Shown: piece after piece, positions 1 to 64,000 of the stretch | Numbering within the stretch: position 1 is the first letter of the stretch | How the letters are laid out: each line of letters begins with the position of its first letter | NCBI GenBank assembly: GCA_965208425.1 | Contig: OZ242335.1 | Span: 188,544-252,543, forward strand | Origin: Candidatus Poribacteria bacterium | GTDB taxonomy: Bacteria > Poribacteria > WGA-4E > PCPOR2b | Direction: 5' to 3' | Length of the DNA: 64,000 nt | Program-made: the position numbers and the translations under genes | Notes under the pieces: generated by a model | The model's input: the letters and a program-made list of their open reading frames with translations, nothing else | Databases searched by the model: none | Told to the model about the DNA's origin: nothing

Positions 1-790
1 TCAAGAAAATCTGTCGGGACCATGGAGCGATTCCAGCCACTGCCGCATTTGCAACTGATTCCGTTTGCCAAATAACGATGTCTTTGTATTTGATATTGTC
101 TCGGAGAGCCAATCGGTGGAGTCTGTTCCTCAGATTAACATCTTTCAGCGGGGTCGTCCGCCAGATGAGACCCAATAGCAAAGGTGCGTAGATGTATCCT
201 AAAAAAATCAGCGACATCATGAGCGCGACGGGTAAGTATGTGCGATCAGCGAGAAACGGGATACGTGCGATCAGATCTAGCAAGGACAGGTAAATGAATA
301 ACGGCAATACTGGCAGTAGCAGAAATTTTAGATGGACACTGAGATATTCCCCCCTTTGCCAGTTACTTGACGTTATCTGCTGCTCAACTTCATAAAGCGC
401 GAGGCGGATAAGCATTAGTCCGGCAATCAACGGAACAATTCCTACAAGGTGCTTTGTATAAATTAACGGGACCCATTCCAACGTCTTGCTGGTTAACAAT
501 GGCAGATTCAACAGGTATACATCACAAATATAACCAATCAAGAGAAGACATTCAAAGACAATCACAGACTTTTTGAGGAGGTACACTCGACGCAGCCGGA
601 CGTCCTGATTGGTCGGCAGTGCGCGTGTTGCGTAAAATCCCAGAAAATAAACAAGGGTCGATGGAACGATGATTATTGCGATCGTGACGATCAGGGTGAG
701 TAGTTGATTAAACTCACCAACTCCCTGCGAGGGTTCAAAGAAAAATAGAAAAATCAACCCTGCTATTAAAACGATGCTAATTTGGCCCAT
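1..790 (-). CDS. M48-family (Ste24/HtpX-like) membrane zinc metalloprotease, N-terminal portion; gene runs off the window start
   Basis: I translated the minus strand myself from the ATG at 788-790 (MGQISIVLIAGLIFLFF...). It gives several hydrophobic TM segments, then ...PLKDVNLRNRLHRLALRDNIKYKDIVIWQTESVANAAVAG, which resembles the segment just before the HExxH motif of M48 peptidases. There is no stop before position 1. This ORF is absent from the supplied track because it is open-ended. Confidence 0.5.
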   Translation of the reverse strand, partial: MGQISIVLIAGLIFLFFFEPSQGVGEFNQLLTLIVTIAIIIVPSTLVYFLGFYATRALPTNQDVRLRRVYLLKKSVIVFECLLLIGYICDVYLLNLPLLTSKTLEWVPLIYTKHLVGIVPLIAGLMLIRLALYEVEQQITSSNWQRGEYLSVHLKFLLLPVLPLFIYLSLLDLIARIPFLADRTYLPVALMMSLIFLGYIYAPLLLGLIWRTTPLKDVNLRNRLHRLALRDNIKYKDIVIWQTESVANAAVAGIAPWSRQIFL

Positions 791-814
791 TGCTATATTC
801 CTGACTGGAATTTA

Positions 815-978
815 TAGTGGATCTTAGAATTAATGAGACACTCCAAACCGGGGGGTTAGGAAAACGAAACTACCGTTTTGGTAGGCGCTGTTTCTAACTG
901 CGCCGATTCGGTGCGGTTGAAAACCGCACCTACCGGGGACAAAAGTGTCTATTTATTTTTAGAATTCACCATAATTGA
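815..978. mobile_element. MITE family 1 copy, ~165 bp, with imperfect TIRs (tggtagatcttagaattaatgagacact ... agtgtctatttatttttagaattcacca)
   Basis: Sequence recurs at least 11 times in the window in both orientations. Internal inverted segment ggtaggcgctgtttctaactgcgcc. No ORF. Intergenic placement. Confidence 0.7.
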
Positions 979-1113
979 AATATATCGCCGGTATTCTATC
1001 ACAGCGGGGTTTACGAAGTCAAACCAAAACCCAGTAGAGGTCAGAAAGCTGTTGACAGGAGACATCGGGTTATTTATAATCCTAAAAATCAGAATTCGAA
1101 GGAGGTATCAACA

Positions 1114-1953
1114 ATGCAGATAACCGCTCCTACCTTGCCAACCATCTCACTTGGTCCGCACCAAGTAAGTCGACTCATCATCGGTGACAACCCAATCTAC
1201 GGCTATTCGCATTTCAATCAACTTCTTGCTAAGCACCAACAGGAGGCACACGCACCGAGTTCGGTGATAGAGACATTGAGACGCGCTGAAGCCGTCGGGA
1301 TCAACACTTGGCAGAACACAATCACGGAGCGTTCACTCTCCGATCTGCTTCGTTATCGGGAAGAAGGTGGCACGATTCAGTGGCTATGCCTCAGTACCTC
1401 ACAATGGTACGATGAACCGCACCATATCGCAGAAGTTGCACGTCATAATCCGATCGGTATGGCACCCCACGGCGGTGGCATCGGCGATCGCTGTCTTCGT
1501 GAAAACAAGCTTGATCTGCTTAAAGACATCCTCAAGCGGATTCGGGATACCGGCGTTTTGGTCGGTTTGTCTGCCCACGACCCCCAACTTATCGGCATCG
1601 CAGAGGACGAGGATTGGGATATCGATTACTATATGGCTGCTCTTTACAATCTGCGTGGGGGAAGAGAGGAGTTTGAGGAGAAGTTTGGTTACTCGCCGTT
1701 GGGAGAGGTCTATCTACGTGAGCACCGTCCCAAGATGTGTGAGCAGATCTTGCAAACAGACAAACCGTGTATTGTTTTCAAGGTACTCGCTGCAGGTCGA
1801 GCGGTTGGATCGAAGGAACAGATTCGCGAAGAATTTGCGTTCGCATTGAAAAACATCAAACCCAACGATGCCCTGCTCATCGGCATGTATCAGAAGTTCG
1901 GGGACCAGATCGGTGAGAACGCTGCGATGATTGCTGAGCTCTGTCAAGAGTGA
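1114..1953 (+). CDS. hypothetical protein (279 aa)
   Basis: Long ORF with a strong SD (gaaggaggt) 7-8 nt upstream of the ATG. I do not recognise a family. Confidence 0.65.
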   Translation: MQITAPTLPTISLGPHQVSRLIIGDNPIYGYSHFNQLLAKHQQEAHAPSSVIETLRRAEAVGINTWQNTITERSLSDLLRYREEGGTIQWLCLSTSQWYDEPHHIAEVARHNPIGMAPHGGGIGDRCLRENKLDLLKDILKRIRDTGVLVGLSAHDPQLIGIAEDEDWDIDYYMAALYNLRGGREEFEEKFGYSPLGEVYLREHRPKMCEQILQTDKPCIVFKVLAAGRAVGSKEQIREEFAFALKNIKPNDALLIGMYQKFGDQIGENAAMIAELCQE

Positions 1954-2145
1954 TGCGCTGCCAATGAACACAAGTTGCCACCGAAACAAAGCTTCAGCGG
2001 AGCGATAGGGGTGCAGGGAATAACGATTTCATTTGATCTGAGTGTTCATGATTTTAATGAACCAATGAACTCGTGAAAAAATAAGTGTTTCTCACGTCTC
2101 ACGCTCTTAGCATTTTGCACTTTCTTTTGATATGTATCTCCTTCT

Positions 2146-2913
2146 TTAACGTGCCATCCAACCCCCATCGACAGGCAGAATATGTCCATGGACATACGAA
2201 GCAGCCTCAGATGCGAGAAAGACCGCCGCGCCTGCGATATCATCAGGCGTGCCAAACTTACCCGCTGGGATTCGATCCATAAATTCCGCCACTCGCACCG
2301 GATCATTCAGAATCGCACTTGTCATGTCGGTTTTGATATATCCCGGTGCGAGTGCATTCACATTAATCCCTTTTGACGCCCATTCATTGGCAAGTGCTTT
2401 CGTTAACTGTGCTATACCACCTTTGCTTGCGGCATATGCTGCGGTTCGGATACCACCGGAAAAACTCAACAGCGATGCAATATTAATAATCTTCCCACTG
2501 CCACGCTCGACCATGCCTCGTCCAACCTGTTGGGAGAGCAGCCACACCGACTTCAGGTTGACCCGTATCACATCATCCCACCGATCTTCAGGAAAATCGA
2601 CGACAGCATCACGATGCGTTGTACCGGCATTGTTGACCAAAATATCAATCTGTCCATAAGACGCGTTCACCGCTGCAACCAAATCCGGAATGTTCTCTGT
2701 TTCGTTCATATCACAAGGAAAAATCTCCGCTTGAACGCCAAGAGCTTGTATCTCCTCCCGAGCCTCAATGAGTGTCGATTCGGATCTTGCAACAAGTGCG
2801 AGGTCCGCCCCGGCCCTCGCGAAACCAACCGCGATGCCTTTACCAATCCCTCGGCTTGCCCCGGTAACCAGCGCCACCTGTCCCTCTAGTGAAAAAAGAT
2901 GTGAAATTGTCAT
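2146..2913 (-). CDS. short-chain dehydrogenase/reductase (KduD / 3-oxoacyl-ACP reductase-like)
   Basis: TGASRGIG cofactor motif, NNAG, and the catalytic S...YAASK tetrad. 255 aa. AGGAGG-type SD upstream. Confidence 0.9.
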   Translation of the reverse strand: MTISHLFSLEGQVALVTGASRGIGKGIAVGFARAGADLALVARSESTLIEAREEIQALGVQAEIFPCDMNETENIPDLVAAVNASYGQIDILVNNAGTTHRDAVVDFPEDRWDDVIRVNLKSVWLLSQQVGRGMVERGSGKIINIASLLSFSGGIRTAAYAASKGGIAQLTKALANEWASKGINVNALAPGYIKTDMTSAILNDPVRVAEFMDRIPAGKFGTPDDIAGAAVFLASEAASYVHGHILPVDGGWMAR

Positions 2914-2954
2914 ACTCTTTCCCTCCTAATCGTAAATTTCCAGACTTGACCATA

Positions 2955-3148
2955 ACTATAGTAAATGCTAAAAATAAATAAACACTTTCGCTCCCCGGTA
3001 GGTGCGGTCCGATAAATCGTGACCAGGGTTTCCAACGGCACCGCATAGGCGCAGTTAGAAACAGTGCCTACCAAACCGGAGAACGGTAGTTTCGTTTTCC
3101 TAACCGCACCGGTTTGGCGTGTCCCATTAATTCTAAGGTCCACTATAC
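2955..3148. mobile_element. MITE family 1 copy, full length, inverse orientation
   Basis: ctaaaaataaataaacact ... ggtttggcgtgtcccattaattctaaggtccactata; same element as 815-978. Confidence 0.7.
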
Positions 3149-3248
3149 TTAACGCTTGACACGGTAAAACAGGCATCGGTATAATAACATAAGTTCGCAT
3201 TTTCCACCATCGCCCGTCTGCAAATACAACTTCACAGAGGAAAATATC

Positions 3249-4649
3249 GTGAAAAACCGTTGCTTCTTTAGCCTCGTTGTGGGCTTTACGCTGTTTTTTC
3301 TCCTTTTCGCCTGCAGCAAGGCGCAACTCCATCCCGCTGATCCGACCCACAGCGGTGCCACGTCTGGTGTTCAATTGTTAGCATCAATTGAAAATGCCTT
3401 CGTTAGTATTGCTGAAAGGAGTAATCCCGCCGTTGTTGGTGTCACTGCGTCGAGCGTAGAAAGGCGAACAATTCCCCTTAGAAGGTCCGATCGACAGGAG
3501 GGGACGGGGTTTATTTTTCGCAAAGATGGTTATATTTTAACCAATAATCATGTTGTAAGCGGTGCGAAGCAGATTACGGTTCGCCTATTTGACGGTAGAG
3601 AATTCAAAGATACCCAATTGATTGGGGTTGACCCAAACACGGATGTCGCGGTGTTAAAAATTGATGTGCAGGAAGAACTTCCTGTGCTTCTATTTGGTGA
3701 TTCGGATAGAGTTAAAGTTGGACAGTTTGCAATCGCGATCGGCAACCCATTCCAACTTAATTATACGATGACCACCGGGATTGTCAGTGGAAAGGGACGC
3801 TCACTGTTGCCATCGTTTACGATGCACTATCAAGATTTTATCCAGACTGATGCGTGGATCAACCGGGGAAACAGCGGGGGTCCCTTGCTCAATATACGCG
3901 GAGAAGTCATCGGTATCAACTCTGCGATTCGACGCGCAGATGATGCCCCAACGGCAGACGCAGTCAAAGCGGGTGCCGGTTTCGCAATTCCCATCAATCT
4001 CGTGAAAAAGGTCAGCGACCAGCTCATTGCGAACGGACAGGTGATACGTGGGTGGTTAGGGATTTCTATGGTCCCACATACCGACGGTATTCGGGTAACC
4101 CAATTTCATAGTCCGTCCCCTGCCAGACAGGGTGGTATGGAGGTGGGGGATATCATTGTCGAATACAATATGCAAGAAACGCGAGATGTTCGTAAATTCA
4201 GATTCCTTATTGCCGAGTCAGTGGTTGGTAAGGAAGCATCGTTCACAGTCATTCGCCGCGGCGAGCGCAAAAAACTCTCTATAACGATTGGCAGGATGCC
4301 GTGGCGTTTCACAGGGTTGGCAAGGGAGTCAGATTCGGCATCGTGGACGAAACTGGGCATAGCTGTCCGTGATCTAGCTGCCCACGACTTTGAGCGTTAC
4401 CCCTACTTGAGTCTTGAGGCTGAGGGAGTCATTGTTAAGGATGTACGTCTTGGTGCTCCTGCCCCCAGTGCAAGGGTCGCACTCGGAACATTAATTGTGG
4501 GAATCAACGACCAGCGAATCAAAAACATGGCAGATTACGAAAGAGTGCTGCAAAATGCTCTCAGTAAATCGGAAATCTCTTTTGAAATTAAGAATGCCTA
4601 TACCGACGAAGGAACAGAAACGGTTACGGTTAAATTTAATCAAGAGTGA
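3249..4649 (+). CDS. htrA: HtrA/DegP-family periplasmic serine endoprotease with two PDZ domains; lipoprotein-type signal (LLFAC)
   Basis: Catalytic triad contexts TNNHVV, DVAVLKI and GNSGGPL. GTG start with GAGGA SD. 466 aa. Confidence 0.85.
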   Translation: MKNRCFFSLVVGFTLFFLLFACSKAQLHPADPTHSGATSGVQLLASIENAFVSIAERSNPAVVGVTASSVERRTIPLRRSDRQEGTGFIFRKDGYILTNNHVVSGAKQITVRLFDGREFKDTQLIGVDPNTDVAVLKIDVQEELPVLLFGDSDRVKVGQFAIAIGNPFQLNYTMTTGIVSGKGRSLLPSFTMHYQDFIQTDAWINRGNSGGPLLNIRGEVIGINSAIRRADDAPTADAVKAGAGFAIPINLVKKVSDQLIANGQVIRGWLGISMVPHTDGIRVTQFHSPSPARQGGMEVGDIIVEYNMQETRDVRKFRFLIAESVVGKEASFTVIRRGERKKLSITIGRMPWRFTGLARESDSASWTKLGIAVRDLAAHDFERYPYLSLEAEGVIVKDVRLGAPAPSARVALGTLIVGINDQRIKNMADYERVLQNALSKSEISFEIKNAYTDEGTETVTVKFNQE

Positions 4650-4759
4650 AGCCTCATACCAATTTTTCTTCCCGCGTCGAGCACATGTTTTGGGAACGAT
4701 TGTTAAACAACTCTTGAATGCATCAGTTATCTGACTTTTGGCTTGTATGAGAGGTAGCG

Positions 4760-6757
4760 ATGAAAGAACATCTAGCAAATTTACGGGAAGTCCTTGGTCC
4801 CGATGGATTGATTGCGGAACAGCTAACCGGCTATGAGTTTCGACCACAACAACTTGAGATGGCGGAGGCAGTCGCTAGCGCGCTGTCGTCCGATGAACAC
4901 CTTGTGGTTGAAGCTGGTACAGGTGTCGGTAAAAGTTTCGCCTACCTCCTGCCCGCGATTGATCTCGCACTTAGTACCTACGAGCCGGTAGTAATTTCCA
5001 CCAATACTATCAACCTGCAAGAACAGTTGATTTCCAAAGATATACCGTTTCTGCAGCAGGTCCTCCCACAACCTTTCACCGCTGCACTCGCCAAAGGGCG
5101 TGGAAACTATCTGTCGCGGCGTCGTCTAGACAGCTTGAGGACTTATGAGCGTCCACTATTTGATACGATGGCAGAGGCAGAAGAACTTGATCGTATTGTG
5201 GAGTGGGTTAACGTTACTGAGGACGGAAGTAGGGCGGATCTTGAACCGCAGCCGATGTTTGAAATTTGGAATAAGGTAGCCTCGGATACGGATAATTGCC
5301 TGCGGCAACGATGCCCGACCTACGACACATGCTTCTATTTCAAAGCGAGAGCTCAGGTGAATGAAGCCGACCTGATTATTGTGAATCACCACCTGCTTTT
5401 TGCGGATTGGGCGCTCCGTAAAACCAATCCTTACGCTGCCATACTGCCAGAATATAGATACCTAATCATTGATGAAGCGCATCACCTTGAAGCGACTGCG
5501 ACGGAACACACAAGCGTTGAGTTTAGCAATACGCGGGTCAAGAGGTTTTTGGATTCTCTGTGTAATCCACAAGGGAAGGCAGGGCTATTTATCCGATTCG
5601 AATCAACGGGTTCTATTCGGCTTGTTGAGGACGCGCGAGAGGAGGCGAACCAACAGTTTGATTCAATTATGAGTTGGTTGGATCGGCAGGGGGTGAGAGA
5701 TCGAGGACATGGGGTCACACAAACCGTAGATCAAGCCGATTTCGTGCACAATGTGTTAGATGATCCTTTGGGTGAACTCCAGAGCCGGTTAACGTTGCTG
5801 AGAGATGCAGCAACAACCGAAGACGATCAGCAAGAAATTGAAGCCCATCTGCGTCGCTGCCGTGAACTGCGCAACGACTTAGATGTGATGGTTAGTCACA
5901 CGCTGCCGGATTACGTCTACTGGATTAACACCTCGACACGAGGACGATTTGATCGAGTTGTATTACATGCGACGCCAATCGATGTGAGTGAAGAATTGAA
6001 CACCCACCTGTTTGAAAAACTGGACAGTATCATTATGACCAGTGCGACCCTAGCGACCAACCAGAATTTCGACTACTTTCGGGGACGGGTTGGTTTGTCT
6101 CATTGCCGCGAATTACTTGTCGGATCACCCTTCAACTATCAAGAGCAGGTTGAAATTCATATCCCCTCGCGGATGCCGGATCCACGAGATCGTGCGTTCA
6201 CGCAGGCTGCTACCGCGCAGATCCTGAATTATCTCAAACTAACGCATGGCAAAGCCTTCGTCCTGTTTACAAGCTACCGGATGATGGATGAGGTTTACGA
6301 GGAAGTTCTGCCTTACCTTGAGCAGCTTGGAATTGACGTGCTCAAACAGGGAGAGGGACTTTCGCGCAGCGCGATGTTAACGGAGTTTAGAGAGAATATC
6401 AATTCTGTTCTGTTTGGAACTTCCAGTTTTTGGGAGGGAGTTGATGTGCGGGGTGAATCGCTCAGTAGTGTGATTATTACTAAACTACCCTTTGAAGTCC
6501 CGACACATCCAGTGATAGAGGCGCGGGTCAAGCAGATTGAAAAGCGGGGCGGAAACCCGTTTATGGAGTTTAGCTTGCCAGAAGCGATTATTCGATTCAG
6601 GCAAGGATTTGGACGTTTAATTCGCACACAGACGGACACCGGTATTTTCGTTGCCCTTGATGCACGCATCAAAACTAAGTTTTACGGCAGGCAGTTTTTG
6701 AACTCGCTGCCATCTTGCAAAATTGTAGAGAGCGATTCATTGTACGATAGAATATGA
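4760..6757 (+). CDS. dinG: ATP-dependent DNA helicase, DinG/Rad3 (XPD) family
   Basis: Walker A AGTGVGKS, DEAHH box, and a Cys cluster CLRQRCPTYDTCFYF typical of the Fe-S domain. 665 aa. Confidence 0.85.
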   Translation: MKEHLANLREVLGPDGLIAEQLTGYEFRPQQLEMAEAVASALSSDEHLVVEAGTGVGKSFAYLLPAIDLALSTYEPVVISTNTINLQEQLISKDIPFLQQVLPQPFTAALAKGRGNYLSRRRLDSLRTYERPLFDTMAEAEELDRIVEWVNVTEDGSRADLEPQPMFEIWNKVASDTDNCLRQRCPTYDTCFYFKARAQVNEADLIIVNHHLLFADWALRKTNPYAAILPEYRYLIIDEAHHLEATATEHTSVEFSNTRVKRFLDSLCNPQGKAGLFIRFESTGSIRLVEDAREEANQQFDSIMSWLDRQGVRDRGHGVTQTVDQADFVHNVLDDPLGELQSRLTLLRDAATTEDDQQEIEAHLRRCRELRNDLDVMVSHTLPDYVYWINTSTRGRFDRVVLHATPIDVSEELNTHLFEKLDSIIMTSATLATNQNFDYFRGRVGLSHCRELLVGSPFNYQEQVEIHIPSRMPDPRDRAFTQAATAQILNYLKLTHGKAFVLFTSYRMMDEVYEEVLPYLEQLGIDVLKQGEGLSRSAMLTEFRENINSVLFGTSSFWEGVDVRGESLSSVIITKLPFEVPTHPVIEARVKQIEKRGGNPFMEFSLPEAIIRFRQGFGRLIRTQTDTGIFVALDARIKTKFYGRQFLNSLPSCKIVESDSLYDRI

Positions 6758-6799
6758 CAAGTGATGAACGACTCCATTAGGTTTCACTCATCACTTGTC
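6756..6799. terminator. hairpin between convergent genes (gacaagtgatga ... tcatcacttgtc, 12-bp stem)
   Basis: Perfect 12-bp inverted repeat lying between the stop of dinG (6757) and the stop of the minus-strand lipoprotein gene (6814). The loop is long (~20 nt), so terminator function is uncertain. Confidence 0.3.
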
Positions 6800-6813
6800 G
6801 CTTATCTTCACCG

Positions 6814-7593
6814 TTAGTATCGATGCGGTGCCGGTTGCGCAAGCCGAATCCCTTTATGATGTATGAAGGGAAATTCGTATACTATTCTTTTATAACGAGT
6901 TGCAGTGCCCTCTGGCGGCTTTAACTCAAGCGGAATAATAACGACTAATGTTTCGGCGTTATGCTTCATCTGAGCGAATGGCAGAAAACCCTCAATACTC
7001 TCTCCGGGCGGAATCCCCTTTTCCGAATCTAGAAGCTGTGTTTCTATCAAAATCTCTCTCGCCTTCCTGAGTCCGTTCGTGACATATATCCCCGAAGCGC
7101 GAGACATGAAAGTCAGACGTTCTTTTAGGGCATCAAAATCTAATGACCCGTAACGGTTATCCCCCTGATCTACCATCTCGCAGGGCACTTGGCGGGTACC
7201 CCTGACTCGATATACAACGGGGGTGGCGGCGTTGTTTGTGACTTTCACATAAAAGACATCTGTTTTGTCGCCTTGGTGGAGTGCTTCCGTTTCATAGAAT
7301 GGAGAGTAAGCATTTCCACGATTATACTTGCGATCCAAATCCGCACGACGCCAGTAGACAATCTGAACCGTAATGTTATCTCTAGTCATTGAGAGTATTT
7401 GTCCCGTGGGAGGTCTAATTTTAAATGCGTCTGAATTAATCTCCTCAAGGACAACATTGTCTGGTAGCATCTCAGCCGGTTGAACGGCTGGAAGATTTTT
7501 TAGTGATGTTCCCGTAGTACAGCCAGCAACTAGTAGGATTAATACAAGCAGTCCAGCACTGCCTATCCATGAGTTGCTATTTAATCTTTTCAT
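6814..7593 (-). CDS. hypothetical lipoprotein (signal LLVAGC)
   Basis: 259-aa ORF with an N-terminal signal peptide and lipobox. No family recognised. Confidence 0.6.
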   Translation of the reverse strand: MKRLNSNSWIGSAGLLVLILLVAGCTTGTSLKNLPAVQPAEMLPDNVVLEEINSDAFKIRPPTGQILSMTRDNITVQIVYWRRADLDRKYNRGNAYSPFYETEALHQGDKTDVFYVKVTNNAATPVVYRVRGTRQVPCEMVDQGDNRYGSLDFDALKERLTFMSRASGIYVTNGLRKAREILIETQLLDSEKGIPPGESIEGFLPFAQMKHNAETLVVIIPLELKPPEGTATRYKRIVYEFPFIHHKGIRLAQPAPHRY

Positions 7594-7862
7594 GGTGGAT
7601 TTTACCTCCTTGTTCGTCCATCATCTGTGATGGGCTTTTTAGTAATTAAACATAACTATTTCGGTATTCACGCTCTTGCCTCGGCACCCAGAAACCTATC
7701 AAATTATGTCGAGGCACTTATATTATGTAACCCGACGGTGCCAAAAACTTCTCAATCTGCTAGTATAGCATACCTCTCTTTTTAATTCAAACACAAAATT
7801 GACTCGATTTCTCAGAAAACTATTGAGACATGTAGGCCAACCTTTTCAGCTGTTTCATAAAC

Positions 7863-8690
7863 TTACTGGGTTAGCTTCTCCATTGTTTTCTGATAGCGTT
7901 TCTCCATCTCTGGTTCCTGCAATTGCAGATATTCTCGCTCGGCCCGACGCGCGACCTTTTGTGATGGAGGTTCCGGGATATCGATGACTGCGGTCGAGAT
8001 TTGGTCGTTGCCCCACTTGTAAGCGACAATTTCGCCCTTACTGATGATGAGGTTCATACCGACATTTGCTTCGACGATTGGCACCCCGTTTTCCCGCGCT
8101 CGAGCAAGCACTGCCTCGTTTTGTCCTTTACTCTTCGATCCATAGGATGGGATAAAGATTAGACTTGCCCCATCAAGGACAAGGGTACGCGTAATCATCG
8201 GATTCCATCTATCGTTGCAGATGACAGCCCCAGCACGACCTATCGGTGTATCAAAAGCGCGCAACGTCTTGCCAATACGGTTAAAGTTCCAAGAAGAGTG
8301 CGTGCCTTCAGCGAGTTGTGTCTTGTGATATTTACCACAAATTTCGCCGTTGTGATCGATAAATACGGCACAGTTATAAGCCTCATCGGCGATGCGTTCG
8401 GCAAAACCGAAGCAGAGAGAGATCCCCAACTTTTTGGCAAGCTGCTGAAAACGCTGAATGTAAGGGCCATCAATCGGCTCTGCGATATCAAGCAGCCTCT
8501 CCACCGTTTCCCGATTCTCGATGACCTCCATGACGACATAGCCTTCAAGTACCCCTTCTGTCGTCAAAATCACCTGTGGCTGTTCCTTGGCGGCTTCAAC
8601 AAAAAATGCCTCCATCTTGTCAGCGTTTGCCGCTTTATCCCACTTCTTCGGTTTTATTGAAATTGCTGCGACCTTGACTGAGTTATACAT
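7863..8690 (-). CDS. carbon-nitrogen hydrolase (nitrilase superfamily) protein
   Basis: E...K...C catalytic triad pattern with the Cys in AVICNDRW. 275 aa. Confidence 0.8.
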   Translation of the reverse strand: MYNSVKVAAISIKPKKWDKAANADKMEAFFVEAAKEQPQVILTTEGVLEGYVVMEVIENRETVERLLDIAEPIDGPYIQRFQQLAKKLGISLCFGFAERIADEAYNCAVFIDHNGEICGKYHKTQLAEGTHSSWNFNRIGKTLRAFDTPIGRAGAVICNDRWNPMITRTLVLDGASLIFIPSYGSKSKGQNEAVLARARENGVPIVEANVGMNLIISKGEIVAYKWGNDQISTAVIDIPEPPSQKVARRAEREYLQLQEPEMEKRYQKTMEKLTQ

Positions 8691-8724
8691 GTTTCACCTC
8701 TTTATGTGTGAACGAAGTACCGCT

Positions 8725-9660
8725 TTAGCGGAATGGCCAGTTGCCGGGGTTGAGTTGGTCCGGGCTCACGACGGTCTCTCGCATGGTGTTAAGTATCTCT
8801 GTTGGAAGCGGATCGCACCCTGAAAATGAGACAATTTCCTCCAACTCATGCACTCGACCGGTGCCCACCAACGCGGTGGAAACTGCGGGCTGGGCGAGCA
8901 CAAAACGGTATGCCAATTCCGGCAGACTGCTAGCTTGTGCACCGCACAGTGAATTTACCTTATCGACTACTGTCCGCAACTCGCGGAGTTCGTCAGGAAG
9001 ATGTGTGTAGCGATAGGTCAATGCTCCTTTCAGGAGGACGGACCGGATAACGACCCCTATATCGTTTGCCTTAGCTAGTGGCAACACCCGTTCTTCAAAC
9101 TGACGGTCTAAAAGATTGTAGGCAACTTGCACGCAGTCGAAACGGTCATCTGCTAACACGGCTAGTGGTGCAGCTTCGCCATAGGTGGTCGTGCCAATGA
9201 AGCGAGCGTACCCCGCTTTTTGCGCTCGCTGCATGATCTCTGCAATTTCCCCACATTGAATGAGTTCGGGAGTGGCATTGTGAATATAGAGGAGATCAAT
9301 GGTGTCCGTCTGTAGCGTTCGCAGGGATTCGGCGATTGATGTTTCCACCTGTTCTCGCAACTCCTTGCCGGTATAACTCTCCCAATTTGAGGAGGAAATC
9401 TTTGTCGCAAGAAGATATTCGGCCCGACGCGATTTCAATGCCCGTCCAATAATGGCTTCGCTCTCTCTATAAGCCCGTGCAGTATCAATTAAATTGACAC
9501 CTAAATCGAGTGCGCAGTTGAGTGTACGTGCAGCATCTGCCTCGGACGGTTGTAGATGGTCTCCCTGCGCGGGAATACCGTAGTCCATGCCTAGCTCTAC
9601 CGTTCCTAGTGAAATCTCCGATACTTGCAGGTTAGTTCGTCCTAAACGTCGATAGTTCAT
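8725..9660 (-). CDS. aldo/keto reductase
   Basis: Typical AKR N-terminus (RRLGRTNLQVSEISLGT), DTARAY, and a C-terminal NAD(P)-binding region. 311 aa. Confidence 0.85.
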   Translation of the reverse strand: MNYRRLGRTNLQVSEISLGTVELGMDYGIPAQGDHLQPSEADAARTLNCALDLGVNLIDTARAYRESEAIIGRALKSRRAEYLLATKISSSNWESYTGKELREQVETSIAESLRTLQTDTIDLLYIHNATPELIQCGEIAEIMQRAQKAGYARFIGTTTYGEAAPLAVLADDRFDCVQVAYNLLDRQFEERVLPLAKANDIGVVIRSVLLKGALTYRYTHLPDELRELRTVVDKVNSLCGAQASSLPELAYRFVLAQPAVSTALVGTGRVHELEEIVSFSGCDPLPTEILNTMRETVVSPDQLNPGNWPFR

Positions 9661-9774
9661 GGTGGTAATTTGGTTGGAATCGTCAAGAAGAATTTAGTAT
9701 ACTTGCAGGGACATTTAGCTCTCCTGTAGGAGGAATCTCCCGGTTGCGACTTTTCAAACAAAATGGTTAAAAAG

Positions 9775-9860
9775 CTGTAAACTATGGTAGATTTTAGAAT
9801 TAATGGAACACTATGAACGAGCCCTGATAGATCGGGGGTCGCAGAGTTGCGGCACACGGA
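9775..9860. repeat. MITE family 1, partial and divergent copy
   Basis: tggtagattttagaattaatggaacact... left end only. Confidence 0.4.
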
Positions 9861-9959
9861 GTGTGCCTATACTATTGATGTCTGCTTATTTATCTAATTC
9901 ATCATAAATAGCCCTAAGTATATTTGTGTGTCTTAAAATTTCAAAGGAGAAATACAACT

Positions 9960-10349
9960 GTGCATTTTAGAATTTGGCTTGTTTGTGTTGCGTGTTTTAT
10001 GGCGACTTTTGTTACCTTTAGCTGTGGAATCGTCGGTGATGGCGATCCAGCTATCTACCTCGTTAACGATGGCAGAAGAGAGGGTTATTTAAGTTTTTAC
10101 CTCCAGTCTGACAAATCCCTTGAACATGACACCGTCGTTTTAATTCGTATCGAAGCGGAGCTAGGCGGGCATTGGTTTACTAGTGAACAGTTCATACTCT
10201 TTTTCGCAGGAAGAGTTCAATCTTGGGTATTTGAGGTACACAACACTATCAATATAACAATAGATTCTCCAACACCTGAGACGCGTTTCTGGAAAAATAA
10301 AGGTAACAATACTGCCCGTAGAAGAACGGCTGAATATCGAGCTTCCTAA
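9960..10349 (+). CDS. hypothetical small lipoprotein
   Basis: GTG at 9960 preceded by AGGAG. The signal peptide ends in the lipobox FSCG. The track ORF 9924..10349 starts upstream with no RBS. Confidence 0.45.
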   Translation: MHFRIWLVCVACFMATFVTFSCGIVGDGDPAIYLVNDGRREGYLSFYLQSDKSLEHDTVVLIRIEAELGGHWFTSEQFILFFAGRVQSWVFEVHNTINITIDSPTPETRFWKNKGNNTARRRTAEYRAS

Positions 10350-10492
10350 GAAAGCTTGGTACAAGGGTAATTTCTTGAACAAGGGTGGTTCTGATACCTA
10401 TGAGGAAATTCCTGTCCGGCACAAATTCCAACCCTACAAGGTTGGTGAACCGTCAGTGCTTTTCAGTGAGCCCCAAAAATGACCTTCATTCA

Positions 10493-10603
10493 ATTATAGT
10501 AGATTTTAGAATTAATGAGACACTCCAAATCGGCGCAGTTGGAAACAGCGCCTACCAGGTGGGGCGAAAGCGTCTGTTTATTTTTAGAATTCACTATAGA
10601 TAT
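10493..10603. mobile_element. MITE family 1, short (~110 bp) form
   Basis: tttagaattaatgagacactccaaatcgg ... cgtctgtttatttttagaattcac. Confidence 0.6.
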
Positions 10604-10611
10604 GGCGAGTA

Positions 10612-10836
10612 TTACAGCCACCTGTCATCAAATCCTATTTTTGTAACATGACCCGCCTTAATGTCAGCGCGGACTTTTTCAGCAAGTCGAGCGAGTTTAT
10701 CTTGTGATGCGGCAAAAGCCTCATCCCATTGCTGTTCATCTTCCAGTTCTTCGAGAATCACAGCCGCAATAGCATCCTGCTTTTCAGGCGGCAGTTTATA
10801 AACTGCGATGAGTGCTTTTTCAAGAAGTTGGGTCAT
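10612..10836 (-). CDS. small hypothetical protein (74 aa), resembles 'putative addiction-module component' small acidic proteins
   Basis: ORF with a GGAAAGG RBS. Sequence LPPEKQDAIAAVILEELEDEQQWDE. No partner toxin gene is visible; a MITE lies downstream. Confidence 0.4.
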   Translation of the reverse strand: MTQLLEKALIAVYKLPPEKQDAIAAVILEELEDEQQWDEAFAASQDKLARLAEKVRADIKAGHVTKIGFDDRWL

Positions 10837-10881
10837 AATTACCTTTCCTTTCTCATATTGATCGATATTGGAAATTAAGGC

Positions 10882-11676
10882 TTACTTGGTTCCCGGAAAA
10901 TCGTCTCGCTGAAAATAACCGTTCTTGATTGTATCGATTTCACACGTTGTTTGCGCGCTCGCCCAATGTGTCGCGTAACCACGCCGCCAGCGGTCAGATT
11001 CGTTACGATGAGATGTATGCAGCGTCTTACAGTGGTGAAAGACAACACCACCTTTGTTGACTTCCGCCAACGCCTCTTTCGATAGATCGATCAGTTCGGG
11101 TGGCGGCACAAGGTTGTATGGCTCATCGGGGTCTGGGGTTTCATGCGGCAGCACCGGTCCCTTATGTGAGCCTTCGATATAGCGGAGACAGCCGTTCGAC
11201 TCGTCTACGTTGTCCATCGCAATCCAAGCGGTGATGACATGATCCGCCGGATCACATTTGAAGTGGTAGTTATCTTGATGGTACGGTTTCGCGCTACCGA
11301 AGTGGGGCGGTTTCATAAAAATCTGATCGGTCACCAGCACCGGTTCTACGCCGATGAGGTGTTTGATGATGCGCGAGAGACGGGTGTCAAGGACGAAGGA
11401 TTGGAAGTCAGGTTCTTTGAGGAAAGGTGCATTGATTTTTCGCGGTGCAATCGTACCGTCTTCCGATCGATCAACGGCGTAACCGATTCCCTGATCCGTA
11501 GTTTCTGGGGTCTCCATCTCACGGTCACTGACCTCAATGGCAATTTGAGCAATGCGCTCAACTTCGTCGGGACTGTAGACGTTTTCGATGGCAACCCAGC
11601 CCTTTTCCCAGTAATGATTATAGTCGTTTTGGTTGATGTGCATCTGCATCTCCTCCAGAAAATTGTTGTGCCCCAC
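10882..11676 (-). CDS. phytanoyl-CoA dioxygenase (PhyH) family Fe(II)/2-oxoglutarate oxygenase
   Basis: PYHQDNYHF (HxD) motif and a distal His in a PhyH-like context. 264 aa. Confidence 0.75.
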   Translation of the reverse strand: MGHNNFLEEMQMHINQNDYNHYWEKGWVAIENVYSPDEVERIAQIAIEVSDREMETPETTDQGIGYAVDRSEDGTIAPRKINAPFLKEPDFQSFVLDTRLSRIIKHLIGVEPVLVTDQIFMKPPHFGSAKPYHQDNYHFKCDPADHVITAWIAMDNVDESNGCLRYIEGSHKGPVLPHETPDPDEPYNLVPPPELIDLSKEALAEVNKGGVVFHHCKTLHTSHRNESDRWRRGYATHWASAQTTCEIDTIKNGYFQRDDFPGTK

Positions 11677-11701
11677 TTCGTGAGGACACTCTCGTAATTT
11701 T

Positions 11702-13297
11702 TCAATCTAGAAACCGTTTCAGCACATTGGTGGTAATTTTTGAGATTGTATCGTCCACTATCACAGAACAGGGATAGGTAATCGAGCCGACCGAGAATAC
11801 AGCACCGCCGCCACCGGGTTCATGGTAAACGATTTCGGCGCCGCCATCGTCGGGGTTGAGCCCCTTGGCGAGCAGTTGGGTGTTCTTAGGAGAGCTTTTG
11901 GAGATTTTGTCCATCTCGTGCCCCGAGGCGCCCCCGAAGCAACGCATATGTAGGCTCTTTTTCCCGAACACATCTCCATTCTTCAGTCCTGTACCCTCAA
12001 AAATCCAATGGGAGTGATCAATCACCCGATAGGGTGCGCCGGTCATGATGCCGGTGTCAGTACAGACAACGCCCAAGAGGTTGGCTTCGGATTCGTGTCG
12101 CAGATGGAATCGGCTTTCATACCCAACATCCTGTAACGTGGTGAAACTGCCGCTGCCACAGTTCTCGTTGTGAACGACCATTGTGTATTCGTCAAGGAAT
12201 TCAACCTCACAATTCAAGCCGTTGCCTCCGAGATACATCAACTTGCCACCGCCCTCGAATACCCACGTTTTGAGCCGAAAGTACATATCCGCCGACCAGT
12301 ATTCAGGATGGGTGCTGATCATGAGAACTTTGTAGTCTTCCAAGTTCAGAACGCCTTGGTGAAACTGTGTTTCGGCGTAGAGGTCGTAATCGTATCCTTC
12401 GCGCTCCAGCCAACCGAAAAGACGCCACTCGGCGGGGGCGACGTGACAGGCAGAACGCCCCTCGACTGGATCTGTAACTTCCGTATCTTCAGCGATAACG
12501 TTGATCAATTCAGGGCGATCGAACGATAAGGGGGCATATTCATCGGCATCAAAGTGCTGGTGGTTGCGGTTGGTATATCGCTTCAGATCGAGTCGAGCGT
12601 TGATGGTGGGTGTCGGTGGAAATTTGTCGGGGTGGATATAGTTACTTCGCCCACCGAAGTTACTGTAGGCGTTCCAGTTGATGTTGGAAGCCAATACAGC
12701 AATGGGTGCCTGCGGCTTCGCCGGCGCGACAATCCACGGAAAGGAAAAGAACTCGCCTGATTCTCCCTTAGCGTGAAAATAGTAAAGCCCACTCCGAGTT
12801 GGTGCTTCAACGAACTGGAGGTGATGGGGATTCGTATAGCCGAATTTGTTCCACTCGATACCGGTTTGGGTGTAATCCCCGTCAGGAGAGATCTGCATCG
12901 TTGCACGGGGACCATGCTCATCATGCCATCCGAGATCTCGGATTAATTCCTTCTCGAACCCATACCGCCACAACGATAGCTGATATGCCTCAACGGCGTG
13001 AACACGGAACTCGGATTTCTCACCGGACCGCACCCACTTGGGCCAAGCGTATCCGAGTAAACAGTCCGAAAGCAGACGAAACTGATACGGTTGATCTTCT
13101 CGGACTGTCATGTTAACACTCTTTGCACCGAAGCCGGGTTTATAGAGCGTCACTTTGTAGGGTCCTGGTGACAGGTCCGCGTAGATTGCGCCCGTCGCCC
13201 GCGAATGGGCTTCATACGAACCTGATTCGTTTACAAATTCTAACAGCACGTCAGGGATTGCTACATAGCGTTCGTCGCTGACATATCCAACCAGCAT
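11702..13297 (-). CDS. hypothetical protein with an N,N-dimethylformamidase large-subunit-like C-terminal domain (tentative)
   Basis: I re-called the start at ATG 13297 (MLVGYVSDERYV...), preceded by GGAGG at the correct spacing. The track ORF extends to 13450 only by reading into MITE2. The C-terminal region HPEYWSADMYFRLKTWVFEGGGKLMYLGGNG suggests the DMFase-beta-like fold. Confidence 0.6.
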   Translation of the reverse strand: MLVGYVSDERYVAIPDVLLEFVNESGSYEAHSRATGAIYADLSPGPYKVTLYKPGFGAKSVNMTVREDQPYQFRLLSDCLLGYAWPKWVRSGEKSEFRVHAVEAYQLSLWRYGFEKELIRDLGWHDEHGPRATMQISPDGDYTQTGIEWNKFGYTNPHHLQFVEAPTRSGLYYFHAKGESGEFFSFPWIVAPAKPQAPIAVLASNINWNAYSNFGGRSNYIHPDKFPPTPTINARLDLKRYTNRNHQHFDADEYAPLSFDRPELINVIAEDTEVTDPVEGRSACHVAPAEWRLFGWLEREGYDYDLYAETQFHQGVLNLEDYKVLMISTHPEYWSADMYFRLKTWVFEGGGKLMYLGGNGLNCEVEFLDEYTMVVHNENCGSGSFTTLQDVGYESRFHLRHESEANLLGVVCTDTGIMTGAPYRVIDHSHWIFEGTGLKNGDVFGKKSLHMRCFGGASGHEMDKISKSSPKNTQLLAKGLNPDDGGAEIVYHEPGGGGAVFSVGSITYPCSVIVDDTISKITTNVLKRFLD

Positions 13298-13310
13298 AGT
13301 ATGCCTCCAA

Positions 13311-13468
13311 TAAAAGTATTGGCTCATGTAAAAAGAGAGTGCAAAGCACGAAGTGAAGGCCCCCTTTGTACCCCCCTTAATCCCCCCGCAAGCAGGGGGA
13401 GAGTAACCCCTGATAAATCGGGATACAAGTGCTTGTGGCTTTGGTTGCACTAATTCTTAACATGAGCG
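13311..13468. mobile_element. MITE family 2 copy, full ~158 bp (gctcatgtaaaaagagagtgcaaagcacgaag ... gcactaattcttaacatgagcg TIRs)
   Basis: Near-identical copy at 18003-18148; short forms at 23372-23462 and 50505-50592; fragment at 34738-34782. Contains ccccccgcaagcaggggga and cctgataaatcggg palindromes. Confidence 0.7.
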
Positions 13469-13567
13469 AAAGTATTATAATCCTTAGCGTAGCAAAATAG
13501 GAAAAATTTATCGTTCGTTGAGTTCTATTCGCACTACCGGGATAGAGGATTGACATCACGATGAATT

Positions 13568-14728
13568 TCATATCCCGCTGCGCCAGACTGCATAAGGATT
13601 TTCCCGGTTCTCTAGCGGGAAGGGTACCCGCGTTTTCAAGCGTTGGGATTCATGGACTGCCATAATCATCTCCAGTGCTGCGCGCGCATCCGCCCCACTA
13701 GAAACCGCAACAACATCACGGTCCTCCTCAATGGCTTGAATCAGTTCCTTCACAATCATCAGATTGCTGAGGTGCATCTGCTCCTGATCTGATCGGCTTG
13801 TACCGTCCGGTCGTTTCTCCCACTCGTCCAAAAGGATACGTTCCCATTCTAATTCCCCCGGAATCCACAACCCGTGAGGATAGAGGTACATCTCCCCGCA
13901 GGGGGAGTTTCGCAGCGAGATAATTCCATCAGTGCCGTAAACCTCAAATCCGAACCAACGGCTGCTAAAGTGGTCGCCGGAGGGCTTCCCTCGATATGAT
14001 TCATAATGGGCGACGATCCCATTCTCAAAGACGTAATATGCCGATAAACCGTTACCAGCTAGTAAGCCAACGCCTTCGTCTCCTTCTCGAATGTCTGCGG
14101 ATGTGACCTCCCGACCATCTTGGGTTACGTGCCCGTGCGCCCATGCGACATCGGCACCGGCAAAATACCGCATACTATCCATCATATGCGTTCCCAGTAC
14201 CATCAAATCCATCGCACCAGCCCGGTGATCGGCTTTGCCGTGACCGCGCAGCACCTGAATTTCTCCGATTGCGCCTTCGTCGACCAGTTTCTTGGCGTGT
14301 TGTTCGTAAGCACACGCCCGGCGATGCGCGACAGCTATCTTCACCCTGTTGCGATCACACGCTTCCATCATGGCGTCGGCTTCCGCAAGGGTTCGGGCGA
14401 ATGGCTTCTCGCACAAAATCCCTTTCACACCGGCGTTGGCGCAAGCGATAACCATATCCGCATGACAGTCGATCCAACGGGGACCGACACTCACCAAGTC
14501 TAGGTTCTCTTTTTTTAGCATTTCGTGGTAGTCTAGGTAACGCTTCTCTACCCCGATTCGTTCTCCAGCTGCCTGTAGTCCATCCGGGTCTGAATCGGCG
14601 ATGGAAACGATCTGAACGTCCGAACCTTCAATCGAATCGGAGGGGATCTGAAACGCTACATCGAGCCCATGGCCATAGTCGCCCTTGCCGGTTCTGCCGA
14701 TGACTCCTGCGCGATACGTCGTTTTCAT
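13568..14728 (-). CDS. Gfo/Idh/MocA-family NAD(P)-dependent oxidoreductase
   Basis: N-terminal Rossmann GVIGRTGKG and the EKP motif (CEKPFA). 386 aa. Confidence 0.8.
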   Translation of the reverse strand: MKTTYRAGVIGRTGKGDYGHGLDVAFQIPSDSIEGSDVQIVSIADSDPDGLQAAGERIGVEKRYLDYHEMLKKENLDLVSVGPRWIDCHADMVIACANAGVKGILCEKPFARTLAEADAMMEACDRNRVKIAVAHRRACAYEQHAKKLVDEGAIGEIQVLRGHGKADHRAGAMDLMVLGTHMMDSMRYFAGADVAWAHGHVTQDGREVTSADIREGDEGVGLLAGNGLSAYYVFENGIVAHYESYRGKPSGDHFSSRWFGFEVYGTDGIISLRNSPCGEMYLYPHGLWIPGELEWERILLDEWEKRPDGTSRSDQEQMHLSNLMIVKELIQAIEEDRDVVAVSSGADARAALEMIMAVHESQRLKTRVPFPLENRENPYAVWRSGI

Positions 14729-14799
14729 GGATTTTTCCTCAGTAACGATCTAGAGGTTTTAGCTAGTCCGTAGGTCGAGATTCACATCTTGCTACCCAA

Positions 14800-15555
14800 C
14801 TATTCAAACTGGCTGTAATAGGCGGATACGGTTTCATGGTCAACCGTTTCGTCAGGCATCATACTTAAGCGTTTATAGAGGTCTTCCCGTGCACGCATGT
14901 CCGCGAGCAGCACCGCACGCGCATGCACTGCAACCTGTTCAGCAAACTCAATTGGCACAACAACCACACCATCACCATCACAACCGACAATGTCGCCGGG
15001 ACGTACCTGTACCCCGCCACAACCGATGGGAGTTTGAGTTTCCACAGCCTGAATGCGACCGGGAATAATCGTACGCCCACGTGCACGGGAACATATCGGG
15101 GTCTGTTGAAGGATCAACTCATCTGTGTCGCGACAGTAACCATCGGTAATAATTCCTACCGCGCCCGACGCAATCATGTTCAAGCTGTTGGCTGATCCCC
15201 AAAAACCGACTTCCCGTGCACCGCCTGTAGCTGTTACGATGACGTGGCCCGACTGGATCTGATCGCGGTAACTGACGTTTCCAGCTTCGTTAAACCAGAC
15301 TCCGTGTGCTCTGACAACCTCTTCGGTGGTATCCAGTTTCCACATTGGACGGTTGGCGGGGACGCAGCGGAGCGTGAATGCAACGCCCCAGAATTTCATG
15401 CCGTGCCAGAGCGGTCGAACTTCTGGGGACATCAGCCCAGTGTCAAAGTGTCCAACCCCGTCCATCCCATCGCACGCATCCGCGACACGTAGATATTTGT
15501 ACAATTTGAGTAGTTCAAATGGATCAATGTTGTGGATTGATTCATTGGTGTTCAT
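14800..15555 (-). CDS. RraA-family protein (RNase E inhibitor RraA / 4-hydroxy-4-methyl-2-oxoglutarate aldolase-like)
   Basis: I re-called the start at ATG 15555 (MNTNESIHN...) with a GAGGAG SD. RraA/MenG-like core (GDIVGCDGDGVVVVP). The track ORF's N-terminal extension has no RBS. Confidence 0.7.
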   Translation of the reverse strand: MNTNESIHNIDPFELLKLYKYLRVADACDGMDGVGHFDTGLMSPEVRPLWHGMKFWGVAFTLRCVPANRPMWKLDTTEEVVRAHGVWFNEAGNVSYRDQIQSGHVIVTATGGAREVGFWGSANSLNMIASGAVGIITDGYCRDTDELILQQTPICSRARGRTIIPGRIQAVETQTPIGCGGVQVRPGDIVGCDGDGVVVVPIEFAEQVAVHARAVLLADMRAREDLYKRLSMMPDETVDHETVSAYYSQFE

Positions 15556-15896
15556 GGTACGGGTCTCCTCAAATATTATCATAAAAATTCCTTTAGGGGT
15601 AAAACCCCAAGGTTTACCTTTGGGATACACCCATGCTTTAGCGCATTTTTTGTTTGATGTTCCTGAACAAATATAGTACACTTTCTACAGTTACCGGCAC
15701 CGGGGAGCAGGATATAGACGCTGGTATAGGGGCAGGGCGTTGTCCCTTGCGAGAGACGCATTAAGACACCCGACGGGGTGCAGCGTCGTTGACCACACAA
15801 TTAGAAAGTAGAAAGTGGATTCCTAACAAGAATCCAAATGCTTCAGCTTTTGGAGTACGTCAAAGCATGTTTGTCTGTACAAGTAACAAGTCTTTA

Positions 15897-16055
15897 TGGT
15901 AGATCTTAGAATTAATGAGACACTCTCAATGCACAGCTAACCCCCTAAATCCCGCCCCCGATTTTATCGGGATTTCACTGACGCTCAACTTGTCAGGGGG
16001 ACTTTGGAAACTGCGCGAAAGCCGGAATTATTGGTACTGTCTACTTATTTATTTA
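15897..16055. mobile_element. MITE family 1 variant (1b) carrying the cccctaaatccc...cagggggactttgga module
   Basis: The tggtagatcttagaattaatgagacactctcaatgcaca... direct counterpart lies at 16250-16375. Confidence 0.5.
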
Positions 16056-16087
16056 ACCTAAGTTGCTAGTTGCGTGATGATACGACA

Positions 16088-16165
16088 TACATGTCGCCCC
16101 GCTGGGGCTTTAAGGTTGGTTTTATCCTATTTTCTATACACATGTCGCCCCGCTGGGGCTATGAG
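16088..16165. repeat. hairpin-repeat doublet: 2 x acatgtcgccccgctggggct separated by ~30 bp, flanked by inverted aacctaagttgctagttgcg arms
   Basis: Seen directly in the sequence. A second doublet of the same repeat lies at 27929-28002. Confidence 0.6.
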
Positions 16166-16249
16166 TTGGGCAAGATGCCCGACCTACAGGTATCGGGGTT
16201 TGCCTTTTACTGCGTTGCATATAACTAGCAACTTGCGTTATTTATTTAT

Positions 16250-16375
16250 GGTAGATTTTAGAATTACTTAGACACTCTCGATGCACAACCAACCCCCTAA
16301 ATCCCCCTTATCAGGGGGACTTTGGACATATTGGCAAATGTCTACTTATTTCTCTAATTCACCATAATTCACCAT
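16250..16375. mobile_element. MITE family 1 variant (1b) copy
   Basis: tggtagattttagaattacttagacactctcgatgcacaaccaaccccctaaatccccc... Confidence 0.5.
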
Positions 16376-16398
16376 AGTTGACCAACTGCGGCTGCATA

Positions 16399-17877
16399 TC
16401 AATCCAAATAATCCATCTCCGGTAGCAAATTCCATCGGTACTGTTCTGGAGGTTGCGTTTGGCGTCCCCAATCCGCCAGAATTTTGGCTTCCGCACGTTT
16501 CTCCTCCATTTTCGCCGCGATGGCTTCCGGATCCCAGTTGTCCAGAACCTGTTGTGTCAATGTCTCCAGAACCTCTCGGCACGTTGCGTCGCCCGCTCGG
16601 TCGTGCAGTTCCGCCGGATCTTCTTTTAGGTTGAAAAGTTGCGACGGTTGTCCATGGTAGTAGTTCAGTTTCCAGTCACCACTTCGGATCATCCGATGAT
16701 AACAGCCATCATCGGTGCAATACTCGGAGAAAGCGATGTCCTCCCATTCCGCTCCTTCGCCCCGCAACAGTGGGAGTACACTTCTGCCGCGAGAATTTGG
16801 CAGGGCAGGTGCGCCGAGCGCGTCTATCATCGTCGCATTCAGGTCTAAGGAACTAACGACTCTGTCGCATCTCACACCTTCGGGCAACACGCTGGGCCAT
16901 GAAAGGATGGTGGGGACTCTCACCGAATCCTCGTAGAAGGTCTGCTTCCACCAAAGCCCATGCTCTCCCACCTGTTCGCCGTGGTCGGACATATAGAGGA
17001 TGATTGTGTTTTCCGCCAAGTCGTTTTCTTGGAGTGCAGTCAAGATCTCGCCGATCATCAGGTCCATCCGCGTGACCAACGCCCAATACGCTATCCGTGC
17101 TCTGAGGATCTCCGCATCGGAAACCTCAACGATACCGCACTGCTCTCGCCACCATCGAAAATAGGGGTGCAATTCGTCGGAGAACGGTTCGGGATGTTTC
17201 GGCATTGTCATCGCTTCATCGTAAAGGTCATAATCCTCCTGCCGCGCCACAAAAGGTTGATGTGGCAGCATGAGCCCGACGGAGATGCTGAACGGTTCGT
17301 CCAGCACACCTGCCCGCTTTCGGACGCCGAGACGGTTCAAATAATCGACTGTCGCAACGGTCACATCTTCGTCGTGAACCTGATACGCGCTTTGACCAGG
17401 ACCTGACTTTTCGAGGCTAACACGCGCAGGACCCGCCGTGCCCGTCAGCGTCCCGTGATCGACACCCTTTCCGCCGAGATAATTGGAGCCGTGATCGCCG
17501 ACCAATCGCTCGGCGTAACCGTGTAACTGATCAGGTCCTAATGAGTGCATCCGTCCAATCAGGACCGGACGGTAGCCAGCCGCCCCCATTGCATGTGCAA
17601 AGGTCGGACTCCCGGAGTCGAGGATGTGGTTGTTCGTCCAGACCTCGTTTTCATGGGGATAGCGTCCGTTCAACATCGACATCCGCGAAGGCACACAAAT
17701 TGGAGAGGGACAGTAGACGTTATCAAACACGACACCTCGCGCTGCTAACCCATCCAGATGCGGTGTCTGCACTAACGGGTCGCCGTAGCAACCGGTCACA
17801 GCGGGGTTGTGTTGATCGGAATGGATGTACAGCAGATTGGGACGTTGGGTCAAAGAACCCTGATTGTTCATAAACAC
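16399..17877 (-). CDS. Cys-type sulfatase (arylsulfatase family); no signal peptide
   Basis: Formylglycine motif CVPSR within ...SPICVPSRMSMLNG. N-terminal LLYIHSDQH metal-binding region. 492 aa. Confidence 0.9.
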   Translation of the reverse strand: MFMNNQGSLTQRPNLLYIHSDQHNPAVTGCYGDPLVQTPHLDGLAARGVVFDNVYCPSPICVPSRMSMLNGRYPHENEVWTNNHILDSGSPTFAHAMGAAGYRPVLIGRMHSLGPDQLHGYAERLVGDHGSNYLGGKGVDHGTLTGTAGPARVSLEKSGPGQSAYQVHDEDVTVATVDYLNRLGVRKRAGVLDEPFSISVGLMLPHQPFVARQEDYDLYDEAMTMPKHPEPFSDELHPYFRWWREQCGIVEVSDAEILRARIAYWALVTRMDLMIGEILTALQENDLAENTIILYMSDHGEQVGEHGLWWKQTFYEDSVRVPTILSWPSVLPEGVRCDRVVSSLDLNATMIDALGAPALPNSRGRSVLPLLRGEGAEWEDIAFSEYCTDDGCYHRMIRSGDWKLNYYHGQPSQLFNLKEDPAELHDRAGDATCREVLETLTQQVLDNWDPEAIAAKMEEKRAEAKILADWGRQTQPPEQYRWNLLPEMDYLD

Positions 17878-18002
17878 CTCGTTTTATCCAAGTAGATGCT
17901 ATGACTATAGCACATCTCTGCTTGAAAGGCAATCGTGGGTTTTATTTTTACTTGACACTTGTCATCATTTCCCTTAATCTCAAAGAACTTATTTTCTTGG
18001 CT

Positions 18003-18148
18003 CATGTAAAAAGAGAGTGCAAAGCACGAAGTGAAGGCCCCCTTTGTACCCCCCTTAATCCCCCCGCAAGCAGGGGGAGAGTAACCCCTGATAAATCGGG
18101 ATACAAGTGCTTGTGGCTTTGGTTGCACTAATTCTTAACATGAGCGAT
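18003..18148. mobile_element. MITE family 2 copy
   Basis: Near-identical to 13311-13468. Confidence 0.7.
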
Positions 18149-18149
18149 T

Positions 18150-18290
18150 TTCTTTAGGACTTACGCAGTTGGACATGATTACTATATTTTCCGTTCCACC
18201 GGCCGGGGTTGGGCAGGCACAAGACCTGCCCCTACAATGGGTTCATTTCCTGTAGGGGCAACCCTTGTGGTTGCCCTGGCTACTGAAGTG
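18150..18290. mobile_element. MITE family 3 copy (TIR aggacttacgcagtt ... aagtgcgtaactcct)
   Basis: Terminal inverted repeats. Two internal GC-rich hairpins (gggcaggcacaagacctgccc; gggcaacccttgtggttgccc). Sibling copies at 28482-28700, 41583-41730 and 60150-60290. Confidence 0.55.
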
Positions 18291-18344
18291 CGTAACTCCT
18301 ATTCTTATTAAGAAACTGATTTGAGACTAGAGGAGGCATAGCAG

Positions 18345-19319
18345 ATGCAACAGAGGGACGATCCTGCACATTTTATTTTAATTGGGGTTGCAGTTTTGGG
18401 GCTGACACCGCTGATGGTAAACGTTGACGCACAGGCACAGATTGCCTTCTCGTCTAACCGAGACGGGAACTGGGAAATCTACGTGATGGATGCTGATGGA
18501 AGGAATCAGCGAAGACTCACTATCACTCCCTTTTCTCATGACTTTTCACCCTCATGGTCTCCGGACGGCAAGCTCATTGCCTTTTCTTCCGAATCTGAAC
18601 GAGATGGGAACATAGAAATCTACGCGATGGGTGCGGATGGGAAGAATCATCGAAACCTCACCAATCATCCCCAGACTGACGGGAATCCCTCATGGTCACC
18701 TGACGGTGAACACATTGCCTTTGCGTCTAATAGGATTGGGAATTGGGAAATCTATGTGATGCGTGCCGATGGGAAGAATCAGCGAAGAATTACCAGAGAT
18801 GACCATGATGACTTATTCCCTTCATGGTCACCCAATGGTGAGCACATTGCCTTTGTGTCTGATAGGGATTGGAACTGGGATATCTATGTGATGGACGTCG
18901 ATTTTGGGATGGACGCCGATAGGAAGGACCAACGAAGACTCACTGAAGATGTTCGTGGGGACTTGTACCCTTCATGGTCACCCGATGGGGAACATATTGC
19001 CTTTGCGTCTATTAGGGATGGGAACTCTGAAATCTACGTGATGGACACCAATGGGCGGGATCAGCGAAACCTTACCAATCATCCCCAGGCTGACAACTAT
19101 CCCTCATGGTCACCTGACGGTGAACACATTGCCTTTGCGTCTAATAGGACTGGGAATTGGGAAATCTATGTGATGGGTGCCGATGGCAAGCGTCAGCGAA
19201 ACCTCACCAATAATCTCCATAGAGAGATTGATCCTGCATGGTCTGCCCCTGCTTTTGCAGTTACTCTCGCAGGTAAGCAGTTCACGATATGGGGGTGGCT
19301 CAAACAAGTTGTCCAATAA
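18345..19319 (+). CDS. TolB-like periplasmic beta-propeller protein (six PD40/WD40-like repeats)
   Basis: Repeating units of the form ...SPDGEHIAFAS.RDGNWEIYVMDADGKNQRRLT.... GGAGG SD. Signal peptide present. Confidence 0.8.
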   Translation: MQQRDDPAHFILIGVAVLGLTPLMVNVDAQAQIAFSSNRDGNWEIYVMDADGRNQRRLTITPFSHDFSPSWSPDGKLIAFSSESERDGNIEIYAMGADGKNHRNLTNHPQTDGNPSWSPDGEHIAFASNRIGNWEIYVMRADGKNQRRITRDDHDDLFPSWSPNGEHIAFVSDRDWNWDIYVMDVDFGMDADRKDQRRLTEDVRGDLYPSWSPDGEHIAFASIRDGNSEIYVMDTNGRDQRNLTNHPQADNYPSWSPDGEHIAFASNRTGNWEIYVMGADGKRQRNLTNNLHREIDPAWSAPAFAVTLAGKQFTIWGWLKQVVQ

Positions 19320-19546
19320 TTGCTATTATTAAAAAAACGGTGTTTGCTGAGATGCGGGAGCGTACGGGAGAGGGTCATAATCGCCAAGGCAGGGGCGAAG
19401 ACTTCATGCGATAATAACCTAAGTTGCTAATTGCATTATAATCCTACATACATAGGTTATGTTGGTGCGTTGGTTCGTTAGTTCATGTCACAGGTTGGGG
19501 AACCCTGATTTCATTAAAGACAGGCCCCGCGCCATAAGGGTGTTGA

Positions 19547-19577
19547 AGTTTTCTTTTTGACATACTACAAAGTCAGG
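19547..19577 (+). promoter_or_regulatory. candidate sigma70-like promoter (TTGACA - 19 nt - GATAAT) about 80 bp upstream of 19657
   Basis: Hexamers read off the sequence. Spacer is 19 nt, which is suboptimal. Confidence 0.25.
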
Positions 19578-19656
19578 TAAGGATAATACTTTATATCAAC
19601 TGTGCAAGTTCTCACTGGTATTACACATTAGGCATTAAGTATAAGGGGATTGTAAA

Positions 19657-20502
19657 ATGAAAACATTACACGTTGGGATTTTCATCCTTATTCTGATGAG
19701 TGGGCATCTGAGTGCTGATGAGCCTCTAACAAATAATGAAAGCAGGATCGTGCTTAATCTTGATACTACATCAGAAGTATTCGTCAACGCCTTCATTGAC
19801 CCAATTGAGTTTACACGATACGATTTTCATGTTGAATGGGACACATTGGCGAATCTACGAGCCGCCGAGCCAGAAAAGCAGCACACCGCGTCGGTTTTCC
19901 GCGCCTTCCTGCCGAAAGGTCCTGTTTCCGTTGGCGAACTCTGGAAGATTGAGCCGCATGACGGTATCCTAGCGTTGCTCAAACAACTCCACCCCAATCC
20001 GCAAATGGATATGGTGATTGACTCAGGCGATTCCCGAGGTGCGTGGGCGTGTCTGCGCGCTTACAATGCACAATTCGCTGAAATCGCGTTTCGCATCCAT
20101 GCACATTTTGTCCTTGAAGATGGTTTTTTCACTCCCTCACAATTTGCAGGTAAACTGATTATCGCGCGTAACGATGGGAAAATCGCTTTCTTCCAAATGC
20201 ACGTTCCTGAAGGAACATTGAACTTTGATGTCGGTTGGGAACACGAAGATCACCAGTGGACCATCGGAGACAGCGGGTTTTGCTCAAGAATGGAACTCCT
20301 CGCAGGGACACAAAATGACCAGCCCCAATTCGTTGTCAGTATTTCCCAAGAAGAAGTTGAACGCAAATTAATCCTACAGTTCTACAAGTCACAGCGAATC
20401 AACTGGGTGGCGATGGACAGAGCGTTGGAGATGGCAAAAATGCTACAGAAGCCGATTCACGCGGTTGCGGTAGATGGCCCACTTGATGACGAGGCCTGCT
20501 GA
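19657..20502 (+). CDS. secreted hypothetical protein ending ...KPIHAVAVDGPLDDEAC at an in-frame TGA; thioredoxin-like (DUF255-like) context
   Basis: 281-aa ORF with a signal peptide. It terminates at TGA 20500-20502. The same frame stays open for 116 more codons (see next feature). Confidence 0.6.
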   Translation: MKTLHVGIFILILMSGHLSADEPLTNNESRIVLNLDTTSEVFVNAFIDPIEFTRYDFHVEWDTLANLRAAEPEKQHTASVFRAFLPKGPVSVGELWKIEPHDGILALLKQLHPNPQMDMVIDSGDSRGAWACLRAYNAQFAEIAFRIHAHFVLEDGFFTPSQFAGKLIIARNDGKIAFFQMHVPEGTLNFDVGWEHEDHQWTIGDSGFCSRMELLAGTQNDQPQFVVSISQEEVERKLILQFYKSQRINWVAMDRALEMAKMLQKPIHAVAVDGPLDDEAC

Positions 20503-20850
20503 GGGAGCGGAAAATTCTTGAGGGCAGTTGCTCTCTCCGACAAACCAAACATTGAGTTCCTAAACGCAATCTTCATCAATACTTGGGTACTCAATACAGA
20601 TATGAAACGGCTCCGCGATGCACAAGGGATGGACGCTATCCCTCCCTTAGCGCGGGCAATCATGCAGGGACGGAAGCAATACTCACCCGTAGACTGTCTA
20701 ATTATCTCTCCTGAACTTGAACTTCTAGGACGGCAACCGGTGAATGAGCTTGCATCAAAGAATGCATCGAAGAATTACCGCACATTTCTGGTTGAAGCGT
20801 TAACAAGAAAACACCCCGGATTGAAAGAGAATAACACAATGTCCCGATAA
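20503..20850 (+). other. same-frame continuation of 19657..20502 past the UGA (GSGKFLRAVALSDKPNIEFLNAIFINTW...); candidate selenocysteine read-through or disrupted gene
   Basis: No stop between 20503 and 20850 in the frame of the upstream ORF. The TTG-initiated track ORF 20518..20850 has no RBS of its own. Confidence 0.35.
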
Positions 20851-20979
20851 TCGGGTCTAGGAACCCCCTCCTACACATGTTATCATAATTTAACCCAAAA
20901 GATAGTGTTACTTACATTAATTGAGGGATTGCAGAAGGAATCAGAAGAAGTGTCTGATGGGGCGTGTAGTGGAGCGAAG

Positions 20980-21450
20980 TTATAACCGTCGCAGCAGTGC
21001 GGATAAGAAGATTACGACTAACCCCAAAATGAGCGTCAAGTTCAGCCACGGTGCAGGACGTTTCTGAATCGGTGCGAAAACAGGATAGGGGAACGTCAGC
21101 AACACGCCGAAGGTAAATATGATAAAGACGATAAAGAGCTTAATCCCCAATACAATGATATATGTGGAAAGATTCTCAATGGGTTCTTTGGGGGCATCTT
21201 GAGACAAGGAACCCGTTGATCTCAGGAAGGCGATAAAGTTGTAAACACCTGAGAACAGAATTGTCAACAACGCAGTCCAGATAACGATCCTGAATCGGCG
21301 CAATGCTGCTTCTAGGAGTTTGGGGCCCTGGTCTTCGGGAAGTGCCTTGACAGCAGGCAATAGAATGACGCGGAGGAAGAAAAAACCGCCAATCAACAGC
21401 ACAACCGATCCGACGTGGATCCATTGTATCAAAGCAGGTAGGAATGTCAT
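20980..21450 (-). CDS. hypothetical integral membrane protein (4 predicted TM helices)
   Basis: Hydrophobic 156-aa ORF. Confidence 0.55.
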   Translation of the reverse strand: MTFLPALIQWIHVGSVVLLIGGFFFLRVILLPAVKALPEDQGPKLLEAALRRFRIVIWTALLTILFSGVYNFIAFLRSTGSLSQDAPKEPIENLSTYIIVLGIKLFIVFIIFTFGVLLTFPYPVFAPIQKRPAPWLNLTLILGLVVIFLSALLRRL

Positions 21451-21469
21451 AGGTGTCTAATAGGTTGAA

Positions 21470-22702
21470 TCAAGCGGGCGGTGAATGTCTCTGCGTTTGC
21501 CTGCGTTGTCCCCAGCACCTGACTACGCCTGCACCGAGAAGTAACAGTAGTCCCATCGACCAAAACATCGGTGAGAAATCGAGCCAGCCAATCAGGAATC
21601 CTCCCAAGATAGGACCGACAACCTTGCCAGCATTTTTGAGTGTACCAATCAAGCCCATCCCCGCGCCAATGTGTAGTGCACTAATGTGTGTAGATACGAG
21701 TGCCACTGTGGATGGAAAGATAAGGGCTTGTGCGGCACCAATCAATACCGCCAGCGCCATCAAGCCCAAAATACTGTGCATCAATGTAATCAACGGGAGC
21801 GCAATGCCTGCGAGAACCATTCCCACACATATTGCCCCAAAATATCCCAAGCGATCGCCAATCCATCCTCCAACAGGTTTTAACACCATGTGTACCCCCT
21901 CCTGCATCGAGAAGAAAGCTCCTACCAAGGCAACACTAATCCCTGTAGAAAGAGCATAGATAGGCAAAAATGCTTTGACGGCATAGAGAGCAATAAACAC
22001 GGTTGCTTCTAGCCCACCCGATAGCCAGACAGATGGCGTATGTGTGCCGGACTTTAGGGCATGAACAATCTGCTGACCAATCGGGGGACGGACAGCTTTG
22101 ACGCGTGGCGCAGGTTCTGAGAGTAATAGAATCGGAACAAAAGCGAGGCAGCTAAACAGTCCGATGATGGTAAAAACATTGACAGGACTCATTCCTGTTG
22201 CCAATAGCCAACCCGCAGCCGCTGGTCCGACAATATAGCCCGCGCTGCGAGCCATACCGAACCAGCCCAACTTCTCCGCTAGGCGGTCTTTTACTCCTTC
22301 CGCCACGAAGGCGAGGGTCACGGGACCGTAGATGGCTGTGGCTAAACCGTGGATAATGCGTATGCCAAACAGTTCTGCAGGGGTATGGACAAAACGATAC
22401 AGAAAGGGCATACCAGCAAAAAACACGGTCCCAACAATCAGCCACCAACGCCGTCCCCAGCGATCAGAAAGTATCCCAATCCCTGGTTTGAGAACCATGC
22501 CCGTCAGGGTAGAGACAGAGACAATAAACCCAAGAAACGCATCGGTCGCCCCCAGCGTCATTGCGAAGATCGGCAGGAGCGGTGTCTTTCCCATCTGATA
22601 AGCGGAACGCACAATAAAATCAGCGCCCGTGATACTGATGAAATTGAGCGGGCGCTTCATCACCAGATTTAAGGTAGATGTGTAGAAATTAAGTTGGCGC
22701 AT
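21470..22702 (-). CDS. MFS transporter
   Basis: Twelve hydrophobic segments. MFS motif region GILSDRWGRR. An alternative start at 22660 (MKRPLNF) is possible. Confidence 0.85.
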   Translation of the reverse strand: MRQLNFYTSTLNLVMKRPLNFISITGADFIVRSAYQMGKTPLLPIFAMTLGATDAFLGFIVSVSTLTGMVLKPGIGILSDRWGRRWWLIVGTVFFAGMPFLYRFVHTPAELFGIRIIHGLATAIYGPVTLAFVAEGVKDRLAEKLGWFGMARSAGYIVGPAAAGWLLATGMSPVNVFTIIGLFSCLAFVPILLLSEPAPRVKAVRPPIGQQIVHALKSGTHTPSVWLSGGLEATVFIALYAVKAFLPIYALSTGISVALVGAFFSMQEGVHMVLKPVGGWIGDRLGYFGAICVGMVLAGIALPLITLMHSILGLMALAVLIGAAQALIFPSTVALVSTHISALHIGAGMGLIGTLKNAGKVVGPILGGFLIGWLDFSPMFWSMGLLLLLGAGVVRCWGQRRQTQRHSPPA

Positions 22703-22728
22703 CAGTAGAGATAAAAATTTTGTGCGAT

Positions 22729-23046
22729 TTAATCAGTCAGATGAGAAACGGGAGGCAGATACTGACAGGTTGGAATAGTTTTAAGTTTCTCCTCCAGAGC
22801 ATCCTTTGCAACTTCAAGGTTATAATGCGCTTGCAGGTTGGACCACAGAGAATCGGAAACCCCAAAGTAGCGAGAAAGAAGTAATGCTGTCTCTGCAGAT
22901 ATACGCCGCTGTTCTTTGATAATCACTGTAATTCGATTCACCGGCACACCAATATCCTTTGCTAACCGGTAGGGAGTAATTCTCATCGGCTTTAGAAAAT
23001 CTTCTCTTAGGATTTCACCCGGATGAGTTGGTTGAATAACAGACAT
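22729..23046 (-). CDS. higA: HigA-family antitoxin (XRE-type HTH)
   Basis: HPGEILREDFLKPM...YRLAKDIGVPVNRITVIIKEQRRISAETALLLSRYFGVS..WSNLQ..YNL matches the HigA (COG3093) pattern. AGGAG SD. Confidence 0.8.
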   Translation of the reverse strand: MSVIQPTHPGEILREDFLKPMRITPYRLAKDIGVPVNRITVIIKEQRRISAETALLLSRYFGVSDSLWSNLQAHYNLEVAKDALEEKLKTIPTCQYLPPVSHLTD

Positions 23047-23063
23047 TTTTCGCTCCTTGGGGA

Positions 23064-23150
23064 TTAGTGATAATCAACAATTTCTACGTTGTAGGCATTG
23101 CCATTCCTGAACTCAAAGCAGACACGCCATTGACGATTAATACGGATACT
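23064..23150 (-). pseudogene. higB: HigB-family toxin remnant (C-terminal ~28 codons only)
   Basis: My minus-strand translation gives ...YSIRINRQWRVCFEFRNGNAYNVEIVDYH*. This matches the C-terminus of Proteus-type HigB (..ANWRITFQFINGDAYILNYEDYH). An in-frame TAG sits immediately upstream, and nothing HigB-like lies further upstream. Confidence 0.5.
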
Positions 23151-23371
23151 ATACTAGTCTTGCCTATCACCTCTCAATTTCTCAAGCCGATTAGCAGGTG
23201 GTACACTTAGGTCCGCTAACTGATTTGCCGCATGCAGATAATTCAGTTTTCTTAGTGCCACGGAAGCTAAATTCCGCCATTCGGGCGCAACTCTGCTGCG
23301 ATTAAAGAGGTGCTTCGTTAAATGTCCGCTAGTAAAGATGCATTAATCTTGATATTTTTTAGGTGGCTCAT

Positions 23372-23462
23372 GTAAAAGGAAAGTGCAAAGCACGAAGAGA
23401 AACCGAGTTTTGCCGAAAAAACTCGGTTTCTTTGCACTAAATCTTAACATGAGCGTTTTAGG
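23372..23462. mobile_element. MITE family 2, short form (~90 bp)
   Basis: ctcatgtaaaaggaaagtgcaaagcacgaagagaaaccgagttttgccgaaaaaactcggtttctttgcactaaatcttaacatgagcg. Confidence 0.6.
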
Positions 23463-26400
23463 TTACAACGGCTGGCACATTGGCTTCACTGATGAGGTTG
23501 TTAAAAGCAGCGACATCTTCCTCAATCACTGACTTGAGTTGATCCAATTGGGCATCGATCTGGCTTGACAACTCTTCAAAGAGCTCATACGCCTGTTTCG
23601 GCGGGGCGAAGTCAGCAACTGCCACGACGCTAGTCAATCCGGCGAGCTTACCGATTAACATGGTAGGCAGCCGAAGTCGATCGCCGATGGTATCCGCTCC
23701 GGTCTGTATCAACTCCCCTTCGATGGCTTTCAGTTTTTCCTGTAAGGCTTCAGCAGCTTCACAGATTGCTTCGGCGTTGGTATCCTCCCCCGCATCTGCG
23801 CGTTTCTTCCACTCATTCGCCTGTCGCTGTATTCGGCGGAGGCGATTAATCGCTTCGTGTGTTTCTGACAGCTTATCACGAATCTGACTCCACAACTCAA
23901 ACTGAGCATCGAAATCTGCTTGACTAGCCGTCACTCGTGGATCTTTGCAAATCTCAAACGTCTGCGTCTGCGCTTGCGCACCAACCTTGAGTTGTGTCTG
24001 ATAGGTTCCCGGTGAGGCGAGCGGTCCATTATTCGGCTTATCTGGTGGCGCCTCCTGTTTGCCACTTGGTGGTTCCGTCACCGCTTCCGAGTCTGGATAG
24101 GACATATCCCACACAAAGCGATTCAATCCCGGTTCCGCGGGAATATAGCGATCGTCCTTATTGTCTGAGTCTGCTTCATCATCTTCAGCGTCTTCAGGTT
24201 TAGTAGTGAATGTTTTGATTTCTGCTCCGTCGGCGTCGAGGAACGTAAGTTCGACGGAATCAGCGGAGGTGTCTTCCAACAAGTAGTAGACAATCACCCC
24301 CTGCGGTGGTCCTTCTCCGGCATCGAGGAATCTGCGGGTGCGTTCCCCTTCAGGCGATTTTTCCAGATAGAAGGTTGCAGCGGCACCTAACCCCATCAGA
24401 TAGTTCTTTCCTGTTTCGCTGCGGAACATACCCGCGCCCCATTGCAACCATCGACGATAGGTAGCGCGAGGCTCGAACAGGTGGGGTGAAGCCTGCGCTG
24501 CCTCTGCTGACATGTGGCGTAGCGGCGTTACATCGTCCAAAATCCAGAAAGATCTGCCGTGAGTGCCAGCGACCAGATCCCCGTCCTTGATCTTTAGGTC
24601 GTAGACAGGGACGACCGGGAGATTGTTTTGTAAACGGTACCAATTCGCTCCATCGTCCAACGAGACATAGATTCCGGTTTCGGTGCCGACATAGAGGAGA
24701 CCGGACCGAACCGGATCTTCTCGAATCACACGGGTAATCTCGCCTTCAGGGAAACTCCCACTAATTATATGCCACGTCTGCCCATAATCGTCTGTCTTAT
24801 ACAGATAGGGTTGATAATCATCCAGCTTGTATCGGGTGACTGCCACATACGCTGTCGCCGGGTCGTGTGGCGAGGTTTCGATATTGCTGATTAATGACCA
24901 CTCAAGCAGGTCCGGCGGAGTGATATTTTCCCAACTTTGTCCCTCATCTCTAGAGATGTGAATCAAGCCATCATCGCTGCCAGCCCAAAAGACACCGGAT
25001 TCGTGTGACGATTCAACAAAGGCGTACACCGTCCCGTAATGCTCCGCACCGCTGGCATCTTTTGTGATGGGACCGCCTGATGGTCCAAGTTTGGTTACAT
25101 CATTACGGGTCAAATCTGGACTGATTGGTTCCCAACTGCTGCCTTCGTCCGTCGAGCGGAAGATTATATTTCCCGCTACATACAGGACGCCCGGATTGTG
25201 GGGTGAGAACGCAATAGGAAACGTCCAAGAGAAGCGATACTTAAGATCTTTTGGTCCTAAGCCGATATACTCTTCGGGCCAAACGTTGACCAAGCGGATC
25301 TGACGGGTGTGATGGTCGTAGCGTTGGAGCACCCCACTACCGCCCGGCGAGCTACCTATCGCACCGATGTAGGCGATATCGGGATTTTCGGGGTGAACCA
25401 CAATGTCACCACTTTCGCCGGTGCCAACCGGGTAACAGTCAACCCAGTGGATACCGCCATATTCACTCGCGCTTGGGGCACAGATACTGGAGTTATCCTG
25501 TTGTGTAGCGTAGACACGGTAGGGGAACCGGTTGTCGGTGTCAATGCGGTAGAACTGCGAGGTAAGTTGGTTGTAGATGGTTGTCCAGCTATCACCCCCG
25601 TTGAACGAGACACATGCACCGCCGTCGTTGCCTTCAATCATGCGTCGGGGGTTGTTCGAATCGATCCACAGATCGTGATTATCCCCGTGCGGCGTGGTGA
25701 TCTCCGTAAAGGTATGCCCTCCGTCGGTTGACTTCCACATCTTGAGATTCAGGACATATACGGTATCTGGATCTTGTGGGTCGGCGAAGATATGACAGTA
25801 GTAAAAGGGGCGATGCCACAGATCGCGGTTATCTGTCAACAGTTCCCACGTTTCCCCGCCATCGTCTGAACGGTGCAGCCCGCCCTTCTCCGCTTCGACG
25901 ATTGCCCAGACCCGATCGGATTGGGCAGGAGAGGAAGCGACACCAATCTTACCAATAAGCCCCTTGGGAAGGCCGGGTTTATTCGTGAGTTCCTCCCAAG
26001 TATCGCCGCCGTCTGTTGATTTGTAAAGGCTGCTATCGGGTCCACCGCTCGACAGTTCCCAAAAGTTGCGATAGGTTTCCCATATCGTTGCGTAGAGAAT
26101 GCGGGGGTTATGCGGATCCATTGCAAGGTCAACAGCACCCGCTTTTTCGCTGCGAAACAGGATATTTTCCCAAGTTGTCCCACCATCTTTGGAGCGAAAG
26201 ACACCGCGTTCTTCGTTTGGTCCAAAGGCATGCCCCAAGGCTGCCACATAGACTAGATCGGGGTTCTGCGGATGAATGCGAATTTTGCCGATATGACGGG
26301 TTTCCTTCAATCCGACATTTTCCCAAGCTTTACCGCCATCGGTGGACTTGTACACCCCATCGCCGTAGGAGACATCGAGGCGAATTGTAGTTTCGCCGGT

Positions 26401-26664
26401 GCCTGCGTAGATAACATTTGGATCTGCATCTGCCACCGCGATAGCGCCTACCGCAGCACTATTGAAGAACTCGTCTGTGATGTTTTCCCAGTATGTTCCT
26501 GCGTCGTCAGTCTTCCAGACACCGCCAGCACACGCGCCGAAGTAAAAGACTGCCGGCTCTGTGGGATGTCCCGCTACCGCAACAACACGCCCACCCCGTG
26601 GTGGACCGATACAACGCCATTTGAGTGATTGAAATAAATTTGAATCTGATTGAGAATTGCTCAT
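23458..26664 (-). CDS. BNR/Asp-box (Sortilin/VPS10-like) repeat glycosyl-hydrolase-like protein
   Basis: Multiple S-x-D-G-G-x-T-W Asp-box repeats (STDGGKAW, SKDGGTTW, STDGGDTW, SDDGGETW, STDGGHTF...). I re-called the start at ATG 26664 (MSNSQSDSNLF...). The track ORF reads on into MITE1. Confidence 0.75.
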   Translation of the reverse strand: MSNSQSDSNLFQSLKWRCIGPPRGGRVVAVAGHPTEPAVFYFGACAGGVWKTDDAGTYWENITDEFFNSAAVGAIAVADADPNVIYAGTGETTIRLDVSYGDGVYKSTDGGKAWENVGLKETRHIGKIRIHPQNPDLVYVAALGHAFGPNEERGVFRSKDGGTTWENILFRSEKAGAVDLAMDPHNPRILYATIWETYRNFWELSSGGPDSSLYKSTDGGDTWEELTNKPGLPKGLIGKIGVASSPAQSDRVWAIVEAEKGGLHRSDDGGETWELLTDNRDLWHRPFYYCHIFADPQDPDTVYVLNLKMWKSTDGGHTFTEITTPHGDNHDLWIDSNNPRRMIEGNDGGACVSFNGGDSWTTIYNQLTSQFYRIDTDNRFPYRVYATQQDNSSICAPSASEYGGIHWVDCYPVGTGESGDIVVHPENPDIAYIGAIGSSPGGSGVLQRYDHHTRQIRLVNVWPEEYIGLGPKDLKYRFSWTFPIAFSPHNPGVLYVAGNIIFRSTDEGSSWEPISPDLTRNDVTKLGPSGGPITKDASGAEHYGTVYAFVESSHESGVFWAGSDDGLIHISRDEGQSWENITPPDLLEWSLISNIETSPHDPATAYVAVTRYKLDDYQPYLYKTDDYGQTWHIISGSFPEGEITRVIREDPVRSGLLYVGTETGIYVSLDDGANWYRLQNNLPVVPVYDLKIKDGDLVAGTHGRSFWILDDVTPLRHMSAEAAQASPHLFEPRATYRRWLQWGAGMFRSETGKNYLMGLGAAATFYLEKSPEGERTRRFLDAGEGPPQGVIVYYLLEDTSADSVELTFLDADGAEIKTFTTKPEDAEDDEADSDNKDDRYIPAEPGLNRFVWDMSYPDSEAVTEPPSGKQEAPPDKPNNGPLASPGTYQTQLKVGAQAQTQTFEICKDPRVTASQADFDAQFELWSQIRDKLSETHEAINRLRRIQRQANEWKKRADAGEDTNAEAICEAAEALQEKLKAIEGELIQTGADTIGDRLRLPTMLIGKLAGLTSVVAVADFAPPKQAYELFEELSSQIDAQLDQLKSVIEEDVAAFNNLISEANVPAVVT

Positions 26665-26734
26665 GCTCTGTTTTCCTTTATTGTTGGGTATGAGATTTTG
26701 TGGCGAACGCAGATCTGCGTTCCCTACTGTAGTG

Positions 26735-26822
26735 GATTTTAGAATTAATGAGACACTGCCAATCGGTGAGGTTGGAAACCTCACCTACCGGGGAGCGCAA
26801 GTGTCTATTTATTTTGAGCCTC
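26735..26822. mobile_element. MITE family 1, short form
   Basis: ttttagaattaatgagacactgccaatcggtgaggttggaaacctcacctaccggggagcgcaagtgtctatttatttt. Confidence 0.6.
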
Positions 26823-27066
26823 CACCATAATCCGTTTTTTCGTCGAAGTCTAGGGCGACAAATCGGTAACCGATTGTTTTCATCCGCTCCACAATTGTTT
26901 CTCGTATCTGAATGGCTCTGTCGAAATCAGATTCTGCTACCTGTATCCGCACGATTTTTCTGTGAGGATAGATTGATGCTTCTGGGATGCCAAGTTCGGA
27001 TAAACACTGCTGGGCGAGCGCCACCATTTCATCTTCGTTGAGTTTTTGGGTTGTATTTGATTGCAT
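26809..27066 (-). pseudogene. LarE-like PP-loop ATPase C-terminal fragment (85-aa ORF; probable gene remnant)
   Basis: ...KIVRIQVAESDFDRAIQIRETIVERMKTIGYRFVALDFDE resembles the C-terminal tail of LarE-type enzymes (..ARIEV..DEF.....R..V...K.LGFKYVSLDLEGY). The N-terminal PP-loop domain is absent. The 3' end of the ORF lies inside MITE1. Confidence 0.35.
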
Positions 27067-27187
27067 ATATTCACTTTCTATTGGCTGATGAACCTAATTA
27101 CCGATTTGAAAGTGTAGCAGAAATGGTGATGGGGATCAATATTAATTTTGTTGTATCATAGGAAATCGGAATTGGATAGGGTCATTT

Positions 27188-27350
27188 ATGGTAGGTCTTG
27201 GAATTAATGAGACACTCCAAATTGGTAGGTGCTGTTTCTAACTGCGCCGTTTGAACCCACCCAACGGTGTGTATGCGATGTGGTTTTTAACCGCACCAAC
27301 CGGGGAGCGCAAGTGTCCATTTATTTTTAGAATCCACCACAGTAAATCCT
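27188..27350. mobile_element. MITE family 1 copy, full length
   Basis: tggtaggtcttggaattaatgagacactccaaattggtaggtgctgtttctaactgcgcc ... gtgtccatttatttttagaatccaccac. Confidence 0.7.
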
Positions 27351-27834
27351 AAAAGTGTTAGATTTTGTTAGAATTTGCCAAGGGGACCGTTAAAATTTTG
27401 GCTCAATTTTTTATCTAACGCATCAATTTTTTTGACAACGGCGTGTCTTCCGCCCCAACGGGGCGGTATGTCTATAGAATAGCAGATATACCCAATCCTC
27501 CCGCTCCAGAGGAGCGCAATGTGTATCATTAGTAGCGTAGGTTGGGTTGAACGGGTCAAACCCAATCCCTATCAAGGACGGTAGAGATTTCGGGTTTCAA
27601 AAACACTGTTTTGTAGATAGAGACAGTGAAACCCAACACTTCTAGACGCTGCCTATGAAATGTTGGGTTTCACTCGATTTGTGAGCTTTCAACCCGAATC
27701 CTCCCTCCAACACCATTTGTCATGGGTAGCATTTTCATCGGTGCCGTTCAACCCAACTTACGGACTGCTACAGGACGTGGAGGCTCGACTGTAGTTGCCT
27801 GATTTATCAGGCAACCGTTGCCCATTTTCGCGCA

Positions 27835-28005
27835 TCAGGTTGGTAGGCGCAATTAGAAACAGTGCCTACCAAACGGTAAAACGGTTATAAATCCCCCTGA
27901 CAAGGGGGATTTAGGGGGTTGGTTGTACATGTCGCCCCTCTGGGGCTTTAGGGTATTTGTTTATCCGTATGCTATAAACATGTCGCCCCGCTGGGGCTAA
28001 ATGAA
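27835..28005. repeat. composite repeat: MITE1 internal fragment + ccccctgacaagggggatttagggggttgg + second hairpin-repeat doublet (acatgtcgcccc[g/t]ctggggct x2)
   Basis: Seen directly in the sequence. Confidence 0.5.
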
Positions 28006-28481
28006 CCGCCGAACCAATGGTTTTCACGTTTCACGCATCAAAGGGATAGGCGAAGGGTCTCATAGTGGCTCAGAGGTTTCAATCGCTTTCACGTGCGATT
28101 GCCCTCGAGTTGGCTTTCTTCCCTTGACAGGACCCCTCCGCCGTGCTACACTAGGGCTTACTGACATCTGGGACATAATAACGATATGTTAAAACCTTGT
28201 CGAGCAATGGTGTGGCATTTTTGCGACGAGGGTGTGGCACAGTTTCGACAACCGCTTCATGAACATGACACTCCCTTTGAAATTACGGTTCATATAAAAA
28301 AACAGATGCAAAGTTAGATTGAGAAAGGGTTTTCCGAAAAAATCGGTTTTGGCACAATGCGTTTCGCACGGTTCGGGATTGCTTTGGTATCTAAATTGCG
28401 TATGGTTGAGGTGCCAAGTGATTTTTATTTGGCAACGATTGTCATCGGATCTTATTTGACACCGTTGAAATATCAACATAA

Positions 28482-28700
28482 CCTAAACAGGACTTACGCA
28501 GTTGAACGGTCAAAGCGAACACCAGAAACGGTCGCGCAACACTCCGGGCTGGTTGAGCCAGGACTATAGCGCAATAGTCTTGGTATCTTCGGCGATTCAT
28601 CGCCGCTAGACACCGTTACCAGCACCCGATGAATCCCCGATAAATCGGGATTAAGAAACGGGCAACTACAATCTGGAGTGCGTAAGTCCTACTAAACTAT
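28482..28700. mobile_element. MITE family 3 copy (~215 bp; caggacttacgcagttgaacgg ... ctggagtgcgtaagtcctac)
   Basis: TIRs. Internal hairpin ggcgattcatcgcc. Contains cccgataaatcggg. Confidence 0.55.
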
Positions 28701-28768
28701 TGTGTGAAAAAGTCATGTGTTCAAACTGAATCATATTCCAGTCCCGAAAGGGTATCAAGGAGAAGATC

Positions 28769-29437
28769 ATGCACACCCATTTCTGCCACACCGCGTTTAT
28801 CTTGGCTTTATGTATACTCCTAGTGAGTTGCGGACCGCCACCTCAAACCGGCAAGCTGCCGCCTATCCCAAGTGCGAACCGTTCACAGCCTGCTTCAACT
28901 TCAGCACCGACGAAAACTCGGACCGCCTCAGCAATGTCTTCGGCGACACAAGGGTTGCCTGCTGCGGCTGCGGTTGATGTTACTAAGAAACCGCTCTTGA
29001 CAACGCTCTTCAGAAATGAACCTAATGTCAGTCGGCTTGATGATCTCTATGGGGCGACAAGAGGGAAAATTCAACACATCAGCATTGTATCTAACTGTAA
29101 TTTGGATGTGTTAAAAGCGTTTGTGGCAACAGGTTGGACTCCCATTTTCCGATCAAGACGCTCTGGCAAGGGGCACCTGACAGCGGTTATGGGATATGAC
29201 GATGGCGACCAGCAGGTTCAGATCGGAAACCCACTCGGCGTACGGAGACAAGGAGCGGGATCTAGGGGCAAGCGCCTGCTTAGTTACTCAGAGTTTGAGA
29301 AGGAATGGACAACTGGATCCGGAAATAAATGTGTGCTAGTCACACCAAAAAGGCTCCACGACGTGGAGATACATGCTGCTTTGAAGAAGTACCTCCCCGA
29401 AGAACAGGTCGCTCGGGTTCAGGTGAGGAGCCGATGA
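28769..29437 (+). CDS. hypothetical lipoprotein (signal LLVSCG; Ser/Thr/Pro-rich linker)
   Basis: 222-aa ORF with a signal peptide and lipobox. Confidence 0.6.
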
Positions 29438-29459
29438 GAAAGGAACGTTTCACGCACCG

Positions 29460-32156
29460 ATGCACAATCTTTTTAACACATTGCAAACCTTTGAATCCGA
29501 TGGACAACGTATCCATTACTACTCCCTTCCTGCTTTAGAAGCGCAGGGTATCGGGACAGTTTCTAACTTACCTGTCAGCATACGCATTTTGCTGGAATCG
29601 CTGCTGAGAAACTATGATGATCAGCAGATTACGGAGCAGGACATTGTGGACTTGGCAAACTGGGATCCGAAACAGCCCAAATCTGTTGAAATCCCGTTTA
29701 AGCCAGCTCGTGTGCTTGCCCAAGATTTTACGGGTGTCCCTCTCCTCGTCGATCTGGCGGCGATGCGTTCGGCGGTGGAGGAACTCGGCGGCGATCCGCA
29801 GATTATTGAGCCGCTCGTCCCTGTCGATCTGGTCATTGATCACTCCGTTCAGGTGGATGCCTATGGAACGGCGAATGCGCTACAGATTAACACCCAAAGG
29901 GAATTTGAGCGGAATAAGGAGCGGTACGAGTTCCTGAAGTGGGGGCAGCAGGCTTTTGATAAGTTTCGGGTGATTCCGCCCTCCATCGGGATCGTCCATC
30001 AGGTGAATCTGGAATATCTCGCCAAATTGGTTGTTCCTGATGCGGTCAACGGCGAAACAGTTGCTTATCCCGATACATTGGTGGGGACCGATTCCCATAC
30101 CACCATGATCAACGGTCTCGGAATCGTTGGCTGGGGTGTTGGCGGTATCGAAGCGGAAGCCGCCATGCTCGGTCAGCCGGTTTACATCCTGACACCGGAG
30201 GTGTTAGGGGTTCACATGAAAGGGACGCTCAAAGAGGGTGTAACAGCGACAGATCTCGTCCTAACGGTTGTGCAGCGATTGCGAGAGACAAACGTCGTCG
30301 GCAAATTCGTGGAGTTCTTTGGCGAAGGAGTCGAGGTGCTCTCAACCCCAGATCGAGCGACTATTTCCAACATGTGTCCCGAATACGGTGCGACGGTCGG
30401 CTTCTTTCCCTCGGATGAAGCGTCGGTGGATTACCTTCGGGCAACGGGCCGCGATGAAGCGGATCTGGAGTTGGTCACGACGTACCTGAAGAACCAGAAT
30501 ATGTTCGGTATCCCGAAAGCGGGTGAGGTGGAATATTCTGAGGTGTTGATGATTGACCTTGATGCGATTGAGCCGAGCATTGCAGGTCCGAAACGACCGC
30601 AGGATCGGATTGAACTTTCAAAAGTTAAGGAGACATTCCCGCACCTGTTGACAACACCGCTTACGGAGGGCGGCTACGGGCTTTCTCAAGGGGAGATTGT
30701 GGAGCACCGTCAGCGGGCAGAAGCCGCAGGCAGCATTACCCACGGCGATGTCGCAATCGCCGCCATCACTAGCTGCACCAACACCAGCAATCCGTCGGTG
30801 ATGATCGCCGCCGGTCTGGTTGCCAAGAAAGCGGTCGAACACGGCATCCGCGTCCCCGATTCCGTCAAGACCAGTTTAGCACCCGGATCCCGCGTTGTCA
30901 CAGAGTACCTGCAAGGGACAGGATTGTTGCCCTATCTGGAGAAGTTAGGCTTTAACGTCGTAGGATATGGCTGCACGACCTGCATCGGGAATAGTGGTCC
31001 CTTAGATGAAGAGATCCAAAGTGCGATTGAGGCGGGAAATCTGGTCGCTGTCAGCGTGTTAAGTGGTAACCGAAATTTCGAGGCACGCGTACACCGCGAT
31101 GTCAAAGCCAGCTTCCTGATGTCTCCGCCGCTCGTTGTCGCCTACGCGCTTGCCGGACGGATTGATGTCGATCTAACGAGTGAACCGTTAGGTCATAACG
31201 ATGCTAATGAACCGGTCTATTTGAGAGATGTATGGCCCACGCGACAGGAGATTGCTGATCTGATCGCCCAGTCGCTGGATGCCAACACGTTCAAACGCCT
31301 CTATGCTGAAATCGCCAACCAAGCGCCAGAATGGGATGAATTAGAGATCCCTACAGGTGAACTGTATCGCTGGAGTGAGGAGAGTACCTATATCCAGAAA
31401 CCACCGTTCTTTGAGGAGTTCGAGTTGGAACCTGCGGCAATCACAGACATTCAAGACGCAAGGGTTCTCGCTATTCTGGGAGATTCTGTCACAACAGACC
31501 ACATCTCCCCCGCCGGTGCGATTGGGGCGGACAGCCCGGCTGGAAAATATCTGATTGAACACGGTGTTGAGAGAAGAGACTTTAACACTTACGGCGCAAG
31601 GCGTGGTAACGACCGGATAATGAGTCGCGGAACGTTTGCCAATAACCGTATTAAGAACGCAATGCTACCCGATGTCGAAGGCGGTTATACTGTCACGTAT
31701 CCTTCCGGAGAGCAGACGACGATGTATGAGGCGGGTCAGCATTACCTTCAGGGCAACACGCCGCTCGTTGTTTTCACGGGTAAAGAATACGGTTCTGGCA
31801 GTTCGAGGGATTGGGCGGCGAAGGGACCCAAGCTATTGGGGGTCAAAGCCGTTGTCTCCGAAAGTTACGAGCGCATCCACCGCAGCAACCTGATCGGCAT
31901 GGGCATTTTGCCGTTGGAATTCAAGGAGGGCGAGAGCGCAGCGTCGCTCGGCTTGACGGGGAGTGAGGTTATCAGCATCACCGGTTTTGCGGACAATCTG
32001 CAACCGGGTCAAACCGCCACGATGGCATGGGTTGACGAATCGGGGACGAAGCGATCAACGGAATTGCTGATCCGAATCGATGCGCCCATTGAGGTGGAGT
32101 ACTACCAACACGGTGGGATTCTAGATTATGTTATCAGAAATCTGATGACGGATTAA
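29460..32156 (+). CDS. acnA: aconitate hydratase A
   Basis: 898 aa. Conserved aconitase A blocks throughout (e.g. [27 protein letters not shown], Cys ligands in SCTNTSN and [11 protein letters not shown], and the C-terminal swivel domain). Confidence 0.95.
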
Positions 32157-32164
32157 AGCAAGCT

Positions 32165-32338
32165 ATGGTCAATCCTAAAAATAAATAGACACTTTCGCCC
32201 CTGGTAGGTGCGGTTTTCAACCGCACTGCATCGGCGAGTTAGAAACAGCGCCTACCAAACGGTAGAGCGGTAGTTTCGTTTTCCTAACCGCCCCGGTTTG
32301 GAGTGTCTCATTAATTCTATGATCCACTATAAATCCGA
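32165..32338. mobile_element. MITE family 1 copy, full length, inverse orientation
   Basis: cctaaaaataaatagacactttcgcccctggtaggtgcgg ... ccggtttggagtgtctcattaattctatgatccactat. Confidence 0.7.
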
Positions 32339-32548
32339 CTTTTTGATTAATCGAAAAGGAATATCTGCTTTCTTTAATACTTCAATGTGGTGTTGCCCAA
32401 CAATGTAGGTACTATTGGGTAAGCAACCTGCCTGTCCTGTATTTAGAATCAGATAAAATCCTTCGGTCGCATGTTCGGGTTCAAACCGAATAATATGTCC
32501 TTGATTGGAATATTGGGAAAGCTGTACCCTGCTATTTTGCTGCTGCAT
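32327..32548 (-). CDS. small hypothetical protein (73 aa)
   Basis: ORF with an AAGGAAGG RBS. The 3' end overlaps a MITE1 terminus. Confidence 0.4.
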   Translation of the reverse strand: MQQQNSRVQLSQYSNQGHIIRFEPEHATEGFYLILNTGQAGCLPNSTYIVGQHHIEVLKKADIPFRLIKKSDL

Positions 32549-32675
32549 GATTCAATCCTTCCTTTCCATTATCTCGCCGGTGCTCCATGTTTGCCTTTAG
32601 TATAACACGATTGCAATAAGAAAATCAAAAGGATCTGAAGTCGGATTCGATTAAGAAACTTACCAATTAACCCTC

Positions 32676-34700
32676 CTAAATCAGGGTGAGAATGAGGCTG
32701 TAGTTTTCATTAAGGTGGACTTCTGTACCGGACGGTATAAACGTTGTCGAATCGATCTCTTCAATAATCGCCGGACCCGAGAACCGTGAACCTACCGACA
32801 AACCATCCCGCCGATAAACGGGCATCTCTACGGCGTGGGTTGCGGATTCATAAACAGGACGTGGGATACTGTGCCGGGCACTCTCGGAAGAGGCCCCTAA
32901 ACTAATCTTCGGATGCTGTGCGGCTTCAGAGATGGAGACCTTCAGGTGTACTAGTTCGATCGTCTCATCCTCGAAATGATACCCGTAAAATTGATGATGC
33001 CGCTCGTGAAACCGACCGATCGCTCCCCGCAAACCTTCCTCTGAACGATACTCGATATCCTGTTCGTAGTTCTGCTGATAATACCGCATACTGATGAACA
33101 ACGTCTCCCGTGGTTCTCCTCGTACACCTTCCCGCTCAAGTTCCTCTCGCGCTTCCAGTCGCATAGGAGCAAATCGCGCTTGGAGGTCGCTATCGGTGAC
33201 ATCTGGATCTCGCCCAGCAAAGGTATGAACCTTTTCGACACGCAGTTCGGAAATGGCAGCACCAAAGGCAGAACATAGGCCCGGATGGGGCGGCACGACA
33301 ACGGTTTGGATGCCCAGCTTTTTAGCGATTGCAACAGCATGGAGAGGACCCGCACCGCCAAACGCCAGGAGTGCGAAGTCACGGGGATCGATCCCCCGTT
33401 CTATAGTCAGCAAACGGATGGCGTTCGTCATATTCTCATCGGCGATCTCGACGATCGATGTGGCTGCTTCCTGTTCGGAAACTCCCATACGACTCGCTAG
33501 TTTTTCAATAGCCTTTTTAGCTAGCGCAGGATAGAGTGGTAACTCTCCGCCGAGGAAGAAGCTAGGGTTGAGACGCCCTAGCACCAAGTTTGCGTCGGTC
33601 ACTGTGGCTTGCGTCCCATCTGTCCCGTAGCAAGCGGGCCCCGGCACCGCCCCGGCACTCTCAGGTCCAACGTTCAGCATACCCCCTTTATCGATCCAAG
33701 CGATAGAACCGCCTCCTGCCCCCAGTGTACGGACTTCAATGATAGGAATTGCGACCGGAAGTCCCCATTCAATCTCGAAGGCTGTGGTAAACTGCTGCTC
33801 CCCATCAAGCACCAAACCGACATCGCAGCTAGTTCCCCCCATATCGAGGGTAATTGCGTTCTGGAATCCCGCCGTTTCTGCGAAGTATTTTCCCCCAACA
33901 ATACCGCCAGCCAAGCCCGATAGCAGGATATCGACAGGACGTTCGGGTGCGTTGGTGAGAAGTGTGGTGCCGCCATCGGATTTGAGAAACGAGCAGGGAC
34001 CTTTGACATCATTTTCTTCCAAAGCGTTTCCAATGTTGTGGCAGTAGCTTTGGATGAGCGGCTTGACAAAAGCATCAGCCAAAAGGGTGCTAGACCGTTC
34101 ATACTCCCGCCAGATTGGGGCTACTTGATGCGATAGGGAGATGGGGATATGCGGAAAGGCTTCCTCAAGAAATCTGCCTACCTCCAGTTCATGGGTGGGG
34201 TTGATGTACGAAAAGAGTAGACAGAGGGCAATCGCTTCAACCTCTTGATTATGCGGCCGTGCCTCAATATCGGTCTTTAGCGCGGCAAGCGTGTCAGCGG
34301 TCAGGGGTAGGACAACCTCTCCTTGGGCGTTAATCCGTTCCTTCACGCCGAGGCAGTTCCGTCGCTTCACCAGCGGCTCCGGCTTGAGCCAATGTAGATC
34401 GTACTCCTTCTTTCGATTGATGCGTTGGATGAACGGGACATCCTCAAATCCAGCCGTGGTGATAAATACGACATTCGCCCCGGTCCGCTGGAGAATAGCG
34501 TTGGTGGCAACCGTTGTGCCGTGCACGATGCGTTCGATAGCTTCAAACGGTATTTCTGATTTCTCCAGTACACCCAAGAACGCCCGCATCGGTGCTTCCG
34601 GCGTGGAAGGATGCTTGGCAACTCGCACATCACCATCCGCCGAAATTGCGACTAGGTCTGTAAAGGTGCCGCCGGTATCAATGCCGATCGTGCTGGGCAC
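32676..34700 (-). CDS. hydantoinase/oxoprolinase family protein (HyuA-like, hydantoinase A / acetone carboxylase beta-type)
   Basis: N-terminal GIDTGGTFTD hallmark and a second ATPase-fold block (DMGGTSCDV). 674 aa. Confidence 0.85.
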   Translation of the reverse strand: MPSTIGIDTGGTFTDLVAISADGDVRVAKHPSTPEAPMRAFLGVLEKSEIPFEAIERIVHGTTVATNAILQRTGANVVFITTAGFEDVPFIQRINRKKEYDLHWLKPEPLVKRRNCLGVKERINAQGEVVLPLTADTLAALKTDIEARPHNQEVEAIALCLLFSYINPTHELEVGRFLEEAFPHIPISLSHQVAPIWREYERSSTLLADAFVKPLIQSYCHNIGNALEENDVKGPCSFLKSDGGTTLLTNAPERPVDILLSGLAGGIVGGKYFAETAGFQNAITLDMGGTSCDVGLVLDGEQQFTTAFEIEWGLPVAIPIIEVRTLGAGGGSIAWIDKGGMLNVGPESAGAVPGPACYGTDGTQATVTDANLVLGRLNPSFFLGGELPLYPALAKKAIEKLASRMGVSEQEAATSIVEIADENMTNAIRLLTIERGIDPRDFALLAFGGAGPLHAVAIAKKLGIQTVVVPPHPGLCSAFGAAISELRVEKVHTFAGRDPDVTDSDLQARFAPMRLEAREELEREGVRGEPRETLFISMRYYQQNYEQDIEYRSEEGLRGAIGRFHERHHQFYGYHFEDETIELVHLKVSISEAAQHPKISLGASSESARHSIPRPVYESATHAVEMPVYRRDGLSVGSRFSGPAIIEEIDSTTFIPSGTEVHLNENYSLILTLI

Positions 34701-34737
34701 GTGTGCTTTCCTCCCGTAAGTTCAGAGCTCATTTATT

Positions 34738-34782
34738 GCAAAGAAACCGAGTTTTCAAGAAAAAACTCGGTTTCAGGGATCA
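34738..34782. repeat. MITE2-derived palindromic fragment (aaagaaaccgagttttcaagaaaaaactcggtttc), hairpin immediately 3' of the hydantoinase gene
   Basis: Matches the MITE2 core. May act as a terminator for the upstream minus-strand gene. Confidence 0.4.
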
Positions 34783-36261
34783 TCCATCTGTTTCAGGGTA
34801 GATCTGATCCCAAGGCATAGGGTAAGTCCGTTCCCAACCGACGCGACCAAAGTCTGGGCTACTAGAGTAGCTGTAGGTATAGGTGCGTTGAGGGAAGAAT
34901 GCCTCTTGGGTCAAGCGCATTATTTCTGCCGTCAATTCGGCATCCATGCGGTGAAATACATCGGCAGCTTGGGGGTCATACGCCAAGTTGTGCTGCTCGT
35001 TTGGATCGTCTGTGAGGTTAAACAGGTGCACCCCTTGAGCGTATTTACACAGTTTCCATGTGCCATCAAACCACATCCAACCGTTGTGCAACAGTCCCAT
35101 AATAGCGTCCCTTCGCGCTTCGTCTGTGAAACCTAAGCCGGGCAGCGGAGCGGCATCCATGTAGGCAGGAATCTTGCAACCCGCTATACCGAGTATGGTA
35201 GCAGTGACATCAGTAAGCGTGACAAGGTCTTCGCAGATAACAGTCTCTTGGAACTCCGGATGGCTCACCAACATCGGAACATGGCAGGCGGCTTCATAGT
35301 AGGATGCTTTGCCGCTGAGTCCGTGATCCCCTAAGTAATCTCCGTGGTCAGAGGCGAAGATAATTACTGTGTTGTCGCGGATACCTTTTTGGTTCAACGC
35401 CTCAACAATGCAGCCGACTTCATGGTCAATCTGTTTAACCAATCCAGCGTAGCAGGCACGTTGTAGCATGTAATGCTCGTATGTTGGACTGTTTTCGTTC
35501 TGAGTAGCGTACCACGATTTCTGAGATGATTCCGAGCGAGAGGGTCGACTTGGTCGCATCAATTTCGTGTTTTCAGGGACAGCGGGCAGTGGTGCGGGCA
35601 TATCTTCAGGTTGGAAGGTCGCGTATTCCGGCGCAGGGTCGTATGGGTTGTGCGGTCCCGGGAAGCCGACCATCATGGCAAAGGGTTGATCGCCGTTGTA
35701 CGCCTCAATCCATTGTGCTGCTTCATCGCCAACGAAGTGGTCGACCGAGTATTCCCACGGGATAGGGCTAATCAGAGCGCCGAAATTCTTGTGATAGTCA
35801 GGTTCATCGAAGAAAGCAGTCTTGGCATAGCCGTGGGCTTGAAGAAGGTGGTCATAGTCGTCCTGAATATAGCCCCAAAGTTTGTCTTCAGCGATAATGC
35901 GACGCTGAAAACCCAGACGCTTCTCCCAAGGGTAAAAGTGCATCTTGCCAACAGCGATGGTGTAGTAATCGTGCGCGTTAAGTAGTCCGGGCCACGTCGC
36001 CAATCCGCACGCGCGATAATCCGGACGTAGGAACTGACCGTTGTCAAGTACGCCAGTCTTGAGACCGTTCATACCGGTCATAAGCGCGACGCGTGCCGGA
36101 ACGCATACCGGATGCTCTGAGTAAGCGCGGCTATAACGAACCCCTTGCGTTCCCAGCGCATCAATGTGAGGGGTATCAATAAATTCAGCGCCGTAGCAAC
36201 TGAGGAAGTCAGCGCGTAACTGATCGGGCATGATGAAGATGATGTTGGGTTTCTGATTCAT
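34780..36261 (-). CDS. Cys-type sulfatase (arylsulfatase family); no signal peptide
   Basis: IIFIMPDQLRAD N-terminus. FGly motif CVPAR in HPVCVPARVALMTG. 493 aa. Confidence 0.9.
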   Translation of the reverse strand: MNQKPNIIFIMPDQLRADFLSCYGAEFIDTPHIDALGTQGVRYSRAYSEHPVCVPARVALMTGMNGLKTGVLDNGQFLRPDYRACGLATWPGLLNAHDYYTIAVGKMHFYPWEKRLGFQRRIIAEDKLWGYIQDDYDHLLQAHGYAKTAFFDEPDYHKNFGALISPIPWEYSVDHFVGDEAAQWIEAYNGDQPFAMMVGFPGPHNPYDPAPEYATFQPEDMPAPLPAVPENTKLMRPSRPSRSESSQKSWYATQNENSPTYEHYMLQRACYAGLVKQIDHEVGCIVEALNQKGIRDNTVIIFASDHGDYLGDHGLSGKASYYEAACHVPMLVSHPEFQETVICEDLVTLTDVTATILGIAGCKIPAYMDAAPLPGLGFTDEARRDAIMGLLHNGWMWFDGTWKLCKYAQGVHLFNLTDDPNEQHNLAYDPQAADVFHRMDAELTAEIMRLTQEAFFPQRTYTYSYSSSPDFGRVGWERTYPMPWDQIYPETDG

Positions 36262-36475
36262 GGAGGTCCTTTTCCCACCGGTTTTGCTGTATAGCTGAAT
36301 GCATCATAGCAGAATCTTCGGCATTTCGCAACGGTAAAATCTGCCCATTTGTAACGATTATTGATTAAGTCCGAAACTGAAATCGAGTTTTTTCGTATAT
36401 GATGTCAAGCAATGTTTTATACTCAGATAGTGAATTAACAATCAAAATCTAAAATTCGATATTGGAGAATGGATA

Positions 36476-36631
36476 ATGCTTAATAGTGTTGGAATCATCT
36501 TAGGAGTCGCTTGCTCCCTCATAGGAATTGCAGGTGGATACCTCCTTCTTTCAACTGTTTTTGCTGGTATTCAGTTAATTTCCAAGCACCGTATGTTAGA
36601 CCAAAACATGGAGAAAAAACTTGACACCTGA
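36476..36631 (+). CDS. small hydrophobic peptide (51 aa, one TM segment), my own call
   Basis: ATG preceded by GGAGA at 7 nt. MLNSVGIILGVACSLIGIAGGYLLLSTVFAGIQLISKHRMLDQNMEKKLDT. Below the track's size cut-off. Confidence 0.3.
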   Translation: MLNSVGIILGVACSLIGIAGGYLLLSTVFAGIQLISKHRMLDQNMEKKLDT

Positions 36632-36779
36632 ACCCCCTTGTGGGTAGCATATAACGCAGTTTTGCTATTTGTTCTTACCCCTCTGCCAACTTTGATATTG
36701 ATGGTTTCAAACCTGCCCAAGGTTATCCCAATCTCATTGATGTGCACGGAAAAAGCTATCCATAAGCCGGTGTTCAGCC

Positions 36780-37487
36780 ATGAATTATCAGGAGTTCCAT
36801 TCGTGGGAGATAACTCCCGCTGAGGCACGCCAGATCCAAAATGAACTGCGTAGTCAGGTGATATCCACAGATCGATTTGGCGACATCAAAACAGTCGCTG
36901 GGGTCGATCTTGGGTTTAAGCAAGACATCGCCCGTGCGTCAGTTGTGGTGTTGAGTTTTCCGGAGCTGCAGCTGATTGATGGCGTCCTCGTTGAAAGCCC
37001 TGTCTCCTTTCCTTATATACCCGGTCTATTATCTTTCCGCGAAACCCCTCCTCTTCTCAAAGCCTTTACCCAACTTAATACCGAACCAGATCTCATTATT
37101 GCTGATGGACAAGGGATCGCCCACCCGAGGCGCTTTGGAATAGCGTCGCATCTGGGATTAATTTTAGACAAACCAACGGTGGGGTGTGCGAAGTCGCGTC
37201 TATGGGGCAAACACAAACAACCCCAAGATGAAGCGGGTTCGATTGAATATTTGTACGACAAGGACGAAATTATCGGCGCGGCAGTTCGTACACGGTCCAA
37301 TGTCAGTGTGGTTTATATTTCGGTCGGGCATCAAATCTCTCTAGATTCAGCGATTCGGGTGACGCTCGCCTGCTGTCGACAGTACAGACTACCGGAAACG
37401 ACGAGATATGCACACCGAGCGGCAGCGGGACAAATTTCCCTACCCAAAAAACAGACTGAAGCGGAAAAGCAGCTTACACTATTTTAG
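36780..37487 (+). CDS. nfi: endonuclease V (deoxyinosine 3' endonuclease)
   Basis: [16 protein letters not shown] and [18 protein letters not shown] motifs. 235 aa. Confidence 0.85.
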
Positions 37488-37498
37488 AAGGAATCAAA

Positions 37499-38380
37499 AT
37501 GAGCATTCTTGTAAATAAAGATACAAAAGTGGTTGTTCAAGGGATTACGGGTCGATCGGGCCGATTCCATACGCAGCAGTGCGTGGAGTACGGCACAAAA
37601 ATCGTTGCAGGCGTTACCCCCGGCAGGGGTGGCTCAGATGTTGATGGCATCCCCGTTTACGACACTGTTTCCGAAGCGGTTATGGGGGCAGGAGCGGAGG
37701 TGTCCGTCATCTTTGTGCCGGCGAGGTTTAACGCTGCAGATTCGATTATGGAAGCCGCCGATGCAGGTATACGATTGGTTATCTGTATTACGGAGGGTAT
37801 CCCTGCCCTCGATATGGTAAAAGCCAAACGGTATTTGGAGGACAAACCGACACGGCTGATTGGTCCAAACTGCCCCGGCGTCATCACGCCCGGCGAATGC
37901 AAGATCGGGATTATGCCCGGCTATATTCATCGCCCCGGCAAAATCGGCATCGTTTCCCGCAGCGGGACATTGACGTATGAAGCGGTAGATCAGGTGACGA
38001 AGCTCGGGATGGGGCAATCCACTTGTGTCGGCATTGGTGGTGATCCGGTCATCGGTACGAATTTTGTTGATGTATTGGCGCTGTTTGAGACGGATACCGA
38101 TACAGAGGCGGTGCTCATGATCGGCGAAATTGGTGGGACCGCGGAGGAAACAGCGGCTCAATTCGTAAAGGAAAACATGACCAAACCGGTCGTCAGTTTT
38201 ATCGCCGGGCAGACAGCACCACCCGGCAAGCGGATGGGACATGCCGGAGCGATTATCTCCGGCGGACAGGGCACGGCGGCGGAGAAGATTGAAGCGTTGG
38301 AAGCGGCTGGCATCGCTGTCGCCGAAAGCCCTGCTACGATTGGGGAAACGTTGGTGCGGTGGCTTGAAGCAAGGGGATAG
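37499..38380 (+). CDS. sucD: succinate--CoA ligase alpha subunit (CoA-binding NAD(P) domain + CoA-ligase domain)
   Basis: [10 protein letters not shown], phosphohistidine loop context (..SRSGTLTYE..), and GHAGAII. 293 aa. No sucC adjacent. Confidence 0.85.
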
Positions 38381-38480
38381 ATACAATTATCTCATTGACT
38401 TCAAGCGGAAAATCGGCTACGATATGAAAAGGGTCGGGAGGTTGCTCCCCCGACCTAGAGTGGACGCGTGTTGAGGTCTA

Positions 38481-39041
38481 TTAATTATTTTTCGCTCCTT
38501 CATCGATCCAGTCTTTGAAGAGTTGGATTTGGTCCTCAGGCAACGGTCCAGCCGGTGGCATGCCACCGCCATCAATCCGCTGGATAACCTTACTTCCGTT
38601 GCTATCTCCAGGGTTAAACACGGGACCAACAAGGCTACCTTTCTCAAAGCCTGCGTACGTCTCCAAATTGAGTCCTATCTTTGGATTGGGGTCAGCATGG
38701 CATCCTTGGACAGCACAACTCGCTTGAAGAATAGGTAAAATCTCTTCTTGGAACGAAACACCGGGTGGTGGTTCGGGTTGTTGCTCTGGTTGAGGTGGTG
38801 GTTCAGGTTGTTGCACTGGTTGAGGTTCGGGTTGTTCCTGGGGTGGTGGTTCGGGTTCCTGCTGCGGCACTGGTTGCGGTGTCGGTTCTGAGACAGGCTC
38901 TGGTTCGGGCGTAACGACATCACCACTTATATCATCGTCATCATCACCACTATCGCCACATCCTGTGACAAAGATAGGAAATACTAAGACAGCCAAACAA
39001 CTAATTGCGGTTACTAACAGATTTAAGCGTGAATACTCCAC
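38481..39041 (-). CDS. lipoprotein with Pro/Glu-rich linker and a Planctomycete cytochrome c-like (PSCyt1) domain
   Basis: I re-called the start at in-frame GTG 39041, preceded by AAGGAG at 8 nt. Lipobox VTGCGD. C-terminal ...ILPILQASCAVQGCH...GGMPP...LPEDQIQLFKDWIDEGA fits PSCyt1 with a CX4CH variant. The track's longer N-terminus has no RBS. Confidence 0.6.
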   Translation of the reverse strand: MEYSRLNLLVTAISCLAVLVFPIFVTGCGDSGDDDDDISGDVVTPEPEPVSEPTPQPVPQQEPEPPPQEQPEPQPVQQPEPPPQPEQQPEPPPGVSFQEEILPILQASCAVQGCHADPNPKIGLNLETYAGFEKGSLVGPVFNPGDSNGSKVIQRIDGGGMPPAGPLPEDQIQLFKDWIDEGAKNN

Positions 39042-39317
39042 GGTTGTTGCTCCTTTCAAATTGAGAATGTGAAATTTTAGGCTGGAAACCGTCCGAAATC
39101 TGTAAGGACGCTTCCAAAACCAAGAGGAGATTGACAAATGAAAACACTGGAAACAACCCCAATGCTTTAGCGTTGGGTCAGATGGCGTAATTTTGATTGA
39201 TAGTGACATCAAAATATGGCATAATTCCTTTGTCCTTGTGGGAAAGTTCTACGCCACCGCCCGGTGGTGTCTCCCACACCTTTTAGAACAAGGTGTAAGG
39301 CCAAACAGGACACACCC

Positions 39318-40418
39318 ATGTTAAAAACTCACAAAATAGCCTTAGATACAAACAACGTCCAAGCGACACAATTCGCTCAACATTGCGGCTATGCTCGTGT
39401 TGCTTACAATCACGTTCTTGCTGATTTTAAGGCTGGTTTAGCCAATGACGAGTGGTATAGCCATATAGAGTTAAACAAACGTTTTAATTCTGTCAAGCGT
39501 GAGCAATATGAGTGGTGTGACGAGTTAAACCAACGTGCTGCTCACAATGCGATTTACTTCAACTTTCAGAATGCTGTTAAGCGTTGGCAGTCAGGTCAGG
39601 GTCGTTTTCCAAAGTTCAAGAAGCGTTCCAAAGGTCAAAGTTTCCAAGCGGATGCAGGTCGAGGCACAACTATTATCGAAGGACAGCGTATAAAACTACC
39701 CAAGATGGGTTGGGTTCGTATGTTCCAAACACTTCGACACCTCGGCACTATCGTCAAAGTTGTCATCTCAAAGACAGCTAACCGTTGGTTCGCTTCTATT
39801 ACTGTAGATACTTTCGATAACGATACTATTGTTGACAATCGCCATTTACCTGTTGTTGGTGTTGACGTAGGTATCAAGCACTTAGCTGTCACGTCCGAAG
39901 GTGTATATCACGAAAACCCCAAAGCCTTAAAGCGTTACCAGCGGAAGCTAAAACGGCTGCAACGTCAGTTAAGCCGTCGAAAGAAAGGGAGTCGGAATTG
40001 GCGTAAAACGAAAGCCAAGATTGCCAAGCTGCACTACCGAATCACCTGTATCCGACAAGATGCCCAACATAAGGCAACAACGGCTATCGTCAACGGTGCG
40101 AGTCGTATTGGGATGGAGTCGCTAAATGTTGCAGGTATGTTAAAAAACCACAGACTTGCAAAGGCATTATCGGACGCTTCGCTATCCAGTTTTCTCACGA
40201 TGCTTGCCTACAAATCAGAACGGATAGGTGTTAAAATTGTAGAGGCAGACACCTTCTACCCGTCGAGTCAGACGTGCTCGGCTTGTGGGGCAAAAGACAA
40301 AGCCCTGTCACTATCGGATAGGACGTACCATTGCAGTGATTGTGGTCATACACAAGACAGGGACCTTAACGCTGCAATTAACCTACGAAACGTCGCCATG
40401 GGACACACGGAGACTTAA
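39318..40418 (+). CDS. tnpB: TnpB (OrfB) RNA-guided endonuclease / IS605-family accessory protein
   Basis: RuvC-I VGVDVGIK, RuvC-II GMESLNV, zinc finger CSACG...CSDCGH, and RuvC-III DRDLNAAINL are all intact. Start at ATG 39318 (MLKTHKIALD) with an AGGA RBS. Confidence 0.85.
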   Translation: MLKTHKIALDTNNVQATQFAQHCGYARVAYNHVLADFKAGLANDEWYSHIELNKRFNSVKREQYEWCDELNQRAAHNAIYFNFQNAVKRWQSGQGRFPKFKKRSKGQSFQADAGRGTTIIEGQRIKLPKMGWVRMFQTLRHLGTIVKVVISKTANRWFASITVDTFDNDTIVDNRHLPVVGVDVGIKHLAVTSEGVYHENPKALKRYQRKLKRLQRQLSRRKKGSRNWRKTKAKIAKLHYRITCIRQDAQHKATTAIVNGASRIGMESLNVAGMLKNHRLAKALSDASLSSFLTMLAYKSERIGVKIVEADTFYPSSQTCSACGAKDKALSLSDRTYHCSDCGHTQDRDLNAAINLRNVAMGHTET

Positions 40419-40470
40419 AACGCTTGTGGAGATTTTGTAAGTCCTCACCTGCAACACGAGGCAAAAATCG
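40250..40470 (+). ncRNA. predicted omega-RNA (reRNA) region overlapping the tnpB 3' end and the IS right end
   Basis: Based on established TnpB biology only: the guide RNA derives from the 3' end of tnpB and the RE. No structure was computed. Confidence 0.25.
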
Positions 40471-40502
40471 TTGAAGCAGGAAGATAGCATGGAGATAATA
40501 CA

Positions 40503-41498
40503 ATGTCTACCAATCAGTCTATTAAGAATCCCAATGTTTCAACTTTGGGAGCAGTCAAAGTCATGATTAATACGGAAGTTGAGCCGGAACACCTGCAACG
40601 TATTCAACTGGTTTCCGACGATATTCAGATCGTCCAACCTCAAGACAATGAGGCACAACTCAAAGAGGTGGTAGACACCGATGTGATTCTCGGTGGAGTT
40701 AGTCGCGCTCTCTTTGAAAACGCCGAACAACTCAAATGGGTACAGGTACTTGGCGCAGGCGTTGATGGTGTCCTTTTTCCTGAGTTTGTCGAAAGTGATG
40801 TCATCCTGACAAGCGCGAAAGGATTTGTTGGACCCCATCTCGCGGATCAAACGTGGGCGTTAATCCTCGGCTTGCTCAGAGGGATTGGTCGTGCTGTCCG
40901 CGAACGAACTTGGGAAAACCGGATGTCTATTCGTGGAGAGACATGGGAACTTGAAGGATGTACGCTCGGCATCGTTGGACTCGGCGGCACGGGGATTGAC
41001 GTCGCTAAACGTGCACAAGGCTTTGATATGCGCGTGATTGCTGTTGATCCGGAAAATGTGGATCCGCCGCCATTCGTTCATGAAGTTTGGAAGATGGACC
41101 GGTTTTATGACCTCCTTGAAGAATCAGACGTTGTGTCAATCTGCGCTCCTTTGACGCCGGAAACGCATGGAATGTTTAATGATGCAGCGTTCCAGCGCAT
41201 GAAACCACACGCGCTGCTCATTAACGTAACACGCGGCAAGATTGTTGATGGGCCAAGTCTTCTTCGTGCCTTGAACGATGGACAGATAGGAGGAGCGGGA
41301 CTCGATGTTACACCAGAGGAGCCTTTGCCGCAGGATAGCCCACTTTGGGATCTGCCTAGGGTTATTATTACACCCCATGCGGCGGGTGGTTCGCCGATTC
41401 GGCTTGACCGGACGATTGGATTGTTCTGTGATAATCTCGAAAGGCTTATGGCGGATAAACCCCTATTGAGCGTCATAGATAAGCGAAAGGGTTATTAA
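40503..41498 (+). CDS. D-isomer-specific 2-hydroxyacid dehydrogenase (PGDH/GyaR-like)
   Basis: NAD-binding GIVGLGGTG...D and catalytic R/E/H contexts (ITPHAAGGS). 331 aa. Confidence 0.85.
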   Translation: MSTNQSIKNPNVSTLGAVKVMINTEVEPEHLQRIQLVSDDIQIVQPQDNEAQLKEVVDTDVILGGVSRALFENAEQLKWVQVLGAGVDGVLFPEFVESDVILTSAKGFVGPHLADQTWALILGLLRGIGRAVRERTWENRMSIRGETWELEGCTLGIVGLGGTGIDVAKRAQGFDMRVIAVDPENVDPPPFVHEVWKMDRFYDLLEESDVVSICAPLTPETHGMFNDAAFQRMKPHALLINVTRGKIVDGPSLLRALNDGQIGGAGLDVTPEEPLPQDSPLWDLPRVIITPHAAGGSPIRLDRTIGLFCDNLERLMADKPLLSVIDKRKGY

Positions 41499-41582
41499 TC
41501 TTTGGTGCTAGTTTGGTGATTAGTCAATGCCACCTCTTGGTTCACCAGTTCAAGAGTTCATTAGTTCATTAATAAACTAGCA

Positions 41583-41730
41583 GGATTTACGCAAAGTTAG
41601 CACGCGGAGTTTCTAACCCCCTAAATCTCCTAACCCCCCTATCCCCCCTTATCAGGGGGGAATTGTTCGTCTGGCTTATCAGGGGGCCTTGGGAAACTCA
41701 GGGGGCCTTATGAACCAACTGCGTAAGTCC
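41583..41730. mobile_element. MITE family 3 copy
   Basis: caggatttacgcaaagtt ... caactgcgtaagtcctaa; internal cccttatcaggggg palindromes. Confidence 0.5.
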
Positions 41731-41783
41731 TAAACTGGTAAACTAATGAACCAATGCACCAACAAGATAAGGCGTGAAAACTA

Positions 41784-43880
41784 TTGGGATTTCTTAATCC
41801 GATTTTCCTGTTGGGCATACTTGCGGCCGCTGTGCCGCTAATCATCCACCTTTGGAGACGTCATCAAGCGAAAACGGTGGATTTTAGCAGCCTGATGTTT
41901 CTCTTGGCCGCCTATCGACAAAATGTTCGACGCATTCAACTTAAGCATCTGCTAATTCTGCTTTTGCGAGTGTTGATTATCATACTGATTGCTCTCGCAC
42001 TCGCACGTCCCCTGCTTAAAAACCGATTTGCCTTCGCCGGTGGAAGAACAAAAACCAGCGTTGTCATCATTCTGGACAATTCTTATAGCATGGGGTATCA
42101 GGGAATTCAGGGAGGACGGTTTGAAGTCGCAAAAGGGATGGCACTTGAAATTGCTCAATCCCTCCGGCGTGGCGACAGTGCCTCCGTAATTTTAATGTCT
42201 GATATCCCTGATTCACTATTTCCCAAACTGACGAAAGATCTGAATCAGGTGAGGGAGGCGATTCGGCGTTCCCAGATTTCTTACCGCGCAACGTTGGTCC
42301 CGCCGAGCCTTGAAATGGCGCACGATATCCTTGAAGCGTCCAACGATCCGAACAAGGAGATTTATCTAATTTCTGACTTTAGTCGTAACGGCTGGAGGCA
42401 CTGGAATCGTGTGCCCAACCGATCTAGGGCAAGGATTTTTCTACTTCCTCTTGATGATGAAGTTACCGATAATATAAGCATTGAAGAAGTTCGAGCCTCT
42501 AACCAACTAATTGGTTTGGGGTTGCCCATTGAATTGGGGGTAGCAATAGGGGTTCATTCCGATGCACCTGTGGCTGACACAACACTGACGCTTTTTATCG
42601 ACGAGCAGAAACGGCGATCCATCAATCCTCGGGCAGGAGCGGGTGAATCGGTGAGATTGACGTTTACGCACCAATTTGAATCACCCGGTACGCACACCGG
42701 ATATCTGGAATTAACTGCGGATCGCCTGCCCATTGATAATCGTCGTTACTTCGTCCTTGATGCTTATGGCCAAATTCGTGTGCTTTGTGTCGGTGTTCAA
42801 ACGACGTACTTGGCGCTCGCATTAAACCCAGCAGTTCAGGCGCAGCCGAACACCGGTTCCTCTTTTTTACCTGCGACTGCTTCCCTAGACGCGTTAGAGG
42901 AACTAACGCTTGCAGAGTATGACATTCTGATTTTAGCAGATGTACCGATATTCTCAGCTCGCGTTCAGCAACAATTGCAAGCGTTCATGCGGGCAGGCAA
43001 AAGTGTCATCTACTTTGTGGGCGATGGCGTTGATACTGCTAGTTATAATGCGTTTGCCGATTGGTTGCCCGCAGATGTAGGCCAACCGATAACGTGGCAG
43101 CGGCCAGTAACCTTGTCAAATTACAAGGCAGATTCCCCGATTTTTGAGGTCTTTAAGGGAGAAGACTTTTCAGGACAATACGCGCCACAATTTTATCGTG
43201 GTCTGAAGTTGAAACCGTCTGAAGATGCAAAGATTGTTGCACAATTGAGCGATGGCACACCATTTCTCATCGAACGCCCTATTGGCCGAGGGATAGCACT
43301 ACTTTTTAATGTGTCTGCTGCTCAGTTGGATGCATCGAGTCTATTGGTCAATCAGAACTTTCTACCTTTGTTGCAACAAGCTGTGCTTTACACAAAGGCG
43401 AATCAATCTGCGCATCAAAGAAACTTAATTGTTGGCGAGCCTTACACAGCAAACTACCGGTGGAGTGGAGCAACGACTACACAGATAACGCGCTTGGGGG
43501 ATGCGACCCATTCGTCAGAGACGCTCTCACTTACCGAGGGAGGGGCGCTCACGTTTAGTGGAACAGATGCCCCCGGCATCTATAAAGTTGAGGGACAGAG
43601 TAGAGATACACTCCTGCAAGATTTTTTCGCTGTGAATGTTGATGCATCAGAATCGGAACTACAAGCCATCCCCATTGAGGAAGCTGTGGTGCGAATTGGG
43701 GCGCAGACAGAGGTTATTTCAGAATCAGAGGCTTTAGAACAGACGCTCAACACCTACCGGGTTGGAGTGGAAATCTGGAGCGAGTTGCTACTCATCGCTC
43801 TTATCTTGATGTTAATTGAAGGGATTCTATCCAATCGAGAAAGCGCAATTGCTGATGATTCTGTGCCAGGTCCCAACTAG
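41784..43880 (+). CDS. BatA-like membrane protein: N-terminal double-TM 'aerotolerance' domain + vWA domain + C-terminal TM
   Basis: N-terminus NPIFLLGILAAAVPLIIHLWRR (BatA_N pattern). MIDAS-type LDNSYSM. 698 aa. TTG start per the track. Confidence 0.7.
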   Translation: MGFLNPIFLLGILAAAVPLIIHLWRRHQAKTVDFSSLMFLLAAYRQNVRRIQLKHLLILLLRVLIIILIALALARPLLKNRFAFAGGRTKTSVVIILDNSYSMGYQGIQGGRFEVAKGMALEIAQSLRRGDSASVILMSDIPDSLFPKLTKDLNQVREAIRRSQISYRATLVPPSLEMAHDILEASNDPNKEIYLISDFSRNGWRHWNRVPNRSRARIFLLPLDDEVTDNISIEEVRASNQLIGLGLPIELGVAIGVHSDAPVADTTLTLFIDEQKRRSINPRAGAGESVRLTFTHQFESPGTHTGYLELTADRLPIDNRRYFVLDAYGQIRVLCVGVQTTYLALALNPAVQAQPNTGSSFLPATASLDALEELTLAEYDILILADVPIFSARVQQQLQAFMRAGKSVIYFVGDGVDTASYNAFADWLPADVGQPITWQRPVTLSNYKADSPIFEVFKGEDFSGQYAPQFYRGLKLKPSEDAKIVAQLSDGTPFLIERPIGRGIALLFNVSAAQLDASSLLVNQNFLPLLQQAVLYTKANQSAHQRNLIVGEPYTANYRWSGATTTQITRLGDATHSSETLSLTEGGALTFSGTDAPGIYKVEGQSRDTLLQDFFAVNVDASESELQAIPIEEAVVRIGAQTEVISESEALEQTLNTYRVGVEIWSELLLIALILMLIEGILSNRESAIADDSVPGPN

Positions 43881-43900
43881 TCGAGGATTCTCGATTTCGT

Positions 43901-43920
43901 AAGCGTTGGAACGCTTTTCA
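43901..43920 (+). terminator. candidate intrinsic terminator (aagcgt-tgga-acgctt followed by TTT)
   Basis: Short hairpin 20 nt after the stop at 43880. Weak. Confidence 0.3.
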
Positions 43921-43985
43921 GTCCCGATCTATCGGAGACGCAACGGAATCGGAGCCAGACCTGAATAATATCTCCCAATCTACCG

Positions 43986-45752
43986 ATGAAATGTCTATGC
44001 CCCCTTGCCCTTATCATTTTAATTCTTCTTACCCAGATATTACCCGCCGATGCGGCTCCAATCCGCAATATTATTGTCACAGGAAATGAAGCGTTCCCTA
44101 GCGAGAAAATTCTCAGCTTAATGCAATCGCAAGTTGGTGATGACTATGATCCCGATCTGCTTCGCCAAGATTTTGAATGGATTGCCGGTCATTACCAAAT
44201 ACACGGATTTCAATTCGCTCGAGTTGATCCAGAGCAGCTTGTAGCCCTAGAATTCACTGATGGTGTTTATCTCAGAATCTACATCGACGAGGGAAGGATT
44301 GGGCGAATTACAATAAAAGGAAATAGCCGCACCAAAACTGATGTAATCAGACAAGAGCTGCTTTTTGAAAGAGGCGATGTTTACATACAGGACGATGAGT
44401 TGGAAAGTGAACGTATCCTACGCCGAAAGCCGTATTTGGGAAGCGCGGAAATTCTTGCAACGCGGGACCCGGAAACCAATCTTATCTTAATAGAGGTCGA
44501 AGTCACAGACCTATGGACTTTTTTTCCTGCCTTAGATGTCCCTGCCTTCAGCAAAGATAAAACGGGTTTTTTAGTTGCACTGTCGGATTCAAATGTATTC
44601 GGTTCTGGGGACAGTGGTCGCATCCGTTACGAACAGATTCGTGAAGAAGGGGAAGATCCACGTCATCTTATCAGTGGTCTCTATAGGATATTCCGCCTGT
44701 TTGATTCACATTGGGAGTTCGATGGCGTGTATACCCAAAAACGGGAGGGGGTTTCATGGGACGCGAGTATAAAACGGCCCTTGTATTCGCTTGAGACCCG
44801 CTGGAGTGCGGAGTTTACTGCCGCCGAATCTGTAGATGAAGTCCGCTGGTATGAGCAAGGCGTAAAAACAGCTGTCTTTGAACGAAGCAGTCAATCGGAG
44901 TCCGGACAGATTATCCGTTCCTTTGGTGATCGTCGTCGACAGACACAGATTGCGCTCTGGATGGTTTCTGAGCGTGCACATTTCGATGAGATTGAGAGGT
45001 TGCCGTCTGCCACCGCTAGCTTTCAGGACAGAAACACAAAGATGGTTGGAGTCTCGCTCGGTCACAGAAAAGTCAACTTTATCCGCACACGTTTTCTCAA
45101 TAAGATGGGTCGTGTTGAAGATATCGGAGTCGGATATGGGTACGGTCTGTCAGTCGGTCGCGCTCACCCGTTTTACGGTGCCGATCGCAGAGAAACAAGG
45201 GTGAGTCTGTTTCTCAATGCCTCCCAAGCATATCGAGATCTACTTTTCGTTAATGGCCGCACCGGGGTCACAACCCGTTTTGTTGGGCATGAAGAAGAGG
45301 ATGCGGTGTTTCAGGCGAGCATCAAAGCAGTACGCAAAAATCTCTTTCTGCGTCAAACCCTTGCTGCACGGATTTCTGCAGAGATGCAATTCGGACTTGC
45401 GGGAGAACAGCAGGTGCTTCTCGGTGGAAACAGTGGATTGCGTGGATATGATCCCCGACAATTCAGTGGGACCAAAAGGATTCGCCTCAACCTCGAAAGC
45501 CGAATGATTTTCTGGGAGCACTCGTTAGTTGTGATTGGGTCCGCAATTTTCGCTGATGTCGGTTATATTTGGGAAGGGGATACCTCCGATGTAGGGATTC
45601 CCAAGCGGAGTGTAGGATTTGGGTTGCGGTTGGGTCTACCCAAACTGAGCGGATCGCGAGTCTATCGTGCTGATTTGGCGTACCCGTTGGATGGCCCGGA
45701 AAAGCCATCGCTTATACCGGTTTTCACCTACGCGATCGGGCACGCCTTTTAG
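43986..45752 (+). CDS. Omp85/BamA-TamA-family outer-membrane protein (POTRA + surface-antigen beta-barrel)
   Basis: Signal peptide. POTRA-like IKGNSRTKTDVIRQEL. C-terminal ...YAIGHAF with terminal Phe. Confidence 0.8.
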   Translation: MKCLCPLALIILILLTQILPADAAPIRNIIVTGNEAFPSEKILSLMQSQVGDDYDPDLLRQDFEWIAGHYQIHGFQFARVDPEQLVALEFTDGVYLRIYIDEGRIGRITIKGNSRTKTDVIRQELLFERGDVYIQDDELESERILRRKPYLGSAEILATRDPETNLILIEVEVTDLWTFFPALDVPAFSKDKTGFLVALSDSNVFGSGDSGRIRYEQIREEGEDPRHLISGLYRIFRLFDSHWEFDGVYTQKREGVSWDASIKRPLYSLETRWSAEFTAAESVDEVRWYEQGVKTAVFERSSQSESGQIIRSFGDRRRQTQIALWMVSERAHFDEIERLPSATASFQDRNTKMVGVSLGHRKVNFIRTRFLNKMGRVEDIGVGYGYGLSVGRAHPFYGADRRETRVSLFLNASQAYRDLLFVNGRTGVTTRFVGHEEEDAVFQASIKAVRKNLFLRQTLAARISAEMQFGLAGEQQVLLGGNSGLRGYDPRQFSGTKRIRLNLESRMIFWEHSLVVIGSAIFADVGYIWEGDTSDVGIPKRSVGFGLRLGLPKLSGSRVYRADLAYPLDGPEKPSLIPVFTYAIGHAF

Positions 45753-45811
45753 ACTATCCTCCTTGGTTCATTGGTTCAAGAGTTCATGAATGAGCCAATC
45801 AGTTAATATGG

Positions 45812-45905
45812 TAGATCTTAGAATTAATGGGACACTGCCAATCGGCGAGGTTGGAAACCTCGCCTACCGGGGATCGAAAGTATCTATTTATTTTTAGAAT
45901 CTACC
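45812..45905. mobile_element. MITE family 1, short form
   Basis: tggtagatcttagaattaatgggacactgccaatcggcgaggttggaaacctcgcctaccggggatcgaaagtatctatttatttttagaatctacca. Confidence 0.6.
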
Positions 45906-45921
45906 ATAATTTTCGGATTCG

Positions 45922-46926
45922 CTACTGGTTTGAGCGTCCCAATACAGGGTACATCGGATCGTTATAGCCTTTCCCCGTATGCTCGCCGGGCGGTACGAGT
46001 TGGTCTACCGCCGCTTCGTCCTCCGGGCTGATGTCGCAGTCGAGACAACCAAGATTGTCTTCGAGTTGCTCTAAACTTTTAGGACCAATGATAACGGAAG
46101 TAATGGTTGGATTTGCGAGCGTCCAAGCCAAGGCAAATTGTGCCAACGTTTTATCGTGTGCTGCTGCCAACGGCTGGAGTTTCTGTGCGACTTCGTAGCT
46201 TTCCTCACGTAGTTCGGTTTGTAGAATCCGGCGATCTTGACGCGCTGCTCGTGAGTCCGGGGGCGGCGGTTGTCCGGGGAGATATTTGCCCGTTAGCACA
46301 CCGCGCGCCAGCGGACTATAGGGCACGACCCCCACGTTATAAGCTTTACAAAACGGCAGCAATTCAACTTCAATGTCCCGATTGACAATGTTGTAGAGCG
46401 GTTGCAGACAGATGAATTTTTCTAAATTCATGTGATCGCTCTTCCACCACGCTTCGCAGAGTCGCCACGCATCGAAATTGGAGCATCCGATGTAACGGAT
46501 TTTGCCCTGCCTAACGCAATCATCCAACGCACGAAGCGATTCCTCGATCGGTGTCAGGGCGTTCCAACGATGAAGGTAGTATAGGTCGATACGATCTGTA
46601 TCAAGCCGTCTGAGACTGTCCTCTACCGCCATCATGATGTGGTGACGACTCGTACCGGATCGGTTAAGCCCCTCCCCCATCGCGCCGCTCACCTTCGTTG
46701 CGATAAGCACATCATCCCGGCAAGCTTGGACCGCCTTGCCAACGATTCGTTCCGATTCGCCTGCATTGTAGACATTCGCTGTATCGATAAAATTGATTCC
46801 GGCATCTATTGCGCGTTCGATAATCTTGATTGAATTACTCTCGTTCGTTGGGCTGCCAAACATCATTGCACCAAGACAAAGCCGTGAAACTTGGACGCCA
46901 GAATTGCCTAGAATACTATATTCCAT
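45922..46926 (-). CDS. aldo/keto reductase (second paralogue)
   Basis: MEYSILGNSGVQVSRLCLGAMMFG, IDTANVY, and a C-terminal AKR fold. 334 aa. Confidence 0.85.
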   Translation of the reverse strand: MEYSILGNSGVQVSRLCLGAMMFGSPTNESNSIKIIERAIDAGINFIDTANVYNAGESERIVGKAVQACRDDVLIATKVSGAMGEGLNRSGTSRHHIMMAVEDSLRRLDTDRIDLYYLHRWNALTPIEESLRALDDCVRQGKIRYIGCSNFDAWRLCEAWWKSDHMNLEKFICLQPLYNIVNRDIEVELLPFCKAYNVGVVPYSPLARGVLTGKYLPGQPPPPDSRAARQDRRILQTELREESYEVAQKLQPLAAAHDKTLAQFALAWTLANPTITSVIIGPKSLEQLEDNLGCLDCDISPEDEAAVDQLVPPGEHTGKGYNDPMYPVLGRSNQ

Positions 46927-47049
46927 TGATTGATACTCCTCTCGATAATTTTAGGCACAGGTTATAAGACCATAAGTTGATATTTTGTGCATTTTAGCAC
47001 ATAGATCAGTTGCGCGCAAACGAAAAGGGGTACTGCAACGACAATCTCC

Positions 47050-47847
47050 TCAATTCTTCGATTTAGCGCACCGGAAGCCGATGTGGTAATATGTACCTGA
47101 TAGGGCGTAAGCGCGTGCTGCGCACCGCAGATCAAATATTGAATCAAACCAGCTTCCACCACGAACAACAAACGGTCCCCTTGTAGGATGCCTTCGTTGA
47201 TTCATACGATCTCTGCGATAATACGGCAGATATCTATCTGCACACCACTCCGCTGCGTTACCTCCCATGTTGTAGAGGGTGTAGCTATTCGGTGAAAAGT
47301 GGTCAACCGGTTTCAGGTATCTCTGCATATTTTTCAACCCACCGCTGCGGATATCCCTCGAATCGTAGTTTGCTGCGTCTGGATCAATTTGATTTCCCCA
47401 TGGATAGCGCTGCCTCGACTGCCCGCCCCGCGCTGCCTTCTCCCATTCCGCTTCCGTTGGCAACCTTTTCTCACGCCATTCGCAATACGCTTGCGCTGCT
47501 TCATGTGTGACATACGTCATGGGATAGCGGTCCATGCCAATGGGAATGTCGTTTCCAACCCAATGCTTGAGATAGTCCCGCACATTGACGGCTGACTTTT
47601 GCCATTGACGGTTCGCCAAAACAAATGCTCGATAGTCGGCATTGGTCGTTTCGTACTTGTCGATATAGAACGCCTCCAGCGAGACTTGGTGCACAGGTAT
47701 TTCATTGGACCTACCTTTATCGCTCCCCATCTGAAACGATCCGGCGGGGATGAGCACCATCTCCGATGATGCGAACCCTTGAGGGTGCCCGATTGCACCA
47801 ACAAATAGTAGAACGTAAAGCATCAGGCTACATAGGTGGTTAGGCAT
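47050..47847 (-). CDS. formylglycine-generating enzyme (FGE/SUMF1) family protein, with signal peptide
   Basis: C-terminal signature ...RGGSWFDSIFDLRCAARAYALSGTYYHIGFRCAKS. 265 aa. Confidence 0.85.
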   Translation of the reverse strand: MPNHLCSLMLYVLLFVGAIGHPQGFASSEMVLIPAGSFQMGSDKGRSNEIPVHQVSLEAFYIDKYETTNADYRAFVLANRQWQKSAVNVRDYLKHWVGNDIPIGMDRYPMTYVTHEAAQAYCEWREKRLPTEAEWEKAARGGQSRQRYPWGNQIDPDAANYDSRDIRSGGLKNMQRYLKPVDHFSPNSYTLYNMGGNAAEWCADRYLPYYRRDRMNQRRHPTRGPFVVRGGSWFDSIFDLRCAARAYALSGTYYHIGFRCAKSKN

Positions 47848-47878
47848 GACTAGCTCTCCCTCGTAATTCTCTTAATAG

Positions 47879-48268
47879 CTATTCCACTACAACCGCATCC
47901 GCTTCGATTTCGACCAACATCTCCGGTTCAATCAAGCGGCTGATTTCGACCATACTGGTAGCGGGACGAATTGCTCCAAAGAACTCACCGTGTGCGAGTC
48001 CAATCTTCTCCCAATCGTTGATGTCTGTCACATAGATGCGTGTGCGGACGACATCTTTCAGACTGGCACCTGCGGATCTGAGTGCAGTTTCTATGTTGCT
48101 TATGGTCTGCAATGTCTGTTTATAGGCGTCCCCCGCACCGACGATTTCGCCGTTTTTACCTGTCGCTGTCGTTCCTGAAACGTGGATATATTGCCCAATC
48201 CGGACAGCCCGTGAATAGCCCACAATCAATTCCCATTTTGTTCCCGTCGAAATGTTTTGTCTTTTCAT
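47879..48268 (-). CDS. ridA: RidA/YjgF-family enamine/imine deaminase
   Basis: 129 aa; YjgF fold pattern (..[12 protein letters not shown]...MVEI..L). Confidence 0.75.
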
Positions 48269-48620
48269 TATCAGTAGTTTAGGTGTGGATTATACCCTCT
48301 GCCTGTGTTTTGTGTAGGAGCGATTTCCGAATCGCGACTCTAACTCTGCTGCAGTCTAACATACCGCCCGATTTTTATCAAGATTTGCACGATTCATTAG
48401 TAATCTGTGACGTGAGTTGGTAAGGCTATCATTTCAACATCATCCAAGAGTCGTGAGTAAAGCGTAGAGAGTTCCGCCTATCATGCTTTACGTTTCACTC
48501 TTTTGGAATTGACCCAACTCAAAGAATCTGATAAGCTGCTCCTAACAGGTTTTGCTGGCATGTCAAACCCACGTAATAAAATCTCACTATAACCTCCAAC
48601 GCACAGAAAAGGGGAGAACA

Positions 48621-49829
48621 ATGGACAAAGCACATAAGGTTACGATGTTAGGAACAGGGCTAATCGGTATGTTCTACACAATGACGCTCCACGGGCAGCG
48701 AAGCCGGGACCGCGTTCGTGTGGTGTACTCACGCACTGAGGAGCGGGCGAAAGATTTTGCAGCCGAGTGGGACATCCCTAAATCGACGACGGATCTCGCT
48801 GAAGCAATTAACGATCCGGAAACCGATGTGGTGGTCATCGGTCTTCCCAATGACTTGCACGAGGAAGCGGTTGCGATGGCTGCCGAAGCGGGCAAAGCGA
48901 TCCTATGTACGAAACCGTTGGGACGCAACGCAGCTGAAGCCAAAAGGATGCTTGATACCGTTGAAAAGGCAGGTGTCTTTCACGGTTATCTTGAGGATCT
49001 GGTCTACCCTCCGAAGACGCTCAAATCTATTGAATCTGCTAAAAACGGCGCGATTGGTCAGGTATTATGGGTTCGCTCTCGTGAAACTCACCCCGGACCC
49101 CACAGCGACTGGTTCTGGGATATTGAACAGGCAGGTGGCGGTGCCATCGTTGACATGGGCTGCCACTGTATCGAAATTATCCGTAACTTTATCGGCAAAG
49201 ATATTAAACCCATTGAGGTCATGTGTTGGGCGGACACCCTCGTCCATCCCGTTGAAGCGGAAGACCACGGGATTGCCCTGATCAAATTTGAGAACGGGGC
49301 AATGGGGCAGTTTGAGGTAGGATGGGCATTTCGCGGCGGCATGGATATACGCGATGAAGTATCGGGCACAGAAGGCACCATCTGGCTCAACCACTGGCTG
49401 AGAACGGGTATGGAGATGTTTACATCGGGCGGACAGGGCGGTTACGTTGCTGAAAAAGCTGAAACCGATACAGGCTGGCTTTTCCCTGTTGGTGATGAGG
49501 TCGGGGAACTCGGATATCGTGATATGTTTGTTGACATACTCAACGCTTTGGATAATGGCACGGAGCCGATGGAAACCTTTTATGATGGATACGTCGTCAA
49601 CGCCATTATCGATGCGTGTTATCGGTCAGCAAAATCGAAGCAGTGGGAGCCGGTAGAATTGGAGGACTGGCGTGGGGCGACTGGAGTAGAGAAGATTGGT
49701 GTTGCAGCGGTTGAAGTTGACGGGGGTTATACACTGGTTAAGGAAGAACGGATGCCCGATGGTCGCCTAAAACAGATTATCAGAGATAAGGAGAGCGGTG
49801 CTATCACTGAGAGGATTACGGAGAGTTGA
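48621..49829 (+). CDS. Gfo/Idh/MocA-family oxidoreductase
   Basis: Start re-called at ATG 48621 ([16 protein letters not shown]) with a GGGGAG SD. Rossmann N-terminus and a C-terminal alpha/beta domain. Confidence 0.8.
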
Positions 49830-49847
49830 AATCCGCTGTGGCCCCTG

Positions 49848-50035
49848 CATTATAGTGAATTCTAAAAGTGAATAGACACTTTCGCCCCTTACCTGGTAGG
49901 TGCGGTTTTCAACCGCACCGAATAGGCGCAGTTAGAAACAGCGCCTACCAAACGGTGGAACGGTAGTTTCGTTTTCCTAACTCCCCCGGTTTGGAGTGTT
50001 TCATTAATTCTAAGGTCCACTATAATAATGGTAGG
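49848..50035. mobile_element. MITE family 1 copy, full length, inverse orientation
   Basis: ctaaaagtgaatagacactttcgcccc...ggtttggagtgtttcattaattctaaggtccactata. Confidence 0.7.
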
Positions 50036-50382
50036 GCTTACGCCCTTCAGTAGGGAACGCAGATGCCGCTCTCCCAATTCTATCGTCGGGACTTCGGGGG
50101 ATCTGCGTTTCCTACGAAACAGAACCGGTGCCTAAGAACTGATTGTAGCTGCCCGATTCCTCCCCGATAAATTGGGATTCAGAGCAACGGGCGTTGTGAG
50201 TTGTGTTATGCGGTGATCAAACGCCGAACTACAAGTTGAAAACTCTCGGAACGGAGTCGAAGCGTCCCCCGGTCCCGACTCGTCGGGACCGATCCGAATC
50301 AAGAATGGAATCGGGACTCAAAAATCAGGATCGGAACGGAGGTTTGGAGTGTTCAACTATTGATGCAATATGATTTCCCGGC

Positions 50383-50760
50383 AACGTGCGTGAACTGGAA
50401 AACGCGATTGAACGCGCCGTTCTGCTTGAGACCACAGAACAGTTACAACCAGGTAACCTGCCTCGAAAGATTCTGTCAACGGTCTCTTCCAAACCTATCT
50501 TCTTTCGCTCATGTTAAGATTTAGTGCAAAGAAACCGAGTTTTTTCGGCAAAACTCGGTTTCTCTTCGTGCTTTGCACTTTCTTTTTATATGAGCCTCTT
50601 CTTTTTCCGTGACCCAACAGAAATCCCGCTGTTTCAAGAGGTGGAACGTCAAACGTTGGCTCACGCGCTCAAGGTGATGGACAATAATATCACAAACAAA
50701 GGCCGCCCAAGCCTTGAACATTGACCGATCAACTCTTTATCGGAAATTGAAGTTGTATCA
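50383..50760 (+). pseudogene. remnant of a sigma-54-dependent (NtrC-family) activator C-terminus, split by a MITE2 insertion and frameshifted
   Basis: My translation gives YDFPGNVRELENAIERAVLLE... before the MITE. After it, in another frame, ...AAQALNIDRSTLYRKLKLYQL (Fis-type HTH). No AAA+ domain is present upstream. Confidence 0.5.
50505..50592. mobile_element. MITE family 2, short form, inserted into the NtrC-like remnant
   Basis: cgctcatgttaagatttagtgcaaagaaaccgagttttttcggcaaaactcggtttctcttcgtgctttgcactttctttttatatgagc. Confidence 0.6.
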
Positions 50761-50982
50761 ACTTGTCGAGTCGGATTAAAGTCCCCAAGAACTTGGCTTC
50801 AAACCGATTTGTCATTCCGTGAAACATGAAGATCGGGGAATGGAATCATCTCTTCACAGCACAATGTACCAATAAGTCTTCTCGATTGTCGTAAAATGCG
50901 AAAAGTAGTATAGTATTCTGCGACAACCCCGACTCTATCTAGCTTTATCACAGACTTTCCGCCGCTATCCTCCCACTTAATC

Positions 50983-51017
50983 GGTTTCAACTGTCGCATT
51001 TTGCGACAGTTGAAACC
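50983..51017. repeat. perfect 16-bp-stem hairpin (ggtttcaactgtcgca ttt tgcgacagttgaaacc)
   Basis: Seen directly. No flanking T-tract on either strand, so probably not an intrinsic terminator. Confidence 0.6.
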
Positions 51018-51505
51018 CATCTAATCTCACGCTATCTGCCCGCCTGTATCCTTCAAAGACAAGCCTATCCAGGGATTTCTCAGGTTTCGCCCTCGTTCGA
51101 TAAGCATTGGCACAGTTTATGCTTATAAGTCCAGTAATCCTTCCCACGGCAGGGGTCCACTTCACCATCCTCGGTGTTGCCTGTTGCTCCCCTTGGACGG
51201 GGATTGGGTCCGATAAATCGGGACTAGGGAGGATTGGGAGGGTTTCCCATTTATACAATATTGAAGTTTATCTTTAGGCGGAGTATCACGCTACAATCTT
51301 GGCTCAATTTTACGAGGGGACGCAGATGCAAAACAGATGCGTCGATAAAATAGAAGGCTCAGCACGCTTTCTTAACATGAACCAAATAGAAAAGCCCTTC
51401 GCTATTTTCTCAGTTGACCGGGTATATCCCGAGCAAGTCTGTTTGTTACCCTCGTCGTGTCTGCACCCTCCGATATTGATACAAATGTTAACGTCTGTTA
51501 CTTTA

Positions 51506-51519
51506 CCCCCCCCCCCCCC
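51506..51519. repeat. C14 homopolymer tract
   Basis: Fourteen consecutive C in the ORF-poor region about 450 bp upstream of the T9SS cargo gene at 51972. Confidence 0.7.
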
Positions 51520-51971
51520 GATTCACACTCGTTAAATATACACTTCAAACTAAACAATCTCAGCAGTTACTGTCGTTTTGTCTACTTCCCCCGTACACTG
51601 TCCCGAACAGAACGTCACGTTCTGCCGCTGTTGGCAATCTGTGCTCACCCCCGATTCCTGTCACATATCGTCGAGGATTCCCGATTTTCCCCTTTACAAG
51701 CCGCTTTACTCACCCACGCTTTCAATTCTATTGCAGTGTTAAGGCTCCGCCCATATCTCTACATGCACAAAACTGTTGATTTTGGAAAATCAATCTATGG
51801 CAAGGGCAACCACGAATTTCTGAATCCCGATGCGTCGGGGTATTGTGCCTGCCCTAAATACTCAGAAACAAACGTCTAACCTTTACCCAATTATATGTTC
51901 CAATTACAAACCAATGAAAGGTTCAATGGGGTGTCCTACAGGGCACCCCGCTTTTAACCAAAAGGAGATTT

Positions 51972-54941
51972 ATGATGTTTAAGTCAAAAATGATTGTGTC
52001 AATTTTCGCGGTGGTGTGGTTGATATATGGTTTCCAAAATATTAGTTATGGGCAGGAGGCAGTTACAGGTGAGATTACAGAGTGTTCGGGGACTCGGCGG
52101 GCCTGGCCATTAGAGACTTGGGTAGACGTAACAATACGAGGTACTGTCCAGGCTACGAGAAATGTGACGAGTTTACAGATTACCGGATCTGCCAACGGAA
52201 AGTCTGTTGGGATTGATTCGATGGGGCAACTTTCAGCAGGTCAATCCAGGAATTTTTCAATTACCGGGTTTATTGTTACCGATGAGAATACACTGGATTG
52301 TAGTGTTAGCCTTGAGTGGATTGAATTTACGCAGCCGGAACCTGATCCACCTGAAAACAACGAGCCGCCCGATGGAAATACAGGCTCACCGCCCAACAAC
52401 GGACAGTCCGGTGGAACGACATACACCTCTGGTGAAGTGATTCCAACGCTTCCTTCCGGGGGCTCCTCGGTAGTATTCCAAGGTGGATTCAGATCAAGAA
52501 ATGCGCGGTTCAGACTTTCTGGAGGGGTATACACTATTAATTTTGAGAATGGAGGGTTTATAGAAACGGGTGGAATTACATACACCTGCATCACTTCTGG
52601 TGGGTGCACAGTTAGAAATGGACGTGTGACTCAAGGAACGATTCAGGTTGGTGGCACGGCTCCACCGCCACCTGTAGAGGAATCGGACTTAGCAGTAGAC
52701 CAACCGACGGTGAGTAAAAGCACTTTAGATCCAGGTGAACGTTTTACGCTATCTACCACCGTCAGAAACAATGGTTCCGGCAGGGCGGGTTCGACGACGT
52801 TGCGCTATTATCGGTCCAGTGATAATAGGATTTCGACCGGTGATACAGAAGTCGGCACGGACAGCGTTAGCGCACTTAGTGCAAATCGGAGTAGTGATGA
52901 AAGTATCACGGTCACAGCCCCAACATCGCCAGGAACCTATTATTACGGTGCGTGTGTTGAATCGGTTTCGGATGAGAGTAACTCTAACAATAACTGCTCT
53001 GCTGCGGTGCGTATCACAGTAAAACAGTTAAAATCGGACTTAGTAGTGGATCGACCGACGGTCAGCAAAAGCACGTTAGCCCCCGGTGAGAACTTTACGC
53101 TGTCTGCCACCGTCAAGAACAATGGAGAAGCAAGGGCAGGTTCGACGACGTTACGCTATTATCGCTCGACCGATACCACGATTTCGACCGGTGATACAGA
53201 AGTCGGCACGGACAGCGTTAGCGCGCTTGATGCGAATGGGAGCAGTGCTCAGAGCATTACACTCACAGCCCCAACATCTCCTGGAACATACTATTACGGT
53301 GCGTGTGTTGAATCGGTTTCAGATGAGAGTAACTCTAACAATAACTGCTCTGATGCGGTAAGCGTCACAGTGAATCAGCCAACGCTAAGTGCCTCAACCC
53401 CGCCACGATTAACAGAGGCGGTGCTTGATAGCAGTGAAGTGACACTGACGATGACAGATGCCACTTACGACCAATCCCTGTCCACAATCAGCAACGCCAT
53501 AACGGTATCCGGTATTGTAGGTGTTACGGTTGGTACGGTCAGGCGGGTAAACGACACGGAGGTTACAGTCACACTTGCCTTCGACGGAACAGATTTTGAC
53601 ACCGATGCGACCCTTACCTTCAGTGTGGGTGCAGATGCTATAGCAAACTACGATGGCTCCGCCCTAACAGCACAAGTCCCCGTCACCGCAATCAAAGGAT
53701 TTGATTTTGATTTGTCTGTGCCGGCGGGCATCAGCATGATTCATGTGCCTTTGAAGGTAACAAAGGTTGACGGGGTAGCCAAGACGATTGAATCCATCTC
53801 CGACCTCTACGCCGCGCTCGGTGGGGACGACGCTGTCATTTTTCTTATGACCTATGACTCCCAACAAGGTTGGCTCGGCTATTGGGGTACTTCGGATACA
53901 GGCACCGCCGCCGATAGAACTTTGACTGATGACATGGGGATTTATGCCCGGCTGATTGTCCCGGTTTCGGTTCAACTCACCGGCGAGACGCTGGGGACTA
54001 TAGGCAGCGGGACTATCACCTTAAATCAAGGACTGAACCTTGTGGGGCTCCCCTTGCGAGACTCAAGGATAACCCGTGTAAGTGACCTGTTCACGCTCGA
54101 TGGGATTCGTGGCAACGTCTTTGGGATTTCGCTCGCTGATGATGGAGAGTTTAAGACTGTCGGACAGGCAGGGGATCCGGGCGATATTCCCGTTACTGGT
54201 GGACAAAGTTTTATCCTGACCGCTCAGAGATCGGCAACGGTCACTATTTCCGGTGAAGCATGGACTAACGTTTCAGAGACAGCTGCCGCCCCATCGTTAT
54301 CCCTGAAGGGCATTGAGGTGGAGGATACGACGCCTGTTTTAGCGTTGAGGGGGACGATTGTTGATGAACAAAGGGACTTAAACCAGTCAGGCTTCCGTGT
54401 GACTGTCAAGAACCTTTCAACCGGCAGATCTATCACCGGCATGACCAAAGCGGAAGGTGATGTGTATAAGCTCACCGTCGTTGACATAGAAATGGGTCAA
54501 GCCGCTGCGATTGGCGATGTCCTTGAAATCTCCGCTCAATCTCCCAATCCGTTAATCGGTGTAGAGCCGTTACGTTATACCTTGACTGCGGAAGATGTCA
54601 AGCGGAGCCTCATTCAGTTGCCAGAACTGGTTGCCTATGAGATACCCGCAGAGACCCAACTGTTGCCCAACTACCCCAACCCGTTCAATCCGGAAACATG
54701 GATACCGTATCGGTTGGCAGAGGACGCTTTCGTGACATTGACCATCTATGATCAGACCGGTCAAGTTGTCCGCTCCCTTGACGTGGGATACCAGACTGCG
54801 GCGGTCTACGAAAGTCGATCCAAGGCAATCTATTGGGACGGTAGAAACGAGTTTGGTGAAACCGTGGCAAGTGGAATCTATTTCTACCATCTGTCGGCGG
54901 ACGATTATTCTGCGACACGGAAGATGCTAATTTTGAAGTAG
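51972..54941 (+). CDS. large secreted protein with two tandem CARDB domains and a T9SS C-terminal sorting domain
   Basis: AAGGAG SD. Signal peptide. Two ~105-aa near-identical CARDB-like repeats (..PTVSKSTL.PGE.FTLS.TV.NNG..RAGSTTLRYYRS.D..ISTGDTEVGTDSVSAL...ESNSNNNCS). C-terminal NYPNPFNPETWIPY...GIYFYHL tail. Confidence 0.8.
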   Translation: MMFKSKMIVSIFAVVWLIYGFQNISYGQEAVTGEITECSGTRRAWPLETWVDVTIRGTVQATRNVTSLQITGSANGKSVGIDSMGQLSAGQSRNFSITGFIVTDENTLDCSVSLEWIEFTQPEPDPPENNEPPDGNTGSPPNNGQSGGTTYTSGEVIPTLPSGGSSVVFQGGFRSRNARFRLSGGVYTINFENGGFIETGGITYTCITSGGCTVRNGRVTQGTIQVGGTAPPPPVEESDLAVDQPTVSKSTLDPGERFTLSTTVRNNGSGRAGSTTLRYYRSSDNRISTGDTEVGTDSVSALSANRSSDESITVTAPTSPGTYYYGACVESVSDESNSNNNCSAAVRITVKQLKSDLVVDRPTVSKSTLAPGENFTLSATVKNNGEARAGSTTLRYYRSTDTTISTGDTEVGTDSVSALDANGSSAQSITLTAPTSPGTYYYGACVESVSDESNSNNNCSDAVSVTVNQPTLSASTPPRLTEAVLDSSEVTLTMTDATYDQSLSTISNAITVSGIVGVTVGTVRRVNDTEVTVTLAFDGTDFDTDATLTFSVGADAIANYDGSALTAQVPVTAIKGFDFDLSVPAGISMIHVPLKVTKVDGVAKTIESISDLYAALGGDDAVIFLMTYDSQQGWLGYWGTSDTGTAADRTLTDDMGIYARLIVPVSVQLTGETLGTIGSGTITLNQGLNLVGLPLRDSRITRVSDLFTLDGIRGNVFGISLADDGEFKTVGQAGDPGDIPVTGGQSFILTAQRSATVTISGEAWTNVSETAAAPSLSLKGIEVEDTTPVLALRGTIVDEQRDLNQSGFRVTVKNLSTGRSITGMTKAEGDVYKLTVVDIEMGQAAAIGDVLEISAQSPNPLIGVEPLRYTLTAEDVKRSLIQLPELVAYEIPAETQLLPNYPNPFNPETWIPYRLAEDAFVTLTIYDQTGQVVRSLDVGYQTAAVYESRSKAIYWDGRNEFGETVASGIYFYHLSADDYSATRKMLILK

Positions 54942-55336
54942 GTCATACAGTTTGATCTATAGCCAGAACAAATAGCATATAGGAGTTACACCCTTTAGTT
55001 TGTAGTAGCGCGTTCATTGCGCGTTCTTCCCTCCCCCCGATTCCGATTCTTCCCGATGGATCCCCGATATGATCGGGACAGGTTCCGACCTGTCGGAATG
55101 CTCGGAACGGCACGGAACGAAGAAGCGTGAACTCCGCTTTGCGGAGAAGTTCCCGTGACCGGGACGGGAGATAGAGGGGGAACGGGCGATAAATCGCCCT
55201 ACTACAAACCTATGGATTTAATTATAGTTGCCCGATTCATTGGACTTTGAGCGTTCAAGTGCATAAGTCCTATCAAGTGTCAAAGTTACCAGCTAACCGA
55301 AAACGGATTTATCCGTTCAAAACCGAGGAGGATGTT

Positions 55337-57217
55337 ATGAATCTCATGAAAAAGAGGCTGTTTTTTGGCTTCAAATTCGTTTTAATCTTTGCTCTGTTTC
55401 TATCAAACAGCCATGGCACATATATTCCCCAAACTGTTCTCGAAGGGCATACAAATTCGGTCAATAGTGTATCGTTCAGTCCTGATGGTAGTATGCTCGC
55501 CAGTGGAAGTAGTGACAAAAGGATTCGTCTTTGGAATGCCGCTACAGGCGTGCTCCTCCACACTCTCACGGGACATGAGGGCGGTGTCAAGAGCGTAACG
55601 TTCAGTCCTGATGGTAGTATGCTTGTCAGTGGGGGTGATGACAACACGATTCGTCTTTGGGATGTCGCCACCCGTAAGGAACTGAAGACCCTTGAGGGGC
55701 ATACGACTTCGGTCAGGAGCGTAGCGTTCAGTCCTGATGGTAGTATGCTTGCCAGTGGGAGTGATGACAACACGATTCGTCTATGGGATGTTGCTACGGG
55801 TGAGGAACCCAAGATACTGAGGGGAGAATGGTGGAATGATCGTATTGAATCCGTAGCGTTCAGTCCTGATGGTAGTATGCTTGTCAGTGGGGGTGCTGAC
55901 AATACGATTCGTCTGTGGGATGTCGCTACGGGTAAGGAACTAATGACCCTCACGGGGCATAGGTCTCTTGTCTATAGTGTAGCGTTCAGTCCTGATGGTA
56001 GTATGCTTGCCAGTGGGAGTGCTGACAATACGATTCGTCTGTGGGATGTTAGCACCGGCAAGGGACTGAATACCCTTGAACTATCTAGTATTTGGCAGGG
56101 TTATAGTGTCTATAGTGTAACGTTCAGTCCTGATGGTAGTATGCTTGCCAGTGGGAGTGATGACAACACGATTCGTCTTTGGGAGCTACCGTCCACCCAT
56201 GTTAGCATTACGCCTTCCCCGGTGGAGTCACCAGCAGTGGGTGAGCAGTTGGTCATCAACGTTAGTATTAAAGGAGGGAAAAACGTGCGAGGCTATGCGG
56301 TCAACGTAGGGTATAATCCGTTCACACTCCGCTATGTTTCCCACACCCGCGGCGATTATCTGCCCGGCAACGTATTTCCCGGGCCAGAGATACTTCCGCC
56401 AGACGAGATGTTTAATAGAAATGATGCTTTCGTGATTTTTACTATGGTTTCACCGGATGGGGTTAAAAGTGGTGACGGCACCCTTGCCACTATCACTTTT
56501 GAGGTTGTTGCTCGAAGGGCATCTACGCTTGAGTTATACGTAGCACTCTCTGATAGTGATGGCGAACGGTTGGGGCATTGGTCGAAAGATGGAAGCGTGA
56601 TTGAACCACCGTGGGATGTCAATGGGGACGGTTTCGTGAACCTCTTGGATTTGTCGATTGTTGCCTCCCGGTTTGGGGAGGGTGGGGACAATCGAGCTGA
56701 TGTTAATCGGGATGGGGTTGTTAATATTACGGACCTGATTTTGGTCGCCAGCGGAATGTATGGCGAGCTAGCCGCGCCCGCCGCCCATTTACAGACGGAG
56801 CCAACGCTTGCCCCTGCAGCGGTGAAAGGGTGGCTCGCTCAAGCACAGGGGTTAGATCTCACGGATGCAAGGTTACACAGGGGCGTTGCCTTCCTCGAAC
56901 AGCTGCTCGCGGTGTTGACCCCGAAAGAGACGCAACTGTTGGCAAACTATCCGAATCCGTTTAATCCTGAGACGTGGATACCTTACACGCTATCCGAGTA
57001 CAGCGACATAAGCATCCGGATCTACGATAGTAAAGGACAGGCAATCCGACAGCTATCACTCGGAATGAAACCAGCCGGTGTATACATTGACAAGGATTCC
57101 GCCGCGTATTGGGACGGAACAACGGAGACAGGGGAAAAGGTGTCAAGCGGTATTTACTTTTACTCGCTCTCCACTGGTTCAGCAATGTATACCAAGAAAA
57201 TGATCGTCGTCAAATAG
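55337..57217 (+). CDS. secreted WD40-repeat / cohesin-like / dockerin-repeat protein with a T9SS C-terminal sorting domain
   Basis: GAGGAGG SD before ATG 55337. Six units of the form VNSVSFSPDGSMLASGS.D.TIRLWD. Cohesin-like GDGTLATITFEVVA. Dockerin pair DVNGDGFVNLLDL / DVNRDGVVNITDL. NYPNPFNPETWIPY tail. Confidence 0.8.
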   Translation: MNLMKKRLFFGFKFVLIFALFLSNSHGTYIPQTVLEGHTNSVNSVSFSPDGSMLASGSSDKRIRLWNAATGVLLHTLTGHEGGVKSVTFSPDGSMLVSGGDDNTIRLWDVATRKELKTLEGHTTSVRSVAFSPDGSMLASGSDDNTIRLWDVATGEEPKILRGEWWNDRIESVAFSPDGSMLVSGGADNTIRLWDVATGKELMTLTGHRSLVYSVAFSPDGSMLASGSADNTIRLWDVSTGKGLNTLELSSIWQGYSVYSVTFSPDGSMLASGSDDNTIRLWELPSTHVSITPSPVESPAVGEQLVINVSIKGGKNVRGYAVNVGYNPFTLRYVSHTRGDYLPGNVFPGPEILPPDEMFNRNDAFVIFTMVSPDGVKSGDGTLATITFEVVARRASTLELYVALSDSDGERLGHWSKDGSVIEPPWDVNGDGFVNLLDLSIVASRFGEGGDNRADVNRDGVVNITDLILVASGMYGELAAPAAHLQTEPTLAPAAVKGWLAQAQGLDLTDARLHRGVAFLEQLLAVLTPKETQLLANYPNPFNPETWIPYTLSEYSDISIRIYDSKGQAIRQLSLGMKPAGVYIDKDSAAYWDGTTETGEKVSSGIYFYSLSTGSAMYTKKMIVVK

Positions 57218-57409
57218 TATCAAATGACCTGATGATGGTTGGAATGCCGATGTTCATTGGCTTCCAGCCATCACGCATGAGCGGGTTGGCTTGGCTTGGT
57301 GAGCATATTCTTCGAGAAATTGATGCGTTTGGATATACGCATAACCCAGTATAGCAAAAAGGCTATCGGGTGTCAAATCCCTCTTCAAGTCACCGTTGGT
57401 GCGATTTTA

Positions 57410-58318
57410 TCATTGTTTGCCTCCTGTCGGTTTGGAACTGGCTAGGGTGGTGGTATCTTTGCAGCGTTGTGATTCGGTTGCTAAGTTAGCGTTGATGTCC
57501 TTGAGTAGATGTTGGGGTATCAGGTCAAGATATTGAGAGATGACGCGTTTGGAGAGCCGGGTAATCTGCGAGATTTTGTCAATATCGTCAGTGGCGGTGC
57601 GAACGGTCTTGACAATTTCATAATCGCGAATGTATCGGTCAACGGCTTCTTTGGAGTGTTTGGTCTTTGCAGCAATAGTGGGGGTGAGATGTCCTTGTAG
57701 ATAGAGGGTAACAATCTCTTTCTTATGGGTAATGGCACCCGATAAGTCATGGATATTGCCGCGTGTAGGCAAGAGTTTACCACTCGTTTTTTGCCATTCA
57801 TTGACATAATCGCTGACCACAGCATCACAGACATTGAGCAATACAGCCAAGTCGAGTTGTGTCAATAATGCGCCTTGGTCATAGGCTTGATAACACCAAC
57901 GGACCAATCGATTAATTCGTAGTTGACGAGCGGTCAATCCATTGCGAAAGGATTCAATATCCTCATCAGCGAGGTAGGTCAGAATAACCGGCTTCATACG
58001 GGTTTTAGCGATGGACTTTCCCTTTTGTGGATATTCATCAATAGGCACAGCCATCCAGACGAGTTGTCCATAACTGAGCATTCGCTCATTAGGTATCTGC
58101 TCCCCTGTGGCAAGTTTCTCAAGGGGTAAGGTAATCACAAAATAGTCCTCAACGGTTTTGACAATGTCATCGACAATCGCAGCGGCAGTGACTTCGCCTT
58201 TGTCGTACCCGTAAGAATTGATAAAGCGATGAATCAGCAACTGGCGCAGTGACTTGTCATTGATGCGTCTGAATTTCTTCTCGTTGACTTCGGTTCGGGT
58301 CAATGTTTTGCCCATCAA
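57410..58318 (-). CDS. double-HTH DNA-binding protein, paralogue B (resembles DUF1670-type proteins; assignment tentative)
   Basis: 302 aa. The conserved core shared with its neighbour, ...QAYDQGALLTQLDLAVLL...HKKEIVTLYLQGHLTPTIAAKTKHSKEAVDRYIRDYE, is predicted from the sequence pattern to form two helix-turn-helix units. Confidence 0.65.
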   Translation of the reverse strand: MMGKTLTRTEVNEKKFRRINDKSLRQLLIHRFINSYGYDKGEVTAAAIVDDIVKTVEDYFVITLPLEKLATGEQIPNERMLSYGQLVWMAVPIDEYPQKGKSIAKTRMKPVILTYLADEDIESFRNGLTARQLRINRLVRWCYQAYDQGALLTQLDLAVLLNVCDAVVSDYVNEWQKTSGKLLPTRGNIHDLSGAITHKKEIVTLYLQGHLTPTIAAKTKHSKEAVDRYIRDYEIVKTVRTATDDIDKISQITRLSKRVISQYLDLIPQHLLKDINANLATESQRCKDTTTLASSKPTGGKQ

Positions 58319-59124
58319 TTGTCCCCCTTTTTCGCATCAACTGGTTCCGGGTGAAGCAGTTGAGTCATTCGCTCGGTTTGTTGATACTCATTGTATAGCA
58401 ACAGATACTCCCGAATCAGCCGGTCCGATAGATGGCTTATCAGCCGTATCTGTCCCTTGGCAAAGCCTTGACTATGGAGGCTGGCTACCTGTGTAAAGTC
58501 ACTCAGGTATCGCCAGATCGCTCGCTCGGTGTGGTTAGTCTTTTGCTCTATTTTGGTGAACTGATACCCTTTGAAGTAGAGTTCGAGAATCTGAGTCTTA
58601 TGAGAAACGCCAGGGCCCATGTCGTGTTTGGCACCCCGGGTCATCACAAAATAACCGTCCTGTTTCAACTGGCGAATATCGCGTTTGACCGTGGCTGGAC
58701 TGGTCGTTAAGAGTACCGCTAAATCTTCATAGCTGAGTAGGGCATCTTGGTCATAGGCTTGTTTGGTTAAGCGGAGGATCCGATGCCGTCTCAGACCTGA
58801 AAGTCCGTAATTGGCTAACACCTCAACGTCGGCTTGCATATCATTGAGAGTGAGTCGGCAGGATACCTTTTTCGCTAAGGCGATGTGTTTACCGGCTGGT
58901 TCGTCGGCTGCGACTACCTCGTAGCAGATTTGACCCGATGTCAGTTCAATTTCGGCGTGTTGGGCAAAGTAGGAAGCAATCTGTTTGTAGTAGGCTTCGG
59001 CAATGATAGGCATTAGATTAAAGTCTGATGATATTTTCTGAATAATCGCTGCACGGGCAGTCTTGGATTGTAGGCGGTTGACACCGTAGGCTCTATCGGT
59101 TTGTGGCTTCATATAGACCTCCAT
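58315..59124 (-). CDS. double-HTH DNA-binding protein, paralogue A (DUF1670-like, tentative); stop overlaps the start of paralogue B (ATGA)
   Basis: 269 aa. ...QAYDQDALLSYEDLAVLLTTSPATVKRDIRQLKQDGYFV...HKTQILELYFKGYQFTKIEQKTNHTERAIWRYLSDF. Translational-coupling overlap with the downstream gene. Confidence 0.65.
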   Translation of the reverse strand: MEVYMKPQTDRAYGVNRLQSKTARAAIIQKISSDFNLMPIIAEAYYKQIASYFAQHAEIELTSGQICYEVVAADEPAGKHIALAKKVSCRLTLNDMQADVEVLANYGLSGLRRHRILRLTKQAYDQDALLSYEDLAVLLTTSPATVKRDIRQLKQDGYFVMTRGAKHDMGPGVSHKTQILELYFKGYQFTKIEQKTNHTERAIWRYLSDFTQVASLHSQGFAKGQIRLISHLSDRLIREYLLLYNEYQQTERMTQLLHPEPVDAKKGDN

Positions 59125-59272
59125 CAGTCGAGTGCAGTTGATGGCAATGCCATCTCCTTGTAGTTTAACTCATGGGGTCATTTGATACAAACTATAAATA
59201 GTATCAAATAACCAAACGGCAGTAGGGGGTAAGATTCACTTTTACCCTCTACTGCGAAATAGGGGGTAGATT

Positions 59273-59821
59273 ATGCATGTGGATAGCAGAGTTAGAAAAT
59301 GTATAGTGGTTTTATTGACTTCTGTTTTTATTGTAATGATTGTCGGTTGTAGTGTGATTAACCCAGAGCCTCCTCCAATCGTTTGGAATGAGGGAAAGGA
59401 AAAAAAAGACGAACTCTTGCATGAGGCAGCTGCCGCGGCAGAACAGGATGTCAATATTAACACAGCGGGGTGGGTGCTAGGTGGCACGCTTTCCTCTGCC
59501 CTAGGAACCGGTCTTGGCACAATAATTGCGGCTGCGACTTTGGAAGGCGACGAATGGGGTTGGGATCGCTCTGAGTCGGTGATGATATTAACAGGTTTCA
59601 TAGGTCCTCCCATAGTGATGCTTATGTACGCTGATAGACCTGTACCTGTGGTAAAGATTCCACCGGAGCGGTTGATCGGTAAATCGCCTGAGTATATTGA
59701 GGCTTATACCCATTTCTATAGGGAAAAGACTCGCGTTGCTCGGACGCAAGCGGGATTGTTCGGCTGCGTTGCGACTCCCATTTTATTGGGTTTATCGGGA
59801 TTGTTGAATGTGCTTGATTAG
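59273..59821 (+). CDS. hypothetical lipoprotein (signal ..IVGCS)
   Basis: 182-aa ORF with a GGGGGT RBS. Lipobox present. Gly/Ala-rich segments. Confidence 0.5.
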   Translation: MHVDSRVRKCIVVLLTSVFIVMIVGCSVINPEPPPIVWNEGKEKKDELLHEAAAAAEQDVNINTAGWVLGGTLSSALGTGLGTIIAAATLEGDEWGWDRSESVMILTGFIGPPIVMLMYADRPVPVVKIPPERLIGKSPEYIEAYTHFYREKTRVARTQAGLFGCVATPILLGLSGLLNVLD

Positions 59822-59916
59822 AAGTAGATTGTAGGTCGAGATTCACATCTCGACACCAAACTTCCAACCAACATCTCGATTGCACGTTGCAATTGTAGAC
59901 TAATAAGGAGGAGTTT

Positions 59917-60054
59917 ATGATGAAAATGTTAGTTGCAAATCGAAAAACCTTATCAATTCTACCTTTCTTTGGTATTATTATGCTTGTTTGCTTTATATTA
60001 CCTACGGTTCCTGTCTTTGCGAGTGATGCTTTTGAGGTTGGAGCCAAGAGTTGA
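59917..60054 (+). pseudogene. 45-codon signal-peptide-only ORF; paralogous copy of the 5' end of the T9SS cargo gene at 61048
   Basis: aggaggagttt ATG ATG AAA ATG TTA GTT GCA AAT CGA AAA... parallels 61041-61075 ggagttt ATT ATA AAA ACG TTA GTT GTA AAT CGG AAA. It then terminates after ...VPVFASDAFEVGAKS. Confidence 0.35.
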
Positions 60055-60149
60055 ACATGATCAGAATCATCAAAGGGGGTTCCGATGAACTCACCAAAAA
60101 AGATAGGGATTATTGACCTTACCACCAATAGCAGGCCCCGCTCTTTATA

Positions 60150-60290
60150 TACAGGACTTACGCACTTTAGATGGTAGTTGCCCGATTTATCGGGCGTATC
60201 GGGGCAGGGATGCCCCTCCCACACCCCCCTCAGTCCCCCCGCAAGCAGGGGGAAGGGCTTTGACCGCTCGGCTGCGTAAGTCCTAATATA
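60150..60290. mobile_element. MITE family 3 copy
   Basis: caggacttacgcacttt ... ggctgcgtaagtcctaa; internal cccgatttatcggg and ccccccgcaagcaggggga. Confidence 0.5.
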
Positions 60291-60319
60291 GACATATTCT
60301 GCATTCCAACTACGCAAGC

Positions 60320-60774
60320 GTGATGCCTCAAGCGATCGGTGTTTGGTGTGAGGAGGCAGGGCACGATGTAACCCTGGTATGCTATACCGGTTTTGGGGAT
60401 GTGACAGAAGACTTGCCCGATAATCTGGACTTAGCGTTCATAGGGACTTTTACACAGGGTGCACAACTTGCCTATGCCTTAAGTGCCCGCCTTCGATCAG
60501 AAGGCACTATCACCGTATTGGGCGGTCCTCACGTGCGTTGCTATCCAGAAGATGCACAGCAATACTTTGATTACGTTGTTGGCTTTACTGATAAGGCTGT
60601 CATCCAAAGGACCTCGGTCCCCTGTGGGAGTGGCTTCCCAAGGGCGCATTGTATTCGGATCCGAATGCCTATCTCAAAGCGGAACACGCCAATGACACCC
60701 AAATTAAGGAGGTGCCCCTCAATCAGGGGAGGACAAATTTTATCGGAATGCTCGATAGATCGGGGGCATAGACT
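60320..60774 (+). pseudogene. remnant of a B12-binding radical-SAM protein (B12-binding domain only; 5'-truncated at MITE3, frameshift near 60610; no CxxxCxxC core)
   Basis: ...LDLAFIGTFTQGAQLAYALSARLRSEGTITVLGGPHVRCYPEDAQQYFDYVVGFTDKAVIQ matches the cobalamin-binding domain of B12-rSAM enzymes. The reading frame then switches (...DLGPLWEWLPKGALYSDPNAYLKAEH... in frame -1) and ends at 60774. Confidence 0.45.
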
Positions 60775-61047
60775 TGATGCCTACGCATCAGGTATTCTAT
60801 CCTGAAAATCCTTAAATCCCCCGATAAGATCTCCGATTTCATCGGGACAGGCGGGATTTCGCGTAGTTTACCCCGATTTATCGGGGCTCAACCTGACAAT
60901 TCTGATTCAGATGGTCGGGGATCTCTTTGGGTTAAAAATCTCAGGAACTGTTGCGGAAGATGCTGATTTTGAAATGACGTTGCGTCCATTTTTCTGCCCA
61001 TTGGCAAACAATCCGATTGTGCACTGCAATGGATAATCAAGGAGTTT

Positions 61048-64000
61048 ATTATAAAAACGTTAGTTGTAAATCGGAAACGCATCACATTCATTGTGTTGAT
61101 GATGTTATCTCTATTCGCTCCACAAATATGGGGAATCGCGGACGCCGACGGGCACCTCATTGAGGGTCCCTGGCTCTGGATGATTGTTCCGTCGGCTGAT
61201 GTTTCACCGAAGATAGAATTCCCCCAAGAAGAGATAGAAGTCCCCCAAGGACTGATGCCCTCCCTGTGGGGAGAGATTAAGACTGATGTTTCGACAGAAA
61301 CAGATTCCCCAGAGATATATTTTCTAGATATAGATTCCCTTGCTGCTGCGAGTAATAGTACCGTTAGGGAATTCTCTGTTGCCCAAGGCAGTGCGATCAC
61401 TGCTGGGGATACCGTTGGATTGTCAAGATGGACAAGTAGTATTATTCCCTACCAAAAGAAAGAATGCGAAGAGTTCAAGAGCGTTAGTTGGTTTTTTATT
61501 TTTGGTGGCGGCACTGAAACTAAAACCGAATGTTGGAATAATAGTCTCAACGCGGTGGTCGATTTACTTGGATTGGGGAGAGATGCTAAGAAAGGACATA
61601 CCGCGTATGCGTTGATTTACCTCATCTCGCCCCGCGAGCAAATCAGCACCATGGGTGTTCAGAGTGGGGACGCACTCCACGTATGGCTCAATGGCGATGT
61701 GGTTTACGGACAGGCTGCGACTCACTTAGATTGCCGAAAGGTAGACATATTCGGTGCGCCCGATCACAGGACCTGCATCCCCGATCCACGGGATTGGGAG
61801 CGGAAACCGCACTATTTTCCCGTGATGCTTAAAGCCGGTCCCAACCTGCTATTGGTGAAAGTCAAACAGCACGGAACGTATTGGGATCTGTGGGTTGACC
61901 TTGATGCAGATTTCAGCACGACAACTGGCGCCCTTTCAATGATTCAAGCTTCGTCTCCGTTGGGGGAGTTGACGTTGGATGGTAACGTTATCACCTTGAG
62001 ACTAAATAGTAGATCTTTTGAGCCAGATATTACCATCCTCGAAGATGCGCTGACGGTATCGGGCATCCCCGGTGTAACGATACAACCGTCTAGTGTCCAA
62101 CGAATCAGCGACATAGAAGTAATGTTTACCCTAAGTTTTGACCACACCGACATCGACGGAGATGCTGAGCTCACCTTCGCCGTCGGTGACGGTGCGATAA
62201 CAAACTATCAAGGTGCTGCGTACAGCATAGAAAGCCGTGTTGCCGGCATTGAAGAATCAGTTGACGTTTCAGTTACATCTCCGTTGGGGGAGTTGACGTT
62301 GGATGGGAGCGTTATCACCCTGACGTTAAGTGGCAGAACTCTTGAGGCAGATATTTCCACAATCCGCGATGCGCTGACGGTATCGGGCATCCCCGGTGTA
62401 ACGATACAACCGTCTAGCGTCCAACGAATCAGCGAGACAGAAGTAATGTTTACCCTAAGTTTTGACCACACCGACATCGACGGAGATGTTCAGCTCACCT
62501 TCGCCGTCGGTGACGGTGCGATAACAAACTATCAAGGTGCTGGATTGCGCAGCAGCAAGCGTGTTGAGTCCACTGAAGAATCAGTTGACGTTTCAGTTGC
62601 ATCTCCGTTGGGGGAGTTGACGTTGGATGGGAGCGTTATCACCCTGACGTTAAGTGGCAGAGTTTTTGAGCCGGATATTTCCACAATCCGCGATGCGCTG
62701 ACAGTATCGGGCATCCCCGGTGTAACGATACAACCGTCGAGCGTCCAACGAATCAGCGAGACAGAAGTAACGGTTACGCTTGATTTCGACAGGACCCCAT
62801 TTATTGATGTTCCCCCGCCGCTGACTGTCAGCGTGGGCACCGGTGCGATCTCAAACTATATGGGGGAGGCCGTTACCGTAGAAGTTTCTATCGTATCCTC
62901 CAGAGACGAACAGACTAGCATTTATTGGACAGATCCCCTAGATAATACAATCTACAACGGCAACTTAGACGGTCCAAACGTCGAAGCCTTCGTCGCAGGA
63001 TTGGGGAATCCAACCGGTATCGCCTTAGACGCGGCGGATAGCAAGATGTACTGGACAGACGCGGGGACGAAAAAAATCCAACGTGCGAACTTGAACGGTT
63101 CAAACGTCGAAGACCTAGTTGCCCAAGGATTAAGCGGTCCAAGAAGCATCGCCTTAGATGTCGCAGCGGGTAAGATGTACTGGACAGACGCGGGGACGAA
63201 AAAAATCCAACGTGCGAACTTGGACGGTTCAAACGTCGAAGACCTAGTTGCCCAAGGGTTGGGGCGTCCATTCGGTATCGCGTTAGATATAACAGGCGGC
63301 CAGATGTATTGGACAGACAACGGGACAGACAAGATTCAGCGATCGGATTTGGACGGTTCAAACGTCGAAGATCTCGTCACAGGATTGGGAAATCCATTGG
63401 GCATCGCGTTAGATATAGCAGGCGGCAAGATGTATTGGACAGACAACGGGACAGACAAGATTCAGCGATCGGATTTGGACGGTTCAAACGTCGAAGATCT
63501 CGTCACAGGATTGGGAAATCCATTGGGCATCGCGTTAGATATAGCAGGCGGCAAGATATATTGGACAGACGCGGGGACGAAAAAAATCCAACGTGCGAAC
63601 TTGGACGGTTCAAACGTCAAAGATCTCTTCACAGAATTAGTCTCTCCAGCCGGCATTGCCATTGTAATAGATTCTTCCTCCCCAGTGACACAGGAGGCTG
63701 TGGACCATGACCCAGTGGCACAGGAGGTTGTGGACCATGATGCCATTGTTGATGTCCAAGAGTTCGTGCTCTTGCCAAACTACCCCAATCCGTTCAATCC
63801 AGAGACGTGGATACCGTATCACTTGGCAACGGAGGCAGATGTTACGTTGACTATCTACGACACAAGTGGACAGGTCGTTCGGCTGTTGAAGCTCGGACAT
63901 CAAGCTGCGGGACGGTATCAGAGCCGAAGTCGTGCTGCTTATTGGGATGGCAGAAACCAGTTTGGAGAGGCGGTAGCAAGCGGTGTTTATTTCTATCGCC
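61048..64000 (+). CDS. very large secreted protein: 3 x ~105-aa tandem repeats + six-blade YWTD (LDL-receptor class B) beta-propeller + T9SS C-terminal sorting domain; 3' end beyond window
   Basis: Open frame from 60973 to the window end. AAGGAG at 61039-61044. There is no canonical in-frame start before GTG 61093 / ATG 61099, but a proper signal peptide (IIKTLVVNRKRITFIVLMMLSLFAPQIWG/IADA) exists only if translation starts at ATT 61048 or ATA 61051. YWTD units (K.YWTD.GT.KIQRA.LDGSNVEDLV). LLPNYPNPFNPETWIPY...GVYFY tail truncated at 64000. Confidence 0.75.
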   Translation, partial: MIKTLVVNRKRITFIVLMMLSLFAPQIWGIADADGHLIEGPWLWMIVPSADVSPKIEFPQEEIEVPQGLMPSLWGEIKTDVSTETDSPEIYFLDIDSLAAASNSTVREFSVAQGSAITAGDTVGLSRWTSSIIPYQKKECEEFKSVSWFFIFGGGTETKTECWNNSLNAVVDLLGLGRDAKKGHTAYALIYLISPREQISTMGVQSGDALHVWLNGDVVYGQAATHLDCRKVDIFGAPDHRTCIPDPRDWERKPHYFPVMLKAGPNLLLVKVKQHGTYWDLWVDLDADFSTTTGALSMIQASSPLGELTLDGNVITLRLNSRSFEPDITILEDALTVSGIPGVTIQPSSVQRISDIEVMFTLSFDHTDIDGDAELTFAVGDGAITNYQGAAYSIESRVAGIEESVDVSVTSPLGELTLDGSVITLTLSGRTLEADISTIRDALTVSGIPGVTIQPSSVQRISETEVMFTLSFDHTDIDGDVQLTFAVGDGAITNYQGAGLRSSKRVESTEESVDVSVASPLGELTLDGSVITLTLSGRVFEPDISTIRDALTVSGIPGVTIQPSSVQRISETEVTVTLDFDRTPFIDVPPPLTVSVGTGAISNYMGEAVTVEVSIVSSRDEQTSIYWTDPLDNTIYNGNLDGPNVEAFVAGLGNPTGIALDAADSKMYWTDAGTKKIQRANLNGSNVEDLVAQGLSGPRSIALDVAAGKMYWTDAGTKKIQRANLDGSNVEDLVAQGLGRPFGIALDITGGQMYWTDNGTDKIQRSDLDGSNVEDLVTGLGNPLGIALDIAGGKMYWTDNGTDKIQRSDLDGSNVEDLVTGLGNPLGIALDIAGGKIYWTDAGTKKIQRANLDGSNVKDLFTELVSPAGIAIVIDSSSPVTQEAVDHDPVAQEVVDHDAIVDVQEFVLLPNYPNPFNPETWIPYHLATEADVTLTIYDTSGQVVRLLKLGHQAAGRYQSRSRAAYWDGRNQFGEAVASGVYFYR

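Follow-up and report, generated by a model that had tools for sequence, protein, structure and literature searches.

Can proteins that end in a sorting tail of the T9SS type be regarded as T9SS cargo when their host belongs to a phylum for which T9SS machinery is not known? This question is raised by three neighboring genes, hereinafter P1, P2 and P3, at the end of the 64-kb window (that is, the whole stretch of DNA that was analyzed), which an earlier note on this DNA had described as a cluster of giant proteins of the T9SS cargo type. To call a protein T9SS cargo is to make a functional claim that requires T9SS machinery, and the tails, their passengers, the host and the genomic surroundings all bear on whether such a claim is apt.

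The host

The window is a piece of a Candidatus Poribacteria chromosome, an assignment that is based on one marker, aconitase, and on synteny, rather than on a multi-gene tree. The aconitase is 94-97% identical to those of seven poribacterial MAGs or chromosomes, the next best matches being from Verrucomicrobiota, at 59-62% identity. P1 has a 100% identical counterpart (the protein P0002) on a contig of 6,807,964 bp, and a second Poribacteria contig (L081) is syntenic with the window, with flanking proteins 77-97% identical and an orthologue of P1 in the matching place. The guess that the organism was Poribacteria-like was therefore right, given the aconitase 97% identical to that of a Poribacteria MAG and the synteny with L081; in contrast, the notion of an unusual or poorly sampled lineage does not hold, given that there are at least 10 related Poribacteria genomes, several of which are complete chromosomes. 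By phylogenomics, Poribacteria fall outside both the PVC and the FCB groups (Kamke et al., 2014, PMC3909097).

Domain architectures of the three proteins

All three open reading frames lie on the plus strand, and translation bears out their frames and coordinates. In each case the N-terminus, judged by eye, shows a positively charged n-region and a hydrophobic core, and small residues precede a plausible site of cleavage. P1 (51972-54941; 989 aa) combines such a predicted Sec-type signal peptide and an unannotated N-terminal region with two CARDB domains (~52686-53351; 86 bits against a cut-off of 22.7), a single copy of an Ig-like module of ~108 aa (~53364-53681), an unannotated region of ~320 aa and the C-terminal tail domain (~54672-54938), which is matched by both Pfam and NCBIfam profiles. 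The N-terminal and middle regions of P1 have no Pfam match, and at the DNA level the gene contains a tandem 351-bp repeat.

P2 (55337-57217; 626 aa) consists of a signal peptide (by eye), six WD40 repeats (~55433-56215; 278 bits), a cohesin (~56219-56527; Pfam Cohesin, 32.6 against a cut-off of 24.1), a type I dockerin (~56615-56746; Dockerin_1, 37.5 against 22.9), a linker and the tail domain (~56948-57208; Pfam and NCBIfam). The dockerin contains two Ca-loop segments, DVNGDGFVN... and DVNRDGVVN..., in which the D-x-N-x-D-G loops are seen in the translation.

P3 extends from 61048 to beyond position 64000 (>984 aa), the window ending ~16 codons before the expected stop. Its signal peptide, again judged by eye, stands behind a non-canonical start, either ATT at 61048 or ATA at 61051, and is followed by a possibly PA14-like domain of ~260 aa (~61132-61917), three Ig-like modules (61954 to ~62900), six YWTD (LDL-receptor class B) blades (~62955-63640) and the tail domain (63781 to the window end, where it is incomplete). 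Pfam Ldl_recept_b matches P3 in five stretches (171 bits) and six YWTD motifs are present in the translation; these repeats are sufficient for a six-bladed propeller. The PA14 connection of the N-terminal domain is tentative: the domain itself has no Pfam match, part of its 202-member family matches Pfam PA14, and its AF2 model (pLDDT 74) resembles PA14-containing glycosidases and flocculin only weakly (TM ~0.25-0.3). The Ig-like module of P1 is 51% identical to the P3 repeat. The module yields nothing above the cut-off in the Pfam copy used; the earlier call of three tandem Ig-like repeats in P3 is backed by tandem repeats at the DNA level. Tandem repeats in the DNA also back the CARDB, WD40 and YWTD assignments, and P3 contains a 126-bp unit in 5.4 copies and a 324-bp unit in at least 2.5 copies.

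On the whole, the architectures had been read correctly: Pfam bears out the two CARDB domains, the six WD40 repeats, the cohesin-like domain, the dockerin pair and the YWTD propeller, searches with the TIGR04183, CARDB, cohesin, dockerin and Ldl_recept_b profiles all produced matches, and the three tails pass TIGR04183. 'Giant' is too strong a word for proteins of 626 to ~1000 aa. As for the cluster, the three genes are indeed neighbors, but the arrangement is loose, P3 being separated from P2 by 3.8 kb that hold two minus-strand DUF1670 genes and gene remnants.

The cohesin-dockerin-tail cassette of P2 has at least 7,004 homologues, of which the best 120 span essentially its full length; among these 120, the partners are WD40, LDL-B, LRR or nothing, and no glycoside hydrolase or CBM is present. 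No enzyme partner for the P2 cohesin or dockerin was identified. The cassette is not a cellulosome, but it may work in a docking-like manner.

The tail domain

What, then, is the tail? It is a domain of ~90 aa at the extreme C-terminus of each protein. The TIGR04183 scores are 32.9, 34.9 and 23.5 bits for P1, P2 and P3, respectively, against a cut-off of 23, P3 being incomplete at the window end; with PF18962 (Por_Secre_tail; cut-off 27), P1 and P2 score 28.0 and 30.8, and P3, the tail of which ends at the window edge, falls below the cut-off at 17.9. The stretch LL(P/A)NYPNPFNPETWIPY is, one residue aside, identical in all three tails. The AF2 model of the tail is a confident, all-beta sandwich (pLDDT 93.6), for which the best Foldseek match in the PDB is the C-terminal domain of PorU (6za2; TM 0.66-0.71), with further matches to 8glk_D, 8gl8_D, 8gl6_D and 5m11, which are substrate tails of the Flavobacterium johnsoniae T9SS and PorZ; in fold, the tail agrees with solved T9SS C-terminal domains. 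By profile and by fold, the tails are members of the T9SS type A C-terminal sorting domain.

The family is very large. A single profile collects 5,528 clusters (at 50% identity) of this tail subtype at E<=1e-30, and in proteins with a single match, among the matches listed, the match reaches the last residue. In each of the 14 complete poribacterial tails, exactly 90 codons separate the beginning of the NYPNPFNP motif from the stop; the C-terminal residue is K in 165 of 168 tails, the commonest end being ...KMLIRK, and the passengers are less well conserved than the tails. Five other Poribacteria loci also have tails of the ...NPETWIPY subtype, and the NCBI name of one member is 'T9SS type A sorting domain-containing protein [Candidatus Poribacteria bacterium]'. 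The NYPNPFNP start is shared by tails in two Balneolaceae loci (L058 and L066). Balneolaceae possess T9SS.

Machinery and export

None of the T9SS core components (SprA, PorV, PorU, PorK/L/M/N or GldK/L/M/N) is encoded within the 64-kb window. The FGE-family protein of the window was rejected as GldK/PorK, given that it scores 138 bits and the GldK cut-off is 350. Also rejected, there being no evidence for it, was a role in secretion for the POTRA/Omp85-like gene (43986-45752), which is only a conserved syntenic neighbor. Kamke et al. (2014) found no genes for Por/T9SS structural components in single-cell genomes of Poribacteria and, according to a 2024 paper, phyla outside FCB lack T9SS genes; literature searches turned up nothing beyond the 2014 report that ties Poribacteria or Hydrogenedentes to T9SS or gliding. 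Furthermore, known secretion systems that could serve the eukaryote-like proteins are encoded in few lineages of sponge symbionts (Robbins, 2021).

With the organism, the domain architectures, the membership of the tails by profile and fold, the family size and the setting in an island established, an explanation can be proposed that we favor with moderate confidence. The DNA is the end portion of a variable island of genes, which belongs to the chromosome of a Candidatus Poribacteria bacterium associated with sponges, and the products of the island would be modular, eukaryote-like proteins of the cell surface or the extracellular space. The N-terminal signal peptides, as judged by eye, would direct these proteins via Sec to the periplasm, after which the C-terminal beta-sandwich of ~90 aa and fixed length might serve, by analogy with the C-terminal domains of type A T9SS cargo, as the signal for passage across the outer membrane and possibly for attachment. 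P1, P2 and P3 would then be located at the surface, where the CARDB domains, the WD40 and YWTD propellers, the Ig-like modules and the possibly PA14-like lectin domain could bind ligands of the host or the matrix. Finally, cohesins and dockerins might allow paralogues to dock together into larger surface assemblies.

Could the tail be real and yet have nothing to do with T9SS? It would then mark an undescribed route of export to, or anchoring in, the outer membrane, or would be merely a structural Ig-like C-terminal module. We deem this unlikely, if well short of negligible. The failure to find Por structural genes in the single-cell genomes, the reported confinement of T9SS to the FCB phyla and the paucity of known secretion systems among sponge symbionts all speak for it, as does the affinity of the tail with FlgD: the tails score as well on Pfam FlgD_ig (PF13860; 32-35 bits against a cut-off of 27) as on Por_Secre_tail, and, in sequence comparison with solved structures, the tail profile finds FlgD Ig domains at E 2e-4 and the PorU tail at E 0.13. 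Moreover, some large proteins carry the domain internally, in tandem repeats, so that sorting is not an inherent property of it. Against this reading, both the fold and the profile match bona fide T9SS tails, and the reported absence of the machinery is based on incomplete genomes and 2013-era annotation. In addition, the domain is strictly terminal, fixed in length and conserved in its ...K-COOH end over thousands of different passengers; in these three features, the tail resembles a sorting signal rather than a structural spacer.

A further proposition, which we put forward tentatively and at somewhat less than even odds, is that Poribacteria, being outside FCB, are devoid of a canonical T9SS even though every genome holds numerous proteins with a near-invariant T9SS-like tail, and that the tail proteins are exported or anchored through an undescribed outer-membrane pathway or, alternatively, through a T9SS that is too divergent to be recognized. 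If this is true, sponge symbionts would use that pathway to present their eukaryote-like proteins to the host, a step for which the route has been missing.

The island and its decayed stretches

The genes between P2 and P3 are two overlapping DUF1670 genes on the minus strand (57410-59124; 204 and 205 bits in Pfam, with helix-turn-helix matches), which point away from P3. In another locus (L082), a DUF1670 pair with 90% and 87.5% amino acid identity to the present one sits between two tail-bearing genes; the pair is a recurrent neighbor of such genes. Between the pair and P3 extends an ORF-poor stretch (59125-61047), which includes a truncated ORF (60320-60805) with a sub-threshold match to a B12-binding domain, likely a gene remnant.

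A second ORF-poor stretch (49830-51971) precedes P1. It comprises a frameshifted remnant of the 3' part of a sigma-54 activator gene (~50371-50780), split by a palindromic insert of ~90 bp, a perfect 16-bp hairpin (50983-51017) and a segment shared with L081 (51384-51781) that contains a C14 tract (51506-51519). The hairpin and the C14 tract had been noticed before and are present, but the leader in which they were thought to lie is not one: it includes the activator fragment, and in the syntenic L081 its place is taken by a gene for a trypsin-LRR-tail protein. A regulatory RNA or a terminator was considered and rejected, given that there is no Rfam match in the stretch, that promoter- and terminator-like sites occur at chance level with no excess, and that the hairpin is not followed by a T-run. 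The stretch is best described as decayed DNA rather than a demonstrated regulatory element.

These remnants lead to a further reading, in which the island is partly decaying and P3, and possibly its neighbors, are pseudogenes amid gene turnover. Apart from the pseudogene remnants upstream of both P1 and P3, it can draw on the lack of a canonical start codon ahead of the P3 signal peptide, on the lack of an identical P3 among the homologues listed, and on L081, where the P3-like genes are in fragments beside a DDE transposase. Nevertheless, we consider it improbable: P1 and P2 are intact and have good signal peptides (by eye), the P3 frame stays open for more than 984 codons across highly repetitive DNA, and a strong AGGAG (61040-61044) is found 3-6 nt ahead of the ATT/ATA codon. 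Because of its non-canonical start, P3 itself may perhaps not be expressed as read. The reading of the three genes as foreign, that is, a mis-binned or chimeric FCB fragment or a recent horizontal transfer that would be uninformative on the host lineage, appeals to the typicality of T9SS-type tails in FCB bacteria and to the similar NYPNPFNP tails of Balneolaceae, but is effectively refuted, and in our view almost certainly wrong, given the synteny (L081 has matching flanking genes and the P1 orthologue in place) and the abundance of the family in Poribacteria (the ...NPETWIPY tails of five other loci and the member named by NCBI), together with the location of the genes on the same contiguous sequence as housekeeping genes 94-97% identical to those of Poribacteria and the unchanged GC content across the region.

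Comparison with known systems

The cohesin and dockerin of P2 invite comparison with the cellulosomes of Clostridia, which likewise combine a Pfam Cohesin with a type I Dockerin that has two Ca-binding loop segments. Unlike in cellulosomes, the two modules of P2 reside on one polypeptide, have WD40 repeats as their fusion partner in place of glycoside hydrolases or CBM scaffoldins, and belong to a diderm host. With the type A T9SS cargo of Bacteroidota, such as RgpB of P. gingivalis and RemA and NucA of F. johnsoniae, the poribacterial proteins have in common a signal peptide, in their case a putative one, and a C-terminal, 7-stranded Ig-like beta-sandwich of ~80-90 aa that passes TIGR04183, and the tail model superposes on the tails of PorU, PorZ, NucA and RemA; the differences are that the poribacterial host belongs to a phylum outside FCB in which T9SS machinery is neither known nor found and that the sequence subtype of the tail is closer to FlgD_ig. 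The FlgD Ig-like domain itself, the best sequence match among solved structures, has a comparable fold, but the poribacterial tail has no flagellar context, is always the last domain of putatively secreted multidomain proteins and displays the conserved NYPNPFNP start and ...K-COOH end.

By far the closest relatives are the poribacterial TIGR04183-tail proteins catalogued by Kamke et al. (2014, PMC3909097), whose supplementary table includes the combination of WD40, Cohesin, FlgD_ig and TIGR04183 with a signal peptide and in whose text dockerin genes and tandem arrays of LDL-receptor class B repeats are described. The pattern has been known for Poribacteria since 2014 and is already named in NCBI annotation, so that P1, P2 and P3 matter little as found, being a further well-resolved example of that gene family. 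What value they retain lies in directing attention to an old question, the export of the abundant eukaryote-like proteins of sponge symbionts (Robbins, 2021), on which the tail, with its fixed length, near-invariance and thousands of passengers, offers a very clean handle. Phylum and architectures being the same as in the 2014 set, there is no difference in kind, and the present genes are additional paralogues, seen here in the context of a complete chromosome and of an island that also holds a DUF1670 pair and the remnants of pseudogenes.

Three cargo-type proteins and their host

Three open reading frames on the plus strand had been claimed for the end of the window, and all three indeed lie within its last 12 kb. 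P1 (51972-54941, +) encodes 989 aa with a pair of CARDB domains (86 bits, cut-off 22.7); P2 (55337-57217, +) encodes 626 aa with six WD40 repeats (278 bits), a cohesin (32.6 bits, cut-off 24.1) and a type I dockerin (37.5 bits, cut-off 22.9); and P3 (61048 to the window end, +) carries LDL-receptor class B repeats (171 bits), of which five are detectable, with six YWTD motifs recognizable by eye. The modules named in the earlier note (two CARDB; six WD40 with cohesin and dockerin; YWTD) are thus confirmed, and the CARDB, WD40, Ig-like and YWTD repeats are visible in the DNA too (Tandem Repeats Finder). N-terminal to its LDL-receptor class B repeats, P3 has a module of ~108 aa in three copies, one copy of which is also found in P1 at 51% identity. 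To call these proteins "giant" was an overstatement; they are large. After a strong AGGAG, the start region of P3 (61040-61102) offers ATT/ATA codons but no ATG, GTG or TTG ahead of the signal peptide; initiation at the first ATG (61099) would cost the signal peptide its charged n-region. None of the database homologues listed is identical to P3, and its start is either a rare non-canonical one or inactivated.

The proposal of a Poribacteria-like lineage is borne out by the identity of the aconitase encoded in the window, 94-97% to seven Candidatus Poribacteria bacterium records that include several closed chromosomes of 5-6.8 Mb, and by synteny. The next-best aconitase matches come from Verrucomicrobiota (59-62%), which is probably the source of the "PVC-like" impression. 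A contig of 6,807,964 bp (NCBI, ENA) encodes a protein 100% identical to P1. The window at 42-50 kb is syntenic with another Poribacteria contig, L081, which has counterparts of the BatA/VWA, POTRA, aldo-keto reductase, FGE and GFO/IDH genes (77-97% protein identity for the latter four) and, at the corresponding place, an orthologue of P1. By phylogenomics, Poribacteria fall outside PVC and close to Hydrogenedentes and Aerophobetes (Kamke et al., 2014; PMC3909097), and the NCBI taxonomy lists them under candidate phyla, not FCB. The POTRA/Omp85-like protein (43986-45752; 588 aa) scores 76 bits, far below the BamA cut-off of 297; its gene adjoins the BatA/VWA gene, and the pair is kept in synteny with L081. 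A TnpB/IS605 OrfB-type gene (39264-40418; OrfB_IS605, Cas12f1-like TNB and HTH domains) sits amid housekeeping genes.

An island in turnover

The three genes do not form an operon with a leader; the region is an island of cargo-type genes, shuffled, duplicated and in turnover. Gene content 3' of the conserved GFO/IDH gene varies among relatives: L081 carries there a trypsin-LRR-tail gene and the P1 orthologue, together with a DDE transposase and several other tail-bearing genes and fragments, and the window has 2.1 kb of ORF-poor DNA followed by P1 and P2. This stretch, which takes in the supposed leader, includes the 3' part of a sigma-54-dependent activator gene in frameshifted form (50371-50780; AAA_lid_14, 40 bits; Fis-type HTH_8, 35 bits), split by a palindromic insert of ~90 bp (50507-50595) that surrounds a perfect 14-bp hairpin and, with its imperfect terminal inverted repeats, looks MITE-like. 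The ORF-poor stretch has no Rfam match, promoter- and terminator-like sites upstream of P1 occur at chance level, and the 16-bp hairpin there is unique. A 400-bp segment upstream of P1 is 68% identical to the DNA preceding the L081 orthologue and contains a poly-C tract, C14 at 51506-51519, ~450 bp from P1, aligned with a tract of ~C11 in L081 (about 9560); the length difference could reflect slippage-prone phase variation, or homopolymer length error or drift. A further ORF-poor stretch of ~2 kb (26785-28768) lacks any ORF >100 aa, so the region upstream of P1 is not alone in containing a long gap, non-coding or decayed.

The notion of a cluster holds insofar as the three ORFs lie together, and fails in that P2 and P3 are separated by 3.8 kb with two minus-strand genes and remnants. 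These two overlapping DUF1670/HTH genes (57410-59124, -) recur between two other tail-bearing genes in another poribacterial locus, L082 (7825-9527), with 90% and 87.5% amino acid identity and 82% DNA identity across 2 kb, in both loci oriented away from the downstream cargo gene. The two genes could act together as dedicated regulators or represent a mobile module; solved structures offer no relative of their proteins. Within a 1.9-kb ORF-poor stretch upstream of P3, a short ORF (60320-60805) with a sub-threshold B12-binding-domain match (22 bits, cut-off 32) is probably the remnant of a B12-binding radical-SAM gene. In L081 (13645-19864), P3-like genes appear as separate calls (N-terminal domain, YWTD part, tail) around the DDE transposase, which suggests that they were disrupted or carry frameshifts there.

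The tail and a proposed route of export

All three proteins, as had been noticed, end in LL(P/A)NYPNPFNPETWIPY...G(I/V)YFY, and all pass the TIGR04183 profile (T9SS type A sorting domain; cut-off 23) with 32.9, 34.9 and 23.5 bits, the P3 value being that of a tail cut by the window end. P1 and P2 barely exceed the cut-off of Pfam Por_Secre_tail, and Pfam FlgD_ig scores these tails as high as Por_Secre_tail does or slightly higher. From the NYPNPFNP start to the stop there are exactly 90 codons in 14 of 14 complete poribacterial tails, and lysine is the last residue in 165 of the 168 tails collected, most commonly as ...KMLIRK. For the P2 tail, AlphaFold2 gives a confident, all-beta model (pLDDT 93.6). 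Among solved structures, the PorU C-terminal domain of P. gingivalis matches it best (E 7.5e-5, TM 0.66-0.71), ahead of FlgD Ig domains, translocon-bound T9SS substrate tails of F. johnsoniae (8glk_D, 8gl8_D and 8gl6_D) and PorZ. With sequence alone as the basis, FlgD (E 2e-4) is a better match to the tail profile than PorU (E 0.13). In profile, position and fold alike, the tail is thus a member of the type A family, with a subtype leaning to FlgD_ig.

How would such proteins reach the surface? What is shown is the architecture; the most likely route would be Sec export, then tail-dependent passage across the outer membrane, for which a T9SS would be the critical element, and surface display, whereupon paralogues might be linked through cohesin-dockerin pairing, and host or matrix ligands could be bound by the propeller, Ig-like, CARDB and lectin-like modules. 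Against this route, the 64-kb window contains no T9SS component, T9SS genes are reported to be absent outside FCB phyla (2024 paper), and Por structural genes were not found in poribacterial single-cell genomes (Kamke et al., 2014). The FGE-family protein, considered as GldK, reaches 138 bits against a cut-off of 350. A less probable but tenable reading is that the same tail is used independently of T9SS.

Relation to known systems

The tail phenomenon is already published for Poribacteria, themselves a known phylum. The earlier inference from raw sequence was sound and amounts to a rediscovery. Poribacterial eukaryote-like proteins, WD40 proteins especially, have been described as bearing TIGR04183 tails, tandem LDL-receptor class B repeats are treated in the same work, and its supplementary table includes WD40 + Cohesin + FlgD_ig + TIGR04183 proteins with signal peptides (Kamke et al., 2014). 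One homologue of the P2 cassette (cohesin-dockerin-linker-tail, 342 aa) is named 'T9SS type A sorting domain-containing protein [Candidatus Poribacteria bacterium]' at NCBI. At E<=1e-5 the cassette retrieves at least 7,004 homologues, the best 120 of which show essentially full coverage at 36-62% identity, preceded by WD40, LDL-B, LRR or nothing. The N-terminal domain of P3 belongs to a family of 202 proteins, frequently fused to dockerin and tail, some distant members of which have a Pfam PA14 match; as its model matches PA14-containing glycosidases and flocculin weakly, a lectin-like role is offered as a suggestion. The tail profile retrieves 290,179 cluster representatives (50% identity) at E<=1e-3 and 5,528 at E<=1e-30, and in the single-match proteins among those listed the match reaches the last residue. 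Some of the proteins P0374-P0397 (1,300-4,900 aa) have up to 15 internal tandem matches, and the Ig-like module of the tail therefore serves as a repeat unit too, not only as a terminal tag. In the Balneolaceae loci L058 and L066, the tails share the NYPNPFNP start with those of Poribacteria.

Follow-up and report, generated by a model that had tools for sequence, protein, structure and literature searches.

A poribacterial WD40 protein carrying a cohesin, a dockerin and a sorting-type tail, and its possible role as a cell-surface adaptor

A gene in the 64-kb window (the whole stretch of Candidatus Poribacteria DNA that was analysed, 64,000 nucleotides) encodes a 626-aa protein in which a predicted signal peptide, a WD40 beta-propeller, a cohesin, a two-segment dockerin, a helical hairpin and a C-terminal domain (CTD) follow one another on a single chain (Table 1). 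At somewhat better than even odds (roughly 0.55), we read this protein as a Ca-dependent cohesin-dockerin adaptor that acts in trans and builds a non-covalent surface network of eukaryote-like proteins. According to this proposal, the signal peptide would direct passage across the inner membrane and the T9SS-type/FlgD-Ig CTD would then guide the chain onto or through the outer membrane. The Ca-binding dockerin would plug into the cohesin of another molecule, either an anchored multi-cohesin scaffoldin or a cohesin-dockerin protein, and the protein's own cohesin would capture the dockerin of a further family member, making the protein an adaptor that both joins and extends the network. The network would present eukaryote-like interaction domains, in this case a WD40 propeller of six repeats, to its surroundings in the sponge host, where a role in host interaction may be envisaged.

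The sequence-only reading of this gene had placed its start at the ATG at 55337, which is favoured over a TTG at 55247 by a GGAGGA Shine-Dalgarno sequence 6 nt upstream, and both peptides quoted in that reading were found in the 626-aa translation. An artefact or pseudogene was ruled out by the intact open-reading frame, the Shine-Dalgarno sequence and the conservation of homologues from end to end, and a chance origin of the module matches is excluded. An identical 626-aa protein (P0059) is already on record, on a 6.8-Mb contig. The predicted signal peptide was read by eye; homologues keep the same n-h-c layout and an AxA-like, cleavage-like site (SFA/ED, TFA/QD), and AlphaFold2 (AF2) models a helix of low pLDDT at residues 4-22 of this region. 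Structure prediction, as suggested in the sequence-only reading, yielded an AF2 model of residues 290-626 with a pLDDT of 87.9 in which the module folds are modelled.

Table 1. Features of the 626-aa protein gene and of its neighbours, in window coordinates
Feature	Coordinates	Strand	Basis
WD40-cohesin-dockerin-hairpin-CTD gene, complete, predicted secreted, 626 aa (stop codon 57215-57217)	55337..57217	+	ORF and translation
Sec-type signal peptide, predicted, residues 1-27 (MNLMKKR / hydrophobic core / SHG, cleavage before TY)	55337..55417	+	read by eye
WD40 beta-propeller, six repeats, residues 33-292	55433..56212	+	PF00400, motifs, tandem period, AF2
Cohesin module, residues 288-425	56198..56611	+	PF00963, profile, fold
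Dockerin, residues 426-476, two segments of Ca-binding F-hand loop plus helix	56612..56764	+	PF00404, AF2
Dockerin loop 1, DVNGDGFVNLLD	56615-56650	+	motif search
Dockerin loop 2, DVNRDGVVNITD	56699-56734	+	motif search
Two-helix hairpin, residues 492-531, APAAVKGWLAQAQGLDLTDARLHRGVAFLEQLLAVLTPKE	56810..56929	+	AF2, family conservation
C-terminal sorting-type domain, residues 532-626, LLANYPNPFNPETWIPY...KKMIVVK, Ig-like beta-sandwich	56930..57214	+	HMMs, fold
Upstream neighbour, 989 aa, secreted, two CARDB domains and the same CTD, no cohesin or dockerin	51972..54941	+	Pfam, NCBIfam, tail HMM
Downstream neighbour, N-terminal domain, three Ig-like, five LDL-receptor class B (YWTD), same CTD	61051..64000	+	translation, Pfam, tail HMM

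The six WD40 units of the sequence-only reading were recovered by an HMM search, in which PF00400 scored 278 bits over six stretches, above the curated cut-off, and by six FSPDGSML repeats within a region of tandem period 126 nt and 5.7 copies. In the AF2 model the propeller has 24-25 strands, mostly with pLDDT >90, and its top Foldseek match among PDB structures is the prokaryotic WD40 structure 5yzv, with 46-47% identity. WD40 propellers usually have seven blades, and against seven-bladed structures the six-repeat propeller reached a TM-score of only ~0.7. The closest homologue (P0083, ~65% identical) has seven WD40 repeats against six here, a comparison that points to the loss of one repeat in the 626-aa protein. 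Promoter-like matches recur on the minus strand within the WD40 repeats; they arise from the repeat sequence itself and are without significance.

Behind the propeller, the cohesin matches PF00963 at 32.3-34.2 bits (gathering cut-off 24.1) and has the cohesin fold, an elongated beta-sandwich (jelly-roll) of ~140 residues. By sequence, the family profile matches solved cohesins at E 1e-11 and solved dockerins at E 1e-10, and the best sequence and fold matches of the cohesin are true cohesins, some of them solved in complex with dockerins. The dockerin scores 37.6 bits with Dockerin_1 PF00404 (cut-off 22.9) and contains two DxNxDGxxxxxD loops and, in the AF2 model, two helices. The loops lie 28 residues apart, a spacing shorter than in typical type I dockerins. 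A cohesin and a two-segment dockerin on the same chain had been claimed in the sequence-only reading, open to refutation by domain HMMs that failed to back them; both modules instead exceed the curated cut-offs, with profile and fold in agreement for the cohesin and two Ca loops and two helices present in the dockerin. The positions D1, N3, D5 and D12 are present in both loops of this protein and are 99-100% conserved in 214 unique family dockerins, among which variation is concentrated at positions 4, 11 and 18-19, with 7, 14 and 15 also variable. Several of these variable positions, namely 11, 14 and 18, are cohesin-contact positions. Such a combination of fixed Ca ligands with variable other positions would be the pattern expected from purifying selection on a working dockerin. 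As a test of the prediction made by a dual-binding mode, segments 1 and 2 were compared within each protein, and at position 11 they agreed at 0.29 against 0.13 expected, a modest excess; the two segments of the 626-aa protein itself differ (LL versus IT).

The two-helix hairpin that follows is modelled with pLDDT ~86-92 between linkers of low confidence. The hairpin is conserved in family members, in which its W, G, L and P residues do not vary, and its position is nearly always between dockerin and tail. A search with the hairpin profile gave nothing significant among Pfam and PDB sequences, and only five short, uninformative fragments in an index of 5.8 billion proteins. The CTD was detected by FlgD_ig (33.1 bits) and Por_Secre_tail (PF18962, 30.9 bits), both with a cut-off of 27, as well as by the NCBIfam model TIGR04183 for T9SS type A sorting domains (34.9 bits, cut-off 23), and it has the Ig-like sandwich fold; model match and fold are both those of a type A CTD. 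The secretion tail of the sequence-only reading is therefore present, all three models being above their cut-offs. The further claim that the protein is exported by a T9SS stands only as far as the HMM and fold match of the CTD, its sole basis, carries it. Poribacteria are a phylum outside the FCB group, and none of the T9SS genes SprA/Sov, PorV, PorU, PorZ and GldK-N was found among the ~30 window ORFs scanned. In single-cell genomes of Poribacteria, Kamke et al. 2014 found no structural genes for Por secretion, and they left open the secretion route of WD40 proteins with a Por-type tail (PMC3909097). T9SS export of the 626-aa protein is unproven, and given the reported lack of Por/T9SS structural genes in Poribacteria (PMC3909097), the export step of our proposal would be without known machinery, which counts against the proposal.

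Across 185,579 species genomes, 78 of the 80 best loci for the cassette (cohesin)-dockerin-hairpin-CTD, in which the cohesin may be present or absent, were titled Candidatus Poribacteria, suggesting that the cassette occurs almost only in this phylum. The contiguous cohesin-dockerin unit fell into 679 clusters (50% identity) at E<=1e-30, and the cohesin-dockerin-hairpin-tail architecture was present in 61 of 123 and 74 of 144 matches. More than 100 proteins among the matches listed share the architecture, some of them named 'cohesin domain-containing protein' by NCBI, and by this comparison the 626-aa protein is not unusual within its lineage. Cassette genes often stand in tandem arrays. In 32 locus ORFs the dockerin, hairpin and tail occur without a cohesin. 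At the other extreme, P0187 has the layout signal peptide-WD40-(Coh)5-CTD without a dockerin, its cohesins being 41-42% identical to that of the 626-aa protein, and P0189 has the layout (Coh)5-CTD, again without a dockerin, and adjoins a 3060-aa gene with at least six cohesins, the same CTD and no dockerin; these multi-cohesin proteins were placed in the lineage by their shared CTD type. Three classes are accordingly found with one type of CTD, namely dockerin-only proteins, cohesin-plus-dockerin proteins such as the one studied here, and dockerin-less proteins with at least five cohesins. Judged by architecture, they would make up a complete cellulosome-like hierarchy of scaffoldin, adaptor and client at the level of the lineage, with no glycoside hydrolases (GHs) or carbohydrate-binding modules (CBMs) on the cassette proteins inspected or Pfam-scanned.

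These classes bear on the suggestion of the sequence-only reading that the protein could bridge other cohesin and dockerin proteins. Bridging fits the dockerin-only proteins and those with at least five cohesins, all with the same tail, and a search for partners, which that reading had proposed for the genome, found both kinds in the lineage; against this, no partner cohesin, dockerin or hairpin beyond the protein's own was detected in the 64-kb window by regular expressions or by HMMs built here. The proposed network is itself open to a further objection: every family member carries its own CTD, and if each is anchored independently, the purpose of extra cohesin-dockerin links comes into question.

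An alternative is a self-contained module, in which the dockerin would bind within its own chain (cis) or exclusively between identical chains, giving a homodimer or homopolymer as in Amy4. The pair would then serve as a stiff stalk beneath the WD40 head or as a self-assembling homotypic array, and not as a bridge to other proteins. Such a module would suit the constant side-by-side placement of cohesin and dockerin, the confidence of AF2 through the junction between them (pTM 0.63 for the four-module fragment) and the finding that the Amy4 cohesin of Ruminococcus bromii binds its own dockerin (PMC4611034). In addition, dockerin positions 11, 18 and 22 of segment 2 and 11 of segment 1 covary with cohesin columns above hairpin and tail control columns of similar entropy (APC-corrected mutual information, 82 cassette sequences, Neff 59; Mann-Whitney p = 3e-7). 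Simple linkage explains this covariation equally well, however, since the signal weakens the further apart the columns lie in the chain (dockerin > hairpin > tail). The whole linker between cohesin and dockerin in the 626-aa protein is PPW, ~3 residues, and it measures ~3-8 residues across the family; taken with the geometry of solved complexes, a linker of ~3 residues appears too short for the canonical cis mode, which argues for binding in trans. Moreover, dockerin-only paralogues and dockerin-less paralogues with at least five cohesins make sense only with binding between different proteins. We consider a self-contained module unlikely.

Another explanation dispenses with pairing altogether, in that the modules would be spacers or stabilisers, or would bind host or matrix ligands, and would hold the WD40 head off the outer membrane. 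Many non-cellulosomal dockerins that lack cohesin partners are suspected of a role as structural spacers. Cohesin- and dockerin-like modules are also common outside cellulosomes, with roles not known, according to Peer et al. 2009 as cited in PMC9012536. In this family, however, both module types co-occur systematically in one lineage and in three complementary architectures typical of working systems, the dockerin is fixed at its Ca ligands and variable at its recognition positions, and true cohesins, some of them solved together with dockerins, give the best matches in both sequence and fold. An absence of pairing is rather improbable on these grounds.

The proteins that carry the cassette also speak to what a network might display. 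The passengers comprise WD40, LRR, cadherin, Big_9, Ig-like, lamin-tail (LTD), LDL-receptor-B and metzincin-like domains, with WD40, LRR, cadherin and Ig-like repeats dominant, and no GH, CBM or other carbohydrate-active domain was found on the 626-aa protein or on the passengers inspected or Pfam-scanned. Apart from the metzincin-like motifs, these are binding and adhesion domains and not polysaccharide enzymes, which counts for the network. In the window, the gene is flanked on both sides by genes with the same CTD. The upstream neighbour scores 164 bits with the family tail HMM built here. The downstream neighbour, which starts at ~61051-61099 and runs off the window end, has Ldl_recept_b repeats (E 7.8e-51) and matches both FlgD_ig and the tail HMM, and has no cohesin or dockerin. 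Sulfatases and related genes are abundant in the window, none of the sulfatases carrying a dockerin detectable by regular expressions or the HMMs built here. Its DUF1670 genes are 80-85% identical to those in Poribacteria loci which, with the homologues of the protein and the gene content, makes a poribacterial origin very probable. A degradative complex of the cellulosome or amylosome kind, organising polysaccharide or protein degraders with the WD40 protein as an accessory, would accommodate these sulfatases, the metzincin-like HExxHxxGxxHD motif of some cassette proteins (L007, L058, L050) and the complex of this type proposed for Ca. Stygibacter (PMC8542988), yet it is very improbable given the lack of carbohydrate-active domains on the passengers examined, the dominance of WD40, LRR, cadherin and Ig-like repeats and the dockerin-free sulfatases. 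The lack of any GH or CBM on the passengers examined also led us to reject a cellulosome proper, defined by dockerin-bearing GHs and a CBM-bearing scaffoldin. The phrase 'cellulosome-like' but non-clostridial in the sequence-only reading is apt for the architecture, with its three classes.

Among known systems, the cellulosomal scaffoldins (Acetivibrio cellulolyticus ScaA/ScaB, Clostridium thermocellum CipA/OlpA-C) are the best match for the fold and sequence profile of the cohesin studied here, and they likewise combine cohesin and dockerin on one polypeptide, use dockerins with two Ca-binding F-hand loops and form a hierarchy of anchored multi-cohesin proteins, adaptors and dockerin clients. 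They differ in that the host here is a Gram-negative candidate phylum, a T9SS-type/FlgD-Ig CTD has the predicted role played there by SLH domains or sortase, and WD40, LRR, cadherin and LDL-receptor-B domains take the place of GHs and CBMs; the 626-aa protein further has a single cohesin, a ~3-residue linker, an extra conserved hairpin and loops 28 residues apart. Of the systems tested by experiment, the one most like the proposed mechanism, and a precedent for it, is Amy4 of Ruminococcus bromii. In this chain a functional head precedes a cohesin and a dockerin, and the cohesin captures both the dockerin of Amy4 itself and the dockerins of other proteins, so that multimers form (PMC4611034). 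Amy4 is, however, a GH13 amylase of a Firmicute that attaches to the cell via a sortase-anchored scaffoldin, whereas here a non-catalytic WD40 propeller forms the head, a CTD is present on each family member and binding is predicted.

Use of the modules outside plant cell wall degradation is shared with Archaeoglobus fulgidus 2xdh, Clostridium perfringens NagJ/NanJ and ANME archaea. The 2xdh and Clostridium perfringens cohesins are among the top structural matches of the cohesin described here, and ANME genomes encode dockerin and multi-cohesin proteins proposed to organise the cell surface (PMC9012536). Lineage, anchoring and passenger set differ from ours, and a fixed cassette with hairpin and CTD was not found described for these three systems. 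Ca. Stygibacter (Cloacimonadota), likewise from a candidate phylum of Gram-negative cells, offers a precedent for a cohesin scaffold anchored by a CTD: its scaffoldin, built of cohesin repeats, has a conserved C-terminal domain for surface attachment, and its partners bear dockerins (PMC8542988). Its dockerin proteins are hydrolases and peptidases and its scaffoldin carries CBMs, whereas the dockerin proteins here are eukaryote-like repeat proteins, each with a CTD, and cohesin and dockerin are fused. Within the same phylum, Kamke et al. 2014 (PMC3909097) described WD40 genes with the Por-type TIGR04183 domain, and their LDL-receptor class B proteins match the downstream neighbour in the window. 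The terms cohesin and dockerin do not occur in that paper, and the cassette, hairpin and scaffoldin-like proteins are not described there or in the searchable literature mentioning Poribacteria.

The 626-aa protein is one of hundreds of its kind, which probably join into a network on the cell surface that is unconnected with cellulose digestion. If the cassette works as proposed, a Gram-negative phylum would possess a large non-degradative cohesin-dockerin system of hundreds of protein clusters, which would rely on a T9SS-like domain for anchoring and export and would include a new, conserved hairpin. As regards secretion, CTDs would direct export in a phylum for which T9SS genes are not known. 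More tentatively, and well short of an even chance, Poribacteria may own a modular surface assembly in which the phylum-specific cassette serves to export eukaryote-like proteins (WD40, LRR, cadherin, LDL-receptor-B, metzincin), dozens of them in each genome, that plug onto anchored multi-cohesin scaffoldins as a reconfigurable coat for sponge-host recognition or evasion; such a coat would imply that, beyond the FCB group, T9SS-type CTDs are read by a novel export pathway of the outer membrane. At the genome level, sponge symbionts are best known for their eukaryote-like repeat proteins. Should the cassette work as proposed, these proteins would be assembled into a modular surface network and not displayed singly, and the binding, Ca dependence and CTD processing of the cassette would offer a testable handle on the contact between symbiont and host.

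The open reading frame of the WD40 protein (+ strand) has its earliest start codon, a TTG, at 55247 and an ATG at 55337 with a GGAGGA Shine-Dalgarno sequence 6 nt 5′ of it. Because this sequence precedes the ATG, the gene was delimited as 55337-57217 (626 aa), in agreement with the sequence-only reading, and both peptides quoted there, for a cohesin and a dockerin, lie in the translation. Curated Pfam and NCBIfam thresholds were used and all claimed modules exceeded theirs, namely WD40 (278 bits), whose six stretches match the six blades counted earlier, Cohesin (32-34 bits, cut-off 24.1) and Dockerin_1 (37.6 bits, cut-off 22.9), the two assignments that had been staked on HMM support, and, at the C-terminus, FlgD_ig (33.1 bits) and Por_Secre_tail (30.9 bits, cut-off 27 each), together with TIGR04183 from NCBIfam (34.9 bits, cut-off 23). 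Structure prediction had been proposed earlier as a check for 56200-56800; an AlphaFold2 model of residues 290-626 from 57 homologues (pLDDT 87.9) consists, in order, of a beta-sandwich, two dockerin helices, each after a DxNxDG loop, a two-helix hairpin, and a terminal beta-sandwich. The C-terminal domain (CTD) is a TIGR04183/PF18962 member by both sequence and fold, and the cohesin and dockerin are joined by PPW only.

Modules of the WD40 protein (residues) and neighbouring genes (window positions)
Feature	Position	Strand	Remarks
Putative Sec-type signal peptide	residues 1-27		MNLMKKR, hydrophobic core, SHG|TY; layout kept in homologues
WD40 repeats, six	residues 33-292
Cohesin	residues 288-425
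Dockerin	residues 426-476		Ca loops DVNGDGFVNLLD and DVNRDGVVNITD
Ala/Pro linker	after dockerin		low confidence in model
Two-helix hairpin	residues 492-531; window 56810-56929		pLDDT ~90
CTD	after hairpin		begins at invariant LLxNYPNPFNPETWIPY
CARDB protein, 989 aa, secreted	51972-54941	+	two CARDB domains, same CTD as WD40 protein
Large secreted LDL-receptor-B protein	60973-64000	+	runs off window end; same CTD
Tandem DUF1670 genes	57410-58318 and 58315-59124	-	one with HTH match; 4-nt overlap
TnpB/OrfB_IS605-type gene	39264-40418	+	OrfB_IS605, Cas12f1-like TNB and HTH_OrfB_IS605 domains; no adjacent TnpA noticed
Other surface/eukaryote-like genes	23458-26784, 18345-19319, 41784-45752	-, +, +	include 1108-aa Sortilin-Vps10/BNR protein, PD40 propeller, BatA/VWA protein, POTRA/Omp85 outer-membrane protein

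The WD40 array has a DNA period of 126 nt and was modelled as 24-25 strands, the most similar structure being the prokaryotic WD40 domain 5yzv (46-47% identity). Its six repeats compare with seven or eight in the closest homologues listed (family alignment A3, columns 365-413), and a 664-aa protein, P0083, the nearest homologue among the matches listed, has one repeat more. The one-repeat gap is clean with a degenerate junction, NTLELSSIWQGYSVYSV (window 56090-56140, residues ~250-268), and repeat 4 has also lost its GH dipeptide (RGEWWNDRIESV). The propeller may truly have six blades, a repeat may recently have been deleted in frame, or the assembly may have collapsed the array.

Taken alone, the protein is unremarkable within its lineage, an ordinary family member already in databases and automatically annotated; a public record on a 6.8-Mb contig (P0059) is identical in sequence. 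When a cohesin-dockerin profile was run on 185,579 species, one genome each, 78 of the best 80 loci were titled Candidatus or uncultured Poribacteria, a sponge-symbiont phylum outside the PVC and FCB groups, and the remaining two 'uncultured bacterium'. A full-length search returned more than 100 proteins with at least 93% query coverage, several of them named 'cohesin domain-containing protein [Candidatus Poribacteria bacterium]' by NCBI. HMMs of the four C-terminal modules, made from alignment A3, were run on the full-length matches and on all ORFs of 83 related loci, and the complete cohesin-dockerin-hairpin-CTD cassette was found in 61 of 123 full-length matches and in 26 ORFs of the loci, where another 32 had dockerin, hairpin, and tail without a cohesin. 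The cohesin-dockerin profile was also run exhaustively with HMMER against 1.84 billion cluster representatives, of which 679 reached E<=1e-30; among the best 144, the cassette was present in 74, and seven had four to eight cohesins but no dockerin.

The hairpin (~40 aa) separates dockerin and CTD in nearly all cassette proteins (alignment A4), with the consensus ..VQxWLxxARxLxxTDxxxQRGIxxLEQLLAxLTPKET, in which W, G, L, and P are invariant, and its profile matched none of the Pfam families or PDB sequences. Cassette genes often stand in tandem arrays of two to four. WD40 is the commonest N-terminal passenger, alongside LRR, cadherin, Big_9, lamin-tail, LDL-receptor-B, Ig-like repeats, and metzincin-like HExxHxxGxxHD domains; the passengers inspected or Pfam-scanned included no glycoside hydrolase and no CBM. 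A mini-cohesin of ~100 aa, without HMM positions ~58-79 (P0007, P0018, P0065, and others), occurs in ~38 of the 123 full-length matches; it can be the sole cohesin or a second one, placed after the full cohesin and before the dockerin. Some family members (P0003, P0004, P0016, P0030, and L005 3137-5089) have an extra single F-hand (e.g. KWAIEDVNGDGVVDTKDLVWVNQG) in the cohesin loop where the WD40 protein has ILPPDEMFNRNDAF, so that the cohesin itself contains a Ca loop of dockerin type.

The family comprises three classes: multi-cohesin scaffolds, placed by their common CTD, adaptors with cohesin and dockerin, and dockerin-only clients. Two scaffolds, P0187 (signal peptide-WD40-(cohesin)5-CTD, its cohesins 41-42% identical to that of the WD40 protein) and P0189 ((cohesin)5 with Big_1 domains, on a 4.7-Mb contig), are tied to the family by this CTD, and the P0189 gene adjoins a 3060-aa gene that encodes at least six cohesins and ends in a FlgD_ig tail. 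In L084 1-10227, on that contig, this 3060-aa gene and a second giant gene (2408 aa) are adjacent; in each, Big_1 domains alternate with five or more cohesins ahead of the FlgD_ig tail. The cohesins of the L084 genes and P0187 together are 34-42% identical to that of the WD40 protein. A weaker multi-cohesin match, P0265, named 'gliding motility-associated-like' by JGI, may be of other origin. In 214 unique family sequences, the dockerin Ca ligands D1, N3, D5, and D12 show 99-100% conservation in the two loops alike. The variable positions are mainly 4, 11, and 18-19, and to a lesser degree 7, 14, and 15; several of them (11, 14, 18) contact the cohesin in solved complexes. This conservation pattern suggests that these dockerins behave like working ones, and the three classes are the complementary set that characterises a functioning cohesin-dockerin system. 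By analogy with solved complexes, the linker is probably not long enough to let the dockerin dock on the canonical face of the cohesin in its own chain.

From the working-type dockerins, the complementary classes, and the short linker, the best-supported reading, at a probability of about 55%, is therefore a surface network of eukaryote-like proteins held together by Ca-dependent cohesin-dockerin links in trans. Pairing in cis or strictly between like chains is unlikely: a covariation test (Neff 59) does favour cohesin-dockerin co-evolution within the chain, but covariation declines along it (dockerin > hairpin > tail), as linkage alone predicts, this Neff is low, and the dockerin-only and cohesin-only classes point to binding between different proteins. 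The same complementary architectures fit poorly with modules that do not pair and serve as spacers or ligand binders, which we regard as rather improbable. A degradative cellulosome-like complex is contradicted by the passengers inspected or Pfam-scanned and is very improbable.

In the trans network, the protein would be exported by Sec and brought to or across the outer membrane by its CTD, after which cohesin-dockerin links would arise in trans with Ca, so that the WD40 protein would be captured through its dockerin and would offer a capture site through its cohesin. Plausibly, the CTD could be cut off during export, as happens with T9SS cargo; the dockerin would then lie near the new C-terminus, its place in cellulosomal enzymes, and would tether the released protein to anchored scaffoldins. 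To count as T9SS cargo, however, a protein also needs the secretion machinery to be present. Among the ~30 window ORFs scanned, no T9SS component was found. Poribacterial WD40 genes were reported to carry this type of CTD, and no Por structural genes were found in poribacterial single-cell genomes (Kamke et al. 2014, PMC3909097). The earlier 'T9SS-exported context' is thus borne out in CTD family and fold but is unproven as a route, because machinery was found neither in these ORFs nor in that study; of the wider interpretation, which is supported in part, the modules are real by HMM and AlphaFold2, and a bridging role is plausible given the three classes.

On either side of the gene the window has one gene with the same CTD and without cohesin or dockerin. 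Sulfatases, FGE-sulfatase, PhyH, Sortilin/BNR, LDL-receptor class B repeats, and many GFO/IDH/MocA oxidoreductases in the window fit the account of the phylum in Kamke et al. 2014; together with the profile matches and the DUF1670 pair below, they make a poribacterial source very probable. The CARDB pair is the product of a tandem duplication of 351 nt (52681-53359, 84% identical). The pre-tail segment of that protein, RYTLTAEDVKRSLIQLPELVAYEIPAETQLL, closely resembles that of P0189, which suggests that C-terminal cassettes also exist in a second form, one lacking the dockerin. The LDL-receptor-B gene, of a eukaryote-like type highlighted in PMC3909097, shares its N-terminal 'GPWLWMIVP...' domain with several cassette proteins (L011, L024, L030, L031) and further has three Ig-like repeats of ~108 aa (61954-62777, 90% identical in DNA), and five class B (YWTD) repeats. 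Just downstream of the WD40 gene, and tail-to-tail with it, lies the DUF1670 pair, whose counterparts in two Poribacteria loci have 80-85% protein identity; in another species (L050 4817-6471) the pair directly follows a metzincin-dockerin-hairpin-CTD gene, and in a third (L026 6910-8564) it lies ~2 kb after a cohesin-cohesin-dockerin gene. The 113 nt just past the stop codon are 74% identical between the WD40 and L050 genes, whose N-terminal parts are unrelated, and the setting reflects either conservation of a block whose passengers were exchanged or a mobile element that inserts beside CTD genes. Upstream of the WD40 gene, the GC-rich 395-nt intergenic stretch 54942-55336 has many short direct and inverted repeats (cggaacg, ccgat) and no second copy elsewhere in the window or in 84 related loci; it may be a promoter, a regulatory RNA, or a remnant.

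Non-cellulosomal cohesins and dockerins are known (Peer et al. 2009, as summarised in PMC9012536), with examples in A. fulgidus (2xdh), C. perfringens, and ANME archaea (PMC9012536). Adaptor scaffoldins and R. bromii Amy4 likewise combine cohesin and dockerin on one chain, which in Amy4 was shown experimentally to drive multimerisation and hetero-complexes (PMC4611034). A CTD-anchored cohesin scaffold has been proposed for Ca. Stygibacter, of a Gram-negative candidate phylum (PMC8542988), and poribacterial WD40 proteins with a Por-type tail were reported in 2014 (PMC3909097). In the searchable literature, which does not cover Peer 2009 or Kamke 2013, we found no description of poribacterial cohesin-dockerin modules, of the fixed cassette and its hairpin, of a role for this cassette in organising eukaryote-like proteins, or of the multi-cohesin scaffoldins that go with it. 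Through this protein, a large and apparently undescribed cohesin-dockerin system comes to light in a major phylum of sponge symbionts, where it would display eukaryote-like proteins; the protein also sharpens the question raised by Kamke et al. 2014 of the route by which such proteins are exported.

Follow-up and report, generated by a model that had tools for sequence, protein, structure and literature searches.

Positions 57214-59195 of the window (the whole 64-kb stretch of DNA analysed here) probably constitute an insertion element that is self-contained and site-specific and belongs to an undescribed family; its only genes encode two paralogous DUF1670 proteins composed of multiple helix-turn-helix (HTH) units (Table 1). 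As the first-pass annotation had suspected, the cassette is mobile: it is one copy of a multi-copy family whose relatives occur as near-identical copies at different loci. Poribacteria MAGs contain 43 loci, with several copies per genome, and copies are 98.5-99.9% identical over ~2.0-2.2 kb and have unrelated flanks. Such near-identical copies at different loci, a general mark of insertion sequences, are found in the related genomes CBDBEE01 (8 copies, 98.5-99.9% identical) and CBDANF01 (10 copies). More distant relatives are common in metagenomes, often on ~2-kb contigs, and many homologue clusters with more than 100 members have longest contigs of only ~2 kb, which points to a collapsed repeat. 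Some insertions are old and inherited (L025/L032), so current activity can be claimed only for the near-identical copies. Searches for an orthologous empty site, which the first-pass annotation had proposed as a check, for an excised circle and for a true tandem copy each returned none. Our literature search found nothing on the element, and DUF1670 is absent from the searchable literature.

Table 1. Features of the element and its insertion site, in window coordinates.
Feature	Position	Strand	Description
Target gene	55247..57217	+	WD40-repeat secretion cargo with C-terminal T9SS type-A sorting domain (...KKMIVVK*)
2-bp flanking direct repeat, first copy	57212..57213		AA (TT in the element's gene orientation)
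Mobile element proper	57214..59195	-	1,982 bp; in gene orientation ATAGTTTG-IRL ... orfA, orfB ... IRR-CTAT
T9SS-gene-side terminus (right end in gene orientation)	57214..57229		ATAG + TATCAAATGACC; 13-mer inverted-repeat arm at 57217-57229
Subterminal imperfect palindrome	57234..57272		GATGGTTGGAATGCC...GGCTTCCAGCCATC; conserved among Poribacteria copies
Predicted sigma-70-like promoter	57348..57376	-	TTGACA-17 nt-TATACT, extended -10 TG; 11/12 consensus positions
orfB	57410..58315	-	DUF1670 protein; 301 aa from ATG 58315 (302 aa from TTG 58318)
orfA	58315..59112	-	DUF1670 protein; 265 aa from ATG 59112 (listed ORF from 59124, 269 aa)
orfA-side terminus (left end in gene orientation)	59176..59195		13-mer inverted-repeat arm GGTCATTTGATAC at 59176-59188, then AAACTAT at 59189-59195
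2-bp flanking direct repeat, second copy	59196..59197		AA
Solo stub of T9SS-side terminus	59198..59213	+	ATAG + TATCAAATAACC; 15/16 identical to 57214-57229
Hairpin, 13-bp stem	59220..59254	+	CAGTAGGGGGTAA...TTACCCTCTACTG; no T-run; read directly from sequence

The limits of the element were defined as the points at which similarity among copies at different loci starts and stops, refined by analysis of the 2-bp repeat. Copies share a common architecture, in which terminal ATAG/CTAT and 13-bp inverted repeats (TATCA-NN-TGAYC) enclose orfA followed by orfB, and a 2-bp direct repeat flanks the whole. The arms are present in nearly all of ~120 loci, a conservation of terminal inverted repeats that is typical of insertion sequences, and in one subfamily both arms co-vary (GTCTCATATGACC / GGTCATATGAGAC). 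This architecture is unchanged down to 49% OrfA identity, members at ~30% identity carry a related 18-bp inverted repeat, and the smallest members (1.7 kb) consist of the two genes and the ends. Within the window, the arm GTATCAAATGACC lies on the plus strand at the T9SS-gene side and its reverse complement GGTCATTTGATAC at the orfA side; a third copy, GTATCAAATAACC, occupies 59201-59213. With at most one mismatch allowed, the 13-mer occurs at these three sites only (chance expectation 0.2), and 0 of 100 shuffles reached three occurrences. Both arms that the first-pass annotation described are present in the window, as they are in relatives, and only the mirrored arm had to be moved, by one base to the left. 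Neither of the two patterns that it had named as incompatible with its reading was seen: terminal repeats always accompany the gene pair and, apart from two end stubs, no repeats were found away from the genes.

The ends of the element are flanked by a repeat of two base pairs. The dinucleotides outside both ends are identical in 75 of 76 copies (TT in 71, CG in 2, TA in 1 and CT in 1), a short direct repeat at both ends as in insertion sequences generally, which represents either a duplication or a crossover core. In most copies its second occurrence is the start of the displaced original lysine and stop codons of the target (AA-R-TAR). The 18-nt direct repeat at 57212-57229 and 59196-59213 (17/18 identical) had been taken for a target-site duplication or att-like site, a reading that does not hold across the 76 copies, where only the 2-bp repeat flanks the element. 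It instead decomposes into the 2-bp repeat, the element-borne ATAG and a 12-nt solo end stub. This stub is confined to two of ~95 loci, the window and L096, and lies outside the general architecture; in other copies, the only resemblance besides the 2-bp repeat is that of AAATAG to the variable AARTAR. The hairpin that follows the stub in the window is probably the original 3′ hairpin of the cargo gene, displaced 2 kb downstream, and an analogous hairpin follows the stub in L096.

The target of the element is the 3′ end of genes encoding T9SS type-A sorting domains. That the cassette adjoins a T9SS cargo gene, as the first-pass annotation had noted, is borne out by matches of the gene's C-terminus to TIGR04183 (Por_Secre_tail, 38 bits, cut-off 23) and PF18962 (34.2 bits, cut-off 27). 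Both profiles likewise score above their cut-offs at the flanks of loci L016 and L112, and such matches include the flank of a distant family member. With a sorting-domain profile built in this analysis, a T9SS sorting-domain C-terminus was identified next to 34 of the 43 loci from genomes and at least 38 of the 50 from metagenomes. Approximately 80% of copies sit in a single orientation two bases into the last codon of such a gene, while one subfamily is located in palindrome loops without relation to T9SS genes. Insertion was first placed exactly at the stop codon; the actual point falls between the second and third bases of the last sense codon, or within a TAA stop codon, and the element supplies the current stop. 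The gene end in the window is accordingly chimeric: in the last codon AAA (57212-57214) and the stop TAG (57215-57217), AA belongs to the gene and A-TAG to the element, whose T9SS-side end thus provides the third base of the codon and the stop. Across copies, the A-TAG end completes the codon as AAA, CGA or AGA and adds a new stop, so that the cargo gene stays intact, and the original third base and stop codon end up on the far side of the element. The gene-side junction reads AAATAG in all 26 occupied T9SS gene ends, whereas unoccupied ends vary. The far junction differs between copies (AAATAG, AAGTAG, AAGTAA, AAATAA or AAGTGA), and far junctions, like unoccupied ends, contain variable lysine and stop codons. 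Because four element bases repair the gene that is entered and the target sequence is repeated within each genome, the element has many harmless landing sites.

Both genes of the element are under strong purifying selection, with dN/dS values of 0.07-0.12 for orfA and 0.08-0.13 for orfB, and at least 35 of 41 copies retain the two genes intact. The likely start of orfA is ATG 59112, which is preceded by GGAGG and gives a protein matching the length of its homologues; its stop overlaps the ATG of orfB by one base (TGATG). The suggestion that the two proteins are DUF1670 paralogues was confirmed by HMM search, in which OrfA (205 bits, E = 1.3e-60) and OrfB (203.7 bits, E = 3.1e-60) match nearly the whole PF07900 model far above its gathering score of 25 bits. 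The two share 37% identity over 189 aa (E = 8e-28), and an hhalign profile comparison shows them to be paralogues over their full length (probability 100%, 240 aligned columns); fused A-B proteins also occur. OrfA has 832 homologues, many on ~2 kb contigs, and its AlphaFold2 model (pLDDT 88.8) consists of HTH/wHTH units and a beta-hairpin. Both proteins are arrays of HTH units, and the two paralogues have in common a set of nearly invariant positions (R, Q, RG, HK, H, RY and Y).

In agreement with the first-pass annotation, neither profile search nor fold comparison revealed a recognisable transposase or integrase in the cassette, so that a transposase of a recognised class, otherwise expected of an insertion sequence, is not encoded. 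Pfam, NCBIfam, PHROGs and PADLOC gave only HTH-type matches for the cassette proteins; no catalytic fold is present in OrfA or, by paralogy, in OrfB, and all detected similarities are to HTH domains of the transcription-factor type. An RNase H-like catalytic domain with an acidic triad, as in DDE/DEDD transposases, is absent, as is the resolvase-type catalytic domain with a nucleophilic serine that defines serine recombinases, including IS607. There is no match to HUH enzymes (Y1/Y2; IS200/IS605, IS91), which have HUH and Y motifs in a Rep-like fold; their elements also end without inverted repeats and lack a flanking repeat, whereas here inverted repeats are present together with a 2-bp repeat. 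Tyrosine recombinases were rejected as well, in that neither sequence nor fold matches a Phage_integrase-type domain (R-K-H-R-H/W-Y). The conserved residues R163, H175, K176, H198 and Y206 resemble the tyrosine-recombinase set by eye only and sit in HTH units.

The T9SS-side end carries additional non-coding features. In alignment A3 the subterminal palindrome has 82.7% of cells paired, compared to 30-52% with the partner slid, while covariation within it is not above that of shuffles. The predicted promoter, which is kept in Poribacteria copies, faces outward across the T9SS-side terminus, in the direction antisense to the cargo gene. It is accessory, as the 1.7-kb family members have no room for it.

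Mobility and target choice can be read from the copies themselves, and from sequence we infer a candidate for the catalytic agent. OrfA and OrfB may form a heteromer that binds the pseudo-palindromic terminal sites (TATCA-NN-TGAYC) and recognises the conserved DNA in which the sorting domain's final beta-strand is encoded (...AAR ATG NTN NTN NNN AA|R TAR). It would then perform or direct the breakage and joining of DNA with a 2-bp stagger. For the Poribacteria subfamily, the outward-facing promoter next to the T9SS-side end could drive orfAB only when both ends are abutted, in a circle or tandem. Our tentative proposal, somewhat short of an even chance, is that this heteromer itself represents a new mechanistic class of DNA transposase or site-specific recombinase: it would consist of HTH units only, make 2-bp staggered exchanges and use the coding sequence of the sorting domain's last strand as its landing site.

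Several other explanations are less probable. The cassette could be non-autonomous, with a transposase or recombinase encoded elsewhere acting on its ends and the DUF1670 pair as cargo, for example self-regulating repressors. We consider this unlikely. The lack of a catalytic fold in OrfA and, by paralogy, OrfB fits such a role, as do their exclusively transcription-factor-type similarities, but the gene pair and TCA-NN-TGA inverted repeats occur together from 90% to ~30% protein identity, in metagenomes that differ widely. The smallest members are made up of genes and ends alone, purifying selection on both genes is strong in multi-copy genomes, and no gene-less copy bounded by the repeats was found among 131 loci. 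Somewhat less probable still is that the element borrows a host recombinase in the style of Xer-exploiting elements, with OrfA and OrfB in a purely targeting and architectural role, presenting the element's ends and the T9SS gene end to that enzyme. HTH arrays without a catalytic fold would suit this role, as would the precise, orientation-specific insertion with a shared core of just 2 bp and the quasi-symmetry of the predicted abutted-ends site (CTAT-TT-ATAG). The abutted arms, however, would lie 12-13 bp apart, compared to the 6-8 bp spacers of tyrosine-recombinase core sites. In addition, the targets are hundreds of paralogous gene ends rather than a single dif-like site, and the same host system would be needed across several phyla.

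A guiding or assisting RNA, in which a small RNA from the T9SS-side promoter pairs with the sorting-domain coding sequence and picks the target, appears very improbable, despite a strong promoter-like site that is conserved, as are the palindromic segments behind it. The target-typical GATGTTGATT has its complement in the loop (AATRAACATC) of the subterminal palindrome, and a conserved non-coding stretch lies at the same end in distant relatives; yet this loop is constant in the CBDBEE01 subfamily despite a changed target, and 1.7-kb members with ~24 nt from the orfB stop to the terminal repeat still hit the same target class. Covariation falls within the shuffled-control range, and an Rfam search gave no match. 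Finally, the transcription-factor-like proteins, together with some positions conserved between related genomes, might suggest an immobile, conserved regulatory operon for secretion cargo genes, with the repeats as operators. Copy number and boundaries already contradict this reading, the least probable of all: a genome can have as many as ten copies, with identities reaching 99.9% and unrelated flanks, and the boundaries are sharp and carry the 2-bp repeat. The collapsed repeat indicated by the ~2 kb metagenome contigs and the subfamily in palindrome loops without relation to T9SS genes argue in the same direction.

If confirmed, a self-contained element of this kind would represent an insertion-element family without a recognised transposase, and therefore a candidate new DNA-rearranging enzyme, and would provide the first biological role for DUF1670, a Pfam family of ~1,200 clusters at 50% identity. 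The target is unusual in being a coding sequence of which each genome has many repeats, owing to constraint on the protein. Such elements explain fragmented assemblies near T9SS cargo genes in Poribacteria and other T9SS-bearing phyla, and in occupied genes the last codon and stop will be mistaken for native sequence by annotation pipelines. A compact (~1.7 kb), two-protein, sequence-specific inserter is also of potential interest for genome engineering.

Individual features of the element are shared with several known systems. The C-terminal half of DUF1670 consists of tandem HTH units, similar to Cbp1-type multi-HTH repeat-binding proteins and the 'CAP repeat' of PDB 8vd6 (E = 6.8e-5), and OrfB has a weak NCBIfam match to HTH_Cbp1. 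This likeness is limited to the HTH repeats, and these proteins are not known to be linked to mobile elements. Like IS630 and Tc1-mariner elements, the element is short, ends in inverted repeats and is flanked by a 2-bp repeat at a preferred dinucleotide; their transposases bind DNA via an HTH pair, and OrfB has weak matches to HTH_29, HTH_23 and HTH_28, families characteristic of these transposases. Unlike these elements, it lacks a DDE/D catalytic domain and encodes two paralogous proteins in place of one, its flanking dinucleotide corresponds to the first two bases of the target's last codon instead of TA, and its target choice reaches ~20 nt into coding sequence. Sequence-specific insertion with a 2-bp shared core and no long duplication is also typical of IS607, other serine-recombinase elements and IS110/IS1111. 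However, the element has no serine-recombinase or DEDD domain and no match to a bridge-RNA-like family, and IS607 and IS110 are without its conventional terminal inverted repeats. As in islands and prophages at tRNA and tmRNA 3′ ends, an element-borne gene end regenerates an intact gene and displaces the original end. Those islands and prophages use tyrosine or serine integrases and att cores of tens of bases, whereas the element here brings a 4-nt replacement (A-TAG), shares a core of 2 bp and has no integrase. Tn7 inserts ~25 bp downstream of glmS with a 5-bp duplication, encodes five Tns proteins and uses one site per genome. In contrast, the element described here enters and rebuilds the last codon, encodes two HTH proteins and targets a many-member gene family. 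In both systems, insertion is orientation-specific and leaves the target gene functional, and, as at attTn7, where TnsD acts at the 3′ end of glmS, the site is kept constant by selection on a protein C-terminus.

The window holds an inverted-repeat-bounded gene pair (Table), as the first-pass annotation had reported, although that reading placed one repeat coordinate a base off and the strand of the genes needed correcting; apart from this, its observation is confirmed. The 13-mer GTATCAAATGACC has three matches in the window and no others, against a chance expectation of 0.2, and positions 57212-57229 and 59196-59213 form an 18-nt direct repeat with 17/18 identity. The orfA stop codon overlaps the orfB ATG in TGATG, and OrfA and OrfB share 37% identity, with profiles that align along their entire length. 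Their tentative likeness to DUF1670 proteins was borne out by an HMM search, in which both matched PF07900 at E ~1e-60. Similarly, the gene ending at 57217 is indeed a type IX secretion (T9SS) cargo gene, since its C-terminus exceeds the cut-offs of both TIGR04183 and PF18962, identifying a T9SS type-A sorting domain. Long tandem repeats that keep the reading frame occur in the neighbouring cargo genes (52681-53359, 55445-56184, 61954-62777 and 62955-63638, with periods of 351, 126, 324 and 126 nt, respectively).

Table. Features of the element copy and its insertion site (window positions)
Feature	Position	Strand	Remark
T9SS cargo gene	55247-57217	plus	target gene
Element proper	57214-59195		ATAG to CTAT
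13-mer GTATCAAATGACC	57217-57229		
Predicted sigma-70 promoter	57376-57348	minus	near-consensus, TTGACA-17-TATACT with TG; Poribacteria subfamily
orfB	58318 or 58315 to 57410	minus	
orfA	59124 or 59112 to 58315	minus	
Reverse complement of the 13-mer	59176-59188		
Third 13-mer copy	59201-59213		one mismatch

The suggestion that this is a mobile cassette is upheld by its multiple copies, their near identity within genomes and their sharp limits. OrfA homologues number 832 in 90% clusters, and many clusters have more than 100 members with longest contigs of just ~2 kb, which is the mark of a repeat collapsed by assemblers. A scan of one genome per species yielded 43 loci, all in Candidatus Poribacteria metagenome-assembled genomes (MAGs), including 8 in CBDBEE01, 10 in CBDANF01 and about 8 in CBDFHD01. 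Copies within a genome are 95-99.9% identical across about 2.0-2.3 kb; on the orfA side this similarity ends abruptly, and on the T9SS side it ends or fades into a paralogous sorting-domain gene. A further 80 loci, with an OrfA identity of 49-83% and mostly on contigs of 2-2.7 kb, came from a scan of metagenomes, and relatives at ~30% identity lie on contigs of like size. At least 35 of 41 genome copies retain the two genes intact, and dN/dS is 0.07-0.13. These sequence comparisons establish that the element is mobile.

The insertions differ in age. Two MAGs carry the element in the same T9SS gene (L025 and L032), with the flank 93% and the elements 88% identical, indicating an old, vertically inherited insertion and hence that not every copy is recent; other insertions are recent. 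In the CBDFHD01 MAG, three copies (L028, L036 and L044) have left or right flanks in common in differing combinations, either because recombination between the copies has rearranged them or because the assembly was mis-joined at the repeat. One MAG holds two copies broken by inserts of ~1.1 kb (L014, about 4745-5862) and 0.55-0.85 kb (L037, about 4589-5441), which may be other, nested mobile elements. A search of plasmid and phage or viral contigs found no carrier of the element. In the search for an orthologous empty site, the best homologues of the cargo gene were paralogous unoccupied ends, and the gene downstream of the window element gave no close orthologue.

The ends of the element are built alike. 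In gene orientation (orfA to orfB; ^ marks the junction of element and flank, N any base and R A or G), every copy reads flank-NN^ATAGTTTG-TATCAAATGACC...orfA...orfB...GGTCATTTGATAC-TAT^NN-flank. The two 13-mer ends are mutually inverted, and each is in addition a pseudo-palindrome, TATCA-NN-TGAYC. In more distant members either end is a perfect palindrome, TAGTATCA-NN-TGATACC, one subfamily has matching changes in both arms (GTCTCATATGACC / GGTCATATGAGAC), and members at ~30% protein identity end in a related 18-bp repeat, GTCATTTGACCCGGGGTG. The dinucleotide just outside the two ends is identical in 75 of 76 copies, with one mismatch (TT in 71, CG in 2, TA in 1 and CT in 1). Because the same two bases lie beyond both ends, the element proper extends from ATAG to CTAT, and alignment of the copies thereby establishes both its boundaries and a 2-bp flanking direct repeat.

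The element inserts predominantly at the last codon of T9SS sorting-domain genes. Beyond its orfB-side end lies the reverse complement of a sorting-domain C-terminus, such as ...ATRKMLILK-stop or ...TRKMVLMK-stop, at 34 of 43 genome loci and at least 38 of the 50 metagenome loci with enough flank, invariably in one relative orientation; family-model matches confirmed the domain in representative flanks. The target end on the cargo coding strand is ..AARATGNTNNTNNNNAA^RTAR, and once occupied it becomes ...NNN-AA^ATAG-TATCA...(element)...CAAACTAT^AA-R-TAR. All 26 occupied ends examined have AAATAG on the gene side, whereas the far junction varies (AAATAG, AAGTAG, AAGTAA, AAATAA or AAGTGA) with the same Lys and stop codon variety as unoccupied sorting-domain genes. 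This indicates that the original third codon base and stop were moved to the far side and that A-TAG comes from the element. Codon repair follows the same rule in the non-TT copies: CG+A and AG+A form Arg codons (CGA and AGA, respectively) ahead of the TAG stop of the element, and TA+A makes TAA, an insertion within the stop codon itself. Comparison of occupied with unoccupied ends thus establishes the target class, the orientation and the codon repair. The target logo has a three-base periodicity, and the conserved target DNA is what a ...RKM.I.K-stop strand imposes. In the CBDBEE01 MAG, 8 copies (L007-L013 and L043; 98.5-99.9% identical) lie not at T9SS ends but in the loop of a palindrome, GAAACCGAGTTTTG..AAAACTCGGTTTC, which suggests that this subfamily has changed its target or has longer ends. 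Given these and a few further copies at other sites, target specificity is strong but not absolute.

Several other readings of the junctions were considered. The 18-bp direct repeat, taken for a target duplication in the first-pass annotation, cannot be one, and a 6-bp duplication fails likewise, since only 2 bp are repeated between a gene side that is constant and a far side that is not. Insertion 3′ of a target hexamer without duplication, as for IS200/IS605-like elements, fitted the cases in which TT alone flanks the element, but was dropped because CG/CG, TA/TA and CT/CT pairs turned up. The 2-bp repeat may be either a duplication of target sequence or a crossover core that the element brings along; every non-TT copy is at least 30% diverged from those with TT. 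Abutted ends, in a circle or tandem, would read GGTCATTTGATAC-TAT-TT-ATAGTTTG-TATCAAATGACC.

The 18-bp repeat is instead a composite of AA (the true 2-bp flanking repeat), ATAG (4 bp), which is the element's at one junction and resembles the target's own codons at the other, and a 12-bp stub. The stub, TATCAAATAACC at 59202-59213, is a solo copy of the T9SS-side end of the element. As a 16-nt copy of this terminus, it lies just beyond the orfA-side end in the window (59198-59213) and in a second locus, L096 (1541-1556), where, as in the window, nothing of a second copy was found besides the stub. The solo terminus creates a site like that of abutted ends, occurs in 2 of about 95 loci and is followed by a hairpin in both. 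Insertion regenerates the target (the sorting-domain end plus AAATAG), so that a second copy can land before the first, and the stub may be what is left of an earlier copy, an excision footprint or a functional junction.

An AlphaFold2 model of OrfA (88-sequence alignment, mean pLDDT 88.8) predicts three N-terminal helices, a beta-hairpin, a long helix, a winged helix and two more helix-turn-helix (HTH) units. Foldseek returned no match to this model at E <=0.001, a profile search against PDB sequences retrieved only an HTH repeat protein, and PHROGs and PADLOC gave nothing specific. As OrfB is a full-length paralogue by profile comparison, it contributes no further domain. Near-invariant residues in both paralogues include, in OrfA numbering, R163-G164, H175-K176, H198, R205-Y206 and Y240. 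Invariant His, Arg and Tyr are unusual in HTHs that bind plain operators, and these residues may be candidates for chemistry or metal binding. A hidden tyrosine-recombinase motif, read by eye as H-x7-RY, found no support in the PDB-sequence profile search or the fold searches. Some single polypeptides join two DUF1670 units (about 500-550 aa) or three (about 930-950 aa; P0148, P0151, P0165, P0130, P0138 and others for the two sizes), which suggests that OrfA and OrfB function together as one unit. In L129, a distant relative, a 580-aa OrfB homologue (4806-6548; ~30% identity) carries, as a fusion, a primase- or nuclease-like module of a weak CHC2 zinc ribbon, DUF3991 and Toprim_2, and the fusion gene lies within 18-19-bp inverted repeats 2.9 kb apart. 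We strongly infer that OrfA and OrfB bind the element ends; they may also be the catalysts, an interesting possibility to which we give roughly even odds.

The predicted promoter lies downstream of orfB and faces out through the T9SS-side end, antisense to the 3′ end of the cargo gene, and the stretch from the orfA-side end to orfA contained no promoter-like site. By analogy with circle-forming IS elements, it would plausibly transcribe orfAB solely from abutted ends; in an integrated copy, it would yield antisense RNA that could silence the cargo gene. The promoter is inessential to the mechanism, as the 1.7-kb members, in which orfB lies only ~24 nt from the terminal repeat, use the same target. 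Conserved palindromic segments follow it, the largest of which (57234-57272) stays pairable. A structured or guide RNA was nevertheless rejected: RNAalifold found almost no structure, covariation in this hairpin is no greater than in controls, Rfam gave no match, and the 1.7-kb members are too short. The idea of a small antisense ORF at the T9SS-side end was likewise discarded because a 32-nt indel between subfamilies destroys every frame. In the distant relatives L126 (4560-4800) and L129 (6700-6790), a conserved non-coding stretch of ~100 nt, aatgactcacttc...ggtgtg...cttctacaccgagggtt.ccgatcgaaaa, adjoins the orfB-side end and has no match in Rfam.

With its inverted repeats, its short flanking repeat and its multiple copies, the element is in form an insertion sequence, yet it belongs to none of the recognised transposase or recombinase classes for which membership could be tested. 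Our literature search found no mention of DUF1670 or PF07900, nor of an element with this target. There is a real chance that this insertion element conceals a new enzyme class. The 2-bp repeat and paired HTHs have the flavour of IS630/Tc1-mariner elements, but the DDE domain of that group is lacking. Reading a gene end that is constrained by its protein resembles Tn7, whose TnsD recognises glmS, and bringing along a substitute for the target gene's end resembles islands in tRNA genes, the substitute here being cut to four bases.
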